A stretch of 64,000 nucleotides of DNA from a candidate division WWE3 bacterium RIFOXYC1_FULL_40_10 (lineage in GTDB: Bacteria > Patescibacteriota > WWE3 > UBA101185 > UBA10185). The notes beneath the pieces are model-generated. The model made no database searches. It saw nothing but the letters and a program-made list of their open reading frames with translations, and had not been told where the DNA came from. A program made the position numbers and the translations under genes. Numbering within the stretch: the stretch's first letter is position 1; the number at the start of each line of letters is the position of its first letter. The DNA lies in NCBI GenBank assembly GCA_001773215.1, contig MEWB01000001.1, positions 151,108 to 215,107 of the forward strand. The letters run 5' to 3'. This document shows positions 1-64,000 of the stretch, piece by piece.

Positions 1-449
1 GCGAAGTTGTCTATATAGTGCCAACCGGCTCCCGTTGCGTCTATTTTAATCGATTTTGTTGCATATTGAGGTAAATATATTGCAGAATCCCGCGTATAGA
101 TGGCACCGGTATCCGGGGAGAGGGAATTCCATCCCTGGGTTTGAATGTTTGATGTGGGGTCAAAAGTTTCGAAAGAAGGATTTGTCGCCAGGTTCAGTGT
201 GTTGCTGAATGTCGTTGTTTGCCATATTCCCGAATCAACTTTGTAATTAACCGTTTTAACCCCGCTTTCAAGATCAGAGGCAGACAACGTGAAGGTAACA
301 GGGGTTACATACCATCCATTATTTCCGTTTGGCGAACCGGGATCTAAAGTAAGGGTAGATACCGGAGGTGTTATATCTGCGGCGTACACTTTAAAAGCAA
401 AAATTGCCGGTAAAAAGGATATAACAGCTAAAAATAATTTCTTGAGCAT
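1..449 (-). CDS. Partial (5' end in window, runs off window start) secreted protein with signal peptide and Ig-like 'TPP...GWY..PVTFTLSASD..SGV..YKVDSG' domain
   Basis: Reverse-strand translation from ATG at 449 gives MLKKLFLAVISFLPAIFAFKVYAADITPPVSTLTLDPGSPNGNNGWYVTPVTFTLSASDLESGVKTVNYKVDSG..., open to window edge. Signal-peptide-like N-terminus. Motif typical of bacterial surface Ig-like domains. Not in ORF track because it lacks an in-window stop. Confidence 0.4.
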   Translation of the reverse strand, partial: MLKKLFLAVISFLPAIFAFKVYAADITPPVSTLTLDPGSPNGNNGWYVTPVTFTLSASDLESGVKTVNYKVDSGIWQTTTFSNTLNLATNPSFETFDPTSNIQTQGWNSLSPDTGAIYTRDSAIYLPQYATKSIKIDATGAGWHYIDNF

Positions 450-502
450 TATGTATATGATAGAGCAAAATGAACAAATTGCTAACAATAAGTTGTTTCT
501 CA

Positions 503-1576
503 TTAAGATTTTTGTTCAATCATGTCAGCAGTGAGAACTGCCATCCTTTTCATCATTTCGTACAATCCGAGGCCTTTTTTTCTGTCTCCAGTCCTTGGTG
601 CAGCGAATCTTCCTCCGGCATAGTGATAATAGTTATAAATAGAGTCTGGATCTAGTAGCTCGTTATTATGTGCGAGTATGGATAAGTGGTGTCTTAATTC
701 TTCTGGGTTAAGTCTGGTAACATTGTATGGGAATATCAGTTCCCCGCCATTATTATTGTACTCAGCAGCTAATTCTTTAAGTAGGCTTTCCTCAGTAGTG
801 GCTTTGCTCATTTCTATGTCAAGCATCCGTATTTCTATCAATTTGTTAAACTCTTCTCTTTGAAGCTGTTTAGCGAGAAAGGCAAGGGATTCCTTTAAAT
901 CTGAATTATTCAATTCCTCTATAAATTCTTTCGTACGTTTGAATACTCTTGCGTCTACAACCAATTTTTGTTCTGGATCTCTGTACCAGAAAGGTCCATG
1001 GCTATTCTCAAATTGATAAGTTCCCTCTGGATTCGTGCCATATATTTTGTTCAGTTCGGCTAAAGCCCCGTTGAGTGTAGCGCCTGTATCCTTAAACTCG
1101 TCAACTATCAGTACTTTCTCGTCGGGGGAGATTTGTAACATCTTTGTCATCATGGATGCAGTTTCGGGGTTTCTGATTTTCCAAGGATCGTCAGTTTTTC
1201 CCAAATCCATAAACCTAACTTTAGGCGGAACGAACCCTTCAGGAAGCAGTTGCCTAGTAGTTAATTGTTCCACCAACTGCCTATATAAGTAAGCTCCAGG
1301 TCTTCCCGATTTATCTAGGAAAATCAGTGTGTCGTAGGGATCCCCATGTTTGAATTCGTTAAGGGTCTTGTTAATAAGGCGGATTGTTCCTGGGAGCATG
1401 TATTCGGACTCGTTGATTTCTTGACTACCCCTGTTAAAGGAGTCATCATGGAATCCCCACCATTTGCCATAGTTTTTCTTCATTTCTCTTTCAATTAGCT
1501 CGATGTTATCGTGAGCCAGATACAATTCCGGTGCATCTCTTTCTGCAGTAATCTGCGATATCGCCTCTGAAATCAT
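503..1576 (-). CDS. Phosphoribosyltransferase (PRTase type I)-domain protein with long C-terminal extension
   Basis: PRTase PRPP-binding signature VLIVDEFKDTGATLNGA (hydrophobic x4, D-E, then TGAT). 357 aa is much longer than canonical about 180-230 aa PRTases. Confidence 0.45.
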   Translation of the reverse strand: MISEAISQITAERDAPELYLAHDNIELIEREMKKNYGKWWGFHDDSFNRGSQEINESEYMLPGTIRLINKTLNEFKHGDPYDTLIFLDKSGRPGAYLYRQLVEQLTTRQLLPEGFVPPKVRFMDLGKTDDPWKIRNPETASMMTKMLQISPDEKVLIVDEFKDTGATLNGALAELNKIYGTNPEGTYQFENSHGPFWYRDPEQKLVVDARVFKRTKEFIEELNNSDLKESLAFLAKQLQREEFNKLIEIRMLDIEMSKATTEESLLKELAAEYNNNGGELIFPYNVTRLNPEELRHHLSILAHNNELLDPDSIYNYYHYAGGRFAAPRTGDRKKGLGLYEMMKRMAVLTADMIEQKS

Positions 1577-1668
1577 AATGGTAGTATACGTAGTTTTATT
1601 GGTGTACTCAAGGTATCACAGAACATGGTAATTATCTTACGGTCAAAGCACTTTTACCGCGTTTATTT

Positions 1669-1950
1669 GTGTATAATTTACACATGCCCAATGAAGGTAA
1701 AGAACATAGCTGGTTGGTAGATCCTGAGCGCGCGAAATTGATTACCCCGGAGAGGGGATATGGTACTAGACTCGCGGCTTATTTAGAAACTACCGAAGCA
1801 GTAATCAAAGAGATTCGAAAAAGAAACGATGCATCTCCCATAAAGTTGCTAATCCAAGTAGTAGATTCCTATAGAAAAGCAACCTATGATATTGTCGATA
1901 CCCCGTTGAGTGGGGAAGACGTTAGAATCCGCAAAATTATAGAAGGGTAA
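1669..1950 (+). CDS. Hypothetical protein
   Basis: 93-aa ORF in intergenic position. No recognisable motif. Confidence 0.2.
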   Translation: MYNLHMPNEGKEHSWLVDPERAKLITPERGYGTRLAAYLETTEAVIKEIRKRNDASPIKLLIQVVDSYRKATYDIVDTPLSGEDVRIRKIIEG

Positions 1951-1966
1951 ATTTAGTCTTTAATAT

Positions 1967-3247
1967 ATGCCAAAACAGGAGGAAGAAATAATTGGAGTAG
2001 AAGAACCTGAGGTCGTAACCACTGTGGCTGAAGAGTATGATGTTGAGGATGACGAGGAACACACTTGGACATTAGTCACTTCAGGGCGTTTATTTGAAGA
2101 AGGAGAAGTTGATACAGTGGATCTAGAGTTCTTACAAAAGCGTAGGTATTCGGTAATAGAGTACAAGGACAATGAAACCGGGGAAACGCTTAAAGTTATT
2201 AGATTCAAGCATACTCAGCAACTACCTGTGGATTTGCCGGCGGGATTTGGTTTCAAAGGTGGTGTGGCTAGGAATGTAGTATTAAGTGAGTTAGGAGATC
2301 GTGTGTTGCCTCCCAGAGATATCGACATTGTCGCTATTTCAGACCAGTCCCCGGATGTATCAAAGTCAAAGGAGCTAGAACAAAAATATATGGCATATGA
2401 TGCCAAGCATGGTTATGGTGTTGAAACTGAGAGTCTGGCTCACTATCTAGAAACAAGAGATTTTGGCATGAATGAAGTTGCAGTTGTAGGTGAAGACGTG
2501 TATATGACATTGGATGCCTTAAGTGATCTTAGGAATAAGATAATCTGGCCTACTAATTTTGAGAAAGAGACTTGGTACGACAAAAAACGTGATGAGAGAG
2601 GTGGTATTGGACCCAAGCTTGTAATGAAGTCGCTCAGACTATATAGCGAAATGTGCTGTATGTATGGCAAAAGCGAAATAAAAGGGGTTGGGGACTGGCA
2701 GTTTGATTCTAGGGAGATACCGTTCTTTCACATAGCACTTCAGCTGGATAAGGCTTTTGAGAATGGTGACACTGTAGCGGTAGCTTTTTTTAGGGCGTTG
2801 CTTTTGAAAGGGATAGTCGTTCAGAGCGAGTTAGCCCCTCCGGGATCCCTAAGGGCAGATTCATCGGTTGAGTTAGCAATAAGGTTGCGTTATCGGCTAG
2901 ATAACTTCACCTTTAGATCTAAACCGGAGTTGACCGGCCCCTTGGATTATTATTATAGTTATTTGGCGCATTTTAAGGATAGTGACAGTAAAATATTGGA
3001 TACAAGTCATTTGAGTGGAGTGGACAGAAGGTACTTAGAAGAAAATATTGGCACTTTTCCGTTGCCCGATTTTAGTGAAGATACTTATTCTTATGCTAGG
3101 GAGTTGGAAGATTGGAAAAGGGGGTCAGAAGTAAGAAGACAGACTTTTGCAGAGCTTCCCGGCCCTATGGAATCGGCTTTTCTTGAGGCTATGAGGGTTA
3201 AAGAAGCTGAAGAAAAAGGTGATAGACCGAAAAGAAATTTTAGTTGA
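1967..3247 (+). CDS. Pol-beta superfamily nucleotidyltransferase, CCA/poly(A)-polymerase head-domain-like, acidic N-terminus
   Basis: GFKGGVARNVVLSELGDRVLPPRDIDIV has the same GGxVR[DN]-(about 16)-DxD pattern as the genuine CCA enzyme in this window (GGSVRDAVI...DFDLEI). No HD or tRNA-binding body recognised. Confidence 0.4.
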   Translation: MPKQEEEIIGVEEPEVVTTVAEEYDVEDDEEHTWTLVTSGRLFEEGEVDTVDLEFLQKRRYSVIEYKDNETGETLKVIRFKHTQQLPVDLPAGFGFKGGVARNVVLSELGDRVLPPRDIDIVAISDQSPDVSKSKELEQKYMAYDAKHGYGVETESLAHYLETRDFGMNEVAVVGEDVYMTLDALSDLRNKIIWPTNFEKETWYDKKRDERGGIGPKLVMKSLRLYSEMCCMYGKSEIKGVGDWQFDSREIPFFHIALQLDKAFENGDTVAVAFFRALLLKGIVVQSELAPPGSLRADSSVELAIRLRYRLDNFTFRSKPELTGPLDYYYSYLAHFKDSDSKILDTSHLSGVDRRYLEENIGTFPLPDFSEDTYSYARELEDWKRGSEVRRQTFAELPGPMESAFLEAMRVKEAEEKGDRPKRNFS

Positions 3248-3710
3248 TATAAGCTATAATCATCCCCATGAGTTTATCAGTTGGAATGCACAGTACGCAA
3301 CCGTAATTTTGAACAACCCTGTTTTTACGCCTTCTTTTGTTTCCTATAAATCTTTATTTTTAATTGATGAACCTGGAATAGTCCGTATTCCTTTTGAAAA
3401 AACTATTGTATTACCTGAGCCTAGAAAGGGTAGGGTAATTGTTGAGCGGGATGTGTTAGGAAGGATTGTGCATTCAAAAGTTCCCCAGATGTCTAGACAA
3501 CTGAAACTGTAACTCATATACTATTAGGTAATGGAGTATAAAATAATCAATAAGAATAATAATAAAAACAGGATTTCACGCTTAAACAAAGAGCTTCAAA
3601 CCTATAAAGAATACTTGCAGGCACTTACAAACCAATCCCATCTTTTGATTTCAAGATTGCAAAATAAAGAAAAACAAAAGGAGACTTTATCTAAGAAAGG
3701 TTAAGAAATT

Positions 3711-5555
3711 ATGCCACAAAATCCTGCTCCAGAAGCTCAAGGACAAGAAAAGTTACCTGAAGACTTAAAGGAAGTTTTAGGTGAGGGTGCTGCTGTACAT
3801 GACGAAGCAACTTCTATGATTCATGCAAACATGGGGGGGGCTATAAAAATGGCAGAGACAACTCTTGGAGAAGATGCAAAACCAGAGTTGGAAGCCATGA
3901 AGGAGCTAGCAGACAGAGCATCCGAAGCAAGAAGTGCATTTGAAACGAGAGCAGAAAGATTAAGCTCGCCTTATGTTGTATCCCCAGAACTACAAAAAAC
4001 ATTAAGAATAGCTACCGTTTTGAAAAAACCATTACTACTTGAGGGTGAACCTGGTACTGGAAAGACATCTTTAGCTTACGCATTAGCAGGAGAGGAAGAC
4101 CTTCCTTTAATACATTGTCGAGGTAAGAGTACATTAACTGCTCAATCTGTAATGTACGAAATAGATTATGTTGCCAGATTGAATGATGCGACCCTCACTC
4201 AAGCTATTCCAGAAAATATGCGAGCAGAAGCGGGAAAATGGGAAAGTTATTTGAAAGCAGGAAATGACCCCAACAGCACCGAATTTCAGGGATTTATGCG
4301 TGGTCTCGATAATGCTGCAAGACTCCTAAATTTAGGCAGGGTGTCGGATGTACGCAACTACATTAGTTACGGCGAGCTTGGCGAAGCAATAATTAGAGGT
4401 TCAAGAGGTGAAAAAGTAATTTTGCTTTTTGATGAGGTTGATAAAGCTAAAAGAGAGTTTCCTAACGATTTGCTTGATGAGTTGGAACACATGACTATGC
4501 GTATTCGGGAGACAGGGGAGGAAGTTAGTTCGCCCAGGGAAAACATTGTTGTTGTAATAACCTCTAACCATGAAAGAGATTTGCCAGAGCCATTTTTAAG
4601 AAGATGTGTCTACAGCTATTTGGAATTTCCAAAACCAGACCAACTAACGGAAATAGTCAAAGCTCATATACCAGATGTGGAAGAAAAGCTTTTACGAAGT
4701 GCTGTTACAAGATTTTATGAAATAAGGGAAACGCAAGGCTTGCAAAAACCTCCTTCCACTTCAGAAATGTTGGATTGGGTAAAAGTATTGATGGAATTTG
4801 GTATTGAAGAAGTTGGTGGTGCAACGCCACTTCCAGAAGCAGTATTAAAAATAAAAGAAGACATGGACTTAGTTAGAAAACGGGAAAAAGAAACACGAAC
4901 AGGTGTATACGAAGCTGATGATTATGATGAGTTTTCAGTTTTAGAGGCGTACGAAATGGAAACGGCAGCGATTGAAGCCTTACGAGGAAGCAGGGTAGTT
5001 AACTTCAAGGGTGAGGAATACTACAGAGACAGACCTTCCTCGGAACTACTGATGGCACTTGCTAACGGGGGAGTAGCATTTAAGTATTCTGAAAGAGATA
5101 GAGAACCTTTTGAGATACTTGTGGATGGCGTGAAAATGGTTGCTCCTATGACTTTTGTATTCCCTCATAGACTTAGTGCTGAAGAACTTGCTTTATCTAC
5201 AGACGAAATACTTCAGAGGCAACAGGATAAACCAGAAGGTGAAAGAATGGGTAGAAGGCAGATAATCCAGGAAAAAAAGGCTAGCAGACTCCTAGCAGCT
5301 TTGGAAGAAGGCAAATTAGTTGCAGGAGAGTTTGTAGTAACCGAGCAGCCAGTTGCATTTACGGGTGTCGAAACATCTAATCAGTACTTTGTTAAAGGTA
5401 AAGATGCTTCTGGTAGAACTATATTTAGAACATCGGATGGCAAGTATATTTATGAAAAATCTACTAGTGAGGTGTCCAGCGAACCATCTGACGAAGATTT
5501 ATTAGGTTCAGCAACACTCAAGAAGCTTTCCTTTGACGATGAAGACGAAAAGTGA
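3711..5555 (+). CDS. MoxR/CoxD-like AAA+ ATPase
   Basis: Walker A LLLEGEPGTGKTSLAYALA, Walker B VILLFDEVDKA, sensor region ITSNH. Immediately followed by a VWA protein, which is the canonical MoxR-VWA pairing. Confidence 0.7.
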   Translation: MPQNPAPEAQGQEKLPEDLKEVLGEGAAVHDEATSMIHANMGGAIKMAETTLGEDAKPELEAMKELADRASEARSAFETRAERLSSPYVVSPELQKTLRIATVLKKPLLLEGEPGTGKTSLAYALAGEEDLPLIHCRGKSTLTAQSVMYEIDYVARLNDATLTQAIPENMRAEAGKWESYLKAGNDPNSTEFQGFMRGLDNAARLLNLGRVSDVRNYISYGELGEAIIRGSRGEKVILLFDEVDKAKREFPNDLLDELEHMTMRIRETGEEVSSPRENIVVVITSNHERDLPEPFLRRCVYSYLEFPKPDQLTEIVKAHIPDVEEKLLRSAVTRFYEIRETQGLQKPPSTSEMLDWVKVLMEFGIEEVGGATPLPEAVLKIKEDMDLVRKREKETRTGVYEADDYDEFSVLEAYEMETAAIEALRGSRVVNFKGEEYYRDRPSSELLMALANGGVAFKYSERDREPFEILVDGVKMVAPMTFVFPHRLSAEELALSTDEILQRQQDKPEGERMGRRQIIQEKKASRLLAALEEGKLVAGEFVVTEQPVAFTGVETSNQYFVKGKDASGRTIFRTSDGKYIYEKSTSEVSSEPSDEDLLGSATLKKLSFDDEDEK

Positions 5556-5576
5556 AAAGTTTCCTAAGGGCTTCAA

Positions 5577-7382
5577 ATGAGTGAAAAATTTACACCAGAA
5601 CCAGAAGTTCCTCAAGAAGAACCCTTAGCAAGCAAGGGTAAACCTGAAGTTTCAGTAAAGCTACCAGAATCCCCAGACATTAAAATCGATATTGAAAAAA
5701 AAGAAATAATAATCCTTTCCGAAGGTACTGAAACTGGTGAAAAAAGGCATCCTTTTCAAGAGTTTATGTATCACCTAAGGGGTGAAGGTATAAGAGTTTC
5801 CACAGGAGAGTGGCTAGACCTACAAACGCTGCTTGCGGCTGGAGAAGTACAGAGTTTGGACGAGCTTTATGTAGTAGCAAGAGCAGTTTTAGTTAAGGAT
5901 GCAGTTAATTATCCAAAATATGATGTAGCTTTTGGAAAACTTTTTTATGGTATAGAACCTCCAAGCGAGGAGGAAGAAGAAAATGAGGATAGCTATGATG
6001 AGCAAAATGATTACGATGACCCGCAAGACGGTACTGAATCTGAGGATGCTTTAAGGGAAAAGGCAGAGGTTGAAGAAAAAGAGAAAAAGGAAAAATCTGA
6101 ACCAAGCGAACCTGAAACAGACAAAGAAGCGGAGGAGGATGATGCTGAGGATAAGGAAGCAGAAAAGAAGGAGAAGAAAAAAGAGGAAGAAAAAAAGAAA
6201 CCAATACAAAAAGAAAAAGAGGATATTGATGAAGTCGAGGAAGCGACTTCTAAAACGACAGAAGATAAGCATGGTGGCGATGAGGCGACTAAGGATATTG
6301 AAGATTCACCTAACCCTGCTGATGAGGGCAAGAACAAGGAAAACAAAGGTGCTGAAAAAGGCGAGGATGGTTCGGAAGGTAAAGGCGAAGGTGAGGGTGG
6401 TGAAAAGAAGACGAAGAAAGGTACTGTTGGCGAAGGGGGTAAAAATAAAAGTGGTATGGGGAAAGAAGGTGAGGGCGAAGAAGAGGAGGAAACAGACGAA
6501 GCTGATGAAACAGATGAAAAAAAAGAAAGCAAAAAAGGAACTGGTAAATCTGGAGGAGGCGGGGGTAAACACAAAAAGAAATCAAAGGAAAGTGTTATGC
6601 GTGCTAGCGGTAAAGGAGGTTACGCATCTGCGAGAGAACGAGTTCAACAGAGGGAATACGAGGAGCTTAGAGATGATAGGACTCTTGGCTATGAGCAGTT
6701 CGGTAGAGCTTTATCTAAATTACGCACAATTGTACAGGAAACTACTTCTGCCAAAACTAGGACATTAGATGCCAGAGCTACAGTAAGAGCTATTGCCGAG
6801 CATGCAGGGACTCCAGAGCTGCTGTGGAAGGAAGAAGTGGAGGAGAAGCCTAGTGTAGTGCTTTTATTTGATGTTGGTGGGAGCACAGACGAATACAGAC
6901 CCATTCTTGAAAAACTATTTTCAGCAGCAAAAGACCATTTAGAAGGTTTAGAGGTCTATTATTTCCACAATGCTATCTATGGTGAGGTATGGCCGCAGAA
7001 AGATGGCAATTGGGGTAAGCACTTTGTGCCAGTATCCGATATTTTGAAAAAAGATTCTTCCACAAAGTTTATTATTATTGGCGATGCTTGGATGGCTGAC
7101 AGCGATGCAATGAATGGTGGTCTTCACGACTCTTATTTGGACTTAGACCCAGATGCAAAAAAGACTGAGCCTTGTTATAGGTGGACAGGACTCGAAAACT
7201 TTCAAGCAATAACCGAAGCTTTTCCAGCAACTGTGTGGGTAAATCCTATTTTAGAAAAACACCGAGACGATGCAGACGATTCTGGAACAATAGCGGATGT
7301 AGAAAGAGTTATTACTATGTATGACCTGAGTTTAAGAGGTATAGAAGCGGCAGTTAAGAAACTTATGGAAGAGGAACAGTAG
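5577..7382 (+). CDS. VWA-domain (CoxE-like) protein with about 230-aa E/K/D/G-rich low-complexity linker
   Basis: C-terminal LLFDVGGSTDEY...FIIIGDAWMADSD resembles a VWA/MIDAS-like fold partner of MoxR ATPases. Central region 5930-6600 is poly-acidic/basic (EEEEENED..., KKEKKKEEEKKK). Confidence 0.55.
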   Translation: MSEKFTPEPEVPQEEPLASKGKPEVSVKLPESPDIKIDIEKKEIIILSEGTETGEKRHPFQEFMYHLRGEGIRVSTGEWLDLQTLLAAGEVQSLDELYVVARAVLVKDAVNYPKYDVAFGKLFYGIEPPSEEEEENEDSYDEQNDYDDPQDGTESEDALREKAEVEEKEKKEKSEPSEPETDKEAEEDDAEDKEAEKKEKKKEEEKKKPIQKEKEDIDEVEEATSKTTEDKHGGDEATKDIEDSPNPADEGKNKENKGAEKGEDGSEGKGEGEGGEKKTKKGTVGEGGKNKSGMGKEGEGEEEEETDEADETDEKKESKKGTGKSGGGGGKHKKKSKESVMRASGKGGYASARERVQQREYEELRDDRTLGYEQFGRALSKLRTIVQETTSAKTRTLDARATVRAIAEHAGTPELLWKEEVEEKPSVVLLFDVGGSTDEYRPILEKLFSAAKDHLEGLEVYYFHNAIYGEVWPQKDGNWGKHFVPVSDILKKDSSTKFIIIGDAWMADSDAMNGGLHDSYLDLDPDAKKTEPCYRWTGLENFQAITEAFPATVWVNPILEKHRDDADDSGTIADVERVITMYDLSLRGIEAAVKKLMEEEQ

Positions 7383-7455
7383 AAACCCAAGTTTGTCGTT
7401 ATAACCACTATAAGATATAATACCCCTTACAAAACTGCATTTCCTATCAAAAATC

Positions 7456-7869
7456 ATGGAGGAAAGAATGGAAGACACAATTGGTGTTTTATGCCCATTC
7501 ACAGGCAAGGGAAACCTTCCTGTGCCGACTAGCCCTGTGTGGGCGGGCAGCGTGCCAGGTGAGAACATCTGGTACTTTAGTCATGACGAAGTGGAATCGG
7601 ATGGTCTGGCTGATGCTGTTGGACACCTCATGGGTGAAGAGACGGATATTCGCAAGACTATGCGTTGCATTGAAGCCCTTCAAAATAGTGGCAACTTGCA
7701 ACGAGTTGGAGAGTGGTGGTTTTTGCGTTTGCCGCAGCTTCCACGCCTTGAACTTCCAAGCGTTGCCGATATTGTGCTTGCTGTAGCTGACGGTACAGAC
7801 ATTGTGAGTGAAACACGCTCCAAGTTTGAAACCTACGCTCAGCAGCTCCAAACGGCATTGACGCAATAA
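7456..7869 (+). CDS. Hypothetical protein encoded in locally GC-rich (about 50%) segment
   Basis: 137-aa ORF. Surrounding 7.45-7.9 kb has visibly higher GC than flanks and open frames on both strands. Coding status uncertain. Confidence 0.3.
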   Translation: MEERMEDTIGVLCPFTGKGNLPVPTSPVWAGSVPGENIWYFSHDEVESDGLADAVGHLMGEETDIRKTMRCIEALQNSGNLQRVGEWWFLRLPQLPRLELPSVADIVLAVADGTDIVSETRSKFETYAQQLQTALTQ

Positions 7870-7982
7870 GGACTAAATCCAAAGGCCAAGAACACATCCA
7901 GTCCGCTTGAAGAAGAGCCTGTTAAGGGTAAAAAAACCTTTCGCAGGCTCTTTCTGTTTTATGTAGGTGTTAAAATATATGT

Positions 7983-8465
7983 ATGCGAAGGCTTACTGAA
8001 AAGCAACAAAAATTTATTGAAAAGTTAAATGCTGGTATTACACCTGTAGTTGCCGCCGAAGACTTGTACCGTTGTAAAAATCGTAATGTAGCCAGAGTCA
8101 TAGCGTCAAAAAATGTTAATCATCCTGTTATCTTTGAAAAAGTACGAGATGCTTTAGATTATCCTGGTTCAAAAGCTAGGGTAGAGCATATTGTAAAGGT
8201 AATTGAAGATGGTTTAACTGCTAACAAGACCATCATTACGAGGGTAGGGGACTTAGTGGAAGTACCAGACCACAAAACACGCTTGTATGCAGCACAGCTA
8301 GCTTTAAGAGTTCGTGGCGAACTTAAAGATATTATTGTTGATAACACATCTCATGATATTCATGTAAGTTTTAAGCTAATAAAAGCCAGAAGTCCTGAGG
8401 AAGTAGCCAGAGCAATGGGTAATACGAATACCAGGGCAGCAATACTGGAAGGTGAAACTAGTTAA
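7983..8465 (+). CDS. Putative phage terminase small subunit-like / HTH DNA-binding protein
   Basis: N-terminus LTEKQQKFIEKLNAGITPVVAAEDLY...ARVIASKNVNHPVI parallels the TerS N-terminal pattern (LSPKQE(R/K)F..EY...NATQAA..AGYS...). Weak, by eye. Confidence 0.3.
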   Translation: MRRLTEKQQKFIEKLNAGITPVVAAEDLYRCKNRNVARVIASKNVNHPVIFEKVRDALDYPGSKARVEHIVKVIEDGLTANKTIITRVGDLVEVPDHKTRLYAAQLALRVRGELKDIIVDNTSHDIHVSFKLIKARSPEEVARAMGNTNTRAAILEGETS

Positions 8466-8784
8466 TAAACGGTTAATGCTTACTTCCAGGACATCCCTTA
8501 AAAGGGTTACCTTGCCTGTGTGTTTTATTTTTCTTTCCCAGAACCATGTCGTTATTCGATGCTTATACGACATCTTTGTATTGAGGCAAATGCTGTAATA
8601 TCAAGCAAAAACAGTTGTACTCATGCGTCTTCTGTGTAACACACCTCTGATTTAATCTCATAGTGTGTGTTTTTGCTTTACGCTTTTGGGCTTGAGGGGT
8701 GTCACGCCGCCGCCGAGCGTTGATGAGCGTATGAGAAGAAAAAATCCGAAACCATAGGTATAATGTCTTCACATAAACATAAAT

Positions 8785-9429
8785 ATGAGTATAAACACAG
8801 ATAAATATAAAATAGTACCGCATGCAGCAGTCTTACTGGTGCAAAAAATACTGGAGAAGACAGAACCTCTTGCTGATACCAATGTGATATATCTTGAGCA
8901 TGTTTCCAGACAGCAGCAGAATACCTCTAAAACCTTTGTTTACGACAGTAGAAGCACAATAGAGTACTTGTACGGTGTTGGCATACTCCATGAGATTCGC
9001 CGAATAAAAAATGATGGTAGAACAGTAGAAGATTGGAAATACAAAGTCCATTTTTATAGAAGTAAGGCAATCGATTTTCTTCAAAATCTACCACTAGACG
9101 AAAACATTTACGAAATAACCTACGATGACCACATGCGTGAGATAAAAATAAACGGGAAACTTTTGACCAAGACATACTTTGGCAGCGATACGGATATGCT
9201 GTTTGAGCATGTTTACACTCATCCTGGCATACTATTGGGAAAAACTAGTATAGAGGTGGCAATCGACCAGAAGATGCGTACTTTAGCTGCAATTGTAAAA
9301 GACTTAAAATTTGTGGGTGTTTATAGAGAAGTATTTTTCCCTGTGGTTACTAAAACCCAGATTAAGTTCGTCAATCCTATTACCAGGCGTTATGCCTTAG
9401 AGAACCATCTTCCATCATTACCCTTATAA
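8785..9429 (+). CDS. Hypothetical protein (element-borne)
   Basis: 214-aa ORF with no recognised motif. Lies within the putative integrative element. Confidence 0.35.
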   Translation: MSINTDKYKIVPHAAVLLVQKILEKTEPLADTNVIYLEHVSRQQQNTSKTFVYDSRSTIEYLYGVGILHEIRRIKNDGRTVEDWKYKVHFYRSKAIDFLQNLPLDENIYEITYDDHMREIKINGKLLTKTYFGSDTDMLFEHVYTHPGILLGKTSIEVAIDQKMRTLAAIVKDLKFVGVYREVFFPVVTKTQIKFVNPITRRYALENHLPSLPL

Positions 9430-9503
9430 ATCAGTTTATGTGGTTTTATGCGAGTTTGTGCGTATTGGCTCACTAACCCCTTTCTATATGTGATTCTGGT
9501 TAC

Positions 9504-9749
9504 ATGGATAAGGCAGAATCAACATTATATAAGACTTCGACATTACCCCTAGCGGTATGCCTGTCCTTAATTTATCCCTTGAAATCAATTGAAAAAGGTA
9601 GCGACAGAAATCTGGTTTTTGTATTTGAAGAAACCAAGGACTTGCTTGATTCCATTGAACTTTATTGGAACAAACAGCTCCAAGTTGAACCGCAGTCATT
9701 TTTCTCCAGAATGCGGGAACTGAAAGCGAGGCTTTATGAACAGGTGTAA
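9504..9749 (+). CDS. Hypothetical small protein
   Basis: 81-aa ORF upstream of primase. Confidence 0.2.
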   Translation: MDKAESTLYKTSTLPLAVCLSLIYPLKSIEKGSDRNLVFVFEETKDLLDSIELYWNKQLQVEPQSFFSRMRELKARLYEQV

Positions 9750-9877
9750 AGTTCCGCAGGTTTCATATAAGGCGGTGGCACTTGCTCGTATTGAGGAAAA
9801 ACTGGACAAAGTTTATCAAATTATTTTCCAGCAAATGGAAAGCATGGGAATGACCCAGGAAGGCAATAAGAATAAAA

Positions 9878-12070
9878 ATGAATCAGGTGGAAACAATAAC
9901 AATTAAAGAATATCTTGATACGAAAGGCATACCATACAAAGAAAAGGGTAAAGAGCTTATAACAGCATGTGTTTTCAATAGCTGCGACAGCGACAGTCAT
10001 GCAGGTGAGGAACACTTATATTTTGATGCAGACACTTCTCAATATAAATGTTTCAAATGCGGTGAGACTGGAAATATCTTCACGCTTTGTGAGTTTTTAG
10101 GCGATGACAAGAAAACAGTAATTAAACAAAGTACTTCTGTGGGAACGGCAAGAGGCGTCAAAATTACTCTTGAGCAAATAGAAAGCTATCATAAAGCCCT
10201 ACCAGACCGCATAAAAAAATATCTTGAGGAAAAGAGAGGTATATCCACAGACTGGCAAAATACTTTTATGCTAGGGTGGGGTTCTTTTTATGGGAAAAAC
10301 TGGATAGTTATACCTTACAAGGATGCAGTAGGTAACTTTTCCTACCTAAAGCTTAGACGAGACCCTGAAACTGGTGAGGGCGAAAAGTATATGCGATTCC
10401 CAAGCGGGGCTGAATCAGCCATATACGGCATCGAAGTGTTGAGGGAAGAACAAGACTTACTTCTGATAACGGAGGGGGAGTTTGACGCTATGGTTGCAAC
10501 CATAAACGGAATCTCTGCAATATCTTTTTCTACAGGTGCGGGTAGTTACAAAAATGAAATCCGAAAACATGCGGAGCAGCTAAAGAAAATCAAGAAAATT
10601 TATGTGTGTCTGGATGCCGATATTGCGGGTATCGCCGCATCTACTGAAGTTATGAAGGAGCTTTTAGCGTTTGCACCTGATGCGGAACTTTACAGAGTAG
10701 ATTTATCGGAAAAGGTTAGGGGTGTTGGTAAAGATATTACGGATTATTTTGCTAGCTGCGGAGGTACTCCTGATGAACTTATTTATAAACTGGCAACTCG
10801 TTTTACGAAAGAAGATGTTGGGAAGGTAAACAGAATAATAACTGTACCCAAACCACAAAAAGATGTGTCGATAGAAGGTTGGAGAAATATAATTATTTCA
10901 ACTTTCCCCACCTTGCTTTTTCCTGCGGAGCTGTCTTTGTCTGTTTTAGGGCAGCTACTTATAAACGATATTAGTAATCCTTTCGGTTTGGTTTTGGTAG
11001 GTATGCCTTCTTCTGGAAAAACCATTACTCTCAACTTCTTTTCTGATGTTGACGAGCTTGTGTTTTGCTCGGACAAGTTTAGTGCAGCAGCTTTTGTTTC
11101 CAACGCTTCAAATGTTAAGGCAGAAAAGTTAGCCGAAATAGACCTTTTGCCAAAAATTCGCTACAAACTTTTTGAAGTGCGGGACTTAGCGACTCTATTT
11201 AGTAAGCGTGACGACGACTTGAATGAAGCTCTCGGTTTACTTACAAGAGTATTTGACGGTGAAGGCATTTTTACAGATTCAGGCACTCACGGACACAGGG
11301 GTTACAAAGGTGAATATCTGTTTATGTTCTTAGGTGCAACAACGCCAGTTTCACCAAGAGTATGGAAAATGATGGGCAATTTGGGTAGCCGTCTTTTCTT
11401 TTACAACATTGATAGTCCCGCAAAGACGGAATCAGAACTCATGGAGCAGATTACAACAAGCTCTTATAAGCAGAAAGAGAAGAAATGTCGTGAGGTAACA
11501 AAAGATTTTGTTTATAGTTTATGGAACGAGCATCCGAAAGGCATTACTTGGAAAAAAGAATCCGACTCGCCAAGAGCAAAAAGCCTGGTAGCAAAATCCG
11601 CCATATTTTTGGCAAGACTTAGGGGCGTGATAAACATTTGGAAGGACAGAAACGAATATTGGAGTTCGGACGAATATAACTTCACCATGCCTGTGGTTGA
11701 GCAACCAGACCGCTTAAATCAACTTTTTTACAATCTTTCAAGAGGGCATGCTGTTATTTGTGGACGAGATTACATTGATGACACCGATTTGAAGTTTGTA
11801 ATTGAGTTGGCAATACAAAGTTCTGAATATGTAAGGTCTTCAATCATGCGTGGACTTCTGAAGAATGGAGGTAGTCTCAAAACCAGCCAGGTTGAAAAGT
11901 TATTAAATTGCTCAAAGCCTACAGCATTAAAAGAAATGGAGGTGTTAAAAATACTAGGCTTATGTGACTACCGTGAAGAACTAACACTAGGATACCCTGG
12001 CAATAGTGAGAAACTTCTTGTGCTAAAAGAAGACTTTATGTGGTTACTAGAGGAACTAAAAAGAGAATAA
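9878..12070 (+). CDS. DNA primase (zf-CHC2 + TOPRIM) fused to C-terminal P-loop NTPase domain; mobile-element replication initiator
   Basis: N-terminal zinc finger CVFNSCDSDSHAGEEHLYF...YKCFKCGETGN. TOPRIM LLLITEGEFDAMVA ... CLDADIAGIAAS. Downstream Walker A GMPSSGKT. Architecture matches P4-alpha/SaPI Pri-Rep-type proteins. Confidence 0.7.
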   Translation: MNQVETITIKEYLDTKGIPYKEKGKELITACVFNSCDSDSHAGEEHLYFDADTSQYKCFKCGETGNIFTLCEFLGDDKKTVIKQSTSVGTARGVKITLEQIESYHKALPDRIKKYLEEKRGISTDWQNTFMLGWGSFYGKNWIVIPYKDAVGNFSYLKLRRDPETGEGEKYMRFPSGAESAIYGIEVLREEQDLLLITEGEFDAMVATINGISAISFSTGAGSYKNEIRKHAEQLKKIKKIYVCLDADIAGIAASTEVMKELLAFAPDAELYRVDLSEKVRGVGKDITDYFASCGGTPDELIYKLATRFTKEDVGKVNRIITVPKPQKDVSIEGWRNIIISTFPTLLFPAELSLSVLGQLLINDISNPFGLVLVGMPSSGKTITLNFFSDVDELVFCSDKFSAAAFVSNASNVKAEKLAEIDLLPKIRYKLFEVRDLATLFSKRDDDLNEALGLLTRVFDGEGIFTDSGTHGHRGYKGEYLFMFLGATTPVSPRVWKMMGNLGSRLFFYNIDSPAKTESELMEQITTSSYKQKEKKCREVTKDFVYSLWNEHPKGITWKKESDSPRAKSLVAKSAIFLARLRGVINIWKDRNEYWSSDEYNFTMPVVEQPDRLNQLFYNLSRGHAVICGRDYIDDTDLKFVIELAIQSSEYVRSSIMRGLLKNGGSLKTSQVEKLLNCSKPTALKEMEVLKILGLCDYREELTLGYPGNSEKLLVLKEDFMWLLEELKRE

Positions 12071-12154
12071 TTAAGTTATAATTACACATAGTGTCATGTA
12101 TCCTTTATCGATAAAGATAATCTGACGCTGTATCTGCCCAGAAAGAAGTATTTT

Positions 12155-13750
12155 ATGAGATTAGCTTTTTATGGCAGAGTAAGCACTCAAAGACAGGAAA
12201 AAGAAGAAACGATAGAAAACCAACTTTTGGTAGTTAAAGAAAAATTTGAGAAGGAAGGTCATGTATTTGTTAAGGATTATATCGATGAAAATTGGTCGGG
12301 GATGGTTTTGGAGAGACCTGATTTAGACCAATTAAGGCTTGATGCTGCTTCTGACTTATGGGAGGGCATTGCAATGTACGATACCGATAGATTAAGCCGC
12401 AAGTATATGCACCTGTGTATCCTACAGGAAGAGTTTGAGAAGGCAGGGAAGCAGCTATTGTTTGTTACGATTAAGACACCCGAAAATGATGAAGACCGTC
12501 TGATGTTTGGAATAAAAGGCTTGTTTAGTGAATATGAACGCTACAAAATTTCTGAAAGATTTAGATTAGGGAAGTTACGAAAGGCTCGTTCAGGGCAATT
12601 GATAATTTCACATGCACCTTTTGGGTATCGCCTCTTTAAAAAAACCGACAAAGAACATACTAGGATTGAAATAGAGCCTTACGAAGCAGAAGTAATAAAA
12701 ATGATTTTTACATGGCTTGGCGAAGAGGGTTGTAGCATCAGAGAAGTTATAAGAAGGCTTACAGATAAAGGTATACAGCCAAGAAAGAGCATGCGTAAAG
12801 TTTGGGCAACTTCCACAATAAATAACTTTATACACAACGAAACATATATGGGGACGGCATATTTTGGAAAATCTAAAGCTATAGAACCTAAAAACCCATT
12901 AAAGATTGAAAAGTATAAGCGGATAAAGAAGACTAGCCGTGTTCTTAGACCTAAAGAGGATTGGATACTAATAAAAGTTCCAACTATAATTACAGAAGAG
13001 CTATACAACAAAGTAAGAGCTAGGATGGAAGTTAACTCAAAATTTGCACCTAAGAATAAAAAACATGAGTACCTGTTAACTAGCTTGGTTGCATGTCCAT
13101 GTGGCTACAACAGAGTGGGGGAGCAAGGAAGGTATTACAGATGCAGCCAGCGTATTTATACATTTCCAGTAAAACAGTCCTGTACAGAAGGTGGTGTTGA
13201 TTCCAGCATGCTAGATTCTATGGTATGGCAGGAAATTTCTCAGCTCTTGTTGCAAAAAGACCTGATACTCGACTATTACAATAGGTGGACTGACTCGTTA
13301 AATGCTAAACACAATACTTATGAATCTCAAGTTAAGCCCTTAGAAAGAGGCTTAGACAGCTTAGAACGAGAATCTGCAAGGTATGTGAAAGCATTTGGTG
13401 CTGGATTGCTCGACTTTCAACAGTTTCAGGAGCTAAAAGTAGAGTTGGACAATAAAAGGTTATTGTTACAGGCTCAAATAAGTGTTAAAAAGTCTAGTGC
13501 AGACGAAGCGAAACGGACTCACTTAACAGAGGGAATGGTTGACACTTATTGCCAATTTGCATCAGCAGCGTTAAACGGTTTGTCATTTCAACAGAAACAA
13601 GAGATACTTAGAACGGTGGTTGAGAAGGTTACAGCCACACAAAAGGAAGCAATTATTTATGGTTACATACCCGTTAAAAAACTTAATACAAAGGAGGATA
13701 TCCTAAATGTCGAGCAGCGTCCTATCCATAGGAATCATTGGATTGCCTAA
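12155..13750 (+). CDS. Large serine recombinase (serine integrase)
   Basis: Catalytic N-terminus MRLAFYGRVSTQRQ (Y-x-R-V-S-T-x-x-Q). Recombinase domain, Cys-rich zinc ribbon CPCGYNRVGEQGRYYRCSQR and coiled-coil C-terminus. 531 aa. Confidence 0.8.
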   Translation: MRLAFYGRVSTQRQEKEETIENQLLVVKEKFEKEGHVFVKDYIDENWSGMVLERPDLDQLRLDAASDLWEGIAMYDTDRLSRKYMHLCILQEEFEKAGKQLLFVTIKTPENDEDRLMFGIKGLFSEYERYKISERFRLGKLRKARSGQLIISHAPFGYRLFKKTDKEHTRIEIEPYEAEVIKMIFTWLGEEGCSIREVIRRLTDKGIQPRKSMRKVWATSTINNFIHNETYMGTAYFGKSKAIEPKNPLKIEKYKRIKKTSRVLRPKEDWILIKVPTIITEELYNKVRARMEVNSKFAPKNKKHEYLLTSLVACPCGYNRVGEQGRYYRCSQRIYTFPVKQSCTEGGVDSSMLDSMVWQEISQLLLQKDLILDYYNRWTDSLNAKHNTYESQVKPLERGLDSLERESARYVKAFGAGLLDFQQFQELKVELDNKRLLLQAQISVKKSSADEAKRTHLTEGMVDTYCQFASAALNGLSFQQKQEILRTVVEKVTATQKEAIIYGYIPVKKLNTKEDILNVEQRPIHRNHWIA

Positions 13751-14819
13751 TGTAGGCAAATCTACTTTATTTAATGCGTTGTTAAAGAGACAGGCTGCTT
13801 TGGTTGCAAACTATCCCTTTGCGACAATTGAGCCAAATATAGGAATGGTGGACGTCCCTGACAGTAGATTACATAAAATGGCGGAGTATGTGAGAAATGA
13901 TTATGGTCGAAAGTTGGGGGATAGGGAAGTGCCCGAGAAAATTATTCCCGCTGTTGTGAAATTTTACGATATCGCAGGTTTAGTTAAGGGAGCCAGCCAG
14001 GGTGAAGGACTAGGTAACGAATTTCTTGGTCACATCCGAGAGGTAGACGCCCTAATTCATGTTGTAAGAGACTTTTCAGACGAAAATATTATAAGATCCG
14101 GATCTGTTAGCCCTAAAGAAGATGTATCAATCATAGAAACCGAGCTTATTTTGTCGGATTTGGCAGTTATAGAAAAAATAATTAATACTTTGTCTGCAGG
14201 GAATAAGTCTATTAAGAACCCTAAAGTTACTCAAAAAATTGACATCCTTAATACAGTGAAAACCAATTTCGAAAAAGGTGTGTCTGCCAGATCTATAGGT
14301 TTATCAGAGAAAGAAATAGAAGTAATCTTTGACGTTCCTTTATTAACTCTGAAGCCGGAGCTGTATTTATACAATGTAGATGAGGATGAAGTAGCGGAAA
14401 AATCTAAAGCAGACTCTGATAGTTCGATTTTTCTCTGTGCAAAGATTGAATCAGAGTTAGCGGGATTTTCCGAGGAGGAAAAAATTCAATACCTCACACA
14501 TTTAGGGTTGCAAGAGAGCGGATTAGATAGGGTAATCAGAAAAGGCTATAAACTGCTATCCTTGCAGAGCTTCTTAACGATGGGACCAAAGGAAGTTAGG
14601 GCATGGACGATAAAAAAAGGCACTAACGCCAGAAAGGCATCTGCAAAGATCCATACCGACTTTGAAAAAGGCTTCATAGCGGCGGATATAATAAATTTTG
14701 ATGAATTGGATAAGATTCAAAGCCTTAGAAAAGCAAGAGACTTGGGTTTAGTTAGACTTGAAGGGAAGGACTATTTAATGCAAGAGGGCGATGTAGTTGA
14801 GTTTAGAATAAATGTATAG
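13707..14819 (+). CDS. ychF: Ribosome-binding ATPase YchF (Obg-family GTPase with TGS domain)
   Basis: IGIIGLPNVGKSTLFNAL P-loop at N-terminus. C-terminal TGS-like segment. About 365 aa length typical. Confidence 0.85.
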   Translation: MSSSVLSIGIIGLPNVGKSTLFNALLKRQAALVANYPFATIEPNIGMVDVPDSRLHKMAEYVRNDYGRKLGDREVPEKIIPAVVKFYDIAGLVKGASQGEGLGNEFLGHIREVDALIHVVRDFSDENIIRSGSVSPKEDVSIIETELILSDLAVIEKIINTLSAGNKSIKNPKVTQKIDILNTVKTNFEKGVSARSIGLSEKEIEVIFDVPLLTLKPELYLYNVDEDEVAEKSKADSDSSIFLCAKIESELAGFSEEEKIQYLTHLGLQESGLDRVIRKGYKLLSLQSFLTMGPKEVRAWTIKKGTNARKASAKIHTDFEKGFIAADIINFDELDKIQSLRKARDLGLVRLEGKDYLMQEGDVVEFRINV

Positions 14820-14900
14820 TATATTCCATTTTGCTTAGAAATTAATCGTGGACAAGCACTGCAGTTTGTATATAATGCAGACCGTACGAGGATTGAGCTT

Positions 14901-15188
14901 ATGAAAAAATATGAACTAATGTTAATAGCGAATATCGACCTTGGGGAGCAAGGTGCAAAGGACTTTTTTGTCTCAGTAAAGGATATGATCCAAAAAATGG
15001 AGGGTGCTATAGTTAGAGAGGATTACTGGGGGAAAAGGAAATTCGCGTACGAAATAAAAGGGAAATCCGAAGGTTTCTATAGTGTGTTGGAGGTTACCTT
15101 AGAAAGCGCCAGTTTGGCCGATTTGAAAACTAAACTTAATAGAACCTCCGGAGTAGTTAGATATTTAATTACAGCTTTGGCAAAATAA
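14901..15188 (+). CDS. rpsF: 30S ribosomal protein S6
   Basis: MKKYELMLIANIDLGEQ...REDYWGKRKFAYEIKGKSEGFY matches S6 pattern (HYEI.F...DWGRR.LAY). Conserved rpsF-ssb-rpsR order. Confidence 0.85.
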   Translation: MKKYELMLIANIDLGEQGAKDFFVSVKDMIQKMEGAIVREDYWGKRKFAYEIKGKSEGFYSVLEVTLESASLADLKTKLNRTSGVVRYLITALAK

Positions 15189-15209
15189 AGCCTGAGCTAA
15201 AAGGAGATT

Positions 15210-15665
15210 ATGGCATCAAGAAACTTAAATAAAGCCATATTGATTGGGAATCTCACAAGAGATCCTGAGTTGAGATACACTCCTCAAGGAGTTGCCGTAG
15301 CAAGTTTTGTAGTAGCTACAAATAGAGAGTGGAGCATAAACGGAGAGAAAAAATCCGCTGTTGATTTTCACAATGTGGTAGCTTGGAACAAACTGGCTGA
15401 AATTTGCGGTCAACTGTTAAATAAAGGGTCTAAAGTATATGTAGAAGGAAGAATTCAAACCAGGGACTGGATGGATCAGCAGAACGTGAAGCACTACAAA
15501 ACTGAGATTGTGATAGACGACATGATTTTACTTAAAGGTGGAAAAGATATGACAGGAACTCCCTCTGCGGAGACAGCACCTTCTCAGGAGCCCACAGGCG
15601 AAAGTGAAGACATTAATTTCGACGACTTGGATTTCGAAGACTTGTCAGTACCAGCTGCAGAATAA
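15210..15665 (+). CDS. ssb: Single-stranded DNA-binding protein
   Basis: LNKAILIGNLTRDPELRYTPQG OB-fold N-terminus and acidic tail DDLDFEDL. Confidence 0.9.
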   Translation: MASRNLNKAILIGNLTRDPELRYTPQGVAVASFVVATNREWSINGEKKSAVDFHNVVAWNKLAEICGQLLNKGSKVYVEGRIQTRDWMDQQNVKHYKTEIVIDDMILLKGGKDMTGTPSAETAPSQEPTGESEDINFDDLDFEDLSVPAAE

Positions 15666-15675
15666 GATTTATTTA

Positions 15676-15699
15676 GGAAGGGGGCTTCGGCTCCCTTCC
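15676..15699 (+). terminator. Intercistronic GC-rich hairpin with UUCG-type tetraloop between ssb and rpsR (no U-tract)
   Basis: ggaagggggcTTCGgctcccttcc. Not followed by T-run, so more likely attenuator/processing/stability stem than full terminator. Confidence 0.3.
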
Positions 15700-15712
15700 A
15701 CCACAGAAAAAT

Positions 15713-15976
15713 ATGAAAGAAGCAAAAAAAACAACGAGAAAAAAGACTATAAATACTAAAAATACAAGGGAAGCTTTGCCTTCGTTTGAAAGATTAGATA
15801 TTGAACCGAACTACAAGGATGTTTTGGTTTTAAGAAGGTTCATTAATGACCGTGGAAAAGTTCTTCCTCAGAAATACACTTCCTTGTCCTCACGTAACCA
15901 AAGAAAGTTATCTTCAGAGGTCAAAAAAGCCCGTTTCATGGGATTGCTACCTTATACAGACAGACACATGTTGTAG
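15713..15976 (+). CDS. rpsR: 30S ribosomal protein S18
   Basis: LRRFINDRGKVLPQKYTSLSSRNQRKLSSEVKKARFMGLLPYT matches S18 signature. Confidence 0.85.
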   Translation: MKEAKKTTRKKTINTKNTREALPSFERLDIEPNYKDVLVLRRFINDRGKVLPQKYTSLSSRNQRKLSSEVKKARFMGLLPYTDRHML

Positions 15977-16005
15977 TCTTCTAATCTACCAGGTATCATA
16001 TCTAC

Positions 16006-17082
16006 ATGCCCGTTCTAGCTGCTTGCTTTGGATATTCCGGAGCTTACTTTTTAATCGAAACACCTAAAAATAAGAAAAGTGAATTCAACTTCGTGACCTT
16101 TCCCTATACTTATATTCCTGCGATATGTGGGGATTATTGTGATTCCAAAAAGTTTAATACTTACCTTATGGAGAAAATAGCAGGGGATTTTGGAGCAAAA
16201 CTGTCGGATTTTGATATTTTAATTACCGACGTTTACGACTACCCCCGTGTTACGTTCGAGCCAACCCAGTTTGTAACTCTCAACAGACTATTCCAGGCTA
16301 CATCAGGTCCCTACCCAATATATGTTTCTAACCATTCAGTTAGAACCAAAAAGGCAGCAATTGGCATAAACCTTCTTAAAGGGGTGGAAACTCAGTCGGG
16401 TCACGAAAATTTTGAACTTAACTTTGGAAAGATATTTAGCCCGAACGAACTCGAGTATATCTACAACCACGAGATTTACCCTCAAATATCTGCTGTGGAC
16501 TTGTCTACCAGAATTGATTTGGATCGGAATATCGTTAATATGGTAACCAAGGAGACAGATATTGGTATAAGTGCCGACAGTAATCAACTGATCTTCATGG
16601 GGGCGAGGTTTATCGATAGAATTCTAGATCCCGAACTGGATTACGTCTTGGCGTTGGATTTTATCCAGAATCCCGGAGTATATTCGGTTTATATTGACCG
16701 AAATAATGCATTTATACTTTTGTCACTACTCAGTTTGCATAAAACCGACGCAGAAATCAACTTCGACAAATACCTGGAGAAGGCGGGAACAGTTATTAGA
16801 ACTCACGGTGAAACTGAATGTTTAATAAAATCCGGTAGTAGTACTGGCCAGATATTCACGCTTATCGAAAACGAAGTATTCGTGGTGCCCCTGGATGAAA
16901 ATTCGATGGCGGAAGTGCAAGTTAGAGGGTCTCATGTCGAAAAAGGTGTTGTGGCTAATGTTAAAGGGGGAAAGGTGGGAATTATTTTTGACACCATGCA
17001 AAGAAACGTCCTCATCTCAGATGATAGGAAAGCTCTAAACAATTGTATCAAGTTTTTCGAGTCCTCTATCAAAGGCGTTTAA
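16006..17082 (+). CDS. Hypothetical protein
   Basis: 358-aa ORF with coding-like composition. No recognised motif. Confidence 0.4.
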   Translation: MPVLAACFGYSGAYFLIETPKNKKSEFNFVTFPYTYIPAICGDYCDSKKFNTYLMEKIAGDFGAKLSDFDILITDVYDYPRVTFEPTQFVTLNRLFQATSGPYPIYVSNHSVRTKKAAIGINLLKGVETQSGHENFELNFGKIFSPNELEYIYNHEIYPQISAVDLSTRIDLDRNIVNMVTKETDIGISADSNQLIFMGARFIDRILDPELDYVLALDFIQNPGVYSVYIDRNNAFILLSLLSLHKTDAEINFDKYLEKAGTVIRTHGETECLIKSGSSTGQIFTLIENEVFVVPLDENSMAEVQVRGSHVEKGVVANVKGGKVGIIFDTMQRNVLISDDRKALNNCIKFFESSIKGV

Positions 17083-17085
17083 GTT

Positions 17086-18081
17086 ATGTATGTACCTGTT
17101 TTAAAGAAAATTCATACTTCAATTAATACTCTGGTGGAAAGGGCTTTACCGGTTAGTGGTGCTATATATGTGAAGCCGGGGGTCGAGCTTAGGCCATTCG
17201 ATAAAGTGGGTGACTGCTTATTTTCCCATCAAATGATGCCGCTGCCCGATAAATTTAAGCCAAAAAAGAAAATAGTTCCTGGAGGTAGAGAGAATTTTAG
17301 AAGGGATTCAGTAGTAGGGCACTTAGCCAGAGAAAGAATAATTGCACCTTTTGACGGAGATTTGGTGTTCGACGGAGAAGTCTATGTTTTTAAGGAAATC
17401 GAAAAAAAACATAGTTTGTTATCGGGAGTTTGGGGTACGGTCTCGGAGGTAATTCCCTCTATGTCGGTGCTTATTAAAACACAGGTCGCTGATATAGCCT
17501 TTGCCCTGGCCACTCCGGTTGTTGCGTCGGGGGAAATGGTGATCTTTCCAAACCCAACGGAGATACTTGAAGAGTATTATCTTGAGAGTTTCTTAAAGAA
17601 TCCGTTAGGCAAAGTGGTATATATAGGAAATTATGTGAAAGAAGATGTTGTTGAAAAAGCCCATAAGCTGGGAATTGGAGCTGCAATATGCGGCAGTACA
17701 ACCAAAAAAGCGTTTGACTATGCCCTGAAGAATAAGTTTGGTTTGGGAGTAATTAGCGGTTACGGTAAGATGCAGGTTCCCTCGAGTGTTTACAATTACC
17801 TAAGTAAGATTTCGTATCGCCAAGTTTTCTTTGAGGGAGAGAGAAGTATACTGAGGGTACCGATTCCACTTGAAGAGTTTATGCAAAATAATGACAAGGG
17901 GTGTGTCTTGATCAAAGAAGTTCTCCCTGCCGACAAGGTGCAGGTTTTCCAAAAAAACTATTTTGGTAATATAGGAACGGTTGACAGAGTTGGTGAAAAT
18001 AGTATATTTGTAAGGTTCAAGACTGAAGATAAAAGTGTTATTGAGATCTTATCTCCGAATTTTTTTATACTTCAGGATTAA
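17086..18081 (+). CDS. Hypothetical protein
   Basis: 331-aa ORF starting 4 nt after upstream stop (translationally coupled). No recognised motif. Confidence 0.4.
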   Translation: MYVPVLKKIHTSINTLVERALPVSGAIYVKPGVELRPFDKVGDCLFSHQMMPLPDKFKPKKKIVPGGRENFRRDSVVGHLARERIIAPFDGDLVFDGEVYVFKEIEKKHSLLSGVWGTVSEVIPSMSVLIKTQVADIAFALATPVVASGEMVIFPNPTEILEEYYLESFLKNPLGKVVYIGNYVKEDVVEKAHKLGIGAAICGSTTKKAFDYALKNKFGLGVISGYGKMQVPSSVYNYLSKISYRQVFFEGERSILRVPIPLEEFMQNNDKGCVLIKEVLPADKVQVFQKNYFGNIGTVDRVGENSIFVRFKTEDKSVIEILSPNFFILQD

Positions 18082-18102
18082 CTGTTTTGAGTAGTCCCTA
18101 TT

Positions 18103-19320
18103 ATGAGTCCATTTGAGAAGTTTCAAAAATATTTATTATCCTTATTAATAGCTGTAAGTTTCTTTTATGGTGGGTATTATATTGGGCGTAGGGGATTTCA
18201 AATCGAATTAAAGAAAAGTCCACCGCAGATTGAATTTGTAAACAAAAACCCCACCGAGAAGAGTGTGGATTTTAGCTTATTCTGGGAGGTATGGGATATT
18301 GTAAACAATAAGTACTTAGAAAGGCCGATCGATGCGCAGAAAATGATATACGGTGCCATAGAGGGAATGGTTTCATCCTTGGGAGACTCCCATACCGAAT
18401 TTTTGCCTCCTCAGCTTAATCAGTCATTCGATGATTCGTTAAACGGGAAGTACCAGGGGATTGGTGCTGAGCTGGATGTGAAAGATGGGCAATTAATTGT
18501 TGTATCGCCTCTAGACGGATCCCCAGCCTTGAGTGCGGGGTTAAAGCCTGGGGATAAAATACTTGCGATTGGAGAAGATACAACATATGGCTTAGGAGTA
18601 ACAGAGGCAGTTTACAAAATAAGAGGAGACGCCGGTACTGTAGTAGAGCTTACAATCCAGACAAATGATGACAAACCCAGAAAAATGAATATAACAAGGG
18701 GTGTAATTTCGGTTGCCAGCGTTAAATGGGAAGATAAAGGAGAAGGAACTGTATACATACGAATTAGCCGCTTCGGTGGAGATACTGATACCGCTTGGGA
18801 TAAAGCTGTAGCGGAAATAAACACTAAAGTCACCGAACTGGATGTCATTGTCATAGATTTGAGAGGCAATCCAGGGGGATATCTTCAGTCGGCGGTGCAT
18901 ATTGCTGGGGAGTTTTTTAGAAATAAGCCGGTGTTATATGAGGAGAATGCCGCGGGTGAACAGATCCCGCTTAACACTAAAAGGGTGGGGAACTTTCAAA
19001 AAGTTCCCGCATTGTATGTTCTAATTGATGCAGGAAGTGCCTCCAGTTCTGAGATATTGGCTGCAGCGCTTCGAGATAATACAGGAGCCATTCTAATAGG
19101 AGAAAACTCCTTTGGCAAAGGAACAGTACAGGAACCAATAGAATTTGGTGATAAATCAAGTGTTCATGTAACGGTTGCAAAGTGGCTCACTCCAAAGAAA
19201 GAGTGGGTCCATAAGATTGGTATCAAACCTGAATTTGTGGTAGAACGTACAAATGAGGACTTTGATAAGGGTCAGGATCCGCAATTAGACAAAGCTCTCG
19301 AACTAGCCCAGGAAATATAA
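18103..19320 (+). CDS. ctpA: C-terminal processing peptidase, S41 family (PDZ-containing)
   Basis: PDZ GLKPGDKILAIGEDTT. S41 catalytic region VIDLRGNPGGYL. N-terminal TM. Confidence 0.8.
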   Translation: MSPFEKFQKYLLSLLIAVSFFYGGYYIGRRGFQIELKKSPPQIEFVNKNPTEKSVDFSLFWEVWDIVNNKYLERPIDAQKMIYGAIEGMVSSLGDSHTEFLPPQLNQSFDDSLNGKYQGIGAELDVKDGQLIVVSPLDGSPALSAGLKPGDKILAIGEDTTYGLGVTEAVYKIRGDAGTVVELTIQTNDDKPRKMNITRGVISVASVKWEDKGEGTVYIRISRFGGDTDTAWDKAVAEINTKVTELDVIVIDLRGNPGGYLQSAVHIAGEFFRNKPVLYEENAAGEQIPLNTKRVGNFQKVPALYVLIDAGSASSSEILAAALRDNTGAILIGENSFGKGTVQEPIEFGDKSSVHVTVAKWLTPKKEWVHKIGIKPEFVVERTNEDFDKGQDPQLDKALELAQEI

Positions 19321-19324
19321 GCCT

Positions 19325-20446
19325 ATGAATCATGAAAACAAGAATATCAGGGTAGTGATAGGTGTAATTTGGACAATAGTGTTTGCTGGTGGTCTGTTCT
19401 TTTTAGCCTTACATTACAGCCCAGTTTTAAATCTAAAAACAACATATACAGGCCCCAAGTCACTTGTGGAGCAAAAAGTAGTACAGGAAGAATCGACGAT
19501 AATTGACGTTGTTGAAAGAGTTTCACCTTCGGTAGTCAGTGTTCTACTTAAGCAGACTTCTTACGATTTTTTTGAGGGGACAACTCAGCAGGAATCAGGA
19601 ATTGGCACAGGTTTTATTGTTGATGCTAATGGCTTAATAGTAACTAACAGTCATGTTGTGAGCGATCCAACGGGTCAGTATTCGGTAGTTTTGAAGGATG
19701 GGACAATCTTTGAGGTTAAGAAGGTAAATATGGATGAAGTGTCGGATTTGGCTATATTAGAAATTACGGCGCGCAACCTACCTGTAGTAGAATTGGGTGA
19801 CTCCGACTCGTTAAAAGTAGGGCAGGGGACTATTGCTATTGGAAATGCCTTAGGAAAATACCAAAACACTGTTACAACAGGTGTAGTAAGCGGAATAGCA
19901 CGCCAACTTAGTGCCTCCGGCGGTTTTGGAACTCAGGAAAAGGTGTATGAGAACGCTATTCAAACAGATGCGGCGCTTAACCCCGGAAATTCCGGCGGGC
20001 CTTTATTAAACTCCTCAGGGCAGGTGATTGGAATAAATGTGGCTACCACGCTAGGTGCCGACAATATAAGTTTTGCTATCCCTGTGAACGATTTAAAGCC
20101 GTTGCTAGAGAGTTTCATAGAACAGGGTAGGATTGTAAGGCCTTATTTGGGGATACAGTATCAGATGGTTACTAAAGATATAGCAAGCTCACAAAACCTT
20201 CCCGAGGGGGCCTATATAACTAGGGTTTTTGTAGGGTCCCCGGCAGACAAATCCGGCTTAAAAAGAGGGGATATTATAATTAGGCTTAATGATACAGCTA
20301 TTACATCAAGTGTTTCTGTGGCCAAACTACTAGCAAAGCTATTAATAGGAGATACGGTTACTCTTACGGTGGATAGGGAGGGGAAAATTAGCGAATTGAA
20401 ACTAATTTTAGAAGAAATGCCAGAAACATATACAAGCCAAAATTAA
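19325..20446 (+). CDS. htrA: HtrA/DegP-family serine protease with PDZ domain
   Basis: [19 protein letters not shown] (His region), [11 protein letters not shown] (Ser region), C-terminal [15 protein letters not shown]. Confidence 0.85.
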
Positions 20447-21381
20447 ACTTTGTTCAGATTTTCCATCACTTCTGCTAACATATCTTCTATATCTCCATTC
20501 ATACGAACTTCGAGATTATGCCAGCTTTTTTCTACTCTGTGATCGGTTATTCGGTCTTGAGGAAAGTTATAAGTTCTAATTTTTTCATTCCGATCCCCTG
20601 ATCCTACTTGTCCGGCTCGCAGTTCAGTAACATTGCCCACCTGCTGTTCTTGCATCATGTTATAAAGCTGAGACTTTAGTACCTCCAAAGCCTTCTCCCG
20701 GTTTTTTCCCTGATAGCGTTCTTCCTGACACTCAACTATCAGTCCGGTTGGTTTGTGTGTTAGTCGGACTGCTGTTGAAACCTTGTTCACGTTTTGTCCT
20801 CCCTTACCTCCGGATCTGAAAAAATCCCATTCCAAGTCATCGGGATGCACCTCAATTTCGATTTTTTTCAACTTTGGTAGGACTGAGACGGTTGCAGTAG
20901 AAGTATGTATTCTCCCTCCGGATTCGGTAATGGGTACTCGCTGTACTCGATGAACACCGGCTTCGCCCACCAACATTTTGTAGCAATTTTTTCCATGAAT
21001 TTCGATACTGATAGTTTTAATCCCACCAGCAGAATTCTCCGATCTGAATAGTTCCTCGTACTTCCAGCCGATTAGGTCTGCAAATCGCGTATACATTTTT
21101 AGTAAATCCGAAGCGAAGAGCCCTGCTTCATCACCTCCGGTTCCGGACCTAATTTCTAGGATAACGATATTTGAATTGATATTTGAATCCTGCTTTGTAT
21201 CCGTATCGGGGTCAGAAAGTGTAAATTGGGGTGTCTTTAGGCCGGTTATCTGGCCCTGGAGTGAGGTAATTTCGTCTTCCAGCAGTTGAGTAAGTTGCGG
21301 ATCTTTTTCTGTTTCCAATGCCAGTCTCACTTCTTGCAGCGCTTTTTCAAGGCGGGTTATTTCGGCTTCTAGGTATTCCAT
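20443..21381 (-). CDS. prfA: Peptide chain release factor 1
   Basis: GGQ motif [20 protein letters not shown]. Tripeptide discriminator P-I-T ([14 protein letters not shown]), i.e. RF1-type PxT rather than RF2 SPF. Confidence 0.8.
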
Positions 21382-21387
21382 AGTTAT

Positions 21388-21714
21388 CTATTCGGATTCT
21401 TCTTTTCTTAGATCTTCCAGTATTTGCCTAACAGTTTTCTTTTGAACCGGTGCTTCAACCACTTTCTGTTTCTTAGCGACTTTTAGAGCCTGTGTTTGTT
21501 TCTTTCTTTCTGTCGCCATTTCTAGCTTTCGTGTAAACTTGTCTATCCTTTTTTCTGTGTCTACAAATCTATGCTGCCCTGTGAAAAACGGGTGGCAGGC
21601 ACTGCAGATATCGACGGAAATTGAGTCAAGTGTTGAAATAGTCACGAAGGAATTTCCACATGCACATGTGACCACGCAGTTGTTATTTACTTTTGGTTGA
21701 ATATCTTTTTTCAT
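21388..21714 (-). CDS. rpmE: 50S ribosomal protein L31 (with C-terminal K/E-rich extension)
   Basis: MKKDIQPK...CACGN...CSACHPFFTGQHRFVDTEKRIDKF matches L31 zinc-ribbon signature. Confidence 0.8.
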   Translation of the reverse strand: MKKDIQPKVNNNCVVTCACGNSFVTISTLDSISVDICSACHPFFTGQHRFVDTEKRIDKFTRKLEMATERKKQTQALKVAKKQKVVEAPVQKKTVRQILEDLRKEESE

Positions 21715-21732
21715 ACGACGGATGGCAGTATA

Positions 21733-22758
21733 TCAATTATCTTTATTTGTGTAAAGAATGGAGTCGTACTGTGCAATTGCAACCCCAGAGAAGATAATTA
21801 GCATGGCTAGTATGGCTATTTTAGAAGGCACTTCGCCGAGTAACAAGTAGGCCGCAGGGAAAGTAATGAGAGTTGATAGGTAGCCATACACGGCTGTGTC
21901 TCTTACGTGGGCTTTTTGCAAGCCCCACTGGATAGCTAAGTATGCTACAACAGAAGAGAGAAGCGCCATGTAAAGAATACCGGCAATACCCTTAGGGTCT
22001 ATAAAACCCAAATAAAAGTTGGTTTCTCCGAAGAAGCCAAAGTATTCCAGAACAGCAAAGGGTAAAACAGTTGCCAATCCGACAAAAAAAGTTATATAGA
22101 CTATAAGAGTAGGGGAGTAGACTTTTGTCATGGGTTTTATATGGACGAAACTAAGTGTTTTTTTCAGCAAACCCGATCGTTCCCCCATACTCAGCTTGGA
22201 CCATAATAGATAAAAAGACCACGCTACCACAGATATAAAAGCTAATAGATTTCCTACTATTCGAAAGCTTGGATTAACGTTGGCCCTGTTTCCGGTGACA
22301 AGTGGTTCCAAGATAACTGCTAAAGTTCCAATCGCGGCCAAAGAAGCACCAACAGCAACTTTTCTATCGATTCTCTCATTGTAAAAATAATGGCCTAAAT
22401 ACATTGTAATTATTGTGCCCGAAATACCTATAATTCCGATATCGATTGCCGTTGTATATTTATATGACAAATAAACGATTATAAGCTGGGTTTGTGAAAA
22501 CAAGCCAAGCAAGAAGAAATTGACATAGTCCTTGGTGTTAATTGGGGTTCTTTTTAGTTCGATAATTAAAAAGGGCAGTACCAATACACATACAATTAGC
22601 ATCCTAACAAATAGGAACGTTGCAGGAGGTATGTAGGCTAAAGTATATTTAATAACCGGTCCGGCAATTCCCCATATTACGCTGGCGGATATTAAAGCTA
22701 AATGAGCCGACAGCACCGAATGGGATATTCTATTGGTGGACATTGTTTTGGGCATCAA
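21733..22758 (-). CDS. Polytopic membrane protein, probable DMT/EamA-type transporter
   Basis: About 10 hydrophobic segments in 341 aa. Size and topology typical for EamA duplication. No strong motif. Confidence 0.4.
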   Translation of the reverse strand: MMPKTMSTNRISHSVLSAHLALISASVIWGIAGPVIKYTLAYIPPATFLFVRMLIVCVLVLPFLIIELKRTPINTKDYVNFFLLGLFSQTQLIIVYLSYKYTTAIDIGIIGISGTIITMYLGHYFYNERIDRKVAVGASLAAIGTLAVILEPLVTGNRANVNPSFRIVGNLLAFISVVAWSFYLLWSKLSMGERSGLLKKTLSFVHIKPMTKVYSPTLIVYITFFVGLATVLPFAVLEYFGFFGETNFYLGFIDPKGIAGILYMALLSSVVAYLAIQWGLQKAHVRDTAVYGYLSTLITFPAAYLLLGEVPSKIAILAMLIIFSGVAIAQYDSILYTNKDN

Positions 22759-22781
22759 CTGTAAATGTTAGCAGTGAATTG

Positions 22782-24071
22782 CTACATCTCCAACTCTTTT
22801 TGCTGGCCGGATCGCATGTCTTTTATTATCATTTTATTAGACTTAATTTCAGCATCCCCTATTATTATTGCGAATTTGGCATTTTTTTTGTCGGCATATT
22901 TTAGCTGTTTATCGATTTTGGTGTCGGATTGGAGCCAAGTAAAAACCTTTTTACCGTCCTGCCTTAGCTTACTAGCAACCTCCAAACTTTTTTCAAGATA
23001 GCGACTGTCTGTACCCGGCCACAGTGTGACAAAGTAGTCGAGTGCATCGTCGAAGTTTGGAATCAGTTTCCAGCCTTTTAAGAATTCAGCCAAGGTAATA
23101 TCACCCATTGCAAAGCCAGTTGCTCCAAGTTTGTAATTGCCGAAAATAGTGATCAGGCCATCGAATCGTTCTCCTCCAAACAGGGAGCGGGAGTTTTCGA
23201 CGTTTTTGTCATATATTTCATAAACTAGCCCGTCACTGTATTCAAAACCTCTGATAATCGAAGGGTCGAAACGGCAGTATTTGAGTAGCCCCGACTTTCC
23301 TAGTAGTAGAGATAAATTCATAATATTCTCATAACCTTTATTTGTCTTAAGCACATCTAGGTCAATGACATCAGGTAATGTTTCCAGGGATGAACCCAGG
23401 AACTTTTCGACTGCTTCCCCATATTCAGGTGACAGGCCCATTTCAGTGAGGATCGACACGAAATCGCTTTCCGACATCTTTGCTCTTTTATCCATTATGC
23501 GTCTTACTTCTGTGGCGGTTTCAAAATCCAATTTTAGGACGTCGTTAAGAAGCAGATTAACAAGTCTTCTATCGCTGAATCTGATCTCAAACATGGTTTC
23601 GTTAGCCCCAAATTCTTTAAGTATATCTGTAGCAACCGAAAGTATTTCAAAATCCGCCGTGACCTCGTCTATGCCGAAAATATTAACCTCCAGCTGATAA
23701 AACTCACGGCCTCGACCTTTTTGCGGTTTCTCGTATCGCCAGTTGTCTCCTATCATGAACCATTTAATAGGCTGGGGTAGAATATTGAACTTTTCGGCAA
23801 TCATTCTGACTGTACTGGGTGTCAATTCCGGACGAAGTGCGACTTTTCTTCCGCCTTTGTCTTCAAAGCTGAACAGTTGCTCGTTCACGATTTCCTGTCC
23901 GGACTTGGCAGAGAACACTTCAAAATTTTCTAAGACCGGAAAACTATATTGTTCAAAGCAATACCTATTACATACCCGCTTCCAGGTGTCAAAAATGTAA
24001 TTCTGTAAGCGCATTTCCTCAGGATAAATATCTCTCGCGCCTTTGTATGGTTGTGTGTTTAGTTTAGTCAT
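22782..24071 (-). CDS. hisS: Histidine--tRNA ligase
   Basis: N-terminus PYKGARDIYPEE (class II HisRS motif 1 region), ...RKVALRPELTPSTVR, ...GGERFDGL. Confidence 0.85.
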   Translation of the reverse strand: MTKLNTQPYKGARDIYPEEMRLQNYIFDTWKRVCNRYCFEQYSFPVLENFEVFSAKSGQEIVNEQLFSFEDKGGRKVALRPELTPSTVRMIAEKFNILPQPIKWFMIGDNWRYEKPQKGRGREFYQLEVNIFGIDEVTADFEILSVATDILKEFGANETMFEIRFSDRRLVNLLLNDVLKLDFETATEVRRIMDKRAKMSESDFVSILTEMGLSPEYGEAVEKFLGSSLETLPDVIDLDVLKTNKGYENIMNLSLLLGKSGLLKYCRFDPSIIRGFEYSDGLVYEIYDKNVENSRSLFGGERFDGLITIFGNYKLGATGFAMGDITLAEFLKGWKLIPNFDDALDYFVTLWPGTDSRYLEKSLEVASKLRQDGKKVFTWLQSDTKIDKQLKYADKKNAKFAIIIGDAEIKSNKMIIKDMRSGQQKELEM

Positions 24072-24963
24072 AATTAGCCTTTCTAAATAATATACTAGTA
24101 TTTGTTTTCACACTACTAATTAAACCCGGATCGGGAAAAATCATGGGAAGGGGATCCGCGCCTATAGATCGTCTAAGAAAATTCGTTATTACAAGAGCTC
24201 TTTTACTTACTTCTTCAGTGTTGAACCAGACGCAGTTTGACATATACTTAGTTTTTTCCAGCTTCTCAAGAATTATCCCCTCAACCCCATATGTTGCTAC
24301 GGTTCTAATTGCCACTTCTTTTGCCAACACTTTATCTTTTATGCCGATGTGCTCCCGAGTTCTAGTTATCTGTTTGTTAATAATGGAAGATGCTAGCAGC
24401 TTTTGGCGAGGTTTAGCTAATTCCTTGTAGACCAGGTCAAACAAGTTACGATACGTTTTTTGTAGCCCGGTCATTTTTAGTAGGTCCCAAAAATTATAGA
24501 CCCTCACAGTTGCGGGGTAGTCTGCAACACTATTAGCAATTAACGACCTAAACTCATTTTTTTTCAAAGTAATAACTTTACTGTCCTCATATTTGAGTGA
24601 GGAAGGGTAGATGAATCTGGAGTTAGTATCTGCGATTAGTTTAACAAACTGGAAATTAATCCCCGATGCCTTTATGTATTTTAGGATATCACTTTCCTCT
24701 TTTTTCATAGATACCGCTCTTGGTATTTCTGTGTAATTATCTATAGGGACTCCTTTGGCGATATTGGGCATAGCCACATCAAAGCTAATGTAAGGCGTAC
24801 CTGAAGTCTTGTCGTATTTTATATAACGCGGGGGACATTCCCAGTTAAATAGGGTAATAGGCTTGTAAGGATCCGCAAAATAGTTTTTGATCTTTGCAGC
24901 ATTTTGAATTGGCATCTTCGATACTTTATTTAGTTGTGTAATCATCTTGTCATATTTATTCAT
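24064..24963 (-). CDS. Hypothetical protein
   Basis: 299-aa ORF overlapping hisS start by 8 nt. No recognised motif. Confidence 0.35.
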   Translation of the reverse strand: MNKYDKMITQLNKVSKMPIQNAAKIKNYFADPYKPITLFNWECPPRYIKYDKTSGTPYISFDVAMPNIAKGVPIDNYTEIPRAVSMKKEESDILKYIKASGINFQFVKLIADTNSRFIYPSSLKYEDSKVITLKKNEFRSLIANSVADYPATVRVYNFWDLLKMTGLQKTYRNLFDLVYKELAKPRQKLLASSIINKQITRTREHIGIKDKVLAKEVAIRTVATYGVEGIILEKLEKTKYMSNCVWFNTEEVSKRALVITNFLRRSIGADPLPMIFPDPGLISSVKTNTSILFRKANYD

Positions 24964-25016
24964 CTGTTTTTCTTTCTGGAGGACAAATATCTACTTGGTA
25001 TTTGTCCTCCAATCTA

Positions 25017-25700
25017 TTATTTAAGCTGGATCACAGGGATCCACTCAGATTTGCTGAGCGCAGCATTTTGTAATACGCTAACTCCCGGGCTTTCAACACC
25101 TGCTATTACTGGGTTAACAAAAAATCTCTTGCTCCATATACCATCCTGTGCATAGCCCGCGAAAATACGCTCAATCCAGTTGGTAACTGCCCAGGCCGGA
25201 GTTGAGTTCCAGGGAATAGTCCTCAATCGTTCGGTTTCCATCTTTGTAAACGAACCCGGCACATTGTTCCATGGTTTAGTTCTTCTCCAATTACTCCATT
25301 CCAGCAAATAGCGGTAGTCTATCAACTCTATTGTTGATATAACTGCCCCTGAGTTGGCCAGCTCCCGAGGAGGTTGCGGGACCTCCAATGGATTTTCAAC
25401 TAATAATATGGCGTCGGCTGTAGCAAATAAGGCCGTGGTAGTTGAAATTTCCACTCCTTGATTTTGCAATTCTCCTCTAAGAGAAAGTGATTTCTCTAGA
25501 GCAACTTTCCCCCGATCCGATAACCCGGGGTCAAATCTTGTTACCAGGCTATTGGTTTCCTTATTGAATCTCCACCCATTTTTTCTGATATTTGGGCATA
25601 TCCAAAAAATCAGATCTAGTGGTAGTTGAAGATGCTCTTGTGTCAGATTCCTTGTGTTGGCCACGCCTTTTAATGTTCTTATATCACTTGGTTTTAACAT
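25017..25700 (-). CDS. Hypothetical protein
   Basis: 227-aa ORF. No recognised motif. Confidence 0.35.
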   Translation of the reverse strand: MLKPSDIRTLKGVANTRNLTQEHLQLPLDLIFWICPNIRKNGWRFNKETNSLVTRFDPGLSDRGKVALEKSLSLRGELQNQGVEISTTTALFATADAILLVENPLEVPQPPRELANSGAVISTIELIDYRYLLEWSNWRRTKPWNNVPGSFTKMETERLRTIPWNSTPAWAVTNWIERIFAGYAQDGIWSKRFFVNPVIAGVESPGVSVLQNAALSKSEWIPVIQLK

Positions 25701-25720
25701 GCTTCTCTCCTTTTCTAGAC

Positions 25721-25747
25721 AACAAAAAAACCCGCTTGTTGCGGGTT
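25721..25747 (-). terminator. Rho-independent terminator downstream of pepF
   Basis: On minus strand AACCCGC-AACAA-GCGGGTT followed by TTTTTTTGTTG (plus-strand aaaaaaacccgcttgttgcgggtt). Confidence 0.6.
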
Positions 25748-25882
25748 AGCCAAAAATATTGAGTACTACTCTTTACTTACACAAATAAGGCCACGCCCGC
25801 TATAAAAGGGGTTTTATGGAACTTATGATGCATGTTGGAAAGAGTTACAATACTCATATCAGTGCAAACGGTAACACAAGCA

Positions 25883-27649
25883 TCACTTTGTGTCAATTTT
25901 GGCGAATAGTTTTTCACTCTCCCTTAATTCCTTTTCAATTTCGCTGATTCCCGCCTTCCAGAAGGTAGGTTTAGTTATATCTAAGCCAAGCTTTCCGAAT
26001 ATTTCCACCGGTGAGTGCGAGTCTCCCGCCCGGAGAAATTCCTTAAGCTTTGATATAAATGCAGGATTTTCTTGGTACAGATTTTGCATAGCCTTGGAAA
26101 TTAGCAGACCGCTGGCATAAGAATATACGTAGAAATAATTCCTGATATGACTCCAATATACCCACCAATTTTCCGATCCTTCCGACTGTTTCACGTAGTC
26201 ACCCATGTAGCTTTTCATATGTTTTTGAAAAATTTTCCCAATTTGATCTCCGGGCAGGTACGCGGTTTTTCTAAACTCCGAGTGCAATTCTTGTTCAAAT
26301 TTATAACAAGCGACCTGTCTAAAAATAGTTGCTATGCTAGCGCCCAGTTTTTCCATTTTCATGTAAAGTTTATTGTTTTCCGGGATGCTTTTCTCTATTT
26401 CTTTGTATACAAAATCTTCCATAAAAGTGCTTGCAACTTCTGCGGTTGCCAAAGAATGGCCGCAATTTAAAGCATTTTGCACTTTAGCACTTAAATCACC
26501 ATGGATAGCATGTCCCATCTCGTGGGCAAGAGTAGTTACATCCTCGATGCTCCCCGTGAAGTTAGTTAGAATATAACCGGGCAGGGTAGGTATGCTGTGC
26601 GTACAAAAAGCACCTCCCGTCTTACCCTTTTTAGGGTAAACATCGATTCTGGAATTTATAATGTAGTCGTTAAATATATCCAAAAATTCGTTATCTAGGT
26701 TTCCAAAAACTTTTCGTATTAAGCCTACACTTTCCTCGTAAGTATATTTCTTTGCTAAGTTACCCATTTTTACATACCTTTCGTGATATTCCAGCTTCTC
26801 AACACCCAAAACTTTTGCCTTCAGCATGTAAAAACGCTGGGCTACGTCGTATTTTTCGGTTACGGCTTGGAGTAGTGCATCTATAACATTAGCTTCTATA
26901 TCATCACTAATAAGTCGGGCCAAATCAGGTCTCTCTATCTTTTTTAGTTCGTCAATGGTCTTTTTGTATTGGAGAATGGCGTTTAGTTCTGCAACAGCAG
27001 TATCCAGATGTTTTTTGAACACGTTATTTGTTTCCTGGGCAGCAGTGTCTCTTACTTTCTTAGTTGAACTTTCAAAAGCCTTGAGTGCTTCCGGGAGTGT
27101 CTTTACTACATTGTTACCTTTCTCGTCAATAATAGTCAGCTGCTCTTTGGCCAAGAACTCTTCAGTCATATCAGTCCACTTTGAGTAAGCCATGGGAGAT
27201 AGAGAGTTTATAATTTTCTCCTCCGGCTCGGAGAGGAGGTACTTGGAAAGGGCAAAAAGTTGTTCTAGGTAGTGATGGTAGGGTTTTAGAGTTTGTGATC
27301 CTAAAAACTTTTTTTGTTCACCTATGCTAATTCTAGCCAATTTATGCTCGAAAAACATGATGGCATTAGAAATATTAATACTCTTTTCCTCCAGCTGATT
27401 ATATTTTGCCTTAATTTCAGGATTATTTTGTTCCAGACACAGCCTAAGTGAGTAATAATATCCGGTTTTACCGGTTGTTCCGTAAAGCTTTTCTAACTGT
27501 TCGTATTCATCCAGAGCCTGTTTTAATACTTCGGGGTCTTTTAGGAAATCCTCTCGGTTTCTCCATTTATTTATAAACGCGTGGTTAGCCTTAATGGTTT
27601 CATCAAGGTCTGAGACGAGTAAGTTTGAGAGATCCCAGTTTGTAGTCAT
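25883..27649 (-). CDS. pepF: Oligoendopeptidase F, M3B family
   Basis: Zinc-binding HEMGHAIHGDL (HExxH). About 590 aa typical of PepF. Confidence 0.8.
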   Translation of the reverse strand: MTTNWDLSNLLVSDLDETIKANHAFINKWRNREDFLKDPEVLKQALDEYEQLEKLYGTTGKTGYYYSLRLCLEQNNPEIKAKYNQLEEKSINISNAIMFFEHKLARISIGEQKKFLGSQTLKPYHHYLEQLFALSKYLLSEPEEKIINSLSPMAYSKWTDMTEEFLAKEQLTIIDEKGNNVVKTLPEALKAFESSTKKVRDTAAQETNNVFKKHLDTAVAELNAILQYKKTIDELKKIERPDLARLISDDIEANVIDALLQAVTEKYDVAQRFYMLKAKVLGVEKLEYHERYVKMGNLAKKYTYEESVGLIRKVFGNLDNEFLDIFNDYIINSRIDVYPKKGKTGGAFCTHSIPTLPGYILTNFTGSIEDVTTLAHEMGHAIHGDLSAKVQNALNCGHSLATAEVASTFMEDFVYKEIEKSIPENNKLYMKMEKLGASIATIFRQVACYKFEQELHSEFRKTAYLPGDQIGKIFQKHMKSYMGDYVKQSEGSENWWVYWSHIRNYFYVYSYASGLLISKAMQNLYQENPAFISKLKEFLRAGDSHSPVEIFGKLGLDITKPTFWKAGISEIEKELRESEKLFAKIDTK

Positions 27650-27702
27650 GAGCGTATTCTCCTACATGAAGTAAACTTTATCAATTGTAGTAGAATTGGC
27701 AT

Positions 27703-29049
27703 ATGCTGGAAGAGGTTAAGAACTTAGCAAAAATAACGCTGTCGAATAAAATCCGTAACAACGGGGAGTCCAAATATGCTCATGTACAGAAAGTAGAAAG
27801 GCTATTGATAGAGCAGGGGATAACTGACATAGAAATACATACTCTATTGTATGTCACACACCTTATGGAGGAAAATGGAGTGGGGGACTTCGGGGAAAAA
27901 GTATTGGCCCAAGCAAGATCCTACATCAACATGTCTCATAACAAGTCTACTTCTATCGACTTAGAGAACAATCCTTTGCCAATTTTGTTAGAAACATTCC
28001 TAAGTTTGGCTGCCGAACCCAATGTTGCCATTGTGAGGATGGCCGATAAGGCCGAAAATATTAAAAGTGCGCATGTTTTTGCCCCCGAGGAATCTCGGAG
28101 AATGGCACTGAGTGCACTTAATATCTACGCACCAATAGCCAAAATCTTGGGCCTGGGCGGTTTATCAAGAATTCTTCAGGATGAGGCTTTCAAAATTCTG
28201 GATCCACAAAATTTCCATATACTAGATAGTGAAATTAAAGATGCAGAGTTGGGTGTTAAAAAACAACTTGAAGAGACAGGTGCTTTTTTGACCAGTATTG
28301 CGGAGGAACAAGAGATTAATACAGAAGTGGCGATGAGAGTGAAGGGAGTGTTTTCTGCTTATTCGAAAATGGTAAAAAAAGACTATTTGCATGTGACCAG
28401 CCTGTCGGATTTGTTCGCGATGAGAGTGATTGTTGATAAAATCGAGGATTGTTATGCTGTAGAAACTTTGTTGAACAGCTTACTGGATGTTTTTGAAGGT
28501 GAACAGAGGAATGATTATATTCAAAAGCCTAAGCCCGGAGGGTACAAAAGCATTCATTCCTATTACAAGTTGGATACAGGGGGAGTTTTCGAAGTCCAAA
28601 TTAGAACTAAAGAAATGCATGAATGGAACGAATTCGGGCAAGCTGCCCACTTTTGGTATAAATATAAGGACTTCAAAAAAAGATACTCTCAAGATCCCTC
28701 AATATTAGAAGAATTAAATTTTTTCAAGGCTCAAGGAAAGATTAAAGTAGGTAGGTTTGGCAAGCAAGTATACGTGTTTACTCCAAAAAACGATATTGTA
28801 GAGCTAGATAAAGGAGCTACTGCCCTAGATTTTGCCTTTGCTTTGCATGCTGACCTTGGTTTAAGGGCAACCGGTGCACATGTGAATGGAAAATACGTTC
28901 CTTTGGATCACGTTCTTTCTACGGGTGACAGAGTGTTGATTGAGAAAAGTAATTCGACAAAAGTACCGGGAAGCAAAAAAATCAATATGGTGACAACCAA
29001 AAAAGCCAGAAGTTACATCAAAAAATTGTTAAGGGCTAATTTAAAATAA
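27703..29049 (+). CDS. RelA/SpoT homolog: (p)ppGpp synthetase domain + TGS domain, apparently degenerate N-terminal HD domain
   Basis: Synthetase motif YKSIHSYYKLDTGGVFEVQIRTKEMHEWNEFGQAAHFWYK. TGS region VYVFTPKNDIVELDKGATALDFAFALHADLG. N-terminal segment lacks clear H...HD metal motif. Confidence 0.7.
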   Translation: MLEEVKNLAKITLSNKIRNNGESKYAHVQKVERLLIEQGITDIEIHTLLYVTHLMEENGVGDFGEKVLAQARSYINMSHNKSTSIDLENNPLPILLETFLSLAAEPNVAIVRMADKAENIKSAHVFAPEESRRMALSALNIYAPIAKILGLGGLSRILQDEAFKILDPQNFHILDSEIKDAELGVKKQLEETGAFLTSIAEEQEINTEVAMRVKGVFSAYSKMVKKDYLHVTSLSDLFAMRVIVDKIEDCYAVETLLNSLLDVFEGEQRNDYIQKPKPGGYKSIHSYYKLDTGGVFEVQIRTKEMHEWNEFGQAAHFWYKYKDFKKRYSQDPSILEELNFFKAQGKIKVGRFGKQVYVFTPKNDIVELDKGATALDFAFALHADLGLRATGAHVNGKYVPLDHVLSTGDRVLIEKSNSTKVPGSKKINMVTTKKARSYIKKLLRANLK

Positions 29050-29066
29050 TATGATAAGATATCGAC

Positions 29067-29714
29067 ATGGTGGAAATCAATTTTATTAATCATTCCTGCT
29101 TTAAGATAAAAGGAAAGGAAGTTTCCTTAATTGTAGATCCCTATGATCCTGAGCAAACCGGCTATAAAATGCCCAAGCTAGACTGTGATATATTGCTCAC
29201 AACCCACGAACACTTTGATCACAATTATAAAGATGCAATATCAGGTTATAAATTATTAATTGACGGAGCAGGTGAATATGAAGTTGGCGGGGTCTTTATC
29301 CAAGGAATCGAAGTTTTCCATGACAACGAAAATGGAGCCAAGAGAGGCAAGTCTACTCTCTATGTAATAGAAATAGATGATTTTACGATAATGCACTGTG
29401 GAGATTTGGGTCATGAGTTGTCAAAAGAAACCCTGGAGCACATACCGGATATAGATGTGCTACTCATTCCGGTGGGAGGTACCTACACCATTGATGCCGA
29501 AGCTGCCGCTAAGATAATCTCTTCCATTGAGCCGGGTTTTGTAGTTCCCATGCACTACCAAACTTCTGAAGTTACCAAACTGTCTAAAGATTTGGCTAAA
29601 TTAGACAAGTTTTTGGATGAGATGGGAGTGGATGTTGGTATGAAGAAACAAAATACACTTAAGCTAAGTAACAGAAGCGACATTCCCGAAGAAACTGAAG
29701 TTGTGATTCTCTAA
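29067..29714 (+). CDS. MBL-fold metallo-hydrolase
   Basis: TTHEHFDHN (HxHxDH) motif. About 215 aa. Confidence 0.7.
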   Translation: MVEINFINHSCFKIKGKEVSLIVDPYDPEQTGYKMPKLDCDILLTTHEHFDHNYKDAISGYKLLIDGAGEYEVGGVFIQGIEVFHDNENGAKRGKSTLYVIEIDDFTIMHCGDLGHELSKETLEHIPDIDVLLIPVGGTYTIDAEAAAKIISSIEPGFVVPMHYQTSEVTKLSKDLAKLDKFLDEMGVDVGMKKQNTLKLSNRSDIPEETEVVIL

Positions 29715-29731
29715 CTGCCCCAGTTAGTAAT

Positions 29732-31054
29732 ATGTTAGATCAATCAAAAGTACATGTTCCGCCTCACGACATCGACGCCGAGAGATCGGTACTTGGTTCT
29801 ATCCTAATAGATAAAGACGCTATTGTGAAGGTAGTGGAGTTTCTGCGCCCAGAGCACTTCTACAAAGATTCACACAAACTTATATTTGAAGCAGTTCTCA
29901 GCCTCTATGAGCAGAGGGAGCCGGCGGATTTAATAACAGTACCTAACGAATTACGTCGAACCGGGAATTTAGAACGATGTGGGGGAGTGGCAAATCTAAC
30001 AGAACTAGTCAACTCCATTCCAACAACAGCTAACGTGGAGTCTTATGCGAGAATCATCCATGAGGGTGCTACGCGAAGAAATTTGATTAGGGTGGCGGCT
30101 GATATAAACGAGCTGGTTTTTAGTGAAGCGCCTTTATCAGAGGTTATGGACAGATCTGAACAGATATTGTACTCAGTAGCTCAAGATAGGGTGTATCAGG
30201 AATTTGTGCCGGTGAGGCAAACTTTGGAAGTTACGTTCGAGAGGCTCGAGGAGTTAAGCCGAAATAGGGGAGAGATGAGAGGAATTCCAACGGGTCTCAA
30301 AAATTTAGACAGGCTATTGAACGGGCTTCAGAAGGAAAATCTAATTATTTTGGCAGGACGACCTTCGGTGGGAAAATCGGCTTTGGCGATTAACATGGTA
30401 CAGTATGCCGCCACGAATAAGGATGCAGGTGTTGCCATATTTTCACTTGAGATGAGCAAAGAAAGCATTGTGGATAGAATGATCTCATCCCAAGCAGGTA
30501 TTGATAACTGGAAAATTGCAACCGGAAATCTAAGTGAGGAAGACTTTGAGAAATATGGAATAGCATCGGGGGAGTTAGCGGAAGCCGCTATATATATTGA
30601 CGACACTCCGGGGTTAAGTGTTCTGGAAATGAGAACAAAAGCCCGAAGACTAATGTCGGAAAGAAAAATAGACTTGATAGTTATCGATTACCTACAACTT
30701 ATTCAGCCACCTAAAGCCGAAAGTAGGGTACAGGAAGTATCCGCAATTTCCCTGGCGCTAAAGAACTTAGCTAGGGAGTTGAAAGTTCCTGTTGTAGCTC
30801 TATCCCAGCTATCGCGAGCAGTAGAGCAGAGAGGGGGAGCAAATAAACCTCAACTATCGGATCTAAGGGACTCAGGTTCTATTGAACAGGATGCCGACGT
30901 GGTCATGTTTGTGTATCGTCCCGATGATGAGGATAGGACATCCGCTCGCTTATTTTTAGCGAAACACAGAAACGGGCCTACCGGAGAAATTGACCTCTTC
31001 TTTAAGCAGGAATACACAAGATTCTACGAGGTTGAAAGACAAAGAGAAGATTAG
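29732..31054 (+). CDS. dnaB: Replicative DNA helicase DnaB
   Basis: N-terminal PPHDIDAERSVLGSIL. Walker A LAGRPSVGKSALAINM. IDYLQLI and RecA-like C-terminus. Confidence 0.9.
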   Translation: MLDQSKVHVPPHDIDAERSVLGSILIDKDAIVKVVEFLRPEHFYKDSHKLIFEAVLSLYEQREPADLITVPNELRRTGNLERCGGVANLTELVNSIPTTANVESYARIIHEGATRRNLIRVAADINELVFSEAPLSEVMDRSEQILYSVAQDRVYQEFVPVRQTLEVTFERLEELSRNRGEMRGIPTGLKNLDRLLNGLQKENLIILAGRPSVGKSALAINMVQYAATNKDAGVAIFSLEMSKESIVDRMISSQAGIDNWKIATGNLSEEDFEKYGIASGELAEAAIYIDDTPGLSVLEMRTKARRLMSERKIDLIVIDYLQLIQPPKAESRVQEVSAISLALKNLARELKVPVVALSQLSRAVEQRGGANKPQLSDLRDSGSIEQDADVVMFVYRPDDEDRTSARLFLAKHRNGPTGEIDLFFKQEYTRFYEVERQRED

Positions 31055-31539
31055 ATCTTTTCTTCCCATAGAGGCCTTACAGTAGATGGTAAAGGGATTG
31101 GCAGCCTATTTAGACTTATAAACTCCTCGATTTTTTTTAAATCCTCCTTGTCCCTTTCTCTATGGTTGATCAGCTTTTCTCTTATTATGTATTCAAGATT
31201 AACTAGCCGAACCCCCTGTACTATTTCGGACGTATCGATCAGTTCGTTAATATTCCACTCACCTGTGATCCATTTATTTGATATTTCTATATTACCTTCA
31301 AACAGAATGAGTTCTCTACCATGATTGGATTTTGTGGGTTGTAGCACACCTTTGGTTTTTGCGATCTCCCATGCAGCTCCCCGGGCTATTACATCTAAAT
31401 CGTGTAATTCTTGGGTGATGTTATAAACCCACAGAGGAGCGCTTCCAAAAATGGCGTAGTCTCCTGACGGCATTCCTAAGGAAAGCAGTTGTTGAAACTT
31501 TGTTTCGGCCGCTAGATTTCGAGTAGGTAGGTTAAACAT
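31051..31539 (-). CDS. Hypothetical protein with minimal nucleotidyltransferase (MNT)-like motif
   Basis: FGSAPLWVYNITQELHDLDVIA = hGS-x(12)-DhDh pattern of pol-beta-fold minimal NTases. Overlaps dnaB stop (convergent). Confidence 0.35.
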   Translation of the reverse strand: MFNLPTRNLAAETKFQQLLSLGMPSGDYAIFGSAPLWVYNITQELHDLDVIARGAAWEIAKTKGVLQPTKSNHGRELILFEGNIEISNKWITGEWNINELIDTSEIVQGVRLVNLEYIIREKLINHRERDKEDLKKIEEFISLNRLPIPLPSTVRPLWEEKI

Positions 31540-31586
31540 TTCACTATTATATATGGAATAAGTTTAGTGGTACAATATCTGCGTTG

Positions 31587-31674
31587 GCCGTGGTGGCGGA
31601 ATGGCAGACGCGAAGGTCTCAAAAACCTTTGTCCTTCACTGGGCATGTGAGTTCGACTCTCACCCACGGCACCA
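31587..31674 (+). tRNA. tRNA-Leu (anticodon CAA), class II with long variable arm, encoded CCA
   Basis: Acceptor GCCGTGG/CCACGGC, anticodon stem AAGGT/ACCTT with loop CTCAAAA, long variable arm, T-arm GTGAG-TTCGACT-CTCAC, discriminator A + CCA. Confidence 0.8.
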
Positions 31675-31688
31675 TAGGATTTAATTAT

Positions 31689-32243
31689 ATGAATGTTACA
31701 GACTTAAAAAACGGAACTATATATCAGGAAAATGGACAACCTCTTTTGGTTGTTAAATACGAGCATATAAAGGTGAGTAGGGGAGGGGCAACTGTAAAAG
31801 TGAAGGTCAAAAACTTGCTCACCGGGCAAGTATTGGAGAAGTCATATGTTGCTTCTGGGCATGTCGAGAGGGCAGACGTTTACAGGAAAAATGCGCAGTA
31901 CCTGTATAAGGAAGGCGAAAATTATTATTTTATGGATCCCGACAGTTTTGAGCAGTTCTTTGTTGATAAGGAAGTAATGGGGGATAGCTACCGCTTTTTA
32001 GTCGAGGGCCAAAAAGTGCAGGCACTATATTTCAATGGCAATGCAGTGTCGATGGAATTACCTATTTCCATGATATTCGAGGTTTCATACACGGAGCCCG
32101 GTTACAAAGGGAATACCGTTTCGAACGTTTTAAAAAGTGCCACACTTGATAATGGTGCTGAAGTGAGAGTTCCTATCTTTATTAAAATCGGCGATAAGGT
32201 TAAAATAGATACGAGAGATGGTTCGTACGTATCTAAAGCCTAA
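31689..32243 (+). CDS. efp: Elongation factor P
   Basis: MNVTDLKNGTIYQENGQPLLVVKYEHIKVSRGGATVKVKVKNLLTGQVLEKSY matches EF-P KOW-like N-domain. The ORF-track start at 31584 overlaps the tRNA, so the real start is ATG 31689. Confidence 0.85.
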   Translation: MNVTDLKNGTIYQENGQPLLVVKYEHIKVSRGGATVKVKVKNLLTGQVLEKSYVASGHVERADVYRKNAQYLYKEGENYYFMDPDSFEQFFVDKEVMGDSYRFLVEGQKVQALYFNGNAVSMELPISMIFEVSYTEPGYKGNTVSNVLKSATLDNGAEVRVPIFIKIGDKVKIDTRDGSYVSKA

Positions 32244-32245
32244 TT

Positions 32246-33211
32246 ATGCCTATTTCTATATCGCTAACCGATTCAGCATTAATTTTACAAATACTCGGGG
32301 TAGTATTTGGGCTTTTTGTTATCTGGTACGAGGCGAGAAAAGACGGGTTTGACGATCATAGGATTTTTGACATCGCATTCTCCTCGTCAATAATAGGCTA
32401 CGTTGTATATTATGGTTTGGGTTTTCTTAGAAACTGGCTTAGTATTTATTACCTTAACAATATCCTACTTAAGTTACTAACAGTTCCTGCAATTTTATTA
32501 CTTTGCTTCTGTTTTATGTTGGCAATGGTACTAATCGGGTTGAGAAAATCCCGATGGTCTTTGTATAGAATTTTGGATATTTATTCATTAGGATGGGCAG
32601 GTTTTTTGCTTTTTATATCAATGTCCACATTTTCGTTAAAGACTATATTATTAGGTGCGTTCCTGCTGTTAGTCCCAAGATATAGAAGCAGAAGGTTCGT
32701 TTCGGGGTTAAGTTTCTCTGCGTTTTGTTTTATGTTAGCACTCTTTTCGATATATTCCTGGGAAGACTTATCACGATTTACTTTGAGCCTAATTTTGGTT
32801 ATCATTGGGATGCTGAATTTAGTCTTTTTTTCGAGGAAATTTATGCTAAAAAATATATTACCATCAAATCTTATAGCCCAGATTCGCAATAAATTGTTGG
32901 CAAAGAAAAAGAACTTGGATTTGCAGCAAGATTTGCTTGAGAAGGAAGATCCCTACAAAAGGGAAGGGCGTGATATTGAAAGCTCTGAGGCCCTGGAGGA
33001 GGCTGTGTTCGAAGATGCTAGAAAGGTGGACATTGAGAGGACAAAAGAAAGAATTGAGGACGCTTCGGAAGACGTTGAGGGTGCTTTAAAGTCTATTGAG
33101 GCAGGAACATATGGTATATGCTCAGTTTGCGGAAAACCTATCGATAAAGCTCGCCTGGAGGTATATCCCGAAGCTGATAAATGTATAGAATGTGCTGAAG
33201 ATGAGGCCTAG
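32246..33211 (+). CDS. Polytopic membrane domain (about 200 aa) fused in-frame to C-terminal DksA/TraR-type C4 zinc-finger domain
   Basis: C-terminus ...GTYGICSVCGKPIDKARLEVYPEADKCIECA (CxxC-x17-CxxC DksA/TraR zinc finger) preceded by acidic coiled-coil. N-terminal about 200 aa are strongly hydrophobic. Single uninterrupted ORF. Confidence 0.5.
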   Translation: MPISISLTDSALILQILGVVFGLFVIWYEARKDGFDDHRIFDIAFSSSIIGYVVYYGLGFLRNWLSIYYLNNILLKLLTVPAILLLCFCFMLAMVLIGLRKSRWSLYRILDIYSLGWAGFLLFISMSTFSLKTILLGAFLLLVPRYRSRRFVSGLSFSAFCFMLALFSIYSWEDLSRFTLSLILVIIGMLNLVFFSRKFMLKNILPSNLIAQIRNKLLAKKKNLDLQQDLLEKEDPYKREGRDIESSEALEEAVFEDARKVDIERTKERIEDASEDVEGALKSIEAGTYGICSVCGKPIDKARLEVYPEADKCIECAEDEA

Positions 33212-33545
33212 TTTAGTACCCGTATTCAACTGCGACTACTTATTCAATAACTCCTTACCATTGTGGATATATTTGTCGCTTTGTGTCATAATTCTACTTG
33301 TCTCAATGGCACTTCTAAGGAAGATGATTAACACGTCTTTTTTTGGGTATGTAGGGCTTTTCCTTATATTCTTGGGAGGAATGGGCAATTTAGTAGAAAG
33401 AGGAACAACAGGATGTGTAAAAGATTATCTAGATTTTATGGGAATGGTTCATTTTAATGTAAATGACGTTTTAGTATCTTTTGGAATAGCAGTTCTAATC
33501 GTAGTAATAGTATATGATAAAACCAACAATAATATATCAGGATGA
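33192..33545 (+). CDS. lspA: Lipoprotein signal peptidase II (short or N-terminally diverged form)
   Basis: GGMGNLVERG...VKDYLDF...FNVNDVLVSFG matches LspA motifs (GGAxGNLxDR, VVDF, FNVAD). N-terminal NxGAAF motif not seen. Conserved lspA-rluD neighbourhood. Confidence 0.6.
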   Translation: MLKMRPSLVPVFNCDYLFNNSLPLWIYLSLCVIILLVSMALLRKMINTSFFGYVGLFLIFLGGMGNLVERGTTGCVKDYLDFMGMVHFNVNDVLVSFGIAVLIVVIVYDKTNNNISG

Positions 33546-34230
33546 TTTTCTTGCAGTTATAGATAAACCATCGGGGCTAGTAGTGAATCGGTCAGAGACT
33601 GCACCGGTTTATACGCTACAAGACTTTATAGATCAAAACATCACTCTAAAGGTGGATTCGGGGTTTGAGGAAATAGCAGACGATTATCTAGGACGCTCAG
33701 GGTTGGTACATAGAATAGATAAGGATACGTCTGGATTGCTATTAGTAGCCAAGGACACAACCACCTTTCTTAAGTTACTAGCCATGTTCAAAAAGAAGAC
33801 AATAAACAAAGAATACCTGGTACTAGTACACGGAGTTATAAAAGAAGCAAATTTTGTAATTAATGCCCCTATAGGAAGAAATCCTGTCGACCGACAGAAA
33901 TTCGGAATAGTAGAAGGTGGCAGAGACTCAAAAACTAAATTCGAGAAAATCAAGAGTCTAGTAATTGGAGAGGATGAGTTCACATACCTAAAAGCCTACC
34001 CTGTGACGGGCAGAACCCATCAAATACGAGTACATCTATCAGCCTTGGGACACCCTGTGGTGGGGGATGTTACTTACTGTTCCAGAAAAAAACTGAGAGC
34101 GACTGACAAGCTATTCAATCGGATGATGTTGCATGCCCATAAGATTTCCTTTATCCACCCTATAACTCAGAGAGCCGAAAACTTTATATCCCCGGTACCC
34201 ACAGAGTTTTTACTTGAAAAGTATCTATAA
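33514..34230 (+). CDS. rluD: RluA-family pseudouridine synthase (RluD-like)
   Basis: Catalytic HRIDKDTSGLLLVAK motif. About 240 aa. Confidence 0.8.
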   Translation: MIKPTIIYQDDFLAVIDKPSGLVVNRSETAPVYTLQDFIDQNITLKVDSGFEEIADDYLGRSGLVHRIDKDTSGLLLVAKDTTTFLKLLAMFKKKTINKEYLVLVHGVIKEANFVINAPIGRNPVDRQKFGIVEGGRDSKTKFEKIKSLVIGEDEFTYLKAYPVTGRTHQIRVHLSALGHPVVGDVTYCSRKKLRATDKLFNRMMLHAHKISFIHPITQRAENFISPVPTEFLLEKYL

Positions 34231-34273
34231 CAAAACTCTTTTCATAACCTATGCTGATGTATTATGATAGTGT

Positions 34274-35320
34274 GTGATGTCAGCTGCTGCCCGAAAGAAA
34301 TTGAAAAAAAGAATAGTTAAGTTGAAGAGAGCGGTGCTTGGAAGAGCCGCTAAAAAGAGAGTTGTGAAGTACTCTACACTACTAATTCTTGTAGGACTAT
34401 CGTGTTTATTCCTAGCGCTATCCTCAATATATAAGTATTTAAATCAAAATTATGCATGGGCTGTAGAGAAGTCGTCCTATCCAACTGGCACCGGTACTGT
34501 TACAATGGCCTACGCTGTTAAGGACGGGGAAAGACTTAATGAAATCAGATACATAATATTCGATAAGAGTAACCAACGGGTGTTTATCTATGATATGTCT
34601 CCCGATATGGTGTTCGATGTTCCCGGTGGGTTTGGCTATGAAAAAATCGGAACTTTACCTTTGCTTGCCACTTTAAAAGGAGAGAACTCCGAGGAAAAGT
34701 TAACAGAGTTATTAAGAAACACGTTGCTTGGAATATTTTCCTATAATGTTGATCACTATATTGTGGTCCAGAATAAAGTGAGCGTGGAATTTAATCGGTT
34801 TTTTATCGAAGGAAACAGTTTGAAAGCGCTGAATCCTGCATTTATACATGATGTACGGAGCAGTGTGAGTACGGATCTTACTTTAAAAGACTTGTATGAG
34901 TTTTCGACATTGATAAATGGGTTGCCGGAGGATAGGGTATACAAGATAGCTGTAGACGGTTCCGGTGCAATTTTGGAAGAGATGAGTGATCTTTCTATGG
35001 ATTCTGTTCTAGCCAGGGAAAGAAAGAGCATCGCGGTATTGAACGGTACTCCATTGTCGGGAATAGCAGGCCGCACAGCCAAAATAGTTGAAAACATGGG
35101 TGGTAGCGTAATTGCAGTCGGGAATACAGTAAGGAAATTCGAAACGAGCAGCTTAATAGTTGACGACTTGGATTCAGCCAGTGCTTTGTTTTTGAAACAG
35201 GTTTTTGGTATTTCGGTAGTGGAGTCAAAGGATACAACTCAGTTATATGATGTTAGCGAGGTAGACAGGGCGGATATGACACTAATTATTGGTGTTGACA
35301 TCGCTAACAAGCTGTATTAA
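34274..35320 (+). CDS. LytR-CpsA-Psr (LCP)-family cell-envelope protein with LytR_C-like C-terminal domain
   Basis: N-terminal TM anchor. Central ...IYDMSPDMVFDVPGGFGYEKIGTL... similar to LCP core. C-terminal IAVLNGTPLSGIAGRTAKIVENMGGSVIAVGN like LytR_C. Confidence 0.5.
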   Translation: MMSAAARKKLKKRIVKLKRAVLGRAAKKRVVKYSTLLILVGLSCLFLALSSIYKYLNQNYAWAVEKSSYPTGTGTVTMAYAVKDGERLNEIRYIIFDKSNQRVFIYDMSPDMVFDVPGGFGYEKIGTLPLLATLKGENSEEKLTELLRNTLLGIFSYNVDHYIVVQNKVSVEFNRFFIEGNSLKALNPAFIHDVRSSVSTDLTLKDLYEFSTLINGLPEDRVYKIAVDGSGAILEEMSDLSMDSVLARERKSIAVLNGTPLSGIAGRTAKIVENMGGSVIAVGNTVRKFETSSLIVDDLDSASALFLKQVFGISVVESKDTTQLYDVSEVDRADMTLIIGVDIANKLY

Positions 35321-35346
35321 AATACACCTGTACTCTCTCCTTTCTA

Positions 35347-35380
35347 CCCCCGCTCCAAATTAGGGCGGGGGTTTTATTTG
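35347..35380 (+). terminator. Rho-independent terminator after LCP gene
   Basis: CCCCCGC-tccaaattagg-GCGGGGG followed by TTTTATTTGTTTT. Confidence 0.55.
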
Positions 35381-35387
35381 TTTTAAA

Positions 35388-37907
35388 ATGAATACACAAT
35401 ACTTAGTAATATTAGGCACAGTAGCAGTCATTTTAATCTTCATAATTATTAAGAAGCTAAGATCTGTTGATAAAACCGATTTCGGAAAGGTTGAGATGGG
35501 TGACTTTGAGGTATTGGAAATACAGCTGAGTAGGGATACGGAAGAGAAAGGTGAGGCACAGGCCCCGGCACTGCTTGTGGAAAATATGTTTTCAGCACTA
35601 CACGGACTATTAAGATCGGATCCCACAGTGCAGGAACACTTTTCGTTTGAGATTGCGGCCTCAGGAGATACAGGTGTTAGGTTTTACGTTGCTGTGCCCA
35701 GAAATATCATGAAATTTGTCGAGAGTCAGATATATGCACAGTTACCTGATTCTCGTATCGAAGTTGTCACTGACTATACCAAGGAGCTGTTACCTACCAA
35801 AGAAAATTATCAAACTTCCCTTTTAAAACTGGGAAAGCCATCTTTTTTCCCCATAAGAAGCTTCAGAGAATTCGAGGTTGATCCCTTGGCTTCACTAATT
35901 GCTTCTATTTCTTCTCTAAGTGTAGATGAAAAGGTTTGGATACAGGTTGTGGTAAGGCCTTTGGCAGATGTATGGCAAAAAGAAGGCATGACATATGTTA
36001 ATACTATCCGAGAAGGAAGAGTTTACGGATCTAACCCCTCACCCGTTGGAACAGCAGTTGGGGCTCTAAAAAAAGAGTTTGGAGCAATTTTAATAGGTGC
36101 GTTGATAGGTTTGATCTCACCTCCAAAATCGGAATTTGAATCCGGTAAGGGAGCGCCCAAACCCGTTTTGCCTCCTCGGCTTTCAGCTTCTCAGGAACTT
36201 GATTTAAGGGCAATCGAGAATAAATTGTCTCGAATGGGCTTTTACGTCTCAGTTAGAGTCCTGGCTTCTTGCGGAAGTAATGAAAAGGTGGACAGCCGGT
36301 TAAGGGCCGTTCTAGCGTCACTAAACCAGTTTAGTATAGCCAATTTAAATGGGTTTGTTGCAGAAATAGACAAAGATCACGCGCAATCCTTTAGGGACTA
36401 TACAAATAGGGTGATATCTTATCCCGAAAGCTTCATCTTAAGCACAGAGGAATTAGCCTCGGTTTATCATTATCCCTCCGGAAGTTTTGAAGCGCCGAAC
36501 ATTTCATGGGTATACTCCAAAAGTTCGGAGCCGCCAAGCAATCTTCCTACTGAAGACTGTGTATACATAGGAGAAACTATGTTTAGGAATAAAAAAGTCA
36601 AATTTGGCATTAAAAATGGGGATGACAGACTAAGACATATGTATCTAATAGGAAAGTCGGGTACTGGGAAGTCCACTCTTATATATACTATGGCTTGTCA
36701 GGATATCAAGAATGGCGCCGGGGTAGGTGTGCTCGATCCTCACGGTGAGACTATCGAAAGTATATTAGAGAGGATACCTGATAACAGAATTGATGATGTT
36801 GTTATAGTAGATCCTTCAGATTCTGAGCGGCCTGTTGGATTGAACCTGCTTGAAATGGAGGATCCAAGTCAGAAGAATCTTATGGCTTCGGGTTTGGTGG
36901 CCGCAATTAAACAACACTTTGAATATTCCTGGGGTCCCCGTTTGGAATACCTGCTAAACTATGCCATATTGACACTGTTAGACGTGCCGGGAACTTCGAT
37001 ACTAGGTATTACCAGACTATTAGAAGATCAAAATTACCAAAGATATATACTTCATCAGGTTAAAGATCCTGTGGTAGTGAGGTTTTGGGAAAAGGAGTAC
37101 AAAGAGATAAAGGGAAATCAAAAATTTGCTACCGAAGCTATAGCACCAATACAAAACAAGGTGAATAGATTTCTTGCTTCCAGTACCATTAGGGACATTC
37201 TCGGCCAGAAGAATTCTACAATTAACATTTGGGATATAATGAATTCGGGAAAAATTTTGTTAATTAACCTTTCAAAGGGGAAAATTGGCTCAGATAATGC
37301 AAATTTGCTGGGAGCTCTATTGGTTTCAAGAATCCAATTTTATGCCCTCCAACGCGCCAGGATACCTTACGAAAAAAGAACACCCTTCTATTTATATGTT
37401 GATGAATTCCAGAACTTTGCATCAGGTAGTTTTGGTGAGATCCTTTCGGAGTCGAGGAAATACAAATTAGGTTTATACCTTACCCATCAGTACACCGAGC
37501 AGCTACCTGAAGAATTGTTGCATGCTGTATATGGCAATGTAGGTACTTTACTTGCATTTTCGCTTGGTGCGCCAGATGCCAAAGCTCTAGAGCATGAGTT
37601 TGCGCCTTACTTTACTCAAGAGGACATTCTATCCTTAGAAAGATTCCAAGTTTATATTAAGTTAATGATTGATGGTATGACATCACACCCGTTTTCGGGT
37701 AGGATTCTAATTCCATGGTCGGATGAGTTACTAGGTACTATGATTCCAAAAACTCCCAATAGGGAACGTGTATTAGAGTTGAGCCGCCAAAAGTATGGAT
37801 CGGATAGAGCCACTGTGGAGGCCAAAATTGGCAAGTGGGTCGAAACACCATTCGATAAAGGTATGGCAATCGCCCAGGAGAAAAGGACTCCTGATATGGT
37901 AAAATAA
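35388..37907 (+). CDS. Membrane-anchored VirB4/HerA/FtsK-superfamily P-loop ATPase (DUF87/AAA_10-like)
   Basis: N-terminal TM. Walker A YLIGKSGTGKSTLIY about residue 420. Walker B LYVDEFQNF. Downstream SESRKYKLGLYLTHQ arginine-finger/sensor block characteristic of HerA/VirB4/TraD clade. 839 aa with Walker A mid-protein as in VirB4. Confidence 0.55.
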   Translation: MNTQYLVILGTVAVILIFIIIKKLRSVDKTDFGKVEMGDFEVLEIQLSRDTEEKGEAQAPALLVENMFSALHGLLRSDPTVQEHFSFEIAASGDTGVRFYVAVPRNIMKFVESQIYAQLPDSRIEVVTDYTKELLPTKENYQTSLLKLGKPSFFPIRSFREFEVDPLASLIASISSLSVDEKVWIQVVVRPLADVWQKEGMTYVNTIREGRVYGSNPSPVGTAVGALKKEFGAILIGALIGLISPPKSEFESGKGAPKPVLPPRLSASQELDLRAIENKLSRMGFYVSVRVLASCGSNEKVDSRLRAVLASLNQFSIANLNGFVAEIDKDHAQSFRDYTNRVISYPESFILSTEELASVYHYPSGSFEAPNISWVYSKSSEPPSNLPTEDCVYIGETMFRNKKVKFGIKNGDDRLRHMYLIGKSGTGKSTLIYTMACQDIKNGAGVGVLDPHGETIESILERIPDNRIDDVVIVDPSDSERPVGLNLLEMEDPSQKNLMASGLVAAIKQHFEYSWGPRLEYLLNYAILTLLDVPGTSILGITRLLEDQNYQRYILHQVKDPVVVRFWEKEYKEIKGNQKFATEAIAPIQNKVNRFLASSTIRDILGQKNSTINIWDIMNSGKILLINLSKGKIGSDNANLLGALLVSRIQFYALQRARIPYEKRTPFYLYVDEFQNFASGSFGEILSESRKYKLGLYLTHQYTEQLPEELLHAVYGNVGTLLAFSLGAPDAKALEHEFAPYFTQEDILSLERFQVYIKLMIDGMTSHPFSGRILIPWSDELLGTMIPKTPNRERVLELSRQKYGSDRATVEAKIGKWVETPFDKGMAIAQEKRTPDMVK

Positions 37908-37912
37908 CTTTT

Positions 37913-38602
37913 ATGCAAGATAACGAACCACAAGAACTAAAAAGTTTCGAGAGAGTAAGACAGATACTTTGGGATCTTCAAAAAGATATCACCAAAGCAT
38001 TGGACGCAGTAAAGAGAATTGAGGAGGAAGAGAAAAGAAAGTACTATCAAACCATACCCGGAGTGGAAGGGGAGTTTGACGGAGAGTTTCTTGTGGACTC
38101 TTCCGGAAAAAAGCATGACGTTCCAAATAATTATTCAGCCAAATCTAGATTAGTGCATGGCGATCAGCTAAAAAGAATTGAGGACAATGAAGGTGTGGTA
38201 TATAAGCAAATTCATAAGGTAGACAGAGATAAAATAAAGGGAGTTTTGAACAAGAAAGAAGGTCAGTGGTATGTTTTAACTGACAAAGGAACGTTTAAGA
38301 TTTCCGACACTGCTGCTGAGTTCAATCACGCCGAAGTAAATGATGAGGCTGTGGCAATTATTCCAAGAGATAATCATAATGTCCCTTTTGCCGCCCTAGA
38401 TAGAGTTTTTAAGCCGGCAGGATCTCCCGCCACAGCTCCTATAAAGATCGAAAAGGTTGAGGTAAAGCTTTCCAAGCCAAAAAGTGAAAAAAAGCCTGAG
38501 CCCAAGAAAGCTGCTGCACCAGCGCCAAAGCCCGCAGAAAAAAGACCAATAAACAAAGAATTCGTTGCCGATATTTCGTTGGCTGATGATGATCTAAGGT
38601 AA
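37913..38602 (+). CDS. Hypothetical protein with K/A/P-rich C-terminal tail
   Basis: 229-aa ORF 6 nt downstream of ATPase gene. C-terminus KPKSEKKPEPKKAAAPAPKPAEKRP. Confidence 0.3.
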   Translation: MQDNEPQELKSFERVRQILWDLQKDITKALDAVKRIEEEEKRKYYQTIPGVEGEFDGEFLVDSSGKKHDVPNNYSAKSRLVHGDQLKRIEDNEGVVYKQIHKVDRDKIKGVLNKKEGQWYVLTDKGTFKISDTAAEFNHAEVNDEAVAIIPRDNHNVPFAALDRVFKPAGSPATAPIKIEKVEVKLSKPKSEKKPEPKKAAAPAPKPAEKRPINKEFVADISLADDDLR

Positions 38603-38610
38603 AAATCGGG

Positions 38611-39333
38611 CTACTGAGCTACTTCGCTTCCCTCGGGGGGAGTTTCCTCGTCGTCTAAGGTTCCTTTTTTGATATAAGGCCTGATTTCCTGCCTCCCTGA
38701 TCTAAAAACAGGTATTGTAGATCGTAGTAGTATAGTTATCATCTTCTCTTCCCCTTTTACAAAAGCAGCAGTGAATTTTCCGTCCATATCCGATGCTTCG
38801 TTTGCGCGTCTTACAACTTCGGGATTGTCAATCATTCCAACAGAAACCTTTGTTCCTTTTCGGATCTTTATAAGCTCTAACGATTTCTTCTTAACTCTAA
38901 TGTAAAGTTCCTCTCCCGGAGCAAATTCCCTAGCGGTTATGCCTTTTGCAGTGATTATACCAATACATTCGGTGCATTTACCGGGTTCCATCAGCAATGA
39001 TCGCGTGTTTACAGCCTCGTTTGTTTTTGCATCTGTCTGGTGGTTTTTGGCCAAATCTAAGTTTTTCAAGGCAACCGAGTTAATGGGATCCTTATCTAAC
39101 ACTTCTTTGAATACCTTGGTAGCCTTGGGGAATTGCCTAGTTTGGATCAATGCTCTACCCAATCTAAGTTTGGTGGCAATGTCGTTAGGGTACAGTGAGA
39201 GTATTTCTGAATTGAGTTCTACAGCCGAATCCCACTCGGCCTTAAGGGCAGCATCGATCGCTTTTTTAGAAAGTGATGAAAGCGTATGTTGCATAAGTGT
39301 AGATGATAAAGGAATATTAATTTTTGTCAACAA
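38611..39333 (-). CDS. Hypothetical protein with N-terminal TPR-like helical repeats
   Basis: N-terminal about 110 aa resemble TPR-like helical repeats (…ILSLYPNDIATKLRLGRALIQTRQFPKATKVFKEVLDKDP…). Rest unassigned. Confidence 0.3.
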   Translation of the reverse strand: MLTKINIPLSSTLMQHTLSSLSKKAIDAALKAEWDSAVELNSEILSLYPNDIATKLRLGRALIQTRQFPKATKVFKEVLDKDPINSVALKNLDLAKNHQTDAKTNEAVNTRSLLMEPGKCTECIGIITAKGITAREFAPGEELYIRVKKKSLELIKIRKGTKVSVGMIDNPEVVRRANEASDMDGKFTAAFVKGEEKMITILLRSTIPVFRSGRQEIRPYIKKGTLDDEETPPEGSEVAQ

Positions 39334-39380
39334 AGATTCCAGAGTTTCCCTTGAATTCCGAAAGTGCTAATATATAGGCA

Positions 39381-39929
39381 ATGTCAGGACATTCCAAATG
39401 GGCAAATATAAAAAGAAAAAAAGGCGCTAACGATGAGAAGAGAAGTAAAATCTTCTCTAAGCTTAGCCGGTTAATAATGGTGGCAGCTCGTGAGGGTGGG
39501 GGAGATCCTGATTCTAACCCCAGATTGAGATTATCCGTAGAAAAAGCCAAGGAATATCGAATGCCCAAGGAAAATATCGAAAAAGCTATTCTAAAAGGTA
39601 CAGGCGAGCTAAATAGCGGGGGTTTTTTTGAAACAATTTATGAAGGATTTGGCCCAAACGGAGAAGCCTTTTATATAACTGCTCTTACAGACAATAAAAA
39701 TAGAACAGTTGCAGAGATTAGATCGATTTTTAGCCGTTTTGGGGGATCCTTAGGTGGAGCAGGTAGTACCTCTTACATTTTTACTCCAGATCCCGATAAT
39801 CCGATCTTCTCCATGGATTTAAATGATAATGCGTTAGCCGCCAAACTTATGAATTTGTTGGAAGAGCTTGAAGACCAGGATGATATTCAAGAGGTATACA
39901 CCAATTGTAATTTTCCGGAAGAGATATGA
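39381..39929 (+). CDS. yebC: YebC/PmpR-family transcriptional regulator, shortened (182 aa vs about 245)
   Basis: [28 protein letters not shown]...[12 protein letters not shown] is the canonical YebC N-terminus. Upstream of ruvC as usual. Middle/third-domain segment appears missing. Confidence 0.75.
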
Positions 39930-40402
39930 TCATCTTAGGTATTGACCCTGGTACAGCCCGAATGGGGTATGGACTTATTAATTACCAAGGAAGAGGTAAG
40001 ATAACGCTACTGGATTCCAGCACATTTATTACTCCTCAAGAATTTCAGATGCCCAAGCGGTTAAAAATGCTATTTTCAAATCTAAAATCCCTCACCAAGG
40101 ATTTTTCGCCCGAGGTTATGGTTATCGAAAAATTGTTTTTTAATAGAAATGTGAGCACTGCCATAAATGTTGGGCAGGCTAGGGGAGTGGCCATGCTTGT
40201 GGCCGCTGAGAGAAAAATGTCAGTGTTCGAATACACTGCATTAGAGGCCAAAAAGGATATTACAGGCTATGGGAGGGCAGATAAAAAGGAAATGCAAGAA
40301 GCGGTAAAAAGTATATTAGGACTTACTCAGGTGATAAAATCAGATGATGCGAATGATGCAGTTGCCATGGCGCTTTGTTATGCCTTTAAGGAGCTTAGGT
40401 GA
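39926..40402 (+). CDS. ruvC: Crossover junction endodeoxyribonuclease RuvC
   Basis: [19 protein letters not shown]-terminus. About 158 aa. Overlaps yebC stop by 4 nt. Confidence 0.85.
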
Positions 40403-41230
40403 ATGATCGAGAGTCTAAATAATATACTTAAACTAATGCTTAACACAGGTAAGAAGCTAAAGTTTGTGTTGCAATCCGCGCTTTTTTTTATTTTTCTAGT
40501 GTTGCTATCAACAAGAGTACTTCCTCTTAACTGGGTTCAAGCAGGAATATTATTCGTTGGAGTAATTGCTATTACGACCTTGGTATTACACTTTCCCAAT
40601 ATAAAAATTAAAACTCTTGCCCCTGCAACTATAATGCCGGTTACACTATTAGTTGCCTCCTTAGTGTTTTTCTCCCAGTACAGTGATTTGGGGCCTTTTT
40701 TTAAAATGTTTATCTGTGCGGGCTTTGGCTTTTTATATTATTTGATTTCACTTGTAGATAACGTAGTACTAGTGGTACACGAGAAAGAAGAGGCTATACC
40801 GTTGTATCGAGCTGCTTTGTCTTGGAGTCAGGTTGTACAGATGCTGGTTGCCATTCCATTGTTGGCAGGCATATATCAAGCAGACAACATAAAGGTGCCT
40901 TATACTATAGTCCTAATTCTTCTTACTACTATTTTTATCTGCTATCAATTTTGGGTTCTAAGTTTTGATACCGATTCGAAAAAACTTAGGGTAGGGGAGG
41001 CTGTATTTTTGAACCTGCTAATATGTTTTTTCGTTGTGGTTGCAAATTTTTGCGTGGTCTTTATACCCGGTGAGGAGTTTCTTAGAGCCTTAGTCATTTC
41101 TACAGTAATGTTGTTTGGGATAAATTATTTCACTGCGTATTTAAAAAATAGCATAACTAAAAGAGTACTCATTCAATATGCAATTATAATAGCCGTATTT
41201 TTCTCGATCCTATTAGTTTTTAATCCTTAA
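40403..41230 (+). CDS. Polytopic membrane protein, hypothetical
   Basis: 275 aa with about 7 hydrophobic segments. Starts at ruvC stop. Confidence 0.4.
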   Translation: MIESLNNILKLMLNTGKKLKFVLQSALFFIFLVLLSTRVLPLNWVQAGILFVGVIAITTLVLHFPNIKIKTLAPATIMPVTLLVASLVFFSQYSDLGPFFKMFICAGFGFLYYLISLVDNVVLVVHEKEEAIPLYRAALSWSQVVQMLVAIPLLAGIYQADNIKVPYTIVLILLTTIFICYQFWVLSFDTDSKKLRVGEAVFLNLLICFFVVVANFCVVFIPGEEFLRALVISTVMLFGINYFTAYLKNSITKRVLIQYAIIIAVFFSILLVFNP

Positions 41231-41310
41231 AAAAATTTAAGTGAACAAAGGTAGAGTAGTGGAGTGGGGTAGTTTTATTAGCACTATAGGGTCTGCCGTG
41301 ATAAACTATA

Positions 41311-41465
41311 GGGTACGTTTGTCATACAACCTAGGTACAAATGTCATACATATAGGCATTTACCTTGTAGTTAAAGCTTACTTTGCCTCTGCCGGTTCGG
41401 CCATAATGTCATACGTGCTTCTGTAAGGTTGTCATACTTCCTGGGGTAGGGTTGTCATACTTCTC
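41311..41465. repeat. Five direct repeats (iteron-like) with core TGTCATAC, phased 22-23 bp
   Basis: Core copies at 41320, 41342, 41407, 41430, 41453. Units: gggtacgttTGTCATACaacct / aggtacaaaTGTCATACatata / ...ataaTGTCATACgtgc / gtaaggtTGTCATACttcc / gtagggtTGTCATACttct. Confidence 0.6.
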
Positions 41466-41487
41466 GGAGATCCTGATTACCCCGCAT

Positions 41488-41496
41488 TGTGGATAA
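41488..41496. promoter_or_regulatory. Consensus DnaA box (TGTGGATAA = TTATCCACA reverse), followed by AT-rich tract 41540-41610
   Basis: Exact 9-mer match. A single occurrence is not statistically significant alone. Confidence 0.3.
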
Positions 41497-41688
41497 TTAG
41501 TCAGGTGATTGAAAGCACGGGTGTCCATGCCTCTCCGATCAAATAATTATTTACTTTAGAATTAATTAAATAAATAAGAACGTAAAAGGAAAATATCTAA
41601 TTAAGGAATATTTTCCGCTGTTTCCTCCCCCCTGTTATTTAAGTATCCTATTATTTGTATTTGGTGCGTGCTGTCGTTTTTCCCACCT

Positions 41689-41722
41689 ACCACGTCGTTA
41701 AACATACATTATACGACGTGGT
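41689..41722. repeat. Perfect 10-bp inverted repeat (ACCACGTCGT / ACGACGTGGT) with 14-nt loop
   Basis: Read directly: accacgtcgt-taaacatacattat-acgacgtggt. Confidence 0.6.
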
Positions 41723-42050
41723 CAATATCTTATATTTTCCCTACTCTCTTGTTTTTTGATTATTGTTTTGAATTACGAGCTAAGTTTTTTTATTGATGGT
41801 AGAAAGCGTAACTAATCGACTCCAAAAAATTTTAGGCTCCCCTATTATTTCTATTTCGCGTTCTTATGTGGTAATTCCCTCACCCTTTTTGTTAATTCGT
41901 TTTTATTTACCTTGGGCTGTGTTAGATATGTTGGTTTCTCTACTTTTATATTGCCACTGCAGTGTAAAGTGGCAGTTAGCCTCTAGAATCGATTTTAAGC
42001 ATGTTTTAGTATAAAGTTGTAGTTAGTATCATCTTTTAAACGAACTCGTC

Positions 42051-43085
42051 GTGGGATATACTTGTAACACATCTATGAGTAACATTTCTTTGTCATCCGA
42101 TCTAGAAAAAGTGTCAGTTGCGTATCTTGAATATTGTGAAATAGAAAAAAACTTATCTCAGAATACAATCAAGATGTATTATTTTTATTTGACCGATTTT
42201 TTAGATTGGTTAAAAACTTATACCTCGAACCAAACGCCGAAAATTTCGGATTTGAATGATACAAATGTCAAAAAATACCGTCTTGATCTAAATCGTAGGA
42301 TTAGTACCAAATCGAATCAGGAATTTAAGCGGTCTACCCAGAAAACCTTTTTAGTGGCTCTTAGGGCTTTTTTGAAGTATCTGATTGTCATCGAAAACCT
42401 GGAAATAATGTCTCCTGAACAGATAATATTGGGCAAAAGTGATGATCGTGTGCCAAAAGTTCTCAATGAGGAGCAAATGGGACGACTTTTTCAGGTTCAA
42501 GATTTGAGCAAAAGATCGGGTTTGCGCGACAGGTCAATATTGGAGACTTTATTTAGCACCGGTTTACGCGTCAGCGAACTTGTAGCTTTGGATAAAGATG
42601 ATGTAAATCTTATCACAGGTGAATTTACAGTAGTTGGCAAGGGCGGCAAGGCGCGCATCGTATACCTATCGCAGTCAGCAATAATGTGGTTAAAGCGTTA
42701 TTTGACAACAAGAAAAGATCCTTTTCTGCCGTTATTTATTAGATATTCGGGGGTACATATGGTTAAGGATGATTTTGAGGGACACTCTTTAAGGCTAACT
42801 TCCCGAAGTGTTGAGAGGCTTGTGAAAAAGTACACCAAACGTGCGGGAATAAGCATAGATGCAACCCCTCACACTCTTAGGCACACATTTGCAACCGGTT
42901 TACTGCGTGAAGGTGCCGATTTACGTAGTGTTCAGGAGTTGCTCGGCCACTCAAACGTTTCTACCACTCAAATATATACACACGTTACGAATACTCAGCT
43001 TAAAGAGGTTCATAAAAAATTCCATAAAGATGTTAACGAATCCGGCGAAATGGCTGAAGATGTGGTAGAATCGGTTATCAGTTAG
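42051..43085 (+). CDS. Tyrosine recombinase, XerC/XerD-like
   Basis: C-terminal catalytic box HTLRHTFATGLLREGADLRSVQELLGHSNVSTTQIYTHV (R..HxxR...Y). N-terminal SAM-like core-binding domain. Confidence 0.75.
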   Translation: MGYTCNTSMSNISLSSDLEKVSVAYLEYCEIEKNLSQNTIKMYYFYLTDFLDWLKTYTSNQTPKISDLNDTNVKKYRLDLNRRISTKSNQEFKRSTQKTFLVALRAFLKYLIVIENLEIMSPEQIILGKSDDRVPKVLNEEQMGRLFQVQDLSKRSGLRDRSILETLFSTGLRVSELVALDKDDVNLITGEFTVVGKGGKARIVYLSQSAIMWLKRYLTTRKDPFLPLFIRYSGVHMVKDDFEGHSLRLTSRSVERLVKKYTKRAGISIDATPHTLRHTFATGLLREGADLRSVQELLGHSNVSTTQIYTHVTNTQLKEVHKKFHKDVNESGEMAEDVVESVIS

Positions 43086-43126
43086 CTTCCAAACCTTCCA
43101 AAAAGCTTAAGGAGAACACATAACAC

Positions 43127-43477
43127 ATGAGTAAAGTGGCTTTGGTAAATATGGTTCAGGATATTACGGCAGAGGCTCAAACCCAAGAAGTAATCGCGGC
43201 TGCACAAAATCATCGCAAATTCTATATGTGCACTGATAAGGGGGAATATCTTTTGATTGAAACCAAGGGGCACAAGTGTTTCATAAGCCCCCAGGGGTAT
43301 TGTCGAGGTACCCTTGCAGTACGCTACTTAGAAAAAGTTGCAGGCAAGCCGGTACTCTACGAGTGCACTCTGAAATTTGAGACCTTTGTGGGTATCTTGT
43401 CAGCTTCTGCATCCAAGCCCGCTTATGAGATATTGGCAACATACGTTAAGGAGAATTGTACTCGCTTGGCTTCCTAG
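43127..43477 (+). CDS. Hypothetical protein
   Basis: 116-aa ORF. No motif recognised. Confidence 0.3.
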   Translation: MSKVALVNMVQDITAEAQTQEVIAAAQNHRKFYMCTDKGEYLLIETKGHKCFISPQGYCRGTLAVRYLEKVAGKPVLYECTLKFETFVGILSASASKPAYEILATYVKENCTRLAS

Positions 43478-44142
43478 ATAACTCGGGCCGGTTGGGAGTT
43501 TAAAAAACTTTTAACCGGCTCAAAACTTTTTCTGTGGAGTTCGCACGGTCCATTTCGTGTAATCGCTTCTATGTGCTGTTTTGTGCCGTACCCCTTATGT
43601 TTAGCAAAACCGTATTCAGGATAAGTACTGTCATGGGTTTTCATTATTTGATCACGATAAACCTTGGCAACAATTGAGGCTGCCGCAATTGAAATGCTTT
43701 TAGTGTCACCTCTCACAATGTTTGTTTGCTTTTCGGGAGCAAAGCTTGGAACTATGAAACTGTCGGTGAGTACATGGTCAAGCGCTATTTTTAACCGTGA
43801 GATCGCCCTTTTGAATCCTAGCAGATTACACTTACCTATTCCCGTTCTATCTATTTCCTCTACTCCTATTTCCACAATAGAAAACTCAATAGCATTAGTT
43901 CTTATAAATGAATCCAAATTTATGCGCATTTTTTCAGGAAGTTTCTTTGAGTCGTTTATTTTCGAATAATTTTCAGACAGCACGTCGTTATTTGTGAGTA
44001 TGCTTTCCAGATTTAATACTACTGCCGCTACAACCAAAGGGCCTGCGAGCGGTCCCCTACCCACTTCATCGACACCCGCAATGAATTTCTTTCCTTGGTT
44101 AAATAATTGAGTTTCAAAGTCGAGTAATTGCTTCACTTTCAA
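43474..44142 (-). CDS. rnhB: Ribonuclease HII
   Basis: AGVDEVGRGPLAGPLVVAAVVL catalytic N-terminus. Confidence 0.85.
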   Translation of the reverse strand: MKVKQLLDFETQLFNQGKKFIAGVDEVGRGPLAGPLVVAAVVLNLESILTNNDVLSENYSKINDSKKLPEKMRINLDSFIRTNAIEFSIVEIGVEEIDRTGIGKCNLLGFKRAISRLKIALDHVLTDSFIVPSFAPEKQTNIVRGDTKSISIAAASIVAKVYRDQIMKTHDSTYPEYGFAKHKGYGTKQHIEAITRNGPCELHRKSFEPVKSFLNSQPARVI

Positions 44143-46726
44143 CTTCCTCAGGTTCTTCTTCGAACACTCCCACGGATGTTACTCTATCGCTGTCATCAAG
44201 TTTGATAAGGCGAACGCCTTGAGTAGCTCTGCCTAGTTTTGAGACCTGGTTGGCAGAAAGTCTGATAATTTGCCCGGATGCTGTAGCTATCAATATGTCA
44301 GGTTCACTTGCGGGGTCAAGTAATCGTGCAACTATTAATTTTCCTGTTTTTGGGGTTTCTTTGTAAGTCAATATCCCACTTCCGGCTCTGTTTTGAACCT
44401 TATATTCTGCTATCGGAGTTTTCTTGCCATATCCTCTGTTTGAAACAACCAATAGGTTTGCTTTGTTCAAGTCTCTATTCACAATTGCAGTTCCTACAAC
44501 ATAGTCCCCTGCTTTAGCCAGTCTTATCCCGGTGACTCCGCTGGCCGTTCTTCCCATAGGTCTAACATCTTTTTCACTAAATCTAATCGATTGCCCAAGT
44601 GATGTTGTAAGCATAATATCGTCGTTTCCTGATGTAATTCCTGCGTAATTTAACGGATCCTCGGATGTAAGTTTAATAGCAATAATGCCCGAAGATCTAA
44701 TGTTCGAAAACTGGCTCATGTCGGTTTTTTTAACCCTTCCCTTCTCAGTTGTCATTACTATGTACCCGGTATCTGATTCCAGAGTTTCTGTTTTTAATGC
44801 TAAAAAGGCACTAATTTTTTCTTTTGGTAATATGCTTAAGAAGTTAACGATTGGCGTTCCTTTTGCATTTCTTCCTGATTCCGGAATTTCCCATATCCTC
44901 ATTTTGTATACTTTTCCTGTATTGGTGAAGAAAAGCGCCCAGTCGTGAGTTTGGCAAACCCTGAGTTGTTCAATACTGTCCTCTTCCTTGAGAGATTGGC
45001 CTTTGACTCCCTTGCCACCCCTCCCTTGTTTTTTGTACGAGTCTTCCTTCATTCGCTTGATGTACCCGCTATCAGAAATGGTAACAACGCATGCCTCATC
45101 AACTATCAAATCCTCATCACTCAAGTCACCTATCTTACCTTTTACTACCTTAGTTTTTCTTTCGTCGCCATATTTTTCCTTAATGTAATTGAGTTCCTCC
45201 TTAACTTTTTCAATTATTCTCTTTGGCGATGCTACAAAACCCTCGTAGTCTTTGATAGTCTCGATTATTTGTTTAAGTTCATCCTCTATTTTCTGTCTCT
45301 CGAGGGCTGCTAACTTTCTTAACTGCATGTCGAGTATTGCTTGTGCCTGAATTTCCGACAAGTCAAAATTTTCCATCAGGCCTTTTTTAGCTGTGTCGGC
45401 ATCCTTACTGGCTCGGATTAGTTTTATAACGGCATCTAAATTATCTAAAGCAATTTTTAATCCCCTAAGTATGTGTTCGCGTTCTCTAGCCTTTTTGAGT
45501 AAGAAAAGTGTTCGTCTGACCACCACTTGTTGTCTATGCTTGACGAATTCCTCAAGAATCATTTTTAAAGTAAATAGTTTTGGCTCGTTATTTAAGAGAG
45601 CCACAAAGTTTGCATTGAAAGTATCCTGTAACTGCGAATACTTATATAGCCGGTTTTGCACTTTTTTAACAACGGCATCTTTTTTAAGTTCTATCATGAT
45701 TCTAATACCGTCTTTGTTTGACTCGTCCCGTAAATCAGAAATGCCCTCAACTTTTTTGTTTTTTACCAGATCAGCAATTTTGGAAATCAGTGTTGCCTTA
45801 TTTACTTGATATGGAAGTTCGGAAACGATAAGTTTGGTCTTTCCGTTCTTAGTCTCTTCGACCTCCATTTTTGCTTTTGTCACTACCCTACCCTTCCCCG
45901 TGGCGTACATCTGTACTATTTCCTTTTGGTCGTAAATAGTACTACCTGTAGGGAAATCAGGTCCCTTGATAAACTGTGTAAGGTCATCAACATTAGCGTT
46001 TGAAGAAAAGCCCAAGGTTACTACCTGATCTATACCCGGCTTTTTTTGCGTGGGATCGGGTGCTAAACCTATATTATCAGCCTTTTCTATTAAAAAATTG
46101 ATTCCGTCGATTACTTCGATCAAGTTGTGGGGAGGAATTTTAGTTGCCATTCCAACAGCTATGCCCTCTGAGCCGTTTATAAGCAGATTAGGTATTAAAG
46201 ACGGCAAATACAAGGGTTCCATTACCTGGAGGTCGTTTAATTCAAAATCAACAGTATCTTTATCAATATCTGCATACAGCTCTTCGGTTATTTTTTCCAT
46301 TTTACATTCGGTATATCTCATCGCGGCTGGAGGGTCGCCATCAATACTTCCGAAGTTTCCCTGAGGTTTTATGAGGGGATATCTCAACGAGAAGTCCTGG
46401 CCCATTCTAACTAACGATTCGTAAATTGCCGAGTCTCCATGTGGATGATATTTCTTCATGACTTCGCCAACGACGGAGGCGCATTTGTAAAATTTGCCCG
46501 AAAAAGTTTGATTCTGATCCTGCATGGCGTAAATTATTCGTCTATGTACCGGTTTTAATCCGTCTCTCACGTCGGGGAGAGCTCTGGATACAATTACAGA
46601 CATAGCATAATCAAGATATGCCGTTTGCATCTCTTCAGATATTTCTCTTTTTATCACCCCTGCCGGTAAAGCTACCTCTTTGGGGTCAGCGGAACTGCCA
46701 TTTAACTGGGTTATTTCATCTGCCAT
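44114..46726 (-). CDS. gyrA: DNA gyrase subunit A
   Basis: N-terminus ...AMRYTECKM... with catalytic Tyr region. GyrA-box QGRGGKG present in C-terminal beta-pinwheel region. 870 aa. Confidence 0.9.
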   Translation of the reverse strand: MADEITQLNGSSADPKEVALPAGVIKREISEEMQTAYLDYAMSVIVSRALPDVRDGLKPVHRRIIYAMQDQNQTFSGKFYKCASVVGEVMKKYHPHGDSAIYESLVRMGQDFSLRYPLIKPQGNFGSIDGDPPAAMRYTECKMEKITEELYADIDKDTVDFELNDLQVMEPLYLPSLIPNLLINGSEGIAVGMATKIPPHNLIEVIDGINFLIEKADNIGLAPDPTQKKPGIDQVVTLGFSSNANVDDLTQFIKGPDFPTGSTIYDQKEIVQMYATGKGRVVTKAKMEVEETKNGKTKLIVSELPYQVNKATLISKIADLVKNKKVEGISDLRDESNKDGIRIMIELKKDAVVKKVQNRLYKYSQLQDTFNANFVALLNNEPKLFTLKMILEEFVKHRQQVVVRRTLFLLKKAREREHILRGLKIALDNLDAVIKLIRASKDADTAKKGLMENFDLSEIQAQAILDMQLRKLAALERQKIEDELKQIIETIKDYEGFVASPKRIIEKVKEELNYIKEKYGDERKTKVVKGKIGDLSDEDLIVDEACVVTISDSGYIKRMKEDSYKKQGRGGKGVKGQSLKEEDSIEQLRVCQTHDWALFFTNTGKVYKMRIWEIPESGRNAKGTPIVNFLSILPKEKISAFLALKTETLESDTGYIVMTTEKGRVKKTDMSQFSNIRSSGIIAIKLTSEDPLNYAGITSGNDDIMLTTSLGQSIRFSEKDVRPMGRTASGVTGIRLAKAGDYVVGTAIVNRDLNKANLLVVSNRGYGKKTPIAEYKVQNRAGSGILTYKETPKTGKLIVARLLDPASEPDILIATASGQIIRLSANQVSKLGRATQGVRLIKLDDSDRVTSVGVFEEEPEEVESEAITRL

Positions 46727-46731
46727 AAGAC

Positions 46732-47679
46732 TTATTTAGTATACAGTATTACTCTTTCTATTTCTGGTGCAATGTCTTTTTTACGACTGGTTCTTGGACC
46801 GATATCCGCGGATTTTCCTTGTGCCTGTGTTGTAAAAGCCTTCTCAGCTACAGACTTTTCTTCGTCTGTTGAAAATATAATGTGTGAATTTACTTTAAGA
46901 ACATCTGTTACGACACAATAAGCTTGTCCCGCACCTTCTATCGACTTTATTTCCTCCAGTGCCCGTGCAATTTCTTCCTGCATGTCTAAAATCTTGTCCG
47001 GTTCTACAGTCTCAATCTGGTTAATGAACACTTTTTTCCCGTCAAAATCAAATATTTTATAATCTTTTCTGGCTATATCTTGAGGAGTCATGCCTGTTAT
47101 GTCCGATTTTGATTTAAAAAGCTCAAAAGTAAATCTTTCAATGTCTGTCTCTGTGGTCTTTGCTAATTGATGGGCATATTCAGAGTCAATACCCGTTGTC
47201 GTGCTTGATTTTAAGCCTTGTGTATCGGATAAAATTGCCGCCAGCATAAGTTTGGCAATTCCCTCCGAAGGTTTTTGGCCGTATGTGTCGAAATGTTCAT
47301 AAACAATCGTTGAAGTTGATCCGTAAGGTTTTACGTCGAGCCTAATTGGCGATACGAAATCTATATTTATCTTGTGATGGTCGATAATCTCTATCACCTG
47401 CTCATGAGGTATTTTAGGATGTCTTTGTGATATCTCGTTGTGATCTACAAGTATAAAAGCGTCTGTAGGATCAATTGAAATATCGTTGATATTTAAAGGT
47501 AAATCAATTTTTGCTTCTTTAAAAACAAATTCCGTTTCTTTATTAACGTCTCCGGATAAAACAGGTATTACCTTTGAATCTTCGTATCTTTTGGATTTAT
47601 CTAAAAACTCAGCATATGCCACCGGTGCGGCAACCGAATCCAAATCTGGTGCTATATGTCCTATTAAGTAGATATTCAT
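46732..47679 (-). CDS. ppaC: DHH-family phosphoesterase, most like Mn-dependent (family II) inorganic pyrophosphatase
   Basis: MNIYLIGHIAPDLDSVAA (DHH motif I), ILVDHNE, IIDHHK. About 315 aa with DHHA2-like C-terminus. Confidence 0.6.
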   Translation of the reverse strand: MNIYLIGHIAPDLDSVAAPVAYAEFLDKSKRYEDSKVIPVLSGDVNKETEFVFKEAKIDLPLNINDISIDPTDAFILVDHNEISQRHPKIPHEQVIEIIDHHKINIDFVSPIRLDVKPYGSTSTIVYEHFDTYGQKPSEGIAKLMLAAILSDTQGLKSSTTTGIDSEYAHQLAKTTETDIERFTFELFKSKSDITGMTPQDIARKDYKIFDFDGKKVFINQIETVEPDKILDMQEEIARALEEIKSIEGAGQAYCVVTDVLKVNSHIIFSTDEEKSVAEKAFTTQAQGKSADIGPRTSRKKDIAPEIERVILYTK

Positions 47680-47751
47680 GGTTAATTCCTCCTGAGGGAT
47701 AATTTAACATAATAGGCTCCGGGTAACAATAATTCCCGGAGCCATGGGTAG

Positions 47752-47961
47752 TTATCTCAGCCAAGCTTTTATTGCCGAAAGTCCCTGAATTTTCTTCGGT
47801 TTGGTCCCTGTGTAGTCCCAGATTTTGACTACTTCATCAATCCGGGCTAACACTTTCTGAATCGCACGACGTTTACTGCCAAAATAAGGGCTTTCTTGCC
47901 GCCAGATAATTGTAACTTCGTGAGAATTTTTCAATTCGGCTCCTTTTCTAGCTACAGCCAC
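47752..47961 (-). CDS. Hypothetical small basic protein
   Basis: 69-aa ORF. Unassigned. Confidence 0.25.
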   Translation of the reverse strand: MAVARKGAELKNSHEVTIIWRQESPYFGSKRRAIQKVLARIDEVVKIWDYTGTKPKKIQGLSAIKAWLR

Positions 47962-48269
47962 TTGCTTTTGGGTATGTTTTTAAGATCTATTTTCTCAATC
48001 CGTTCTTTTTTTGTTGACCTCTTAGGTGACTTTTTAGGTTTCAGCCTAATTTTAAGAAGTTCAAGATCATGTGTCAGTTTGGCAATTCTGCTGTTGTAAT
48101 TGTGCTCTTTCCGATCCCAGAAATCGTACTGTGCGTTTTCTCGTAGGTCATTATTCTCTTGGGCTGATAAACCCTTTTCGAGGATCACGTGTTTACGTTC
48201 CTCTTGTAACTCAGCTATTCTCTCTCTTAATTCTTCTATTTTAGTTTTTTCTTTATTCTTGCCATCCAT
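47952..48269 (-). CDS. GreA/GreB N-terminal coiled-coil-domain-like small protein (no C-terminal FKBP-like domain)
   Basis: ...RKHVILEKGLSAQENNDLRENAQYDFWDRKEHNYNSRIAKLTHDLELLKI parallels Gre N-domain (…DLSENAEY.AAKE.Q…IE.RI.EL). 105 aa only. Confidence 0.35.
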   Translation of the reverse strand: MDGKNKEKTKIEELRERIAELQEERKHVILEKGLSAQENNDLRENAQYDFWDRKEHNYNSRIAKLTHDLELLKIRLKPKKSPKRSTKKERIEKIDLKNIPKSKWL

Positions 48270-48333
48270 GTTCGCTATTATACAAAAAAACCCTCGAAAC
48301 TGTTAGATTTCGAAGGTTTTACTGATTTTCTGA

Positions 48334-48675
48334 TCACTTTATCACTAGTCTAAACTTTCCGTCAGGTCCCTTTTCTGTGATTGCCAGTTCCAGGTGAGGT
48401 AAAACTTGAGCGGCTGTATTTTCAGTCAATCTTACAAGTTTTCCATTTTCCTTGTGTACAATTTCGCAGCAGTTGTTATCGGTTACCTTTACTTTAACTT
48501 TACCGTCTCTGTCGACAAAAACCACCGCTAGGGGTTTATCACAAGCCCAAATCACAAAAGTTCCATATTTGTCGTTTGGTGGTCTGGAGATAACTAGATT
48601 CGGGAGTTCGCTCCGGATAGTTACCACATCTAAAGGTTGACCTGCTTTTCCAATATAAGGCATTGCCAGTCCCAT
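48334..48675 (-). CDS. Hypothetical protein
   Basis: 113-aa ORF. Coupled to the upstream 96-aa ORF (1-nt gap). Confidence 0.3.
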   Translation of the reverse strand: MGLAMPYIGKAGQPLDVVTIRSELPNLVISRPPNDKYGTFVIWACDKPLAVVFVDRDGKVKVKVTDNNCCEIVHKENGKLVRLTENTAAQVLPHLELAITEKGPDGKFRLVIK

Positions 48676-48676
48676 G

Positions 48677-48967
48677 TTAGGCTCCTTTTATACAAGTCCG
48701 TCTTGAGATACCCGTAGCCTTTCTTATCAGCCTTGCGTGTGTTTTACAAAGAGGTACAGGTGTGCCTCCTGTAGTTCTGCACGATGGCAGGTTATACCTC
48801 TTCTCAGCAGGGTAAGGGCAGAAACAAATATCTGAAGGGTGCCCAAGGCATCTTCCATTGCCTCCGGGAGGATTGCTCTTTGGATCCTGTACCCAAGCTA
48901 AGTATTTTAGAAATTCATCCCACAGTGAGTCATCAACAGCATTCGGTTTTACAGGGGTCAGGTTCAT
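48677..48967 (-). CDS. Hypothetical Cys-rich small protein
   Basis: 96 aa with 9 Cys (CLGHPSDICFCPYP...CRTTGG..PLCKTH...CIKG). Confidence 0.3.
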   Translation of the reverse strand: MNLTPVKPNAVDDSLWDEFLKYLAWVQDPKSNPPGGNGRCLGHPSDICFCPYPAEKRYNLPSCRTTGGTPVPLCKTHARLIRKATGISRRTCIKGA

Positions 48968-49045
48968 GTCAGTCTCCTTTTCTGCTTATTTTCCCCAGTA
49001 TTATCTCATGTTTATCACACTTTTGCAGGATGCTATCATATATTT

Positions 49046-49849
49046 ATGCATTTCTTTAGGGTATATCTTAAAGTAATTAAGTTGGGTTGGGAGCGGGTGT
49101 TATTGTTCAGGATGAATTTCTTGATGGAGCAGCTCAGGAGCCTTATCCTTATGTTTTCTCTTTATTACTTATATGCTTCCCTTTTTCGCACTCAAGGCAA
49201 TTTGTTTGGCTTTGACAGTGTAAAAATTTCTACTTATATAATTCTATCAAGCATTGTTGCCAATTTTGTTTTTAATTACCAAATGCATGCACTTGCAGAT
49301 TCCATTGCCGACGGCAAGATAAATTCCCTGCTTCTTAAGCCTATTAGTATTTTTTGGTATCACCTGGCTCGGGGAGTTGGTGAGCGAATAATTGAACTTG
49401 GTACTTCTTTTGTCACAGTAGCTCTCTTTTTGATTATTACGCGAGCCCCGTTTTTTTTACAACACTCCCCTACTCTATTCGTATGTTTCGTTCTTTTGCT
49501 GATGTTAGCAACAGCTCTTTTTGCAGTTATGGAGTCTACGGTTGGCTTATTGGCTTTTTGGTTGCTGCGTGCCCATGGTCCGAGATTTTTGTTTCAAACA
49601 TTTTTGGAGGTTCTAAGCGGCAAGTTCTTCCCGCTCACAATATTTCCTGCTTTTTTTGTACAGATTCTAAAGTTTCTGCCTTTTGGCTATGTTTTGTATT
49701 TTCCGATTTCAGTTTACTTTGGATTGGCTACCCCAAAAGAGATAGGTTCGACATTTGGGATTACTATTTTGTGGATCAGTACGATGAGTCTTTTATACGT
49801 CTATATATTAAAAAGAGGGCTTAAAGTTTATGGAGCCTATGGAAGTTAG
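49046..49849 (+). CDS. ABC-2-family transporter permease (pair A)
   Basis: 6-TM 267-aa protein. Paralog of 51603..52394 (DGKINSLLLKPISIFWY vs DGTLSNLLLKPISYNLY). Confidence 0.5.
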   Translation: MHFFRVYLKVIKLGWERVLLFRMNFLMEQLRSLILMFSLYYLYASLFRTQGNLFGFDSVKISTYIILSSIVANFVFNYQMHALADSIADGKINSLLLKPISIFWYHLARGVGERIIELGTSFVTVALFLIITRAPFFLQHSPTLFVCFVLLLMLATALFAVMESTVGLLAFWLLRAHGPRFLFQTFLEVLSGKFFPLTIFPAFFVQILKFLPFGYVLYFPISVYFGLATPKEIGSTFGITILWISTMSLLYVYILKRGLKVYGAYGS

Positions 49850-49852
49850 CGT

Positions 49853-50650
49853 ATGCGTGTAACACTCAAAAAGTATTTAAAGGTTTATAAGATATTTGGG
49901 TCAAACGTTTTGAGCAGCCTTTTTGCTTCGAGCCTTGATTTTTTGCTATTGCTTATCGGAAAACTGGTAATATTCTATATCCTTATGTTTTGGGTAAATT
50001 CAATGTTTAGGCACGTTAGCGACCTAAATGGCTATTCGCGGGATCAAGTAATAGTATTTTTCGCTGTATCCTTTTTAATGGATAAGCTTATTCAGGTGTT
50101 TTTCTATCGCGGGTTTCAGCTGTTACCTGGTTGGATAAATGAAGGTGACTTTGACCGTTTATTATTACTCCCCGCTAATTCGTTGTTTTTGTCGGCTTTT
50201 AGGATTACTGATTGGAATGATATTCTTGTCATGATTCCCATATTATTTGTTTTGGTTTCCAAGTTATTTACTGTTGGGGGTTTTAGTTTACTTAGCATGC
50301 CGATTTTTTTGATGTTTGTATTTTTGGGACTTAGTGTGGCCTTTTGTTTTTTCACAATTGTGTCGTCATTAGCATTTAGGTTTATCAAAATCGAGGCTAT
50401 TATGCGAATATATCGAGACTTTATGTATCTAGCCAAGTTTCCTCCCGAGGTGTTTTCCTTGGGTTGGACTGTACTTTTGACATCAGTTGTTCCGATTTTT
50501 ATCATTGTATCGTTGCCAGCTAAGGCTGTACTAGGATTATTGACCTGGCCGTGGGTTTGCACGGGTTTTGGCTCGTTGGCAATGTTGTTTGTGGTGGCAA
50601 TCAAAGCTTGGAAATGGGGATTACATGGGTACAGTAGTGTTGGGAGTTAA
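49853..50650 (+). CDS. ABC-2-family transporter permease (pair B)
   Basis: 265-aa polytopic protein. Paralog of 52375..53184 (GDFDRLLLLPANSLFL vs GSLDRFLLYPLNALYN). Confidence 0.5.
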   Translation: MRVTLKKYLKVYKIFGSNVLSSLFASSLDFLLLLIGKLVIFYILMFWVNSMFRHVSDLNGYSRDQVIVFFAVSFLMDKLIQVFFYRGFQLLPGWINEGDFDRLLLLPANSLFLSAFRITDWNDILVMIPILFVLVSKLFTVGGFSLLSMPIFLMFVFLGLSVAFCFFTIVSSLAFRFIKIEAIMRIYRDFMYLAKFPPEVFSLGWTVLLTSVVPIFIIVSLPAKAVLGLLTWPWVCTGFGSLAMLFVVAIKAWKWGLHGYSSVGS

Positions 50651-50713
50651 GTCCCCATATGATATACTATCGGACAAGATTGAAGACAGGACGAAATCAT
50701 AACAAAGGAGATT

Positions 50714-51157
50714 TTGGAAATGGATACTTACACAGTGATTTTTTCAAGCTTGTTGTGGCTGGTTATAGTTGTACCAGTGTTGTATCTCTTTACTACTGTT
50801 GGAAAGGGTGTCGTTACCGATTTAATTCGTGAGCGGACCCGGAAAACGCACTTTGCATTTTATGTCCGAGCCAGGTTTAGTCTTGGTGGTTTAACTAGAA
50901 AAGTTGTATTTGTACCCATACGAGATTTAGAACCATTTCCCGGCGAACTCACGGTTTATAAACAACGTAATCTGGACGCAAAATTTTATACGGTCACGGC
51001 CTCAAAAGTGAAGAAAGGTGTCTGGTGGGTTAGCCTGCTAGATGAGAGTGGACTCGGGATGGGTGGATATAAGCTGTACTTAATCGACGGCACGCCGGGA
51101 TGCGTAGACATGTTTGCCCAGGGCGAGGTTTTTGTGATGAGGTTGGACCAGAGTTAG
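50714..51157 (+). CDS. Hypothetical N-terminally membrane-anchored protein
   Basis: 147 aa, single N-terminal TM. Inserted between duplicated permease pairs. Confidence 0.3.
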   Translation: MEMDTYTVIFSSLLWLVIVVPVLYLFTTVGKGVVTDLIRERTRKTHFAFYVRARFSLGGLTRKVVFVPIRDLEPFPGELTVYKQRNLDAKFYTVTASKVKKGVWWVSLLDESGLGMGGYKLYLIDGTPGCVDMFAQGEVFVMRLDQS

Positions 51158-51173
51158 GTGAAGGAGTTGGAAA

Positions 51174-51527
51174 ATGAATGAGATAGCTATCGCTGGTGTT
51201 GTTAGTGCACTTTTGGTAACCGGTGCTTTTCTTTTGTGGGGAGTGTACAGGAAGTACTTTATTTGTAAAACCTCCAAGGGGCTGGTTCTTGTGCCAAAAA
51301 ATGAAACTGAGAAACTGGCTGGTAAATCCGAGCACCCTCGTGAAGTCTTGTTGGCGAATAGCTGCTACATTGTGATTAAGCCCGGATATAAGAGAGGTCA
51401 TTGGATTGGCAGGATTGTAGATATGGATGATCCGAAGAAGAGCTTTGCTACCGGGTACTTAGCCAACTACGAAGGGAAAGTTGGAATTAAGAGCATGCAA
51501 AGCTTCTACGCTTTTCCTACCTTCTAG
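51174..51527 (+). CDS. Hypothetical N-terminally membrane-anchored protein
   Basis: 117 aa, single N-terminal TM. Confidence 0.3.
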   Translation: MNEIAIAGVVSALLVTGAFLLWGVYRKYFICKTSKGLVLVPKNETEKLAGKSEHPREVLLANSCYIVIKPGYKRGHWIGRIVDMDDPKKSFATGYLANYEGKVGIKSMQSFYAFPTF

Positions 51528-51602
51528 GGCCCAGTAGTTAGGTGAGATCTTTTATCCCCGGTATTTCTTTATGCCGGGGATTTTCTTGTTATACTTAATG
51601 CG

Positions 51603-52394
51603 ATGCAGGCAGCGCGAAAATATTTCTCAGTATTAAAAACCGGAGTGCTTAACCAAGCTTCCTATCGAACCCGCTTTTTCGGCAATACCCTTGGAAACAT
51701 CGCTTATTTAGTTGTGTATCTTTTTTTATGGAAATACGTTTTTTCCTCCCAAAGTACAATTCAAGGCTACACACTCGGTGCCATGATGACATATTATGTC
51801 CTAACCTTTTTGTTGAAAAGTTTTACAAACAACAATGGGATCTCTTGGGTCTTATCCGATCATATTCGAGACGGAACTTTATCAAACCTTTTACTAAAGC
51901 CAATTAGCTACAACCTTTATATGTTCCTCAATAGCTTTGCTTCACAGATGTTAGCTGTAATTTTCCCTATTATTTTTATGATAGCAGCTACAGTTTTATA
52001 TAGTGATACGATAAAATCCCCTACCAATCCGGGTATATTTATCTTGGTAGTACTTCTATCTACTATGTTAAACCACCTCATTTTTTCACTTATTGGGCTA
52101 ATTAGTTTTTGGACAATAAAAAGTTGGGGAATATTAAGCTTGTTTGGTCGTTTTGCAGATATCCTAAACGGTTCGATTTTCCCGTTAGATTTTTTACCGG
52201 GATGGGCGATTGGAGTGTTAAACTACCTTCCCTTTAAATACATGATGTTTGTGCCTGTATCAGTGTATTTGGGCCGCTTGGAAATGTCGCCGGCTTTGAT
52301 TTTAATTCAACTTGCATGGATTGCCGGTTTACTCGCTTTGTACTTATTTCTGTGGCCTAAAGCTATGAAAAACTATGAAGCTGTTGGAAATTAA
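51603..52394 (+). CDS. ABC-2-family transporter permease (pair A')
   Basis: Paralog of 49046..49849. Confidence 0.5.
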   Translation: MQAARKYFSVLKTGVLNQASYRTRFFGNTLGNIAYLVVYLFLWKYVFSSQSTIQGYTLGAMMTYYVLTFLLKSFTNNNGISWVLSDHIRDGTLSNLLLKPISYNLYMFLNSFASQMLAVIFPIIFMIAATVLYSDTIKSPTNPGIFILVVLLSTMLNHLIFSLIGLISFWTIKSWGILSLFGRFADILNGSIFPLDFLPGWAIGVLNYLPFKYMMFVPVSVYLGRLEMSPALILIQLAWIAGLLALYLFLWPKAMKNYEAVGN

Positions 52395-53184
52395 GCGATA
52401 TTGGAATTTTTTTAAAAAGATTTTCGAGATGCAGGCTATGCAAAACGCCGAGTATCGGGCAGACATGATAATGGTTTTTTTAGCCTCTTGGGGCTATATG
52501 GTTATGAGCCTGGTCTTTTTGTTTGTGTTTTTTGGAAATGTTACAGAAATAGGGGGTTGGAATAAATACGAAACTATTACCTTATTTGCGGTCGGTCAAC
52601 TTGTTTTTTATTTAAATTGGTCGTTTTTTGGAAGTGTGAGTGAAGCTGTTGGTAAGTTTATTCAGGAAGGTTCTTTGGATAGGTTTTTACTCTACCCTCT
52701 TAATGCCCTATATAATATTTCGGTTTGTAGCCCGGATTTTATTGTCACCATTCCTTCTTTTATTTTTACAGGGGCCGTTCTAGTATGGGGATACATTCAT
52801 TTGGAGTCGGAAACAGGGTTGGCCGGTATGATCCTGTGTGTGTTACTAATGATAGTGGGTTGCCTGCAGGTGACTTTTTATAACTTATGCATCAGTTTAT
52901 TGTCTTTTTGGTTAACTGATGTGCGATCAATCCACCGAGTTAGAATTCGACTTCAGGATTTGTATAAATTTCCCCGAGATATTTACCCCCAAGGCTCCAT
53001 AAGGGCAATTTTTACCTATGTGATTCCAATTGCTCTTACAGCCTATGTTCCGGCGTATGTGCTTGTTAAGGGATTTGATTTGTCACTTATCCTAGTATAT
53101 TTGTTTGTTACTGTAATGCTGTTTGGTTTGACACTATTGCTTTGGGGTATGGGGAAAAAAGTTTATTCGAGTGTTAGCAGCTAG
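52375..53184 (+). CDS. ABC-2-family transporter permease (pair B')
   Basis: Paralog of 49853..50650. Overlaps A' stop. Confidence 0.5.
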   Translation: MKLLEIKRYWNFFKKIFEMQAMQNAEYRADMIMVFLASWGYMVMSLVFLFVFFGNVTEIGGWNKYETITLFAVGQLVFYLNWSFFGSVSEAVGKFIQEGSLDRFLLYPLNALYNISVCSPDFIVTIPSFIFTGAVLVWGYIHLESETGLAGMILCVLLMIVGCLQVTFYNLCISLLSFWLTDVRSIHRVRIRLQDLYKFPRDIYPQGSIRAIFTYVIPIALTAYVPAYVLVKGFDLSLILVYLFVTVMLFGLTLLLWGMGKKVYSSVSS

Positions 53185-55601
53185 TATTTGATACCAAACC
53201 ATCCCAACATTGTTTGCCACAACGGTTTTTTAACTTGTTCATCTTTGGTTTGTATGCCTTGAACCTGAGGTTTGAGTTCTTCCTTAGTGTAACTAACTTG
53301 ACGCTGCTCTTCGGGATTGTTTGCCGGTCCGAGAGATTGTGTGGCTATGCCAAGAGATTGTGGGAAAGATGTGGCTGTTGGATCAATATTTAAGTTAAAC
53401 GCCAAAGCACTTTTATTTCCGGCTTTATCTTCCGAGGTTATTAGTATTTCATGTTTTCCAACACCTAAACTAGTTGGATTTAGGTTGAATTCTCCCGTTT
53501 CCTCGTTGACCGTTATTTTTCCGTCCACATTTATATCAAGAATAGCGCTTTTCTCGGTGTGTCCTATAATAGTGGGATTTTGCTCAGTATAGAAATAATC
53601 CTTGTATATCTCAAAGTTTGGTTCAAAAGTACCAATTTTCGAAATAGAAAGGTTCGGGGGTGTGGTATCCACTTTTATTAGCTGTTCAAACGTATCCGAT
53701 TCATTACCGGCCCGATCTTTTAGTCTTATGTACAATCTCTTCTTTTCGTCCCCAGAAGATAAATGTATCCACATATCGCTGTCGTACTCCTGCCAGTTAG
53801 CATCACTAAAGTCTTGGTGCTGAGCTATCTTAATATATTTCGCTTTTGTGGTATTGTTTGATGTATCAAAGTAAAGCTTTATTCTGTGTTGGTTAGTATA
53901 AATTGTAGTATCCCCCACTTCATACCTATCTTGCTTATTTAGTCCCAGTTCCAGTTCCGAATCTAATTTATTAGGATAGAGGGCGAATAAGTTGGTAGGC
54001 ATATAAACGGTATTCTGGTCATAAGATCTGACATAGATTGTTCCTATGTTATCCCCTAGCGAAGAAACATCGCATGTAAATTTTTCGGTTCCCGAATCGA
54101 AAGTTCCATCGTCAGCAGTACAGGCAGTCCACGCACCGTACGTAGTGTTTGACGTATTCCACTGAATTCCTGAAACGGTAAAAGCCACATTTGTATCAGT
54201 TGCTGTTCCGGTTAATCTACCTGTTTCTATAACATCATTATTACTCAAATCTATTGTAGGGGTACCGTGAGTTACACTGTATAGATAGAGTTTCGCTTTA
54301 GACGCCCCAGCCGAATACCCATACGCAACGACGCCAAAATCGCCCCAGCCATCGCCTTCAAAATCCCCAACATCGATTGGTATTGAGTATCTATCTAGAT
54401 TAGATTGTCCCAAGTTTGTCCAAAAGGGAGATGCCGGAGAAGATGTTCCCCCTTGATATAGATATACTTTCCCTTTGCGGGCGTTAGAAGCATAACCCCA
54501 GGCTCCTATAAGCATTTCGCCATACCCATCGTTATCTAGATCTCCGATTCCTAAGGCATGTCGGCCATAGCCATCAGCGGCATTTTCTTGGGTGTAGGTG
54601 CGTTCGAGTGTGGAAAGATCAGTTGATTTGTAAAGCCTAAATGAGGTTTCGCCTGTTCCTGTGGCAAGTATTCCGTCTGTGCCGTGGCCAAAAAAGTCTC
54701 TTGCCTTATTAACAAGCCAGGTATATATAGCCCCCGCAGAAGGGCCAAAATACCTAGCATCCCTTGATAGCACCCCTGACGAGTTCCCATAAAAAACTCC
54801 CAATGCACCCGCATTTGAATACAAGGTACCGTCATAAGGTTGGCCAATAACTATGTCAGGGTACGCGTCTTCGTTGGCATTAGTTATCTGTAACTCCCCG
54901 TAGGAACCACTAAAGCTACCTACCTCTGGAAAAACATAGGTTGACGAAGGAGATTGGAAATTTTGAATAGGCCCTAGGTATAAAGATAATCTTCCCGTAA
55001 GGGTTGGGTTTGTATAGCTTCTAGAAAAACCAATTATATCGAGATTGCCATCCATGTTGAAGTCGAGCACTTTGTTTGCATAACCTAAGCTATCCATCTT
55101 GCCAAACTCCCCCTGCAGTATTGCGTCTATGCCATTCAAAAGGCTGTCTCCGCCATAGTATATCTCTATTCTTCCCTGAGCTCCGGTGGTCTGATTTCCG
55201 TACCAAGGATTGCCCACAATAAGATCATCTACGCCATCCTTATTTAGATCTCCCTTATCTATTTCGTATCCCATGTTAAAGTCCCCAAGAACTCCTGTGA
55301 CTGTTGCCGTAGGAGAAGTGGCTAGTGTACCGTTTGAGGAAGTTTGGAAATAGTATAGCTTTCCCCTGTTACTACTTGCTGTGGGGTCGGCTAGTACAAA
55401 GTCTATATAGCCATCCCCATTGAAGTCCCCCGCTATGTCGTAGGAAATATACCAGCTAAAATTGGATCCGGCAGATGGTAATAAAGGCCCTGCAGACTGT
55501 TTGAGTTCAATACTTGGAGTTGCCAAAGAGTTAGTATTTACCAGAAAAATGGCAAGAACAGCTACAACACATTTAAGACAGGGTTTTAAATTACACTTCA
55601 C
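53181..55601 (-). CDS. Secreted FG-GAP/integrin-alpha-like repeat protein with C-terminal Ig-like domains
   Basis: Signal peptide. Repeated Ca-binding loops DFNGDGYIDFV, DLNKDGVDDLIVG, DFNMDGNLDIIG, DLDNDGYGEMLIG, DFEGDGWGDFGV. C-terminal block ...WTACTADDGTFDSGTEKFTCDVSS...RSYDQNTVYMP... shared with the 62070 gene. Confidence 0.65.
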   Translation of the reverse strand: MKCNLKPCLKCVVAVLAIFLVNTNSLATPSIELKQSAGPLLPSAGSNFSWYISYDIAGDFNGDGYIDFVLADPTASSNRGKLYYFQTSSNGTLATSPTATVTGVLGDFNMGYEIDKGDLNKDGVDDLIVGNPWYGNQTTGAQGRIEIYYGGDSLLNGIDAILQGEFGKMDSLGYANKVLDFNMDGNLDIIGFSRSYTNPTLTGRLSLYLGPIQNFQSPSSTYVFPEVGSFSGSYGELQITNANEDAYPDIVIGQPYDGTLYSNAGALGVFYGNSSGVLSRDARYFGPSAGAIYTWLVNKARDFFGHGTDGILATGTGETSFRLYKSTDLSTLERTYTQENAADGYGRHALGIGDLDNDGYGEMLIGAWGYASNARKGKVYLYQGGTSSPASPFWTNLGQSNLDRYSIPIDVGDFEGDGWGDFGVVAYGYSAGASKAKLYLYSVTHGTPTIDLSNNDVIETGRLTGTATDTNVAFTVSGIQWNTSNTTYGAWTACTADDGTFDSGTEKFTCDVSSLGDNIGTIYVRSYDQNTVYMPTNLFALYPNKLDSELELGLNKQDRYEVGDTTIYTNQHRIKLYFDTSNNTTKAKYIKIAQHQDFSDANWQEYDSDMWIHLSSGDEKKRLYIRLKDRAGNESDTFEQLIKVDTTPPNLSISKIGTFEPNFEIYKDYFYTEQNPTIIGHTEKSAILDINVDGKITVNEETGEFNLNPTSLGVGKHEILITSEDKAGNKSALAFNLNIDPTATSFPQSLGIATQSLGPANNPEEQRQVSYTKEELKPQVQGIQTKDEQVKKPLWQTMLGWFGIKY

Positions 55602-55636
55602 ATAGATAATTTTATAGTACTATCGCACCTCATGGA

Positions 55637-55831
55637 AGGGTCTCGCCTAGCTATCAGGTCTATACTGGCCTAATTTGGCAATTCAGATCTTGTAAATTCG
55701 GTACACTCAGCTACGTTATAGTGTATTCACCCACCTAAGAGCAAAATCCCATGGCCAAAATTAGTGCGAATTTTTTGCGATCCTATGTGACAACAAGTGT
55801 GAGGCAAGACCTGATAGCTAGGCGAGACCCT
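55637..55831. repeat. Perfect 25-bp terminal inverted repeats (AGGGTCTCGCCTAGCTATCAGGTCT / AGACCTGATAGCTAGGCGAGACCCT) flanking a 145-bp spacer
   Basis: Left arm 55637-55661, right arm 55807-55831, exact reverse complements. Lies entirely in the divergent intergenic region between the FG-GAP gene start (55601) and ABC ATPase start (55855). Confidence 0.7.
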
Positions 55832-55854
55832 GTGCGGTGTAGTATCATTTACAT

Positions 55855-56844
55855 ATGTCTACCACAATAAAAGTTTCTAATCTAACCAAAAACTTCAAAA
55901 CATATAAAAAACAGCCTGGGCTAGCAGGAAGCTTTAAAGCACTGTTCAAGCGTGAGTATAAAACTATATCCGCTGTTAAAAGCCTAAATTTAGAAATTGC
56001 TCAAGGCGAGCTAGTAGGTTTTATCGGCCCAAATGGTGCGGGTAAAACTACCACACTAAAAATGCTTTCAGGGCTTCTCTACCCTTCTTCTGGAGCCGCA
56101 CAGGTTTTGGGATTTACGCCATTTGATCGAAAAAACGAATTCTTAAAGCAAATAAGCCTTGTAATGGGCCAAAAAAACCAACTGTGGTGGGATTTACCTG
56201 CAATTGAAACTTTCAACTTAAATAAAGAGATCTACGAAATTAATGATAAAGATTACAAAGAAACATTAGAAGAGCTCACTGAGCTTTTAGATGTGAAAGA
56301 AGTAATGCATCAACAAGTACGCAAAATGAGCCTTGGTCAGCGCATGAAGTGTGAGTTAATAGCTTCCCTACTCCACCGCCCCAAAGTGTTGTTTTTAGAT
56401 GAACCCACAATTGGCCTTGATGTAGTTATGCAAAAAAAGGTTCGAGAGTTTATAAAAGAATACAATAAGAAGTATAACTCTACGGTGATCTTGACCTCTC
56501 ATTATATGGATGATGTAAAGGAAATTTGTGATCGCGTAATTATAATAAATGAGGGAACTTTAGCTTTTGACGGGGCTTTAAAGCAGTTAACAAAGGATTA
56601 TGCCGACTACAAGATTTTGATACCTATTTTCAATTCGGCTGTAACAAAACCTGAGCTAGAGGAGCTGGGCGAGGTTGTTGAGTTTGATCATCCCAGGGCT
56701 GTTATAAAGGTTCCTAGGGATCGAGTCGCCTCTGTGGCAGGCAGAGTGTTGGAGAAGTACGACGTTGATGATTTAGACATTAACGAGCCTAAACTTGAGG
56801 ATGTGATAAGACAAATTTTTGAGAAGCCGAGTAGTCTGATTTAG
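55855..56844 (+). CDS. ABC transporter ATP-binding protein
   Basis: Walker A GPNGAGKTTTLKML, signature-like MSLGQRMK, Walker B VLFLDEPTIGLD, H-loop TSHYM. Confidence 0.85.
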   Translation: MSTTIKVSNLTKNFKTYKKQPGLAGSFKALFKREYKTISAVKSLNLEIAQGELVGFIGPNGAGKTTTLKMLSGLLYPSSGAAQVLGFTPFDRKNEFLKQISLVMGQKNQLWWDLPAIETFNLNKEIYEINDKDYKETLEELTELLDVKEVMHQQVRKMSLGQRMKCELIASLLHRPKVLFLDEPTIGLDVVMQKKVREFIKEYNKKYNSTVILTSHYMDDVKEICDRVIIINEGTLAFDGALKQLTKDYADYKILIPIFNSAVTKPELEELGEVVEFDHPRAVIKVPRDRVASVAGRVLEKYDVDDLDINEPKLEDVIRQIFEKPSSLI

Positions 56845-56850
56845 ATTGCC

Positions 56851-58656
56851 ATGACTACTGAAACTTCAAAATTAACCGTATTAACCCCGGAAGCTGTTTC
56901 CAAGGAGAATTCCCCCGATCGATTTTATGTTAGCACTAAGAAGTATGGTGAAACAATTTCTACCTTAAAGCCGGGTTTTGAACAAAACGTAGAAAAATAT
57001 GAAGGTGTCTATGAAGTGGATGTCCCAAAGGAAGTGCTTAAAGTTTGTAAAGAAATACAAAGTATTGGGGGGCGTTCTTTACTAGTGGGAGGCAGTGTTC
57101 GAGACGCCGTTATTACAAAGGAATTTCCAGAGATGGATTTACGGCCTAAGGACTTTGATCTGGAAATTTATGGTATGTCTATTGAGCAGCTTCAACTTGT
57201 ATTGGAAACTACTTTTGGCTCTGAAAATATCAATACTGTTGGCAAGGCATTTGGAATCATTAAAGTAAAAATCGAAGGTTGGGAGGAACCTTTGGACTTT
57301 AGTATCCCAAGACGAGACTCCAAGACCAGTGAAGGACACAAAGGATTCTCAGTTCAAGGCGATCCGTCAATGACAATAGACGAGGCATCTCTGCGTAGAG
57401 ATTTAACAATTAACTCTATTGCTTACGACCCTTTAACAAGGACGCTTTATGATGCCTATGGCGGTGTGGAGGATATTAAAAACAGAACAATCGAAGTTAC
57501 AGATATCTTAGCCTTTCAAGAGGATCCCTTACGGGTTATGCGTATTATGCAGTTTGCCTCCCGCTTTGGTTTTAAAGTATCCGAAAGAACTACACAGCTG
57601 TGTAGGGAGATGGTTGAACGTGGGGATATGGATGAACTTCCAAGAGAGCGCATTGCCGAGGAAGTTAAAAAACTATTAACCAAGGGAAAACGGCCTTCTG
57701 TTGGATTTGAATTCGCAAGAGAAGTTGGTTTTATAGATAGGTATTGGCCAGAATTGGGGGTTTTAGTGGGAGTTACACAAGAAAAAGATTGGCACCCGGA
57801 GGGAGATGTTTGGACGCACACACTTCAAGTAATAGACGCCGCTGCAGAAATTGCGGACCGAGAAATAAAGGCCGGAAAAATGGAAAAAGCCGATAAGTTG
57901 GTGCTGGTAACAGCAGCCCTTTGTCATGATTTTGGTAAACCCTCAACTACTGAGTTTATAGATGGTGCTTACAGAGCAAGGGGTCACGAACCGGCAGGTG
58001 TTTTACCAACGAGGGAGTTTATAGAGCGCATATTCGGAGATCCCAAATCAAGAGCGTTTTCTGAGATAACAAAAAGGGTTCTTCCTTTGGTAGCAGACCA
58101 CTTGAAGCCGAAGGACTTGTGGAAAAACGAAGTGGAAAAAGGTATAGATCAAACCAGAGCTATTAGGAGTTTAGCCAAGAGATTATCCGATGGGGACAGC
58201 AAAGATTACCCAGATGGCGGAGGCTCAAATATTTATACATTAGCTTTATTGGCTGAGGCAGACCAAAGGGGTAGAAACGGTGCAGGTAGTTCCTATCTAG
58301 CAAGAGATCAGGTGCCGGACCTAGTAAACTGGCAAGATTGGTTGTTAACGCGATCCCAGGAGTTAAAAGTCGAGCAAAAAAAGTCGGAAATGATATTGAC
58401 GGGGAAGGAATATTTGCAAAAGTTGGGCGAAAAAAACGGGGGACCTTGGTTGGGAGTAATATTAGGCGCCACTTACCTCGAACAAGTAGATGGCATGGTG
58501 AACTCCATGGATGAAGCTCTGATCAGAGCCATGGCATTTAGAGAAGTATTTACCCAGAAAGTGAGAAAAGAGTCTCAAATCACAAAACTACAGGAGAGGG
58601 AAATTTGGGATAGGATAAGAAAGATGGAAGATCCCAGAGAGTTTCTTACTTCCTAG
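56851..58656 (+). CDS. cca: CCA-adding enzyme / poly(A) polymerase-family tRNA nucleotidyltransferase with HD domain
   Basis: Head domain LLVGGSVRDAVI...DFDLEIYG. HD domain HPEGDVWTHTLQV ... ALCHDFGKP. Confidence 0.7.
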   Translation: MTTETSKLTVLTPEAVSKENSPDRFYVSTKKYGETISTLKPGFEQNVEKYEGVYEVDVPKEVLKVCKEIQSIGGRSLLVGGSVRDAVITKEFPEMDLRPKDFDLEIYGMSIEQLQLVLETTFGSENINTVGKAFGIIKVKIEGWEEPLDFSIPRRDSKTSEGHKGFSVQGDPSMTIDEASLRRDLTINSIAYDPLTRTLYDAYGGVEDIKNRTIEVTDILAFQEDPLRVMRIMQFASRFGFKVSERTTQLCREMVERGDMDELPRERIAEEVKKLLTKGKRPSVGFEFAREVGFIDRYWPELGVLVGVTQEKDWHPEGDVWTHTLQVIDAAAEIADREIKAGKMEKADKLVLVTAALCHDFGKPSTTEFIDGAYRARGHEPAGVLPTREFIERIFGDPKSRAFSEITKRVLPLVADHLKPKDLWKNEVEKGIDQTRAIRSLAKRLSDGDSKDYPDGGGSNIYTLALLAEADQRGRNGAGSSYLARDQVPDLVNWQDWLLTRSQELKVEQKKSEMILTGKEYLQKLGEKNGGPWLGVILGATYLEQVDGMVNSMDEALIRAMAFREVFTQKVRKESQITKLQEREIWDRIRKMEDPREFLTS

Positions 58657-58662
58657 TTTCTG

Positions 58663-60666
58663 TTACCTATCCACATTCGCATGCTTTGCATGGGTTTGGA
58701 TAAAGCGTTTTCTAGGGGCTACTTCATCACCCATCAGCATTGTAAACACCTCATCAGCTTTTTCAGCATCCCCTATCGTTATCATTTTTAATCTTCTGGT
58801 TGCGGGATCCATGGTGGTTTCCCACAATTCTTCCGCGTTCATTTCTCCTAAACCTTTAAATCTCTGTATTACCGCGGAACTTCCCTCTTTTGTTTTCAAA
58901 AAGGCAACACGATCGCTGTCGTCAAAAAGATACTTCTTATTTTTACCCCACGAAGCCTTGTACAAAGGCGGAACGGCAACAAATATCTTGTTAGACTGTA
59001 ACAATTCCACCATGTGTCTATAAAATAACGTTAGATACAAGGTCATAATATGGGCGCCATCAATGTCGGCGTCGGCCATGATAATAATTTTGCCGTATCT
59101 CAGTTTCTTTTCATCGTACTGCTCCCCTATTCCGGCTCCGAGAGCAATTATAAGGGACTTTAATTTGTCCGATTCGACTATTTTGTCTAAACGAGACCTT
59201 TCTGTGTTCAATATCTTACCAAAGAGCGGTAATATAGCCTGAGTGTTTCTATCCCTGCCCTGTTTTGCTGGGCCTGCGGCGGAATCCCCCTCTACTATAA
59301 ATATTTCGGTATGTTCGGGATCTTTTTTGGAACAATCTGCCAATTTTCCGGGTAGCACTCCCCCACCCTCCAATGCCGACTTTCTAATAACAGTATCTCT
59401 GGCGGCTTTAGCTGCCAAACGGGCTTTTAATGTTGTAATATTCTTGCTTATTATTGCCTGAGCGTCTCTTGGATGTTCTGCCAAAAATATTTCAAGAGAG
59501 TCTTTCATTACCATTTCCACAGCTGTTTTCACGTTCGTATTGCCTAGTTTAGCTTTAGTTTGGCCTTCAAATTGCAAAGTTGAGGAGTCAAGTTTTATCG
59601 AAATAATTGCTGTCAACCCTTCTTTCAAATCGTCTCCGCTGAAGTTTTCATCTTTTTCTTTAAGATAGTTCTCCTTGCGGGCGTAGTCATTGATCATTTT
59701 TGTTAATGCAGTTCTAAAACCGGTTAAATGAGTGCCGCCTTCGGCGTTTTTGAGGTGATTTGCAAAGCAAACGACATTTTCCGTGAAGGCATCGTTGTAT
59801 TGAAAAGCTATTTCTACATCAATATCGTCTTTATCGTCTTTGTAATTTTGGCGAACGTGAAACGGAGTATCGTTTAATATTTTCTTATTTCGATTCAAAG
59901 CTCTTAAATAAGCTTTAATACCGCCCTCAAAATAGAAGGTCTCTTTTTGGTCAGTTCTGTAGTCTATTAACTCAAATCTTATACCGGCTGTTAGATAAGC
60001 GTATTCCCTTAATTGAGCAATGAAGTGTTTGTACTTGAAGTCGGTAGTCTCAAAAATCTCTGAGTCGGGCATGAACTGAACAATTGTACCCGATTCGTAG
60101 TTCCACCCTGCCACATCAATGTTCCACTCTGCTCCTTTAACTTTTGTCTCATTTTTATTCGGCTTTATCTTTTCTACCGGTCGCACTACCTTGCCACCGT
60201 CTTGATACTCCTGAATGACTATAGTATCTCCTCTTTTTACTACAACTCTGCACCATTTAGATAAGGCATTAACAACTGAAGATCCGACACCATGAAGACC
60301 GCTGGATACTTTGTAACTGCCACCGCCGAATTTACCCCCTGCGTGAAGCTTTGTGAACGCTAATTCAAGCCCGCTCACTCCGTAGCCTTTTTTAATTTCA
60401 AAAGGGATGCCTCGACCATTATCGTACACAGCAACAGACCCGTCTTTGAAGAACTCTACTTTTACATGGTTTGCAAAGCCTCCGATTGCCTCATCCATTG
60501 AGTTGTTAACTATTTCTGTAACTAGGTGATGAAGTCCGGGTTGGCCTGTGGATCCAATGTACATACCTGGTCTTTTTCGTACAGGATCAAGCCCTTCGAG
60601 TACTTGTATCTGGTCTGCATTATAATCGTATTTCTTTGGATCTGACATTGCTGGATTAGTATACAT
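58663..60666 (-). CDS. gyrB: DNA gyrase subunit B
   Basis: GHKL ATPase N-terminus HHLVTEIVNNSMDEAIGG, GGKFGGGSYKVSSGLHGVGSSVVNALS. TOPRIM EIFIVEGDSAAG. 667 aa. gyrA (with GyrA box) present in window. Confidence 0.9.
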   Translation of the reverse strand: MYTNPAMSDPKKYDYNADQIQVLEGLDPVRKRPGMYIGSTGQPGLHHLVTEIVNNSMDEAIGGFANHVKVEFFKDGSVAVYDNGRGIPFEIKKGYGVSGLELAFTKLHAGGKFGGGSYKVSSGLHGVGSSVVNALSKWCRVVVKRGDTIVIQEYQDGGKVVRPVEKIKPNKNETKVKGAEWNIDVAGWNYESGTIVQFMPDSEIFETTDFKYKHFIAQLREYAYLTAGIRFELIDYRTDQKETFYFEGGIKAYLRALNRNKKILNDTPFHVRQNYKDDKDDIDVEIAFQYNDAFTENVVCFANHLKNAEGGTHLTGFRTALTKMINDYARKENYLKEKDENFSGDDLKEGLTAIISIKLDSSTLQFEGQTKAKLGNTNVKTAVEMVMKDSLEIFLAEHPRDAQAIISKNITTLKARLAAKAARDTVIRKSALEGGGVLPGKLADCSKKDPEHTEIFIVEGDSAAGPAKQGRDRNTQAILPLFGKILNTERSRLDKIVESDKLKSLIIALGAGIGEQYDEKKLRYGKIIIMADADIDGAHIMTLYLTLFYRHMVELLQSNKIFVAVPPLYKASWGKNKKYLFDDSDRVAFLKTKEGSSAVIQRFKGLGEMNAEELWETTMDPATRRLKMITIGDAEKADEVFTMLMGDEVAPRKRFIQTHAKHANVDR

Positions 60667-60682
60667 TGTGGTTTGTGTAGGT

Positions 60683-61360
60683 TCAATGAGATGAGATTTC
60701 TATTACCAGGCACTCCAGAGCCAGTCGTACATTTACATTTGTTTTTTCGATATCCTCTAATTTCGCAATCAAAGCTTGCAAATTGCTTGCCGTTTGGACC
60801 GGTTTTGAGGCTAATTGTTCTCGTGCCTGTTTAATAAGATTTTCTAAAATATCAGAAATTTCGTCTTTTTCCAGTTTTGCAGTTTCTTCTGCCCATTCCA
60901 ACTTTGTGCCTAAGTCTGCTTCGAGCAAAAAATTATAATCAGCCTCAGTTAGGGTTTCTTCTTGCTGGCCGGATTTCACCGGAAACTTTTTGCACCTGGA
61001 TATAACAGTCTCCAGTAGATCTTTGACAGTTTTTGCTATCAATATTATAGTTGCGTACTCCGGAGGTTCTTCGAGGGATTTTAACAGCATGTTTTGTGTT
61101 TTTGTACTAAGTTCTTCTGCTTTTGGGAAGATTAATAGCTTGTAATTTTTCGAAAAAGGTTTTTTCTTTAAAAAATCTATAGCTTGTTTCACATCTTCAA
61201 CGGTATATCCTGATTTGTTTGAGGGCGTGACAAGCTTAATATCGGTTAACTTGGTGGTTGCAAGATCAATATCTTCATTTGTGATCTCTTTGATTATCTG
61301 TTCCGCTTTGGTGTTACGGTCTTTAACCGATCCACCGTAGATTAATATTGATGCTGACAT
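60683..61360 (-). CDS. holB: DNA polymerase III delta' subunit-like clamp-loader protein
   Basis: LIYGGS... and LLKSLEEPP (clamp-loader sensor-2 region signature). 225 aa. Confidence 0.55.
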   Translation of the reverse strand: MSASILIYGGSVKDRNTKAEQIIKEITNEDIDLATTKLTDIKLVTPSNKSGYTVEDVKQAIDFLKKKPFSKNYKLLIFPKAEELSTKTQNMLLKSLEEPPEYATIILIAKTVKDLLETVISRCKKFPVKSGQQEETLTEADYNFLLEADLGTKLEWAEETAKLEKDEISDILENLIKQAREQLASKPVQTASNLQALIAKLEDIEKTNVNVRLALECLVIEISSH

Positions 61361-61376
61361 GCTACTTATTATACAG

Positions 61377-62004
61377 GAGCTGCTCCAACGCTAGAGCAGC
61401 TCCAAAGGCGGAGCTACTCCTGTAGGAATGGAAATTACTCTCTTCCCCTTTCCCTAAAATCTAGATATACAGGTATATATGCCTGCGATTAACTCCTTAA
61501 AAAAATACGTTCAAGGTGGAATTTATCATGTATACAACAGGGGAAATCGGAAAAGTGAAATTTTTTTAGCGGCTCAGGACTATGATATTTTCTGTTATTT
61601 ATTGGAAAGATATTTACTCCCATGTCCTGTTTCTATGAGATGCAAGAGCTACTCTAACCAGATTAAAGTACACGCTTTTTGTTTGATGCCCAATCACTTT
61701 CATCTACTGCTAGAGCAGATCCAAGAGAGGGCTATATCCAGCTTCATGCACGGTCTTTGTCTGAGTTATTCTATGATATTTAACAAACGGTATGAGAAGG
61801 TTGGCAGACTGTTTCAAGGAGTGTACAAAGCACGTCTTATCACAAGAGAATCCGAGATAAGCACCGTGGCATCTTACATACACATCAACCCTTCCGAAGT
61901 AGGAGCTACTCCGGAGGATTACCCCTATTCTAGTTATGGTTGTTATCTAGGGAAAGACACGTGTAGATTTCTAACGACGGAGCTGCTCCAACGCTAGAGC
62001 AGCT
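61377..62004 (+). mobile_element. IS200-like / REP-associated tyrosine transposase (RAYT) element bounded by identical 27-bp hairpin sequences
   Basis: GGAGCTGCTCCAACGCTAGAGCAGCTC present at 61377-61403 and 61978-62004 in the same orientation. Each forms a 9-bp stem (GAGCTGCTC/GAGCAGCTC) with 8-nt loop. Additional nested palindromes at both ends. Confidence 0.7.
61479..61997 (+). CDS. tnpA: HUH-family Y1 transposase (IS200 TnpA / RAYT)
   Basis: YHVYNRGNRKSEIF (N-terminal beta-strand block), HUH motif CLMPNHFHLLLE, C-terminal catalytic Tyr region GVYKARLI...YPYSSYGCY. 172 aa. Confidence 0.75.
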   Translation: MPAINSLKKYVQGGIYHVYNRGNRKSEIFLAAQDYDIFCYLLERYLLPCPVSMRCKSYSNQIKVHAFCLMPNHFHLLLEQIQERAISSFMHGLCLSYSMIFNKRYEKVGRLFQGVYKARLITRESEISTVASYIHINPSEVGATPEDYPYSSYGCYLGKDTCRFLTTELLQR

Positions 62005-62069
62005 CTGGATTCACACTGCTCTTGGGTCACATTCTATCCCTTAACAACTTATTTTGTTACGATTAATCT

Positions 62070-64000
62070 ATGCCTGTAATTAGATATAACCTGCTTTTTT
62101 TAATTACTCTCCTGTGCATTTTGTGTCCTGTTGCATTTGCAACTCCTTCGCTAACTTTAAAGGGCACTGCAACGGATGGTACTTCTAATACCCCATACGC
62201 CTCCAGAGTATACTTTGGTGACTATAACGGGGACGGGTACGACGATTATGCTACTTCAAACGGCCAGACTGGTAATGGCAAGGTCTACATCTATTTTGGC
62301 GGACTTCTCTTTGATAATACAGTTGATATCACAATTACGGGTGAGGCCGCCAGCGATTTTTTTGGAAGTCAGGAGGATGGTATCTCTTTGGTTGATTTAA
62401 ACGGAGACGGGAGTGACGAGTTAATAGTGGGAGCTCCTTATAACGATGCGGGAGGAAGTAATGTTGGGAAAATTTACATCTATACTGGTGGTGTTTTAAG
62501 CAGTGGTACCTATGCGGCCAGCGTGGCGAATACTACGCTTGTAGGTAATTTAACCGACAGGAGACAACTTGGTAGGTCGGTATCTTATGGCGATGCGGAT
62601 AATGATGGTGATATGGATTTACTTATTGGATCCATAGCAGAGTCTCAGGCGGTCTCCAAACTTCATATATTTACGAATTCATCAGGAGTGGTGGATTTTT
62701 CAGCTAGTTGGGCGATACTTTCGCTGGCGGGCTCCACTGCATATAGTGTATTTAGCAGAGCTATGGCGTACGACTTCAATGATGACAGTTTCAACGATAT
62801 ATTAGTGTCTGATGGTTGGGGGTATTCCTATACAGGGAAAGACCTCAACATTAGTTTTGGGGATGGCACAACAGCTTTTGGAACTACAACATCGTTTCCC
62901 GAGAGTTCCTCAGCCAGTGCCTATGGCCGTGCCAATTCGTACGATGTGTCGGACATCAACTTGGACGGGAAAGAGGATATTTGCGCTAGCATTTACACAG
63001 GCAGTTCTAATAGGGGATCAGTATTTTGCTGGTTTGGGAGAGAGACTTTTTTATCAAGCTACGCCCAAAGTACTGCAGATATCACATTAACCGGTCCAAA
63101 TGCCGGTGACTATCTTGGAAGAGGCCTTACTATTTCAGATGTTAACAATGATGGAAAGCCGGATCTATTAGCGGGAGCAACTCAGTGGGGGGCAACAAAA
63201 AGGGGGGCTTTATATATATATAAAGGAACCGGGGAAACCTTTTCTAGTTCTCCCTGGCTTACTTATGCAAAGACTAGCGGAACCACCAGTTTCGGCGCTT
63301 CTGTGTCAACGGGAGATCTAGATAGCGATGGTTGGGTGGATATAAATGTAACGACTGGAGGCCAATGGGTAGGCGGAAGCGGGGCTTCGTATATAAATAT
63401 TTTCGAGATTGACCATGGAAATCCGACCATAAGCGTGGCTGGCGCGTCTAGCGGAAGTGAAATGGAAGGGGAAGCTATTTCCGGAGATCCCGGCTACACT
63501 GTTAAGGGAGTTGAGTGGAGTACCTCAGCCAACTTATCCGGTACATGGACCGCGTGCACGCCCAAAGATGGAACTTTCGACGAATCTACCGAGGAGTTTT
63601 CGTGCAATGTTTCCAGTTTTGAAGATGGGGAAAGCGAAATATATTTGCGATCCTATGACCAAAATGATGTGTACATGCCGGAACGGTTGATTATGCATAA
63701 AGATTTTACTTTGGACAAAGAAAGTCCCGGTGAAAGCGACCAACTAGTGGGTCTATCCAAGGATAATCTCGTGCAACTTGGTTCTAAAACGCTAAAATCT
63801 GATGACCGAGAATTAACTTTGTACTTTGATGTTAAGGATTCAACAACCGAGGTTAAGTACTTAATGCTTTCCCAAAAGGATGATTTTAAGGGTGCGAAAT
63901 GGAAGGCATATGACGGGGACATCAAACTTAGTTTTGATCACGATGGAAAGAAAAATCTATTTATTAGATTTAAAGATGATGCGGGTAATGTTTCTGATAC
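62070..64000 (+). CDS. Partial (3' end beyond window) secreted FG-GAP repeat protein, paralog of 53181..55601
   Basis: ATG at 62070 with signal peptide MPVIRYNLLFLITLLCILCPVAFA. Repeats DYNGDGYDDY, DLNGDGSDELIVG, DADNDGDMDLLIG, DINLDGKEDI, DVNNDGKPDLLAG, DLDSDGWVDI. Block SGTWTACTPKDGTFDESTEEFSCNVSS...RSYDQNDVYMP homologous to the other gene. Open to window end and not in ORF track for lack of stop. Confidence 0.6.
   Translation, partial: MPVIRYNLLFLITLLCILCPVAFATPSLTLKGTATDGTSNTPYASRVYFGDYNGDGYDDYATSNGQTGNGKVYIYFGGLLFDNTVDITITGEAASDFFGSQEDGISLVDLNGDGSDELIVGAPYNDAGGSNVGKIYIYTGGVLSSGTYAASVANTTLVGNLTDRRQLGRSVSYGDADNDGDMDLLIGSIAESQAVSKLHIFTNSSGVVDFSASWAILSLAGSTAYSVFSRAMAYDFNDDSFNDILVSDGWGYSYTGKDLNISFGDGTTAFGTTTSFPESSSASAYGRANSYDVSDINLDGKEDICASIYTGSSNRGSVFCWFGRETFLSSYAQSTADITLTGPNAGDYLGRGLTISDVNNDGKPDLLAGATQWGATKRGALYIYKGTGETFSSSPWLTYAKTSGTTSFGASVSTGDLDSDGWVDINVTTGGQWVGGSGASYINIFEIDHGNPTISVAGASSGSEMEGEAISGDPGYTVKGVEWSTSANLSGTWTACTPKDGTFDESTEEFSCNVSSFEDGESEIYLRSYDQNDVYMPERLIMHKDFTLDKESPGESDQLVGLSKDNLVQLGSKTLKSDDRELTLYFDVKDSTTEVKYLMLSQKDDFKGAKWKAYDGDIKLSFDHDGKKNLFIRFKDDAGNVSD

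What the first reader, a model, noticed from the sequence alone, without database searches (positions are those of the whole stretch)
7400..13750. Compact integrative element with serine integrase, primase-helicase and TerS-like gene, reminiscent of a phage satellite (PICI-like)
A same-strand block encodes three phage/plasmid-type proteins. The first is a small protein (7983..8465) whose N-terminus resembles phage terminase small subunits. The second is a zf-CHC2/TOPRIM primase fused to a P-loop domain (9878..12070). The third is a 531-aa large serine recombinase (12155..13750). Several ORFs between them are unassignable. The block sits directly beside core genes, and its left part is GC-richer than the host. 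The combination integrase + pri-rep + terS with no capsid or tail genes is the minimal gene set of phage-inducible chromosomal islands. Such an element in a reduced-genome, low-GC bacterium would be unusual. The alternative is an integrated plasmid or defective prophage remnant.
Basis: partly seen in the sequence, partly recalled or inferred. Interest (0 to 1): 0.75.

Follow-up and report, generated by a model that had tools for sequence, protein, structure and literature searches.

The report
Small satellite-like integrative element in WWE3
A 6.3-kb mobile element sits at the start of the ychF gene of a tiny-genome WWE3 (CPR) bacterium. It carries its own integrase, a primase-helicase and a small-terminase-like gene. 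It belongs to a large, apparently undescribed family of such elements across CPR bacteria, and some of them may spread by borrowing phage capsids.

Summary
The three ORFs are at the stated coordinates. They encode a large serine recombinase (LSR), a DnaG-type primase fused to an MCM-like AAA+ helicase with a winged helix, and a divergent Terminase_2 (TerS) homolog.

The host is a candidate division WWE3 bacterium from the Rifle aquifer (about 0.9 Mb, GC 0.40).

The block is not a prophage remnant. It belongs to a family found in more than 80 metagenomic loci, built as DUF5659 – small ORF – primase/helicase – LSR. No capsid genes were seen in the family, and none of its loci was found in IMG/VR.

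This LSR clade sits directly upstream of ychF in seven independent lineages. Most other clades abut tRNA genes.

The likely ends are TCCTATC at 7442-7448 and 13720-13726, inside ychF codons 5-7. On that reading the element would supply the ribosome-binding site and start codon of ychF. This is inferred.

The TerS-like gene is under purifying selection but occurs in only a few family members. A relative at the same site carries a TerL gene.

A satellite lifestyle is plausible but unproven: I found no empty site, no circular form, no excision factor and no helper phage. Verdict: a new variant of a known kind, of moderate to high interest.

The parts
7393..7421 (+). Sigma-70-like promoter (TTGTCG-17-TATAAT) in the 73-bp gap after the VWA gene, just left of the proposed attL.
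   Evidence: 10 of 12 matches. 7400-7520 is identical in the diverged strain L175, whereas the neighbouring VWA gene is about 85% identical.
7442..7448 (.). Proposed attL core TCCTATC, the left end of the element.
   Evidence: The same 7-mer occurs at 13720-13726. The Plass protein P0253 diverges from the window exactly upstream of 7444. Inferred, not demonstrated.
7420..7436 (.). Imperfect direct repeat (15 of 17) of 13667-13683. It is either an alternative crossover candidate or a relic of an older LSR 3' end.
   Evidence: Unexplained.
7456..7869 (+). ORF137 within a GC-rich (0.50), strongly folding segment (7440-7960). Either a protein of unknown function or a structured RNA.
   Evidence: GC. 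Fold z -5.7 on the + strand against -2.3 on the - strand. Synonymous to nonsynonymous changes 11:11. No family or Rfam hits.
7913..7960 (+). Terminator-like hairpin (17-nt arms) followed by a U-rich tail, ending the first transcription unit.
   Evidence: (I4).
7983..8465 (+). Divergent small-terminase (Terminase_2/TerS) homolog.
   Evidence: Purifying selection, 24 synonymous to 4 nonsynonymous changes.
8785..9429 (+). ORF214, unknown function. It occupies the slot of a hypervariable 240-600-aa protein that lies upstream of DUF5659 in relatives.
9504..9749 (+). DUF5659 protein, a hallmark gene of the family.
   Evidence: E 4e-10. Found in 32 related loci.
9736..9906 (+). ORF56, a positional analogue of the roughly 63-aa 'c3' gene of relatives. 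Homology is not significant.
   Evidence: E 0.13.
9878..12070 (+). Replication protein: DnaG-type primase (zf-CHC2, TOPRIM) fused to an MCM-like AAA+ helicase and a C-terminal winged helix.
12090..12129 (.). Palindrome in the primase-LSR intergenic gap, possibly an operator.
   Evidence: I3. The function is inferred.
12155..13750 (+). Large serine recombinase (integrase). Its last 44 nt overlap ychF.
   Evidence: The catalytic-serine motif YGRVSTQRQ is present.
13694..13730 (.). A 37-nt block identical to the sister element L172, against a background of about 55-73% identity in the flanking 150-nt windows. It spans the spacer after the ribosome-binding site, the ATG, and ychF codons 1-8. It contains the proposed attR core TCCTATC (13720-13726).
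13707..14819 (+). ychF, the target gene. Its first 6-7 codons, ribosome-binding site and start codon are probably supplied by the element.

Best explanation
Window positions about 7442-13726 are a 6.3-kb integrative, self-replicating mobile element. It belongs to a large CPR-wide family.

Shown:
- It encodes an apparently intact large serine recombinase, a DnaG-primase::MCM-like-helicase replication protein, a DUF5659 protein and a TerS homolog.
- The module DUF5659 - small ORF - primase/helicase - LSR recurs in dozens of CPR loci with varied flanks.
- This LSR clade always lies directly upstream of ychF.

Inferred:
- The LSR recombines an attP that overlaps its own 3' end with an attB inside the first codons of ychF (core TCCTATC). 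The element then replaces the ribosome-binding site, start codon and first 6-7 codons of ychF.
- After excision the circle is replicated by the primase-helicase, as proposed for SaPI Pri-Rep and SCCmec Cch.
- In this sub-lineage the TerS-like protein recognises element DNA and hands it to a helper phage's large terminase, so that copies are packaged into borrowed capsids. That is a minimal phage-satellite lifestyle.

Confidence is about 0.85 that this is an integrative replicative element of this family. It is about 0.4 for the satellite step. The overall figure reflects the whole chain.
For: Domains and folds:
- LSR domains.
- Primase: a profile of the family matches solved DnaG primases at 3e-15.
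- Walker A, TOPRIM acidic residues and zinc-finger cysteines are invariant across 27 homologs, the window protein included.

Family:
- More than 365 homologs; the 120 best listed are mostly near full length at 41-52% identity.
- 83 loci were clustered: 42 with an LSR, 32 with DUF5659, others with a tyrosine integrase.

Site specificity:
- The LSR is immediately upstream of ychF in the window, L113, L119, L172, L173, L174 and L180. LSR identity to the window protein is 33-65%.
- Other clades abut tRNA genes on the opposite strand.

att site:
- A 37-nt block is identical between the window and L172, against a background of about 55-73% identity.
- The TCCTATC core occurs at both ends, and TATCAATAG at both ends of L173.
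- The P0253 breakpoint lies at 7443/7444.
- Element-linked ychF genes have 8 residues before the G[IV][IV]G motif and start ATGTC[GA]. Element-free genes have 3 or 5 residues.

TerS:
- Family members hit PHROG_51 at 2.7e-11 and Terminase_2 at 2.5e-4.
- Of the top 60 profile hits, 46 match Terminase_2 and 57 match PHROG_51.
- Synonymous to nonsynonymous changes are 24:4 against strain L175.
- Its homolog P0268 is the first gene of same-family elements.
- The relative L180, at ychF, carries TerL (PHROG_2, 2e-44) and no capsid genes in the span read.
Against: - No empty site and no circular junction. All 23 contigs read (of 41 indexed sample blocks), and the diverged strain L175, have the element at the same place. 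No circular contigs were found.
- No recombination directionality factor or HTH_17 gene is present in the window element, although relatives have one.
- The TerS-like gene is absent from nearly all family members. No other packaging gene is found in the recurrent gene clusters.
- No family member occurs in IMG/VR.
- On its own, the window TerS is below Pfam's cut-off (E 0.2) and its AlphaFold model is poor (pLDDT 44).
- The host-side arm at attL lacks a canonical start codon for a pre-insertion ychF, and a second repeat (7420-7436 / 13667-13683) competes as the crossover.
- P0253 is a protein-level assembly and may be chimeric.
Confidence: 0.5

Rival explanations
1. It is an integrative plasmid-like replicon with no link to phages. 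The element excises and replicates through the LSR and the primase-helicase. It spreads by other routes, such as DNA uptake or vesicles. The TerS-like protein is a repurposed HTH DNA-binding regulator or origin-binding protein, filling the slot that XRE regulators fill in relatives.
For: - Most family members have an XRE-type HTH gene (cluster c5) at the left end instead of a TerS-like gene.
- No packaging genes occur in the recurrent clusters.
- None of the family is in IMG/VR.
- The direct TerS match covers only the N-terminal HTH.
Against: - Profile hits extend over residues 2-112, including the central helix motif PDHxxRLxAxxLAL that follows the HTH.
- The nearest homologs by profile are overwhelmingly annotated terminase small subunits.
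- A relative at the same att site has a bona fide TerL.
Confidence: 0.33
2. It is a fixed, domesticated island that no longer moves. It is retained because ychF now depends on the start signals supplied by the element.
For: - It is present at the same site in every contig read and in a strain whose flanking VWA gene is about 15% diverged.
- No excision-factor gene is found.
- The ribosome-binding site and ATG of ychF lie within the block conserved with the sister element.
Against: - TerS, DUF5659 and other element genes are under purifying selection, and catalytic motifs are intact.
- Synonymous divergence of element genes (0.15-0.26 per codon) is lower than that of the flanking host gene (0.44, from a small sample), which hints at more recent exchange.
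- P0253 suggests a second junction context.
Confidence: 0.12
3. It is a decayed remnant of a full temperate phage that has lost its structural genes.
For: It carries phage-type genes: integrase, primase and TerS.
Against: - The same compact architecture recurs in more than 80 loci, and none shows capsid, portal or tail genes.
- Genes are intact and under selection.
- Its helicase domain has no homolog in 50,697 phage records.
Confidence: 0.05

Closest known systems
Phage-inducible chromosomal islands of the SaPI type (PICIs)
   Different: It is 6.3 kb rather than about 15 kb. It uses a large serine rather than a tyrosine integrase. No Stl/Str regulatory module, no capsid-size or packaging-interference genes and no recognisable excisionase were found. 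The primase is DnaG-type and fused to the helicase. The host is a CPR bacterium. Induction by a helper is untested.
Staphylococcal cassette chromosome (SCCmec): CcrAB/CcrC large serine recombinases plus the Cch MCM-like helicase and partner primase
   Different: The target is the 5' end of ychF rather than the 3' end of rlmH. There is a single LSR. The primase is DnaG-type, fused, and not the SCC A-family-polymerase type. There is no resistance cargo. The phylum is different.
PICMIs / VEIMEs (minimalist marine phage satellites, about 6 kb)
   Same: Similar size and minimal gene content: an integrase, a primase and a few unknown ORFs, with no structural genes (PMC10803314).
   Different: PICMI core genes are int, alpA, a DUF3987/DUF5906 primase and fis, with no terS. 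The window element has none of alpA, fis or that primase type, and it does have a TerS homolog.
Satellite P4 and tycheposon-type integrative replicative elements (recalled from my own knowledge, not tested here)
   Same: An integrase plus a fused primase-helicase replication protein in a compact element integrated next to a conserved gene.
   Different: P4's alpha protein is a primase fused to a superfamily-3 helicase, and P4 has sid/psu/delta. Tycheposons mostly use tyrosine recombinases and tRNA sites. No sequence relationship was found here.

Membership tests
Large serine recombinase (serine integrase) | N-terminal resolvase catalytic domain with the catalytic serine, a recombinase domain, and a zinc-ribbon/coiled-coil C-terminal region. 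| tested here: met
   Pfam Resolvase 4.7e-25, Recombinase 1.6e-18, Zn_ribbon_recom 3.3e-4 (below the cut-off). PHROG_95 2e-87. The YGRVSTQRQ motif is present.
Large serine recombinase (serine integrase) | Short att sites with a central crossover dinucleotide and only short identity between attL and attR. | tested here: inconclusive
   A 7-nt shared core, TCCTATC, occurs at both ends, and a 37-nt block is conserved with L172. A rival 15-of-17 repeat exists. No attB or attP was observed.
DnaG-type primase | CHC2 zinc finger, RNA-polymerase core and TOPRIM domain. | tested here: met
   Toprim_2 8e-7 and Zn_ribbon_DnaG 0.011. The family profile matches solved DnaG primases at 3e-15. Cysteines and the EGE/DxD acidic residues are invariant.
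MCM-like / Cch-Rep self-loading AAA+ helicases | AAA+ fold of the MCM clade with Walker A and B motifs, followed by a winged helix. | tested here: met
   [not shown]
Terminase small subunit, Terminase_2 (PF03592) | Sequence membership above Pfam's gathering score. | tested here: not met
   The window protein scores E 0.2, 12.7 bits against a 26.1-bit cut-off. The best family member scores 2.5e-4.
Terminase small subunit, Terminase_2 (PF03592) | Remote homology spanning the HTH and the central oligomerisation helices. | tested here: met
   PHROG_51 at 2.7e-11 for a family member. The profile search gave 333 hits that align to positions 2-112. Of the top 60, 46 are Terminase_2 and 57 are PHROG_51.
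Terminase small subunit, Terminase_2 (PF03592) | Adjacent large terminase gene, or demonstrated packaging function. | tested here: not met
   There is no TerL in the element or in the surveyed left third of the window. Function cannot be tested here.
PICI (SaPI-type satellite) | Integrase, divergent master-repressor module, pri-rep, terS or packaging-interference genes, about 10-18 kb, and no structural genes. | tested here: not met
   An integrase, a pri-rep analogue and a TerS homolog are present, and no structural genes are found. However, no repressor module was found, the size is 6.3 kb, and the integrase is a serine type.
PICI (SaPI-type satellite) | Excision, replication and packaging induced by a helper phage. 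| not testable with these tools
   No helper is known. No circular contigs and no IMG/VR members were found.
PICMI | Mandatory int, alpA, DUF3987/DUF5906 primase and fis genes. | tested here: not met
   The definition comes from PMC10803314. There are no AlpA/HTH_17, Fis or DUF3987/DUF5906 hits in the element.
CPR DUF5659-primase/helicase-LSR element family (defined here) | Collinear DUF5659, small ORF, primase/MCM-like helicase and integrase, at the boundary of a conserved gene. | tested here: met

The most novel reading that the evidence does not exclude
These are the first phage satellites of CPR/Patescibacteria. They would form a phylum-wide family of 5-10-kb elements with three unusual traits. 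First, the serine integrases have attP sites that overlap their own 3' ends and swap in a replacement end for the target gene (the 5' end of ychF or the 3' end of a tRNA). Second, replication relies on a DnaG-primase::MCM-like helicase fusion that I did not find in cultured phages or plasmids. Third, sub-lineages have acquired TerS, or TerS plus TerL, to hijack phage capsids. In addition, the 0.5-kb GC-rich, strongly folding segment beside attL would be a new element-encoded structured RNA rather than a protein gene.
Probability: 0.2. Interest if true: 0.8.

Novelty: new variant of a known kind. Interest (0 to 1): 0.6.

Why it matters
- CPR bacteria make up a large share of bacterial diversity and have tiny genomes, yet their mobile elements are almost uncharacterised.
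- A widespread family of small, self-replicating integrative elements would be a main route of gene flow in them.
- It would be a natural source of compact serine integrases with defined conserved-gene targets (ychF and tRNAs).
- It is a possible starting point for genetic tools in organisms that currently have none.
- If the TerS-bearing members are satellites, three-way host-phage-satellite conflicts extend to ultra-small episymbiotic bacteria.
- The DnaG::MCM-like fusion links bacterial element replication (SaPI Rep, SCCmec Cch) to a new primase partner.

Tried and rejected
1. **LSR-ORF137 fusion.** If the 15-of-17 repeat (7420-7436 / 13667-13683) were the crossover, the circular form would fuse the LSR in frame to ORF137 (654 aa). 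A search with that fusion gave only 529-605-aa LSRs covering 77-82% of the query, and none had an ORF137-like tail. I rejected it as a conserved feature.

2. **Empty-site search.** Exact-protein look-ups of ychF, the LSR and VWA gave only occupied sites. The genome-contig scan with ychF returned almost only Firmicutes and one distant Patescibacteria locus, L007, with no element. This was not informative for attB.

3. **Long direct repeats at element ends.** None were found in the window, L119 or L174, nor in the tRNA-targeting members, where the longest repeats are 12 nt or less. That is as expected for serine integrases.

4. **Circular contigs.** None were found among the loci fetched from L087 onward.

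5. **Viral database.** Nothing relevant in IMG/VR. tblastn of TerS, ORF137 and ORF214 against phages gave nothing useful.

6. **AlphaFold2 of the TerS-like protein.** pLDDT was 44, so I did not use the model for fold search.

7. **Structured RNA at 7440-7960.** There is no Rfam family. The apparent zero broken pairs in RNAalifold did not survive an unbiased test on the single-sequence structure (P = 0.22). Scores for 300-nt windows are in the tail but not unique. This remains open.

8. **Missing accessory genes.** HMMs of relatives' accessory genes (XRE c5, HTH_17-like c11, c4, c7, c10, c18) found nothing in the window element.

9. **Iterons or an origin.** No convincing repeat array was found.

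10. **Literature.** I found no paper mentioning DUF5659, and none of the listed search hits described CPR elements of this type.

Full report

Yes. The + strand carries ORFs at 7456-7869 (137 aa), 7983-8465 (160 aa), 8785-9429 (214 aa), 9504-9749 (81 aa), 9736-9906 (56 aa), 9878-12070 (730 aa) and 12155-13750 (531 aa).

On the left the block is flanked by a MoxR-type AAA_5 ATPase and a VWA_CoxE protein. On the right it is flanked by ychF, rpsF, ssb and rpsR.

- The 531-aa protein is a large serine recombinase (LSR). It has Resolvase, Recombinase and Zn_ribbon_recom domains and matches PHROG_95 at 2e-87.
- The 730-aa protein has a weak CHC2 zinc finger and a TOPRIM domain.
- The 160-aa protein matches the small-terminase family PHROG_51 at 4e-4, over residues 1-55 only.
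- ORF 9504-9749 is a DUF5659 protein (4e-10).
- The leftmost segment is GC-rich: 0.50, against 0.38-0.40 for the other element genes and 0.40 for the window.

The host is a candidate division WWE3 (Katanobacteria, CPR) bacterium from the Rifle aquifer. The same sequence lies on contigs of up to 904 kb.

**2. What are the three marker proteins?**

Walker A (GKT), the TOPRIM acidic residues and the four zinc-finger cysteines are invariant in the family, and the window protein has them. In 50,697 phage and 72,556 plasmid records only the N-terminal primase part has matches. No record covers the helicase domain.

*TerS-like protein.* It has only three close homologs. Members of this small family reach PHROG_51 at 2.7e-11 and Pfam Terminase_2 at 2.5e-4, although the window protein alone is below Pfam's threshold. 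A profile search of 1.84 billion representatives found 333 proteins at E <= 1e-3. They are mostly 110-190 aa long and align to profile positions 2-112. Of the 60 best, 46 match Terminase_2 and 57 match PHROG_51. The conserved pattern LTxKQxxF...AA..AY...A..IAS...P.I, followed by PDHxxRLxAxxLAL, covers both the HTH and the next helices. I therefore accept it as a divergent TerS homolog. Its function as a terminase subunit is not shown. Its AlphaFold model was too poor to use.

*LSR.* It has the catalytic-serine motif, and its best NCBIfam match is CcrB (2e-26, far below the cut-off).

**3. It belongs to a large family**

The primase-helicase has more than 365 homologs in metagenomes. The 120 best listed are mostly near full length at 41-52% identity. 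Many lie on CPR contigs of 0.1-0.9 Mb.

I fetched 80 loci from JGI metagenomes, plus others, and clustered their ORFs. The recurrent order has six parts:
- an XRE-type HTH gene of about 75 aa;
- a hypervariable protein of 240-600 aa, sometimes with a C-terminal HTH;
- DUF5659;
- an ORF of about 63 aa;
- the primase-helicase, or alternatively a separate zf-CHC2 primase plus a 450-aa helicase, or a PrimPol fused to the same helicase;
- a few small ORFs, sometimes including an HTH_17 gene, and then the integrase.

The integrase is an LSR in 42 loci and a tyrosine integrase in some others. Elements are about 5-10 kb. No capsid, portal or tail gene appeared. IMG/VR holds no member.

Against this family, a decayed-prophage reading is unlikely.

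ORF137, the TerS-like gene and ORF214 have no homologs in those loci. They form a variable left arm. The TerS-like gene recurs only in a few elements (L176-L178), where it is again the first gene of the element.

**4. Integration site**

In seven independent lineages the LSR gene lies immediately upstream of ychF, and its ORF runs into the first ychF codons. These are the window, L172 (LSR 65% identical), L180 (47%), L173 and L174 (45%), L113 (39%) and L119 (38%).

In most other family members the LSR 3' end abuts or overlaps a tRNA gene on the opposite strand. This holds for His, Ser, Asn, Lys, Trp, Asp, Leu, Glu, Val and Ala tRNAs. The family is therefore site-specific, with clade-specific targets, and its attP overlaps the 3' end of the integrase gene.

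*Evidence for the crossover.*
- The window and L172 share a perfectly identical 37-nt block, ATCCTAAATGTCGAGCAGCGTCCTATCCATAGGAATC (13694-13730). The flanking 150-nt windows are about 55-73% identical.
- TCCTATC occurs at 13720-13726 and, on the left, at 7442-7448, in the 73-bp gap after the VWA gene.
- In L173 a 9-mer, TATCAATAG, occurs at the equivalent ychF codons and in the left intergenic region. By length alone this could be chance.
- A protein-level assembly from a Rifle run (P0253) matches ORF137, plus the four codons upstream of it, with a single mismatch. It then continues into unrelated sequence exactly at 7443/7444.
- Element-linked ychF genes start ATGTC[GA] and have 8 residues before the G[IV][IV]G motif in 6 of 7 cases. 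In 83 element-free genes, mostly from other phyla, the number is 3 or 5.
- The attB reconstructed on this model contains a perfect 7-bp inverted repeat, TTCCTAT-CC-ATAGGAA. This is read directly from the sequence.

On this reading the element spans about 7442-13726 (6.3 kb) and supplies the ribosome-binding site, ATG and first 6-7 codons of ychF.

*Caveats.*
- The nucleotide after the shared core differs between the ends (CA against CC).
- The host-side arm at attL has no canonical start codon for a pre-insertion ychF.
- A second repeat, ATACCC[C/G]TTA[C/A]AAAACT (15 of 17; 7420-7436 and 13667-13683), gives an alternative crossover. That alternative would leave a canonical promoter, ribosome-binding site and ATG for ychF. 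However, it does not explain the position of the 37-nt block or the P0253 breakpoint.
- A 13-mer from the block, ATATCCTAAATGT, also appears at the left border of L119.

The crossover is therefore inferred, not settled.

**5. Is the element active?**

*For activity.* Catalytic motifs are intact. I compared codons with a related strain, L175, whose VWA gene is about 85% identical and which has the element at the same site. Synonymous to nonsynonymous changes were:

| Gene | Synonymous | Nonsynonymous |
|---|---|---|
| TerS-like | 24 | 4 |
| DUF5659 | 13 | 3 |
| ORF214 | 35 | 20 |
| Primase N-terminal part | 65 | 48 |
| ORF137 | 11 | 11 |
| Host VWA fragment | 29 | 2 |

*Against current mobility.*
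- All 23 contigs read (of 41 indexed sample blocks), and strain L175, are occupied.
- No circular contig was found.
- The window element lacks the XRE and HTH_17 genes present in relatives.

**6. Mechanism and rivals**

I think the most likely account is an integrative element that excises by the LSR and replicates through its self-loading primase-helicase, as proposed for SaPI Pri-Rep and SCCmec Cch (PMC9371898, PMC7581432). In this sub-lineage it would use its TerS homolog to have its DNA packaged by a helper phage's terminase.

The satellite step rests on four points:
- the TerS homology;
- the strong purifying selection on that gene;
- the absence of any virion gene;
- the relative L180.

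L180 sits at the same ychF site with a related LSR and the same helicase domain (25% identity, E 2e-16). It carries a clear TerL (PHROG_2, 2e-44), preceded by a 166-aa ORF in the TerS position, within about 8.8 kb that has no capsid genes.

The main rival is a phage-independent integrative replicon in which the TerS-like protein acts as a regulator or origin binder. Most relatives carry an XRE regulator in that slot, and no family member is in IMG/VR. A fixed, domesticated island is a third possibility.

**7. Comparison with known systems**

It works most like a minimal PICI/SaPI. It shares its LSR-plus-MCM-like-helicase logic with SCC elements. It is not a member of either:
- It fails PICI criteria on size, regulator module and integrase type.
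- It fails the PICMI definition (int, alpA, DUF3987/DUF5906 primase, fis).
- It differs from SCC in target, primase type and host.

I found no paper mentioning DUF5659, and none of the listed search hits described CPR elements of this architecture. The library is incomplete, so this is absence of evidence only.

**8. An unexplained feature**

The segment 7440-7960 has these properties:
- It is GC-rich.
- It is bracketed by a promoter-like site (7393-7421) and a terminator-like hairpin (7913-7960).
- It folds far better than shuffled controls on the + strand (z -5.7) but not on the - strand (z -2.3).
- The ORF inside it shows weak protein constraint.

No Rfam family matches. An unbiased substitution test gives no support for a conserved structure (P = 0.22). 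Scores for 300-nt windows (about -3) lie in the tail of the window-wide distribution but are not unique. Whether this segment encodes a protein or a large RNA is open.

**9. Verdict**

The finding is real, and it is more than a single oddity. It is one member of a widespread, apparently undescribed family of small integrative replicative elements of CPR bacteria, with an LSR clade targeted to the start of ychF and, in this lineage, a TerS homolog. The phage-satellite reading is plausible at roughly 0.4, but untested. I rate novelty as a new variant of a known kind, and interest at 0.6.

Noticed in passing
window 7440-7960 (+): A GC-rich (0.50) segment lies between a promoter-like site and a terminator-like hairpin. 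RNA fold z is -5.7 on the + strand and -2.3 on the - strand. ORF137 inside it shows weak protein constraint (11 synonymous to 11 nonsynonymous changes). There is no Rfam match, and the covariation test was inconclusive. It may be a large element-encoded RNA.
   Followed up: partly
L087, L096, L100, L103, L105, L106, L108-L110, L114, L115, L121, L126-L128, L139, L144, L159, L176 (right ends of elements): In about 20 family members the 3' end of the large serine recombinase gene abuts or overlaps a tRNA gene on the opposite strand, across ten tRNA identities. Serine integrases that systematically target tRNA ends are uncommon. Only short repeats (12 nt or less) mark the ends.
   Followed up: partly
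L180:1400-10162: A relative at the ychF site has an XRE gene, DUF4352, a DUF5659-like gene, a PrimPol fused to the same helicase domain, a 166-aa ORF, TerL (492 aa, PHROG_2 2e-44), HTH_17 and an LSR. These span about 8.8 kb with no capsid genes in the contig, so it is an element with its own terminase but no shell.
   Followed up: partly
protein P0253 (Plass assembly, run SRR3989339) against window 7444-7869: The protein matches ORF137, plus the four codons upstream of it, with a single mismatch. It is either a second junction context for the element or an assembly chimera.
   Followed up: partly
window 7420-7436 and 13667-13683: A 15-of-17 direct repeat links the left flank to the last conserved LSR codons (Y-I-P-V-K-K-L). 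The attL region looks like attR with about 36 nt deleted. This may be a relic of an earlier element at the same site.
   Followed up: partly
L173:11682-14227: The ychF gene beside this element appears split: a 321-aa N-terminal part, a 443-aa unannotated ORF, and a 33-aa YchF_C fragment. This may be an insertion within ychF.
   Followed up: no
L097, L106, L131 (downstream of the LSR): A second module of a 480-aa protein, a 600-aa helicase-domain protein and a 470-aa protein lies on the opposite strand just beyond the first element. This suggests adjacent or tandem elements at one hotspot.
   Followed up: no
window 3711-7382: A MoxR-type AAA_5 ATPase is paired with a VWA_CoxE protein. The VWA_CoxE protein carries a roughly 230-aa E/K/G-rich low-complexity insert (about 5900-6600), which produces spurious long ORFs in other frames and on the opposite strand.
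   Followed up: no
window 43260-43559, 61260-61559, 25260-25559: These 300-nt windows have the strongest RNA-folding z-scores in the coarse scan (-4.1, -3.7, -3.4). The scan used 20 shuffles per window. There is no Rfam hit at gathering thresholds.
   Followed up: no
[not shown]
   Followed up: no

Follow-up and report, generated by a model that had tools for sequence, protein, structure and literature searches.

A probable attachment junction shared by a serine integrase gene and the start of ychF in Patescibacteria

The large serine integrases of phages and ICEs, such as those of phiC31, Bxb1, A118/LI, TP901-1 and SPbeta (SprA), share a set of resolvase catalytic, recombinase, zinc-ribbon and coiled-coil domains. 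Their att sites are short, with imperfect inverted half-sites on either side of a central dinucleotide that is not palindromic; they leave no flanking direct repeat, insert in protein-coding genes (comK, groEL1, spsM) and are encoded at one end of the prophage, beside att. Insertion usually splits or inactivates the host gene rather than repairing it, and, to our knowledge, attP lies beside int in these systems and not within its coding sequence. The “suicidal” tyrosine integrases of the SSV type, from archaeal viruses and plasmids, carry att within the integrase gene, forming a compact int/att module, and are reported to be exclusive to archaea (PMC8371274), and in the integration-dependent immunity of mycobacteriophages (BPs, Brujita, Charlie) and M. 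abscessus prophages, attP resides in a coding sequence such that the virus and prophage forms of the product differ at their C-termini (PMC8092301). The neighborhood of ychF is likewise a known site of integration: the pneumococcal prophage at the PPH005 site, between dnaN and ychF, has its int gene next to ychF, and integration lowers ychF expression while excision restores it (PMC6375853, PMC8637289).

In the window (the whole 64,000-nucleotide stretch of a WWE3 contig that was analysed), an open reading frame for a large serine recombinase overlaps the first 44 nt of ychF (13707-13750) in a different frame. A first-pass annotation had called these two reading frames and had placed an att junction within 13690-13760, on the premise that the element carries a replacement gene terminus, and all of this is borne out. 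The overlap is very probably the attR of a 10.4-kb serine-integrase/primase element inserted in the first codons of ychF, an essential-type GTPase gene, in a member of the Patescibacteria. The features around the junction are as follows.

12155 to 13750, plus strand: large serine recombinase, prophage form, 531 aa, of which residues 1-526 are native
13692 to 13697, plus strand: AGGAGG, putative Shine-Dalgarno sequence of the chimeric ychF, inside integrase codons and 9 nt before the ATG, as read from the sequence
13707 to 14819, plus strand: chimeric ychF, with codons 1-8 from the element and host DNA from the GG of codon 9 on
13707 to 13756, plus strand: attR overall, comprising a 24-nt element arm, the GG at 13731-13732 and the host arm
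13707 to 13730, plus strand: attR element (P) arm, ATGTCGAGCAGCGTCCTATCCATA, scoring 22.9-23.1 bits against the position weight matrix (PWM)
13731 to 13732, plus strand: central (crossover) dinucleotide GG of attR, which opens the Gly codon in S-I-G-I-I-G
13733 to 13756, plus strand: attR host (B′) arm, of nominal 24-nt length, encoding I-I-G-L-P-N-V-G of the YchF P-loop and kept in 37 of 37 junctions

By its domain matches, the window integrase is a large serine recombinase. The catalytic domain (Pfam Resolvase, PF00239, E = 4.7e-25, residues 4-148) is followed by a Recombinase domain (PF07508, E = 1.6e-18, residues 176-292), and the protein matches the PHROG 95 integrase family at 2e-87. The match to Zn_ribbon_recom (PF13408) is weak, at 21.4 bits under a cut-off of 25.3; four cysteines (C314, C316, C330 and C343) are invariant in an alignment of 40 homologues, as are the YGRVST motif, with R8 and S10, and other residues of the catalytic domain. 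In a sequence search of the PDB, similarity to solved structures of large serine recombinases was weak (SPbeta YokA, E = 7e-9, N-terminal half only), and the C-terminal region received no coverage.

The target is identified as the YchF/OLA1 GTPase by its domains (MMR_HSR1, PF01926, 4.5e-22; YchF-GTPase_C, PF06071, 8e-33) in a 370-aa reading frame, with the GLPNVGKS motif intact downstream of the crossover. Its N-terminus, MSSSVLSIGIIGLPNVGKS, which had been described as normal, is not entirely so: the element supplies the first eight codons, and the canonical form (M + 4 aa + G-I/V-I/V-G-LPNVGKS) is thereby exceeded by 3 residues. The replacement and native N-termini differ (MSSSVLSI and MSLSV, respectively). 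On the integrase side, the last five residues, NHWIA, and the stop codon are ychF DNA read out of frame.

The same arrangement recurs in roughly a hundred related elements. The first three homologues examined (64, 46 and 45% identity) all lie immediately upstream of ychF, and these, the window and a metagenome scan together provide 37 loci (35 distinct sequences) in which the end of the integrase gene adjoins ychF. In all 37, the integrase frame runs on through the junction to a stop codon inside ychF, 20-356 nt (median 44) beyond the crossover, so the overlap is not a product of chance; in 26 of the 37, the start of ychF is 3 codons longer than the canonical one. None of the integrases at 33% identity or less adjoins ychF. 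Among the 120 best homologues, 94 end in a strictly defined out-of-frame YchF P-loop tail, about 10 more have a relaxed version of it, and the remaining 14 share a distinct, mutually conserved tail (..PF.x.x.LPPPLxRGxDYGF). Full-length integrases, with a natural attP inside the ORF, are found in L175, L097, L085, L087 and others; L087, L100 and L115 are large contigs whose integrases keep a natural tail. L175, of 9.5 kb, and L097, of 7.4 kb, are apparently circular, as judged by their terminal repeats of 121 and 105 nt, respectively. A scan of viral_contigs with the integrase yielded no match.

The natural attP is a site of about 50 bp, in which a central GG is flanked on each side by a half-site of about 24 nt, the two being imperfect inverted copies of each other. 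The half-site consensus nATnGTnAGnnCACAACTCGACAT is present on both arms around GG (15 sites), GG is the center of the two-fold symmetry of the attP consensus, and the attP of L085 is perfectly symmetric about it (ATGTCGAG-N16-GG-N16-CTCGACAT). The element arm of the window attR has the matching layout ATGTCGAG-N16-GG and is coded in two frames, as ..NVEQRPIHR in the integrase and as MSSSVLSI in YchF. A 38-nt block of attR is identical to that of L082, though the two integrases are only 64% identical. An inverted copy of the locus’s own P arm, searched for in each locus, was found in L132 alone.

A half-site PWM places the opposite end of the window element at 3283-3284. The attL P′ arm adjoining this GG scores 6.8 bits, the highest of 719 GG sites in window positions 1-13000 (runner-up, 0.8), and remains at the top, with 4.8 bits, when the PWM is built from natural attP sites only. 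Its score of 4.8-6.8 bits lies below that of every natural attP arm, those arms being scored against a model made from the arms themselves. The features at this end are listed here.

3255 to 3282, plus strand: attL host (B) arm, with a -10-like TATAAT at 3255-3260, a 7-nt spacer, the native ATG at 3268 and the codons for MSLSV
3283 to 3284, plus strand: central (crossover) dinucleotide GG of attL, in register with that of attR
3285 to 3308, plus strand: attL element (P′) arm, AATGCACAGTACGCAACCGTAATT, located with the half-site PWM
3285 to 3512, plus strand: 3′-terminal part of the integrase gene, an open frame of 75 codons and a stop that integration cut off from the rest of int

The layout of this host arm (TAnAAT, 6-9 nt, ATG) is also seen at the mapped attL sites of L105, L125, L128 and L132. 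At all five attL sites, the native ychF remnant consists of the ATG plus 5-6 codons, which places the crossover inside ychF. In the five mapped pairs, GG is the sole dinucleotide common in register to attL and attR, with a difference at -1 in the window and at +1 in L105; GG is probably the exact site of cleavage. An AT at (-3,-2) was tried as the crossover and rejected, the true window attL having GT there and AT being palindromic.

Both parental sites can be reassembled from these arms. When the attL B arm is fused with the attR host arm, MSLSVGIIGLPNVGKSTLFN results, with a canonical N-terminus for YchF, and the reconstructed attB reads MSLSVGIIGLPNVGKS; the native 5′ end of ychF, following a 426-aa gene (1967-3247), is predicted to be ...TATAATCATCCCCATGAGTTTATCAGTTGGAATCATTGGATTGCC. 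The predicted attB junction is ..CATCCCCATGAGTTTATCAGTT-GG-AATCATTGGATTGCCTAATG.. (in shorter form, ..GTTTATCAGTTGGAATCATTGGATTG..), and that of attP is ..GCAGCGTCCTATCCATA-GG-AATGCACAGTACGCAACCG.. (in shorter form, ..CCTATCCATAGGAATGCACAGTACGC..). When 12155-13732 and 3285-3512 are joined in frame after R526, a 601-aa integrase results that ends in ..IPFEKTIVLPEPRKGRVIVERDVLGRIVHSKVPQMSRQLKL; the restored tail matches the very end of the full-length integrase of L097 (55% identity over 33 aa, E = 3e-9). Likewise, rejoining the ends of the L105, L125, L128 and L132 elements, which measure 4.4-10.8 kb, restores, in each, a canonical YchF N-terminus and an in-frame PF tail. As far as sequence comparison goes, it is established how the junction is built, that both parental sites can be reconstructed and that the arrangement recurs in the clade. 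An AlphaFold2 model of a free-form integrase, P0094 (mean pLDDT 80.6), shows the attP-encoded residues as a low-confidence linker (527-550) that joins a beta-hairpin (509-526) to a terminal strand modelled with confidence (551-559, IPFYFAIKL); long helices at 370-508 lie between strand elements.

Integration would thus exchange gene ends on both sides. In the free element, attP would lie inside the integrase ORF, in the coding linker ahead of the last conserved beta-strand, and the same stretch would open with ATG TCG.. in the ychF frame; attB would span the ychF promoter, start codon and P-loop-coding region, with the crossover at the GG of the first Gly codon. Upon recombination, ychF would give up its promoter, start codon and five codons, left behind at attL (3255-3284), and would receive from the element a ribosome-binding site, an ATG and eight codons. 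The integrase would in turn give up its last 75 codons, left at attL (3285-3512), and acquire a new end of five out-of-frame ychF codons. The AGGAGG at 13692-13697, itself element DNA, probably acts as the Shine-Dalgarno sequence of the chimeric ychF; promoter scans gave results at chance level only. In the lysogen, ychF may be transcribed by read-through from its native promoter at attL or from a promoter within int, and the 601-aa free and 531-aa prophage integrases may differ in function. The location of attP inside the integrase ORF, with the consequent exchange of the integrase C-terminus, had been overlooked in the first-pass annotation.

Between its ends, measured from GG to GG (3285 to 13730), the integrated element is 10,448 bp long, and the ORFs assigned within 3285-13750 are all on the plus strand. 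In addition to the integrase, it contains these genes.

3711 to 5555, plus strand: cargo AAA_5 (MoxR-like) ATPase, from Pfam
5577 to 7382, plus strand: cargo VWA_CoxE protein, from Pfam
7456 to 7869, plus strand: orf137, GC-rich, from the ORF list
7983 to 8465, plus strand: orf160, with a weak small-terminase match (PHROG 51 at 4e-4)
8785 to 9429, plus strand: orf214, from the ORF list
9504 to 9749, plus strand: DUF5659 ORF, with homologues in six other ychF-targeting elements
9736 to 9906, plus strand: orf56, from the ORF list
9878 to 12070, plus strand: DnaG-type (Toprim) primase, 730 aa (Pfam Toprim_2; PHROG 47 DNA primase, 2e-22)

With attL at 3283-3284, the element includes the AAA-ATPase and VWA genes, which had been taken for host flank; they lie inside the att boundaries and always accompany the element in the contigs read. 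The far end had been expected at 7380-8000, as an imperfect copy of 13700-13760; it is instead 4.1 kb further left, and only the 2-bp crossover is common to both ends. A search for direct and inverted repeats over 6500-15000 returned nothing relevant and no direct repeat flanking the element, as expected of a serine integrase. Serine integrases leave just the 2-bp crossover duplicated. Homologues of the primase occur in L082, L084, L127, L135 and others. Compared with a phage satellite or PICI-like island, the integrase and primase are clear, the small-terminase match of orf160 is weak and no structural genes were detected; among the relatives, L083 encodes a large terminase. The window shows no candidate directionality factor and lacks the HTH_17 ORF that precedes int in L083, L084, L090 and L175. 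A search of Rfam returned nothing in the GC-rich segment at 7300-8100, a single tRNA being the sole match in the window.

Could the recombinase instead be a domesticated chromosomal gene, a regulator for example, in an operon with ychF, and the overlap ordinary gene packing? The recurrence of the int-ychF order in 37 loci, its presence in every contig of this species that was read and the common orientation of the element genes with ychF would fit such an arrangement, and the first-pass annotation had held that a recombinase conserved upstream of ychF in relatives would speak against insertion. That conservation was indeed found, yet it does not overturn the insertion reading, because the elements differ in size and content, attL retains native 5′ remnants of ychF and some relatives occur as free forms with terminal repeats. 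Specifically, what lies between the remnant of ychF and the integrase is wholly different from locus to locus, in size (4.4-10.8 kb) and in content, native ychF starts are kept at the far element end in five loci, the relatives with terminal repeats hold an uninterrupted integrase, and the integrase tails are out-of-frame ychF sequence rather than conserved protein. Domestication is therefore very unlikely. A crossover upstream of the ychF start, which would leave ychF as host DNA throughout, is more improbable still, even in the variant that places the left end near 7483 and shortens the element to 6.2 kb. This variant draws on a start-like ATG GAA GAC ACA ATT GG (MEDTIG) at 7468, just past the VWA gene. 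That site, however, scores -6.8 bits (22nd of the 719 GG sites) and gives a reconstructed integrase tail lacking the conserved PF motif, whereas the site at 3283 ranks first with the PWM, follows a canonical MSLSVG remnant preceded by a -10 box, and restores the tail; the ATG and 5-6 codons held by five attL remnants, and the 3-codon extension of 26 of 37 ychF starts, also argue against any upstream crossover. As a candidate attL, 7483 (MEDTIGVL, with “LCPFTGKGNLPVP” as the displaced tail) was rejected, no register restoring an in-frame PF tail together with a functional YchF.

It is harder to set aside the idea that the window copy was once mobile and is now fixed, unable to excise, with the junction as a fossil, although this seems rather unlikely. 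Neither an empty site nor an excised or circular form of the window element was found in look-ups with the flanking and reconstructed proteins, all contigs read with the flanking proteins carry the element, and the reconstructed native YchF and 601-aa integrase have no exact match in the protein collection. No close empty site is present among GTDB genomes, in which the nearest ychF is just 54% identical. Moreover, an HTH_17-type directionality-factor candidate is missing beside int, the P′ arm fits the consensus just moderately and the AAA-ATPase of the L178 sample is broken into two ORFs. On the other hand, the integrase ORF is intact with every invariant residue present, the 75-codon tail, though displaced, has kept an open frame and a conserved sequence, the P arm is strong (23 bits), and the look-ups were limited to exact protein sequences and to at most 23 contigs each. 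An all-vs-all blastn for near-identical elements in different hosts returned only the pair L098/L139 (87-89% identity), whose hosts are also related and in which no sharp discontinuity was readable.

Thus read as a serine-integrase element inserted in ychF, the locus resembles the phage and ICE systems in its catalytic and recombinase domains, followed by a putative zinc ribbon and coiled coil, in att architecture, protein-coding target and position of the integrase beside att, and departs from them in that its P arm is a replacement host-gene start and its integrase C-terminus changes upon integration. Like the SSV-type integrases, it has att inside the integrase gene, which integration partitions; those enzymes, however, are tyrosine recombinases that target tRNA genes, and their split disrupts the integrase, whereas the bacterial serine recombinase of the window loses 75 of 601 codons and keeps its catalytic, recombinase and putative zinc-ribbon/coiled-coil parts intact. 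It is an analogue of that group and not a member. With integration-dependent immunity it shares the general principle alone, that free and prophage C-termini differ: there a repressor gene is interrupted, by a tyrosine integrase, and a degradation tag is removed, whereas here the serine integrase gene itself is interrupted. Like the PPH005 prophage, the element sits directly upstream of ychF with int adjoining it, but the pneumococcal attB is a 26-bp stretch of intergenic DNA, flanked by a DUF951 gene and ychF, whose use leaves the ychF coding sequence untouched, in a different host phylum. Restoration of a displaced gene end is also known from tyrosine-integrase elements that bring a new 3′ end for the tRNA or protein gene they displace; these have a long segment of identity at both ends, in contrast to the 2 bp shared here and the non-native N-terminus. 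We found no literature report of attP inside a serine integrase gene, an arrangement described for archaeal tyrosine integrases.

Conceivably, if not as the likelier outcome, attP within the integrase could serve as a state switch, in which the 601-aa form, with its terminal beta-strand and tail, would be competent for integration, the 531-aa form, which lacks that strand, would be altered in stability, DNA binding or directionality, and ychF expression would depend on the element. Such a switch could lock the element in, or tie its excision to a helper or a superinfecting copy.

Together, five independent integration events and several free forms define attP, attB, attL, attR and the crossover from sequence alone, for a large and previously uncharacterised clade of serine integrases in the Patescibacteria, a group for which we know of almost no genetic tools. 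The YchF P-loop is among the most conserved protein motifs known, and a target that consists in part of P-loop DNA would explain how one integrase clade colonises very divergent hosts; the YchF-targeting clade is also of interest for the mining of serine integrases for genome engineering. A practical point for annotation is that the C-terminus is chimeric in most database entries of the integrase clade, while in many YchF entries from these genomes the N-terminus is chimeric or called from a wrong start. The reciprocal exchange of a host N-terminus and an integrase C-terminus suggests integration-dependent control of integrase activity. If the state switch is real, bacteria would have, across the Patescibacteria, a serine-recombinase equivalent of the archaeal “suicidal” integrases and of integration-dependent immunity.

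The 3′ end of the integrase gene in the window and the 5′ end of ychF occupy the same DNA. The first-pass annotation had remarked on this overlap, and Pfam matches identify both ORFs, which have 44 nt in common that are read in different frames:

12155-13750, + strand: integrase ORF, 531 aa (Pfam Resolvase, 4.7e-25; Recombinase, 1.6e-18; a weak match to Zn_ribbon_recom)
13707-14819, + strand: ychF ORF, 370 aa (MMR_HSR1 and YchF-GTPase_C matches)

Based on its three domain matches, the product of 12155-13750 is a large serine recombinase (LSR), and on its sequence and site the enzyme can be classed as a large serine integrase. Database entries for identical YchF and integrase proteins come from genomes of candidate division WWE3 (Patescibacteria).

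The arrangement is conserved in about a hundred Patescibacteria elements. Among integrase homologues whose contigs could be used, the nearest three (64, 46 and 45% identity) all lie directly upstream of ychF and are co-oriented with it. A survey in which JGI metagenome contigs were scanned by integrase alignment and then searched with YchF by tblastn placed ychF at the integrase end in 37 loci (35 distinct sequences), the window and the three closest homologues included. The integrases of these loci show about 34-64% identity, and none at or below 33% adjoins ychF in that scan. In all 37, the integrase frame has no stop ahead of the junction and terminates 20-356 nt (median 44) inside ychF. 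The frames open into ychF, since downstream of a conserved ‘GYLPI’ most integrase C-termini in an alignment of 40 homologues are the YchF P-loop region (IGIVGLPNVGKS) in the wrong frame. A strict version of this out-of-frame signature occurs in 94 of the best 120 database homologues, and a relaxed version adds about 10; the other 14 carry a different, genuinely conserved common tail, ..PF.x.x.LPPPLxRGxDYGF.

Integrases with this native tail do not adjoin ychF in the loci examined. Two of them reside on contigs bounded by terminal direct repeats, 121 nt on a contig of 9,547 bp (L175) and 105 nt on one of 7,419 bp (L097), and the simplest reading is that both contigs are circular or unintegrated elements. 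Every native-tail integrase gene contains ychF-like sequence in the codons directly ahead of the tail, and at one related locus (L085) the site is perfectly two-fold symmetric, ATGTCGAG-N16-GG-N16-CTCGACAT, with inner CGATA-GG-TATCG. An alignment of 11 natural and 4 reconstructed attP sites, centered on the GG (the window entry there being a site at 7483 that was later rejected), gave the half-site consensus nATnGTnAGnnCACAACTCGACAT in both arms. The putative attP, about 50 bp of imperfect inverted half-sites around a non-palindromic center, has the architecture expected for an LSR and sits within the integrase ORF itself. In an AlphaFold2 model of a free-form homologue (P0094, mean pLDDT 80.6), the attP-encoded residues correspond to a low-confidence linker (527-550) that follows a β-hairpin (509-526) and precedes a terminal strand modelled with confidence (551-559, IPFYFAIKL).

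For the left end of the element, the first-pass annotation had pointed to 7380-8000, where a repeat search found none; a repeat at the far end is not expected of LSR integration, and attL was located at 3283, 4.1 kb away. An early search looked for a remnant of the native ychF start. A candidate at 7468 (ATG GAA GAC ACA ATT GG) was rejected because the integrase tail rebuilt from it lacks the PF motif, and none of its other registers restores that motif while YchF stays functional. When a position weight matrix of the attP half-site was scanned over window positions 1-13000, the site at 3283 ranked first among 719 GG sites with 6.8 bits, against 0.8 for the runner-up, and it remained first with a matrix made from natural attP sites alone; the site at 7483 scored -6.8 bits. 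The sequence at 3283, gcTATAATcatcccc ATG AGT TTA TCA GTT GG aatgcacagtacgcaaccgtaatt, contains, in order, a -10-like box, a gap of 7 nt, the native ychF start with MSLSVG, and the P′ arm of the element.

Fusing the left half of attL with the right half of attR yields a YchF that starts MSLSVGIIGLPNVGKSTLFN and has the canonical length (M and four residues, then G-I/V-I/V-G), matching the element-free Patescibacteria locus L002; the YchF proteins of E. coli and B. subtilis have the same N-terminal length. The converse joining yields a 601-aa integrase whose 75 added residues end ..IPFEKTIVLPEPRKGRVIVERDVLGRIVHSKVPQMSRQLKL. Over 33 aa, this restored tail and the very end of the free-form L097 integrase share 55% identity (E 3e-9). 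These parental sites bear out the earlier proposal of an att junction at 13690-13760 carrying a replacement ychF 5′ end. The reconstructed ends therefore delimit the element:

3285-13730, + strand: element, 10,448 bp from GG to GG
Genes of the element, all + strand: AAA_5 ATPase, VWA_CoxE, five small ORFs including a DUF5659 protein, DnaG-type primase, integrase

The same procedure mapped attL at four related loci, with elements of 10,715 bp (L105), 4,407 bp (L125), 6,518 bp (L128) and 10,762 bp (L132). Each attL there shows TAnAAT, 6-9 nt and an ATG with MSLSIG or MAKLSIG, and each locus reconstructs to a canonical YchF and an integrase tail with the PF motif back in frame. When the five pairs are compared in register, no dinucleotide other than GG is always common to attL and attR; next to it, the window has a mismatch at -1 and L105 one at +1. 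Since GG is always shared and is also the symmetry center of the attP consensus, the predicted crossover is assigned to 3283-84 and 13731-32. The anatomy of the junctions and element is well supported and very probably correct.

Cargo varies widely across ychF-targeting elements, including a large terminase and Prim-Pol (L083:6797-8275) and, in the free form L175, a 1016-aa protein with Peptidase_C14 (caspase-like) and DEAD helicase domains (4124-7174). In the window, the VWA_CoxE protein (5577-7382) has a central stretch of about 250 aa in which E, K, D and G are extremely abundant, and its partner is the MoxR-like AAA_5 ATPase, whose PADLOC matches are weak only (IetA, 2e-7). In one sample (L178, covering the region of window 3711-5555), the ATPase is called as two ORFs of 184 and 419 aa rather than one of 614 aa, which suggests a frameshift variant in the population. 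A 400-nt stretch at 7456-7869 has 48.6% GC, against about 39% in its surroundings. Four of its six frames contain long ORFs (137, 125, 101 and 79 aa). Pfam, PHROG, PADLOC and Rfam yielded no match, nor do the other elements carry a homologue; the stretch may be a genuine gene or else a structured RNA. At L132:2715, 1.9 kb inside the element, a second P′-like half-site (GG catattaaagtt TTAACACAA ttgcc) without a ychF remnant leftward may point to an earlier tandem or nested integration. Another relative, L084, contains a 321-aa YchF ORF, a 443-aa ORF without Pfam match and a 33-aa YchF-GTPase_C fragment (11551-14227); its ychF appears interrupted near the 3′ end and may have received another, distinct insertion there.

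Conceivably, the copy in the window is fixed and no longer mobile. Every examined contig that encodes an exact copy of YchF, of the VWA protein or of the 426-aa protein upstream contains the element, and no empty site or excised form was found among them; the reconstructed YchF and integrase have no exact-sequence entry in the protein collection, and no HTH_17-type directionality-factor candidate adjoins int, unlike in L083, L084, L090 and L175. Against decay stand an intact integrase, a displaced tail whose reading frame remains open and conserved, and a strong P-arm site; fixation seems unlikely.

LSRs commonly integrate into coding genes, such as comK, groEL1 and spsM, usually splitting the target, and their attP usually lies beside the integrase gene. 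In the present element attP instead lies within that gene, a feature in common with SSV-type ‘suicidal’ tyrosine integrases, of which it is the hallmark and which a recent review calls exclusive to archaea (PMC8371274). In mycobacteriophages with tyrosine integrases, an intragenic attP gives the repressor different C-termini in free and prophage states (PMC8092301). A pneumococcal prophage directly upstream of ychF modulates ychF expression (PMC6375853, PMC8637289), but its attB is intergenic, unlike the present site. In searches of an open-access full-text library on ychF and serine integrases, and on attP within a serine-recombinase integrase gene, no description of the present arrangement came up.

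Upon integration, ychF acquires a start encoded by the element. The 24-nt P arm of attR (13707-13730, ATGTCGAGCAGCGTCCTATCCATA) reads ..NVEQRPIHR in the integrase frame and MSSSVLSI in that of ychF, and AGGAGG at 13692-13697, 9 nt upstream of the new start, is coded within a linker insertion of this integrase. A 38-nt block is identical to that of the related locus L082 although the integrases are only 64% identical, which the service of the P arm to two frames and to integrase binding would explain. The resulting YchF exceeds the canonical length by three residues in 26 of the 37 loci. Left behind at attL are the native promoter and start, and after them a remnant ORF of 12 codons (MSLSVGMHSTQP). 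In its integrated form the integrase lacks the terminal strand and the tail and ends ..HR-NHWIA. Transcripts of ychF could start at the old promoter and read through the co-oriented element, or arise from a promoter within int; scans for promoters gave no signal above chance level. A terminator scan flagged a 7-bp-stem hairpin at 13743-13759 (TTGCCTAATGTAGGCAA), within the host arm of attR that codes for the P-loop; it is probably incidental.

The native ychF start has TAnAAT 6-9 nt upstream and no Shine-Dalgarno in five Patescibacteria hosts, in contrast to the element-supplied start in the window with its AGGAGG:

Window 3255-3270: TAnAAT and native ychF start
L105:826-843: the same
L125:1790-1805: the same
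L128:3072-3086: the same
L132:770-787: the same

Because TAnAAT lies so near the start and a Shine-Dalgarno is absent, the native ychF mRNA may be leaderless in these hosts. A regulatory role for the swap of the integrase tail is possible, if doubtful. The first-pass annotation did not anticipate that attP lies within the integrase ORF, that integration exchanges gene ends reciprocally between ychF and the integrase, or that so many elements share this arrangement.

Follow-up and report, generated by a model that had tools for sequence, protein, structure and literature searches.

The non-coding spacer upstream of the xer gene in the window (the whole stretch of 64,000 nucleotides analysed here) is best read as a conserved two-module chromosomal locus of WWE3 (Katanobacteria), in which a putative xer/dif-type recombination module follows a candidate control module. 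We put the probability of this reading at roughly 0.55. The sequence-only reading of this DNA had singled out four elements in the spacer, namely repeats, a DnaA box, an AT-rich tract and a hairpin, and had joined them into a replication origin of the iteron type. All four are present, and they are kept in about 90 related WWE3 genomes, with diverged versions in Levybacteria-like genomes. The neighbours of the spacer are genes annotated through Pfam as a membrane protein, RuvC, YebC and Xer, and the locus is chromosomal and lies within conserved housekeeping synteny. Comparison with plasmid and phage records returned no DNA similarity for the locus, and kinship with a plasmid or phage replicon is rejected because neither record set gave a DNA match. 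The 61-aa ORF at 41241..41426 is judged non-coding, as had been proposed earlier, and the spacer holds no ORF of at least 100 aa, no Rfam family and no stable RNA fold. Two side observations concern mobile or repeated genes: the IS200 transposase is single-copy, and an FG-GAP paralogue was found only on a separate scaffold.

The feature first described as a hairpin is a dif-like core site of 28 bp, ACGTCGTTAAA-CATACA-TTATACGACGT, at 41692..41719 on the + strand. It consists of 11-bp inverted arms around a 6-bp centre (11-6-11), with the left arm at 41692-41702, the centre at 41703-41708 and the right arm at 41709-41719, and the arms are unlike only at inner positions 8-9. The perfect 10-bp inverted repeat that had been reported is indeed there (41689-41698 / 41713-41722), and one of the alternatives that the sequence-only reading had listed beside its origin, an array close to dif and next to a recombinase, fits the evidence: what was called a hairpin has the 11-6-11 layout of a dif-like site and is tied to xer. 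The stem is no more invariant than the loop and centre, a pattern that speaks for a protein site and against a mere hairpin, and the near symmetry of the arms suggests that one protein binds both. Against reference dif sequences taken from PMC3025954, the site matches that of B. subtilis at 17/28 positions, mostly in the inner arms and centre, and that of E. coli at 15/28; identity to canonical dif is modest overall (13-17/28), and some random 28-mers from the window reach 18. No canonical dif was found elsewhere in the 64-kb window.

The spacer around the 28-mer is barely alignable among relatives, and the 28-mer itself is nearly invariant. It was recovered with at most 2 mismatches in 17 of 19 loci that had been found through the Xer protein alone, always on the + strand and in identical form in nine. 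Each stretch from 80 metagenome loci holds the site once, also where the contig is 697 or 532 kb long, and the 88-kb composite has a single copy; 571 kb of relatives yielded no second one, and viral contigs lack the site. In all 59 loci that hold both, the 28-mer is on the same strand as xer, at a median of 416 bp upstream. The distance between site and gene ranges from 170 to 3,000 bp, with unrelated genes in between, some of them on the opposite strand, and these cargo genes differ from lineage to lineage without being related to one another. Varied cargo of this sort is as expected adjoining a recombination site. Integration of the IMEX type, with a second dif-like copy flanking the cargo, is rejected, since half-sites turned up only as isolated copies. 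A related site, ATGTCG[C/T]ACAA TAATAC TTTT[G/A]CGACAT, is present in thirteen Levybacteria-like loci that share the yebC-ruvC-membrane-gene synteny, and its arms vary together (C..G or T..A). The WWE3 site stands at 51.9% of CP006914.1 and at about 55.6% of an 897-kb contig, both counted from the start of the record.

The adjacent gene (42075..43085, + strand, with an alternative GTG start at 42051) codes for an XerC/D-like tyrosine recombinase with a Pfam Phage_integrase domain (4.6e-42) and an N-terminal SAM-like domain. Its NCBIfam scores lie under the equivalog cut-offs for XerD (254/330), XerC (249/335) and XerA (214/220), and a score of 134 bits for XerS places it closer to XerC/D/A. 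The nearest solved structures are XerD (1a0p) and an XerC-like protein (4a8e). The catalytic motifs R, K, HxxR, H and Y are all aligned, and the R-K-H-R-H-Y active site is intact. Near-equal scores for XerC, XerD and XerA together with the full catalytic set fit a system in which a single recombinase works on near-symmetric arms. We read the 28-mer and the adjacent xer as an xer/dif-type recombination module, like XerS/difSL or archaeal XerA/dif, and we infer that the Xer protein acts on the 28-mer. From established Xer biochemistry, an XerC/D-like recombinase would bind the two nearly symmetric 11-bp arms; in a dimeric chromosome two copies of the site would be brought together, and strand exchange across the 6-bp centre would return the dimer to monomers. 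About 76 bp 5' of the xer ATG lies a further conserved motif, CCTCTAGAATCGATTTTAAG (41980..41999, + strand), recognized by eye in relatives, with counterparts GCCCTAGAATCGATTTTAAGG in locus L015 and GGCTCTAGAATCGATTCTAAGC in locus L020 that were likewise found by eye; this motif may be a promoter or operator of xer.

The upstream module begins with two ACTATAGGGT motifs at 41283-41292 and 41305-41314 (+ strand), which have a palindromic CTATAG core, form the left edge of the array and give the consensus a.aCTATAGggT over 80 copies in relatives. They are followed by five iteron-like units spanning 41312..41461 on the + strand, with TGTCATAC cores at 41320, 41342, 41407, 41430 and 41453. The 64-kb window holds six copies of TGTCATAC, five of them in the spacer, against 1.46 expected by chance, and none of 100 shuffles reached six. 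The repeat unit is about 14-17 bp long with the consensus GTAnGwTTGTCATA (156 copies). The five copies that the sequence-only reading counted are thus present and all on the + strand, but the even phasing it described is not, since the spacings of 22, 65, 23 and 23 amount to two plus three units with a gap. Its suggestion that the units share one face of the helix fails on the modal spacing of 23-25 bp in 60 relatives. The number and spacing of the repeats vary among loci. The same reading had allowed that the repeats might turn out to be a REP element dispersed through the genome; they are instead locus-specific and conserved, and in relatives TTGTCATA occurs at 7.1 per kb inside the zone versus 0.013 per kb outside it, and all 147 copies inside the zone are on the + strand.

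A perfect DnaA box at 41488..41496 (TGTGGATAA on the + strand, TTATCCACA on the - strand) is borne out as the sole perfect box in the 64-kb window, and no further box with at most 1 mismatch occurs in the spacer. Among 61 relatives the box is perfect in 51 and has 1 mismatch in 9. It lies upstream of the 28-bp site at a median distance of 214 bp (IQR 199-227) and in register with the repeats, and the start of the last iteron is most often 25-26 bp ahead of the box. Perfect boxes in relatives number 55 within the zone versus 3 in the other 529 kb; for the relaxed consensus (at most 1 mismatch) the enrichment is just 1.5-fold. The AT-rich tract with TTAATTAA-type words at 41540..41610 also stands as first described: it is 85% AT and falls in the top 0.01% of 71-bp windows in the 64-kb window. 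The tract between box and site is 63-80% AT in all relatives, and their alignment consensus shows conserved ttaatttAaT and tAatTaatta blocks. In the Levybacteria-like loci, a GATATAG motif related to ACTATAGGGT is present in 13 of 13 and the DnaA box in 9 of 13.

The upstream module is conserved as strongly as the recombination module, and it is not a canonical oriC. We favour control of recombination as its role. Lying about 170-260 bp upstream, it would be a protein-loading or control region that acts on the neighbouring site, the binders would be DnaA and a repeat-binding protein, and it could set the timing or the selectivity of recombination. Here we infer that DnaA binds the box. The order and distance of the parts are unlike between WWE3 and Levybacteria-like genomes, with distances of 170 to 510 bp across lineages, which argues against a rigid architectural role. 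Two other identities for the repeats were rejected. They are not weak DnaA boxes, as TGTCATAC fits TGTGNAWAA at 5/9 positions and boxes are just 1.5-fold enriched; the Levybacteria-like CTTTTCAC(A/G) fits at 7-8/9. Nor are they extra Xer half-sites of the TnpI kind, a likeness seen by eye that failed a PWM test: against random 36-mers, the repeat-unit PWM scored the core site at P = 0.27 in WWE3 and P = 0.50 in Levybacteria-like genomes. As the repeats are unlike the half-sites of the 28-mer, a recombinase acting on accessory sites in the TnpI manner is unsupported.

The surroundings of the site are also polarized. A G-rich word, GGGGTAGGG at 41443..41451 (+ strand), matches GGGNAGGG and is directed at the 28-bp site, and in relatives a G-rich run lies immediately ahead of the DnaA box. 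GGGNAGGG is the E. coli KOPS consensus, which orients the FtsK translocase. Across 65 WWE3 loci, intergenic GGGNAGGG converges on the site: the 33 copies to its left are all on the + strand and the 12 to its right all on the - strand. GGNAGGG behaves in the same way (22 on + and 5 on - to the left, 3 on + and 14 on - to the right), and its convergence holds when stratified by gene strand (Cochran-Mantel-Haenszel p = 1e-4). Among 3,400 7-mers AGGGTAG ranks top for polarity toward the site, and G-rich words point toward it in both groups of relatives as well. Control words of the same composition are equally polar to GGNAGGG in relatives, so that the polarity does not single out one word as the motif.

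A different account of the upstream module is that it is a DnaA/iteron-type origin that fires one way, with the fork rounding the circle of about 0.9 Mb and ending at the same locus; a dimer-resolution site would then be found there because replication ends there. The sole perfect DnaA box occurs together with an iteron-like array and with the tract that is richest in AT within the window; all three are kept in two candidate phyla and directly adjoin the dif-like site. Many replication genes (dnaB, ssb, dnaX-recR, rnhB, gyrA, gyrB and holB) lie within about 45 kb. The strand composition also speaks for this account, for the same strand is G-rich on both flanks, which is the exact prediction for a replicon copied one way. 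The G-rich strand at third codon positions is the same on both sides in the window genome, in the pooled 65 WWE3 loci and in the pooled 13 Levybacteria-like loci, and between 10 and 70 kb all 18-kb blocks, those over the site at 41.7 kb among them, have a GC3 strand component of +0.07 to +0.11. There is precedent in closed genomes of related Microgenomates, which have a monotonic cumulative GC skew and for which adjacent ori and ter or unidirectional theta replication was proposed, with the origin not located (PMC7143001).

We nevertheless regard such a joint origin and terminus as unlikely, though as a possibility to be reckoned with. There is one DnaA box, and weaker boxes are not in excess (1.5-fold); the box faces away from the AT-rich tract, contrary to both the R1/DUE arrangement of E. 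coli and the arrangement of box, GC stretch, trio and AT-rich DNA; and the adjacent genes include no initiator. Not until +29 to +39 kb from the site does the strand component drop to +0.01 +/- 0.03, which hints at an ordinary switch further right and not at uniform skew. The published monotonic skew is that of the order UBA1400, not of WWE3 or Levybacteria (PMC7143001), and the raw skew in the window tracks gene direction, so that any strand-wide bias is far weaker than in monotonic-skew genomes. The RAAC2 genome paper makes no statement on the origin. If this account were true, the locus would be a candidate for the unlocated origin of the monotonic-skew Microgenomates, provided that the same locus occurs there, and ori, ter and dif would for the first time be seen at one point of a bacterial chromosome.

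The same composition data count against the preferred reading of the locus as a recombination module with an upstream control region. Over -50/+39 kb the site is not at a GC-skew shift point, and an ordinary terminus is therefore unsupported too. Bacterial dif and the GC-skew shift point are normally no more than about 1-3% of the genome apart (PMC3025954), and for the 28-bp site that distance would be at least 4%.

It is also conceivable, but improbable, that the region is purely transcriptional, with a dyad that serves a dimeric regulator, or Xer in its autoregulation, as an operator, repeats and a box that regulate the promoter of xer or of a neighbour, and no recombination at the site. The repeat units are imperfect 15-bp palindromes, which are typical of sites for helix-turn-helix (HTH) regulators, DnaA is a transcription factor in many bacteria, and another conserved palindromic motif lies immediately 5' of xer. 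The 6-bp centre and the inner arms are invariant, however, a feature unusual in an operator spacer, and the site is 170-3,000 bp from xer with unrelated genes in between, while xer owns a proximal promoter-like region. Moreover, transcriptional control leaves unexplained why polar words converge over tens of kb.

An ordinary bidirectional oriC, in which the 28-bp palindrome would be an operator or an element of the origin, is very improbable and is already contradicted by the composition data. It could account for the DnaA box, the AT-rich tract, the direct repeats and the replication genes close by. On the left flank, however, the + strand is G-rich (r = +0.10 +/- 0.015) and 76% of the coding DNA is directed toward the locus, the opposite of what is seen on the left side of an origin, and the polar G-rich words converge on the locus and do not diverge from it. 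The lone box is wrongly oriented relative to the AT-rich tract, which lies 3' of TGTGGATAA at a variable distance of 25-70 bp, whereas the unwinding element of E. coli oriC lies 5'. With the proximal box read as TTATCCACA, the order at oriC is a GC-rich stretch, DnaA-trios and AT-rich DNA (PMC8235120), and no run of trinucleotide repeats (DnaA-trios) is visible by eye beside the box. Neither dnaA nor dnaN occurs within 88 kb, searches of the window, of its extensions and of all fetched loci gave no DnaA homologue, and in about 190 CPR loci the 6-10 kb around xer contain no dnaA.

The iteron-type theta origin that had first been proposed lacks most features that define an origin. The repeats do form a direct-repeat array of the kind found at iteron origins (14-17 bp units, modal spacing 23-25 bp, one orientation). 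There is, however, a single DnaA box, the AT-rich tract is on the wrong side, and the inverted repeat, considered as a half-iteron operator, has no resemblance to the repeats. The proposal also fails the refutation test named with it, since strand composition does not change over at the locus, and the neighbouring genes include no Rep-like one. The least probable reading, in which the spacer would encode a structured non-coding RNA or a repeat-bearing RNA that acts as a protein sponge, would suit a long conserved spacer with repeated short motifs but not their variable number and spacing, and it is rejected because Rfam, single-sequence folds and RNAalifold were all empty (no family in the window or 11 relatives at gathering and permissive thresholds, spacer fold energy no better than shuffles with z = -0.45 and -0.74, and neither strand giving a consensus structure across 57 loci).

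The literature searched yielded no description of an Xer/dif system in the candidate phyla radiation, and with this locus the WWE3 and Levybacteria-like lineages gain a concrete candidate site and enzyme. The combination of a dif-like site with a conserved DnaA box, lineage-specific repeats and an AT-rich tract has no described counterpart, and we know of no described system in which a conserved DnaA box, repeat array and AT-rich tract stand about 200 bp from the core. Read as a recombination module with a control region, the locus would represent a new coupling of dimer resolution to the replication initiator; read the other way, it would be a one-way origin beside the terminus, an arrangement raised for monotonic-skew genomes (PMC7143001) and never tied to a sequence.

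Several known systems share individual features with the locus. In the XerS/difSL system of streptococci and lactococci and in some archaeal xerA/dif systems, the Xer gene adjoins its own dyad-symmetric site, as it does here (PMC5357621). Archaeal dif has the same 11-6-11 layout and, as here, its position need not be opposite the origin. In contrast, difSL is 31 bp long with an 11-bp centre, the WWE3 site is unrelated to it in sequence, and the WWE3 recombinase is nearer to XerC/D/A than to XerS (134 bits). With the canonical XerCD/dif of E. coli and B. subtilis the site shares its 28-bp length, TTAT/ATAA-type inner arms and a TATACA-like centre, and, as with FtsK/KOPS there, G-rich words, including GGGNAGGG, converge on it, though no one word stands out as the polar motif. 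It differs from canonical dif in that its arms are nearly symmetric and that, over -50/+39 kb, it is not at a GC-skew shift point. Iteron plasmid origins (pSC101, RK2, R6K and P1) have in common with the locus direct repeats spaced by about two helical turns, a DnaA box, an AT-rich tract and an inverted repeat before the downstream gene. Those origins have a Rep initiator gene, however, whereas the downstream gene in WWE3 is a recombinase and its inverted repeat is unrelated to the repeats.

The cer/psi sites of plasmids and the TnpI/IRS system of Tn4430 combine a tyrosine-recombinase core with conserved accessory DNA on one side, as the WWE3 locus does. Accessory regions of cer/psi are about 180 bp long, and the WWE3 region of about 200-400 bp is of the same order of length. 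The accessory direct repeats of TnpI/IRS impose resolution selectivity (PMC2847244). DR1 and DR2 of TnpI/IRS share a motif with the core arms, which the WWE3 repeats do not. Unlike cer/psi and TnpI/IRS, the WWE3 element is chromosomal, is kept across phyla, includes a DnaA box and stands at distances of 170 to 510 bp.

The 820-bp spacer between the gene for a 275-aa membrane protein (40403-41230) and the tyrosine recombinase gene xer (42075-43085, + strand) probably holds a recombination module of the xer/dif type next to a conserved control region, a reading to which we assign a probability of about 0.55. The host is an uncultured bacterium of candidate division WWE3 (Katanobacteria), within the candidate phyla radiation (CPR), and the window sequence is shared by GCA_001773055.1 and by metagenome contigs as long as 673 and 897 kb. 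The spacer is preceded by yebC and ruvC and followed by rnhB and gyrA. It contains no ORF of at least 100 aa, has no Rfam match, folds no better than shuffled sequence and shows no DNA similarity to plasmid and phage records.

The centrepiece of the module is a 28-bp dyad (41692-41719) in which 11-bp arms, ACGTCGTTAAA and TTATACGACGT, flank the centre CATACA, a layout shared with dif. The sequence-only reading had noticed a perfect 10-bp inverted repeat here, which is indeed present, and had offered a dif-proximal array as an alternative to an origin; that alternative gains from the dif layout of the supposed hairpin and from its sharing a strand with xer in every one of the 59 loci where both are present. 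The loop and centre of the dyad are as invariant as the stem and its outermost positions vary without strict compensation, which points to a protein site rather than a structure as such. Compared with published dif sequences (PMC3025954), the 28-mer matches 17 of 28 positions in B. subtilis and 15 of 28 in E. coli, mostly in the inner arms and centre, although identity alone is not decisive. The recombinase is XerC/D-like, scoring about equally against XerD, XerC and archaeal XerA and below all three equivalog cut-offs, and its catalytic motifs all align to XerD. Adjacent recombinase-plus-site modules are found in XerS/difSL and some archaeal XerA systems (PMC5357621). The interval between site and xer accepts unrelated inserted genes that differ by lineage (L006 5532-5867, L008 5632-5886, L016 5651-5935, L090, L109 and L117), while on the opposite side the spacing to the DnaA box is maintained. 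The insert in L117 is a family-1 glycosyl hydrolase and those of other loci are small unknown ORFs; isolated half-site copies occur nearby in L117 (at +329), L119, L153 and L006.

To the left of the site, TGTCATAC occurs five times within 141 bp, always on the + strand, accounting for five of the six copies in 64 kb (chance expectation, 1.46). The five iterons proposed earlier are therefore real, but their phasing is not, since spacings of 22, 65, 23 and 23 give an uneven 2+3 layout. Two other elements held up: no perfect DnaA box other than TGTGGATAA (41488-41496) exists in the window, and the tract at 41540-41610 (85% AT) is the window's most AT-rich 71 bp. The repeats share the unit GTAnGwTTGTCATA, an imperfectly palindromic sequence of a form typical of sites for dimeric DNA-binding proteins.

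Relatives' loci were collected with the recombinase protein alone, and one arrangement is repeated across the 19 WWE3-like genomes whose loci include the upstream DNA: CTATAG motifs, TGTCATA[C/T] repeats, a G-rich run, TGTGGATAA, the AT-rich tract, ACGTCGTTAAACATACATTATACGACGT and xer. When metagenome contigs were searched for the inner 20 bases of ACGTCGTTAAACATACATTATACGACGT, 110 stretches matched, of which 80 were listed, with one copy each, and about 75 of those 80 share the layout; the same search of viral contigs gave zero matches. Among 61 non-redundant loci with sufficient upstream DNA, 51 have a perfect DnaA box and 9 a box with a single mismatch, and the box lies a median of 214 bp upstream of the 28-mer (IQR 199-227). 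These loci mostly carry 2-4 repeat units at a modal spacing of 23-25 bp, the last starting most often 25-26 bp ahead of the box. The density of TTGTCATA in this zone is about 550 times that elsewhere in 529 kb of flanks, and the zone has 55 perfect DnaA boxes versus 3 elsewhere. The elements thus belong to this locus specifically and are under selection, and they are not a REP dispersed genome-wide, as the sequence-only reading had allowed. A palindrome-like motif, CCTCTAGAATCGATTTTAAG (41980-41999), some 76 bp ahead of the start of xer, has variants at the same place in most relatives and may be the xer promoter or operator.

A sister group of thirteen Levybacteria-like genomes (L028 and L031-L042, some mislabelled 'Gammaproteobacteria') has the same yebC-ruvC-membrane-gene synteny and a related 28-bp site, ATGTCG[C/T]ACAA TAATAC TTTT[G/A]CGACAT, whose arms covary. 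Their dyad sits 670-3,700 bp upstream of xer and is preceded by repeats of its own, CTTTTCAC and TAGCCTCAAA, by a conserved CGAAAAAAATACGAAA motif and, in 9 of the 13 loci, by the same DnaA box at 250-510 bp. The CTTTTCAC repeats differ from those of WWE3 and are placed after the box, not before it. Since the two groups have in common a DnaA box, a TATAG-type motif and an A/T-rich element but differ in their repeats, the upstream module resembles a group of binding sites for proteins, of which DnaA is a likely one and a lineage-specific protein another.

Replication and repair genes crowd around the locus from -8 kb to +72 kb of the window (L199, the window and L197), comprising dnaX-recR, ssb (15210), dnaB (29732), ruvC, xer, rnhB, gyrA, gyrB (58663) and holB (60683); the set resembles the origin-proximal genes of Firmicutes, but lacks dnaA and dnaN. 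The gene at 35388-37907 encodes a membrane-anchored P-loop ATPase of 839 aa from the HerA/FtsK/TrwB superfamily (DUF8128 and DUF87, with weak CedD and VirD4-type matches), a possible DNA translocase in which no FtsK gamma domain was detected. Of 70 WWE3 relatives, few of whose loci reach so far upstream, 30 carry it, always on the + strand and about 5.6 kb upstream of the site. The adjacent gene (37913-38602), about 3.8 kb upstream of the site in 32 of 70 relatives, encodes a 229-aa protein of unassigned function with a basic Lys/Pro/Ala-rich tail and a weak PadR-type match, speculatively a DNA-binding candidate. Farther away, a + strand gene run at 3711-13750 (an AAA_5 ATPase, a VWA protein, small unknowns, a 730-aa Toprim protein and a large serine recombinase with Resolvase, Recombinase and zinc ribbon domains) has the appearance of a mobile or defence island that has integrated. 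An IS200/IS605-type Y1 transposase gene (window 61479-61997; L202 17689-18228) is missing from that place in the 897-kb contig of a near-identical strain, where another copy, sharing 47% identity, occurs about 16 kb to the right.

An important question is whether the locus marks an origin or a terminus. When strand-specific skew was split from the coding-strand component by comparing + and - genes, third codon positions proved G-rich on the + strand of both flanks (+0.102 ± 0.015 left and +0.065 ± 0.017 right in the 80-kb composite). Sliding blocks of the 88.8-kb composite gave +0.07 to +0.11 from 10 to 70 kb, unchanged at the site. The strand component was about zero only at +29 to +39 kb of the site, being +0.01 ± 0.03 at window-equivalent 70.7-80.7 kb (L202 10882-20885) after 60 kb of +0.07 to +0.11, and composition may switch about 35-45 kb to the right. 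Pooled loci (65 WWE3 and 13 Levybacteria-like) behave as the window genome does; their genes converge near the site (87% + on the left, 68% - on the right), and in the 80-kb composite gene direction is 76% + on the left and 59% + on the right. In a 23-kb sample of L205, a different scaffold from the same population, the strand component is equally large (0.114 ± 0.020), but the G-rich strand carries only about 44% of the coding DNA; gene direction is thus only weakly tied to skew in the host. G-rich words also converge on the site, with a polarity of the same kind as that of FtsK-orienting sequences around dif: GGNAGGG occurs 22 times on + and 5 on - to the left versus 3 and 14 to the right, in both gene-strand classes (CMH p = 1e-4), and AGGGTAG ranked first for polarity in an unbiased scan of 3,400 heptamers. 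Relatives have the same word polarity, but control words of the same composition are equally polar in them, so these counts do not single out one motif. The unchanged skew lends no support to a terminus placed precisely at the site.

The main rival to the xer/dif reading, and a more novel one, is that origin-like parts are joined to a dif-like site in a locus of adjacent ori and ter or one-way theta replication, as was proposed for closed genomes of related Microgenomates with monotonic cumulative GC skew (PMC7143001). Origin-like parts and a dif-like site without a skew switch are what such a genome should contain, but the single DnaA box, its orientation and the drop in strand component about 35 kb to the right make this unlikely. 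An ordinary bidirectional origin is contradicted by the unchanged skew at the site, the absence of dnaA and dnaN within 88 kb, the single box and the side on which the AT-rich tract lies; no DnaA homologue was found in about 200 fetched loci. The tract is 3' of TGTGGATAA, whereas the unwinding element of E. coli oriC is 5' of it, and the locus also departs from the B. subtilis and H. pylori arrangement, in which a box is followed by a GC-rich stretch, trios and AT-rich DNA. A TnpI/IRS-type mechanism, with the recombinase acting on accessory repeats (PMC2847244), is unsupported because the repeat unit does not resemble the 28-mer arms.

For the xer/dif-type module, the literature searched offered no description of Xer/dif in CPR bacteria. 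The pairing of its core with a DnaA box, repeat array and AT-rich tract has not been described, and set beside the known single-recombinase Xer/dif modules, the core module itself is a new variant.
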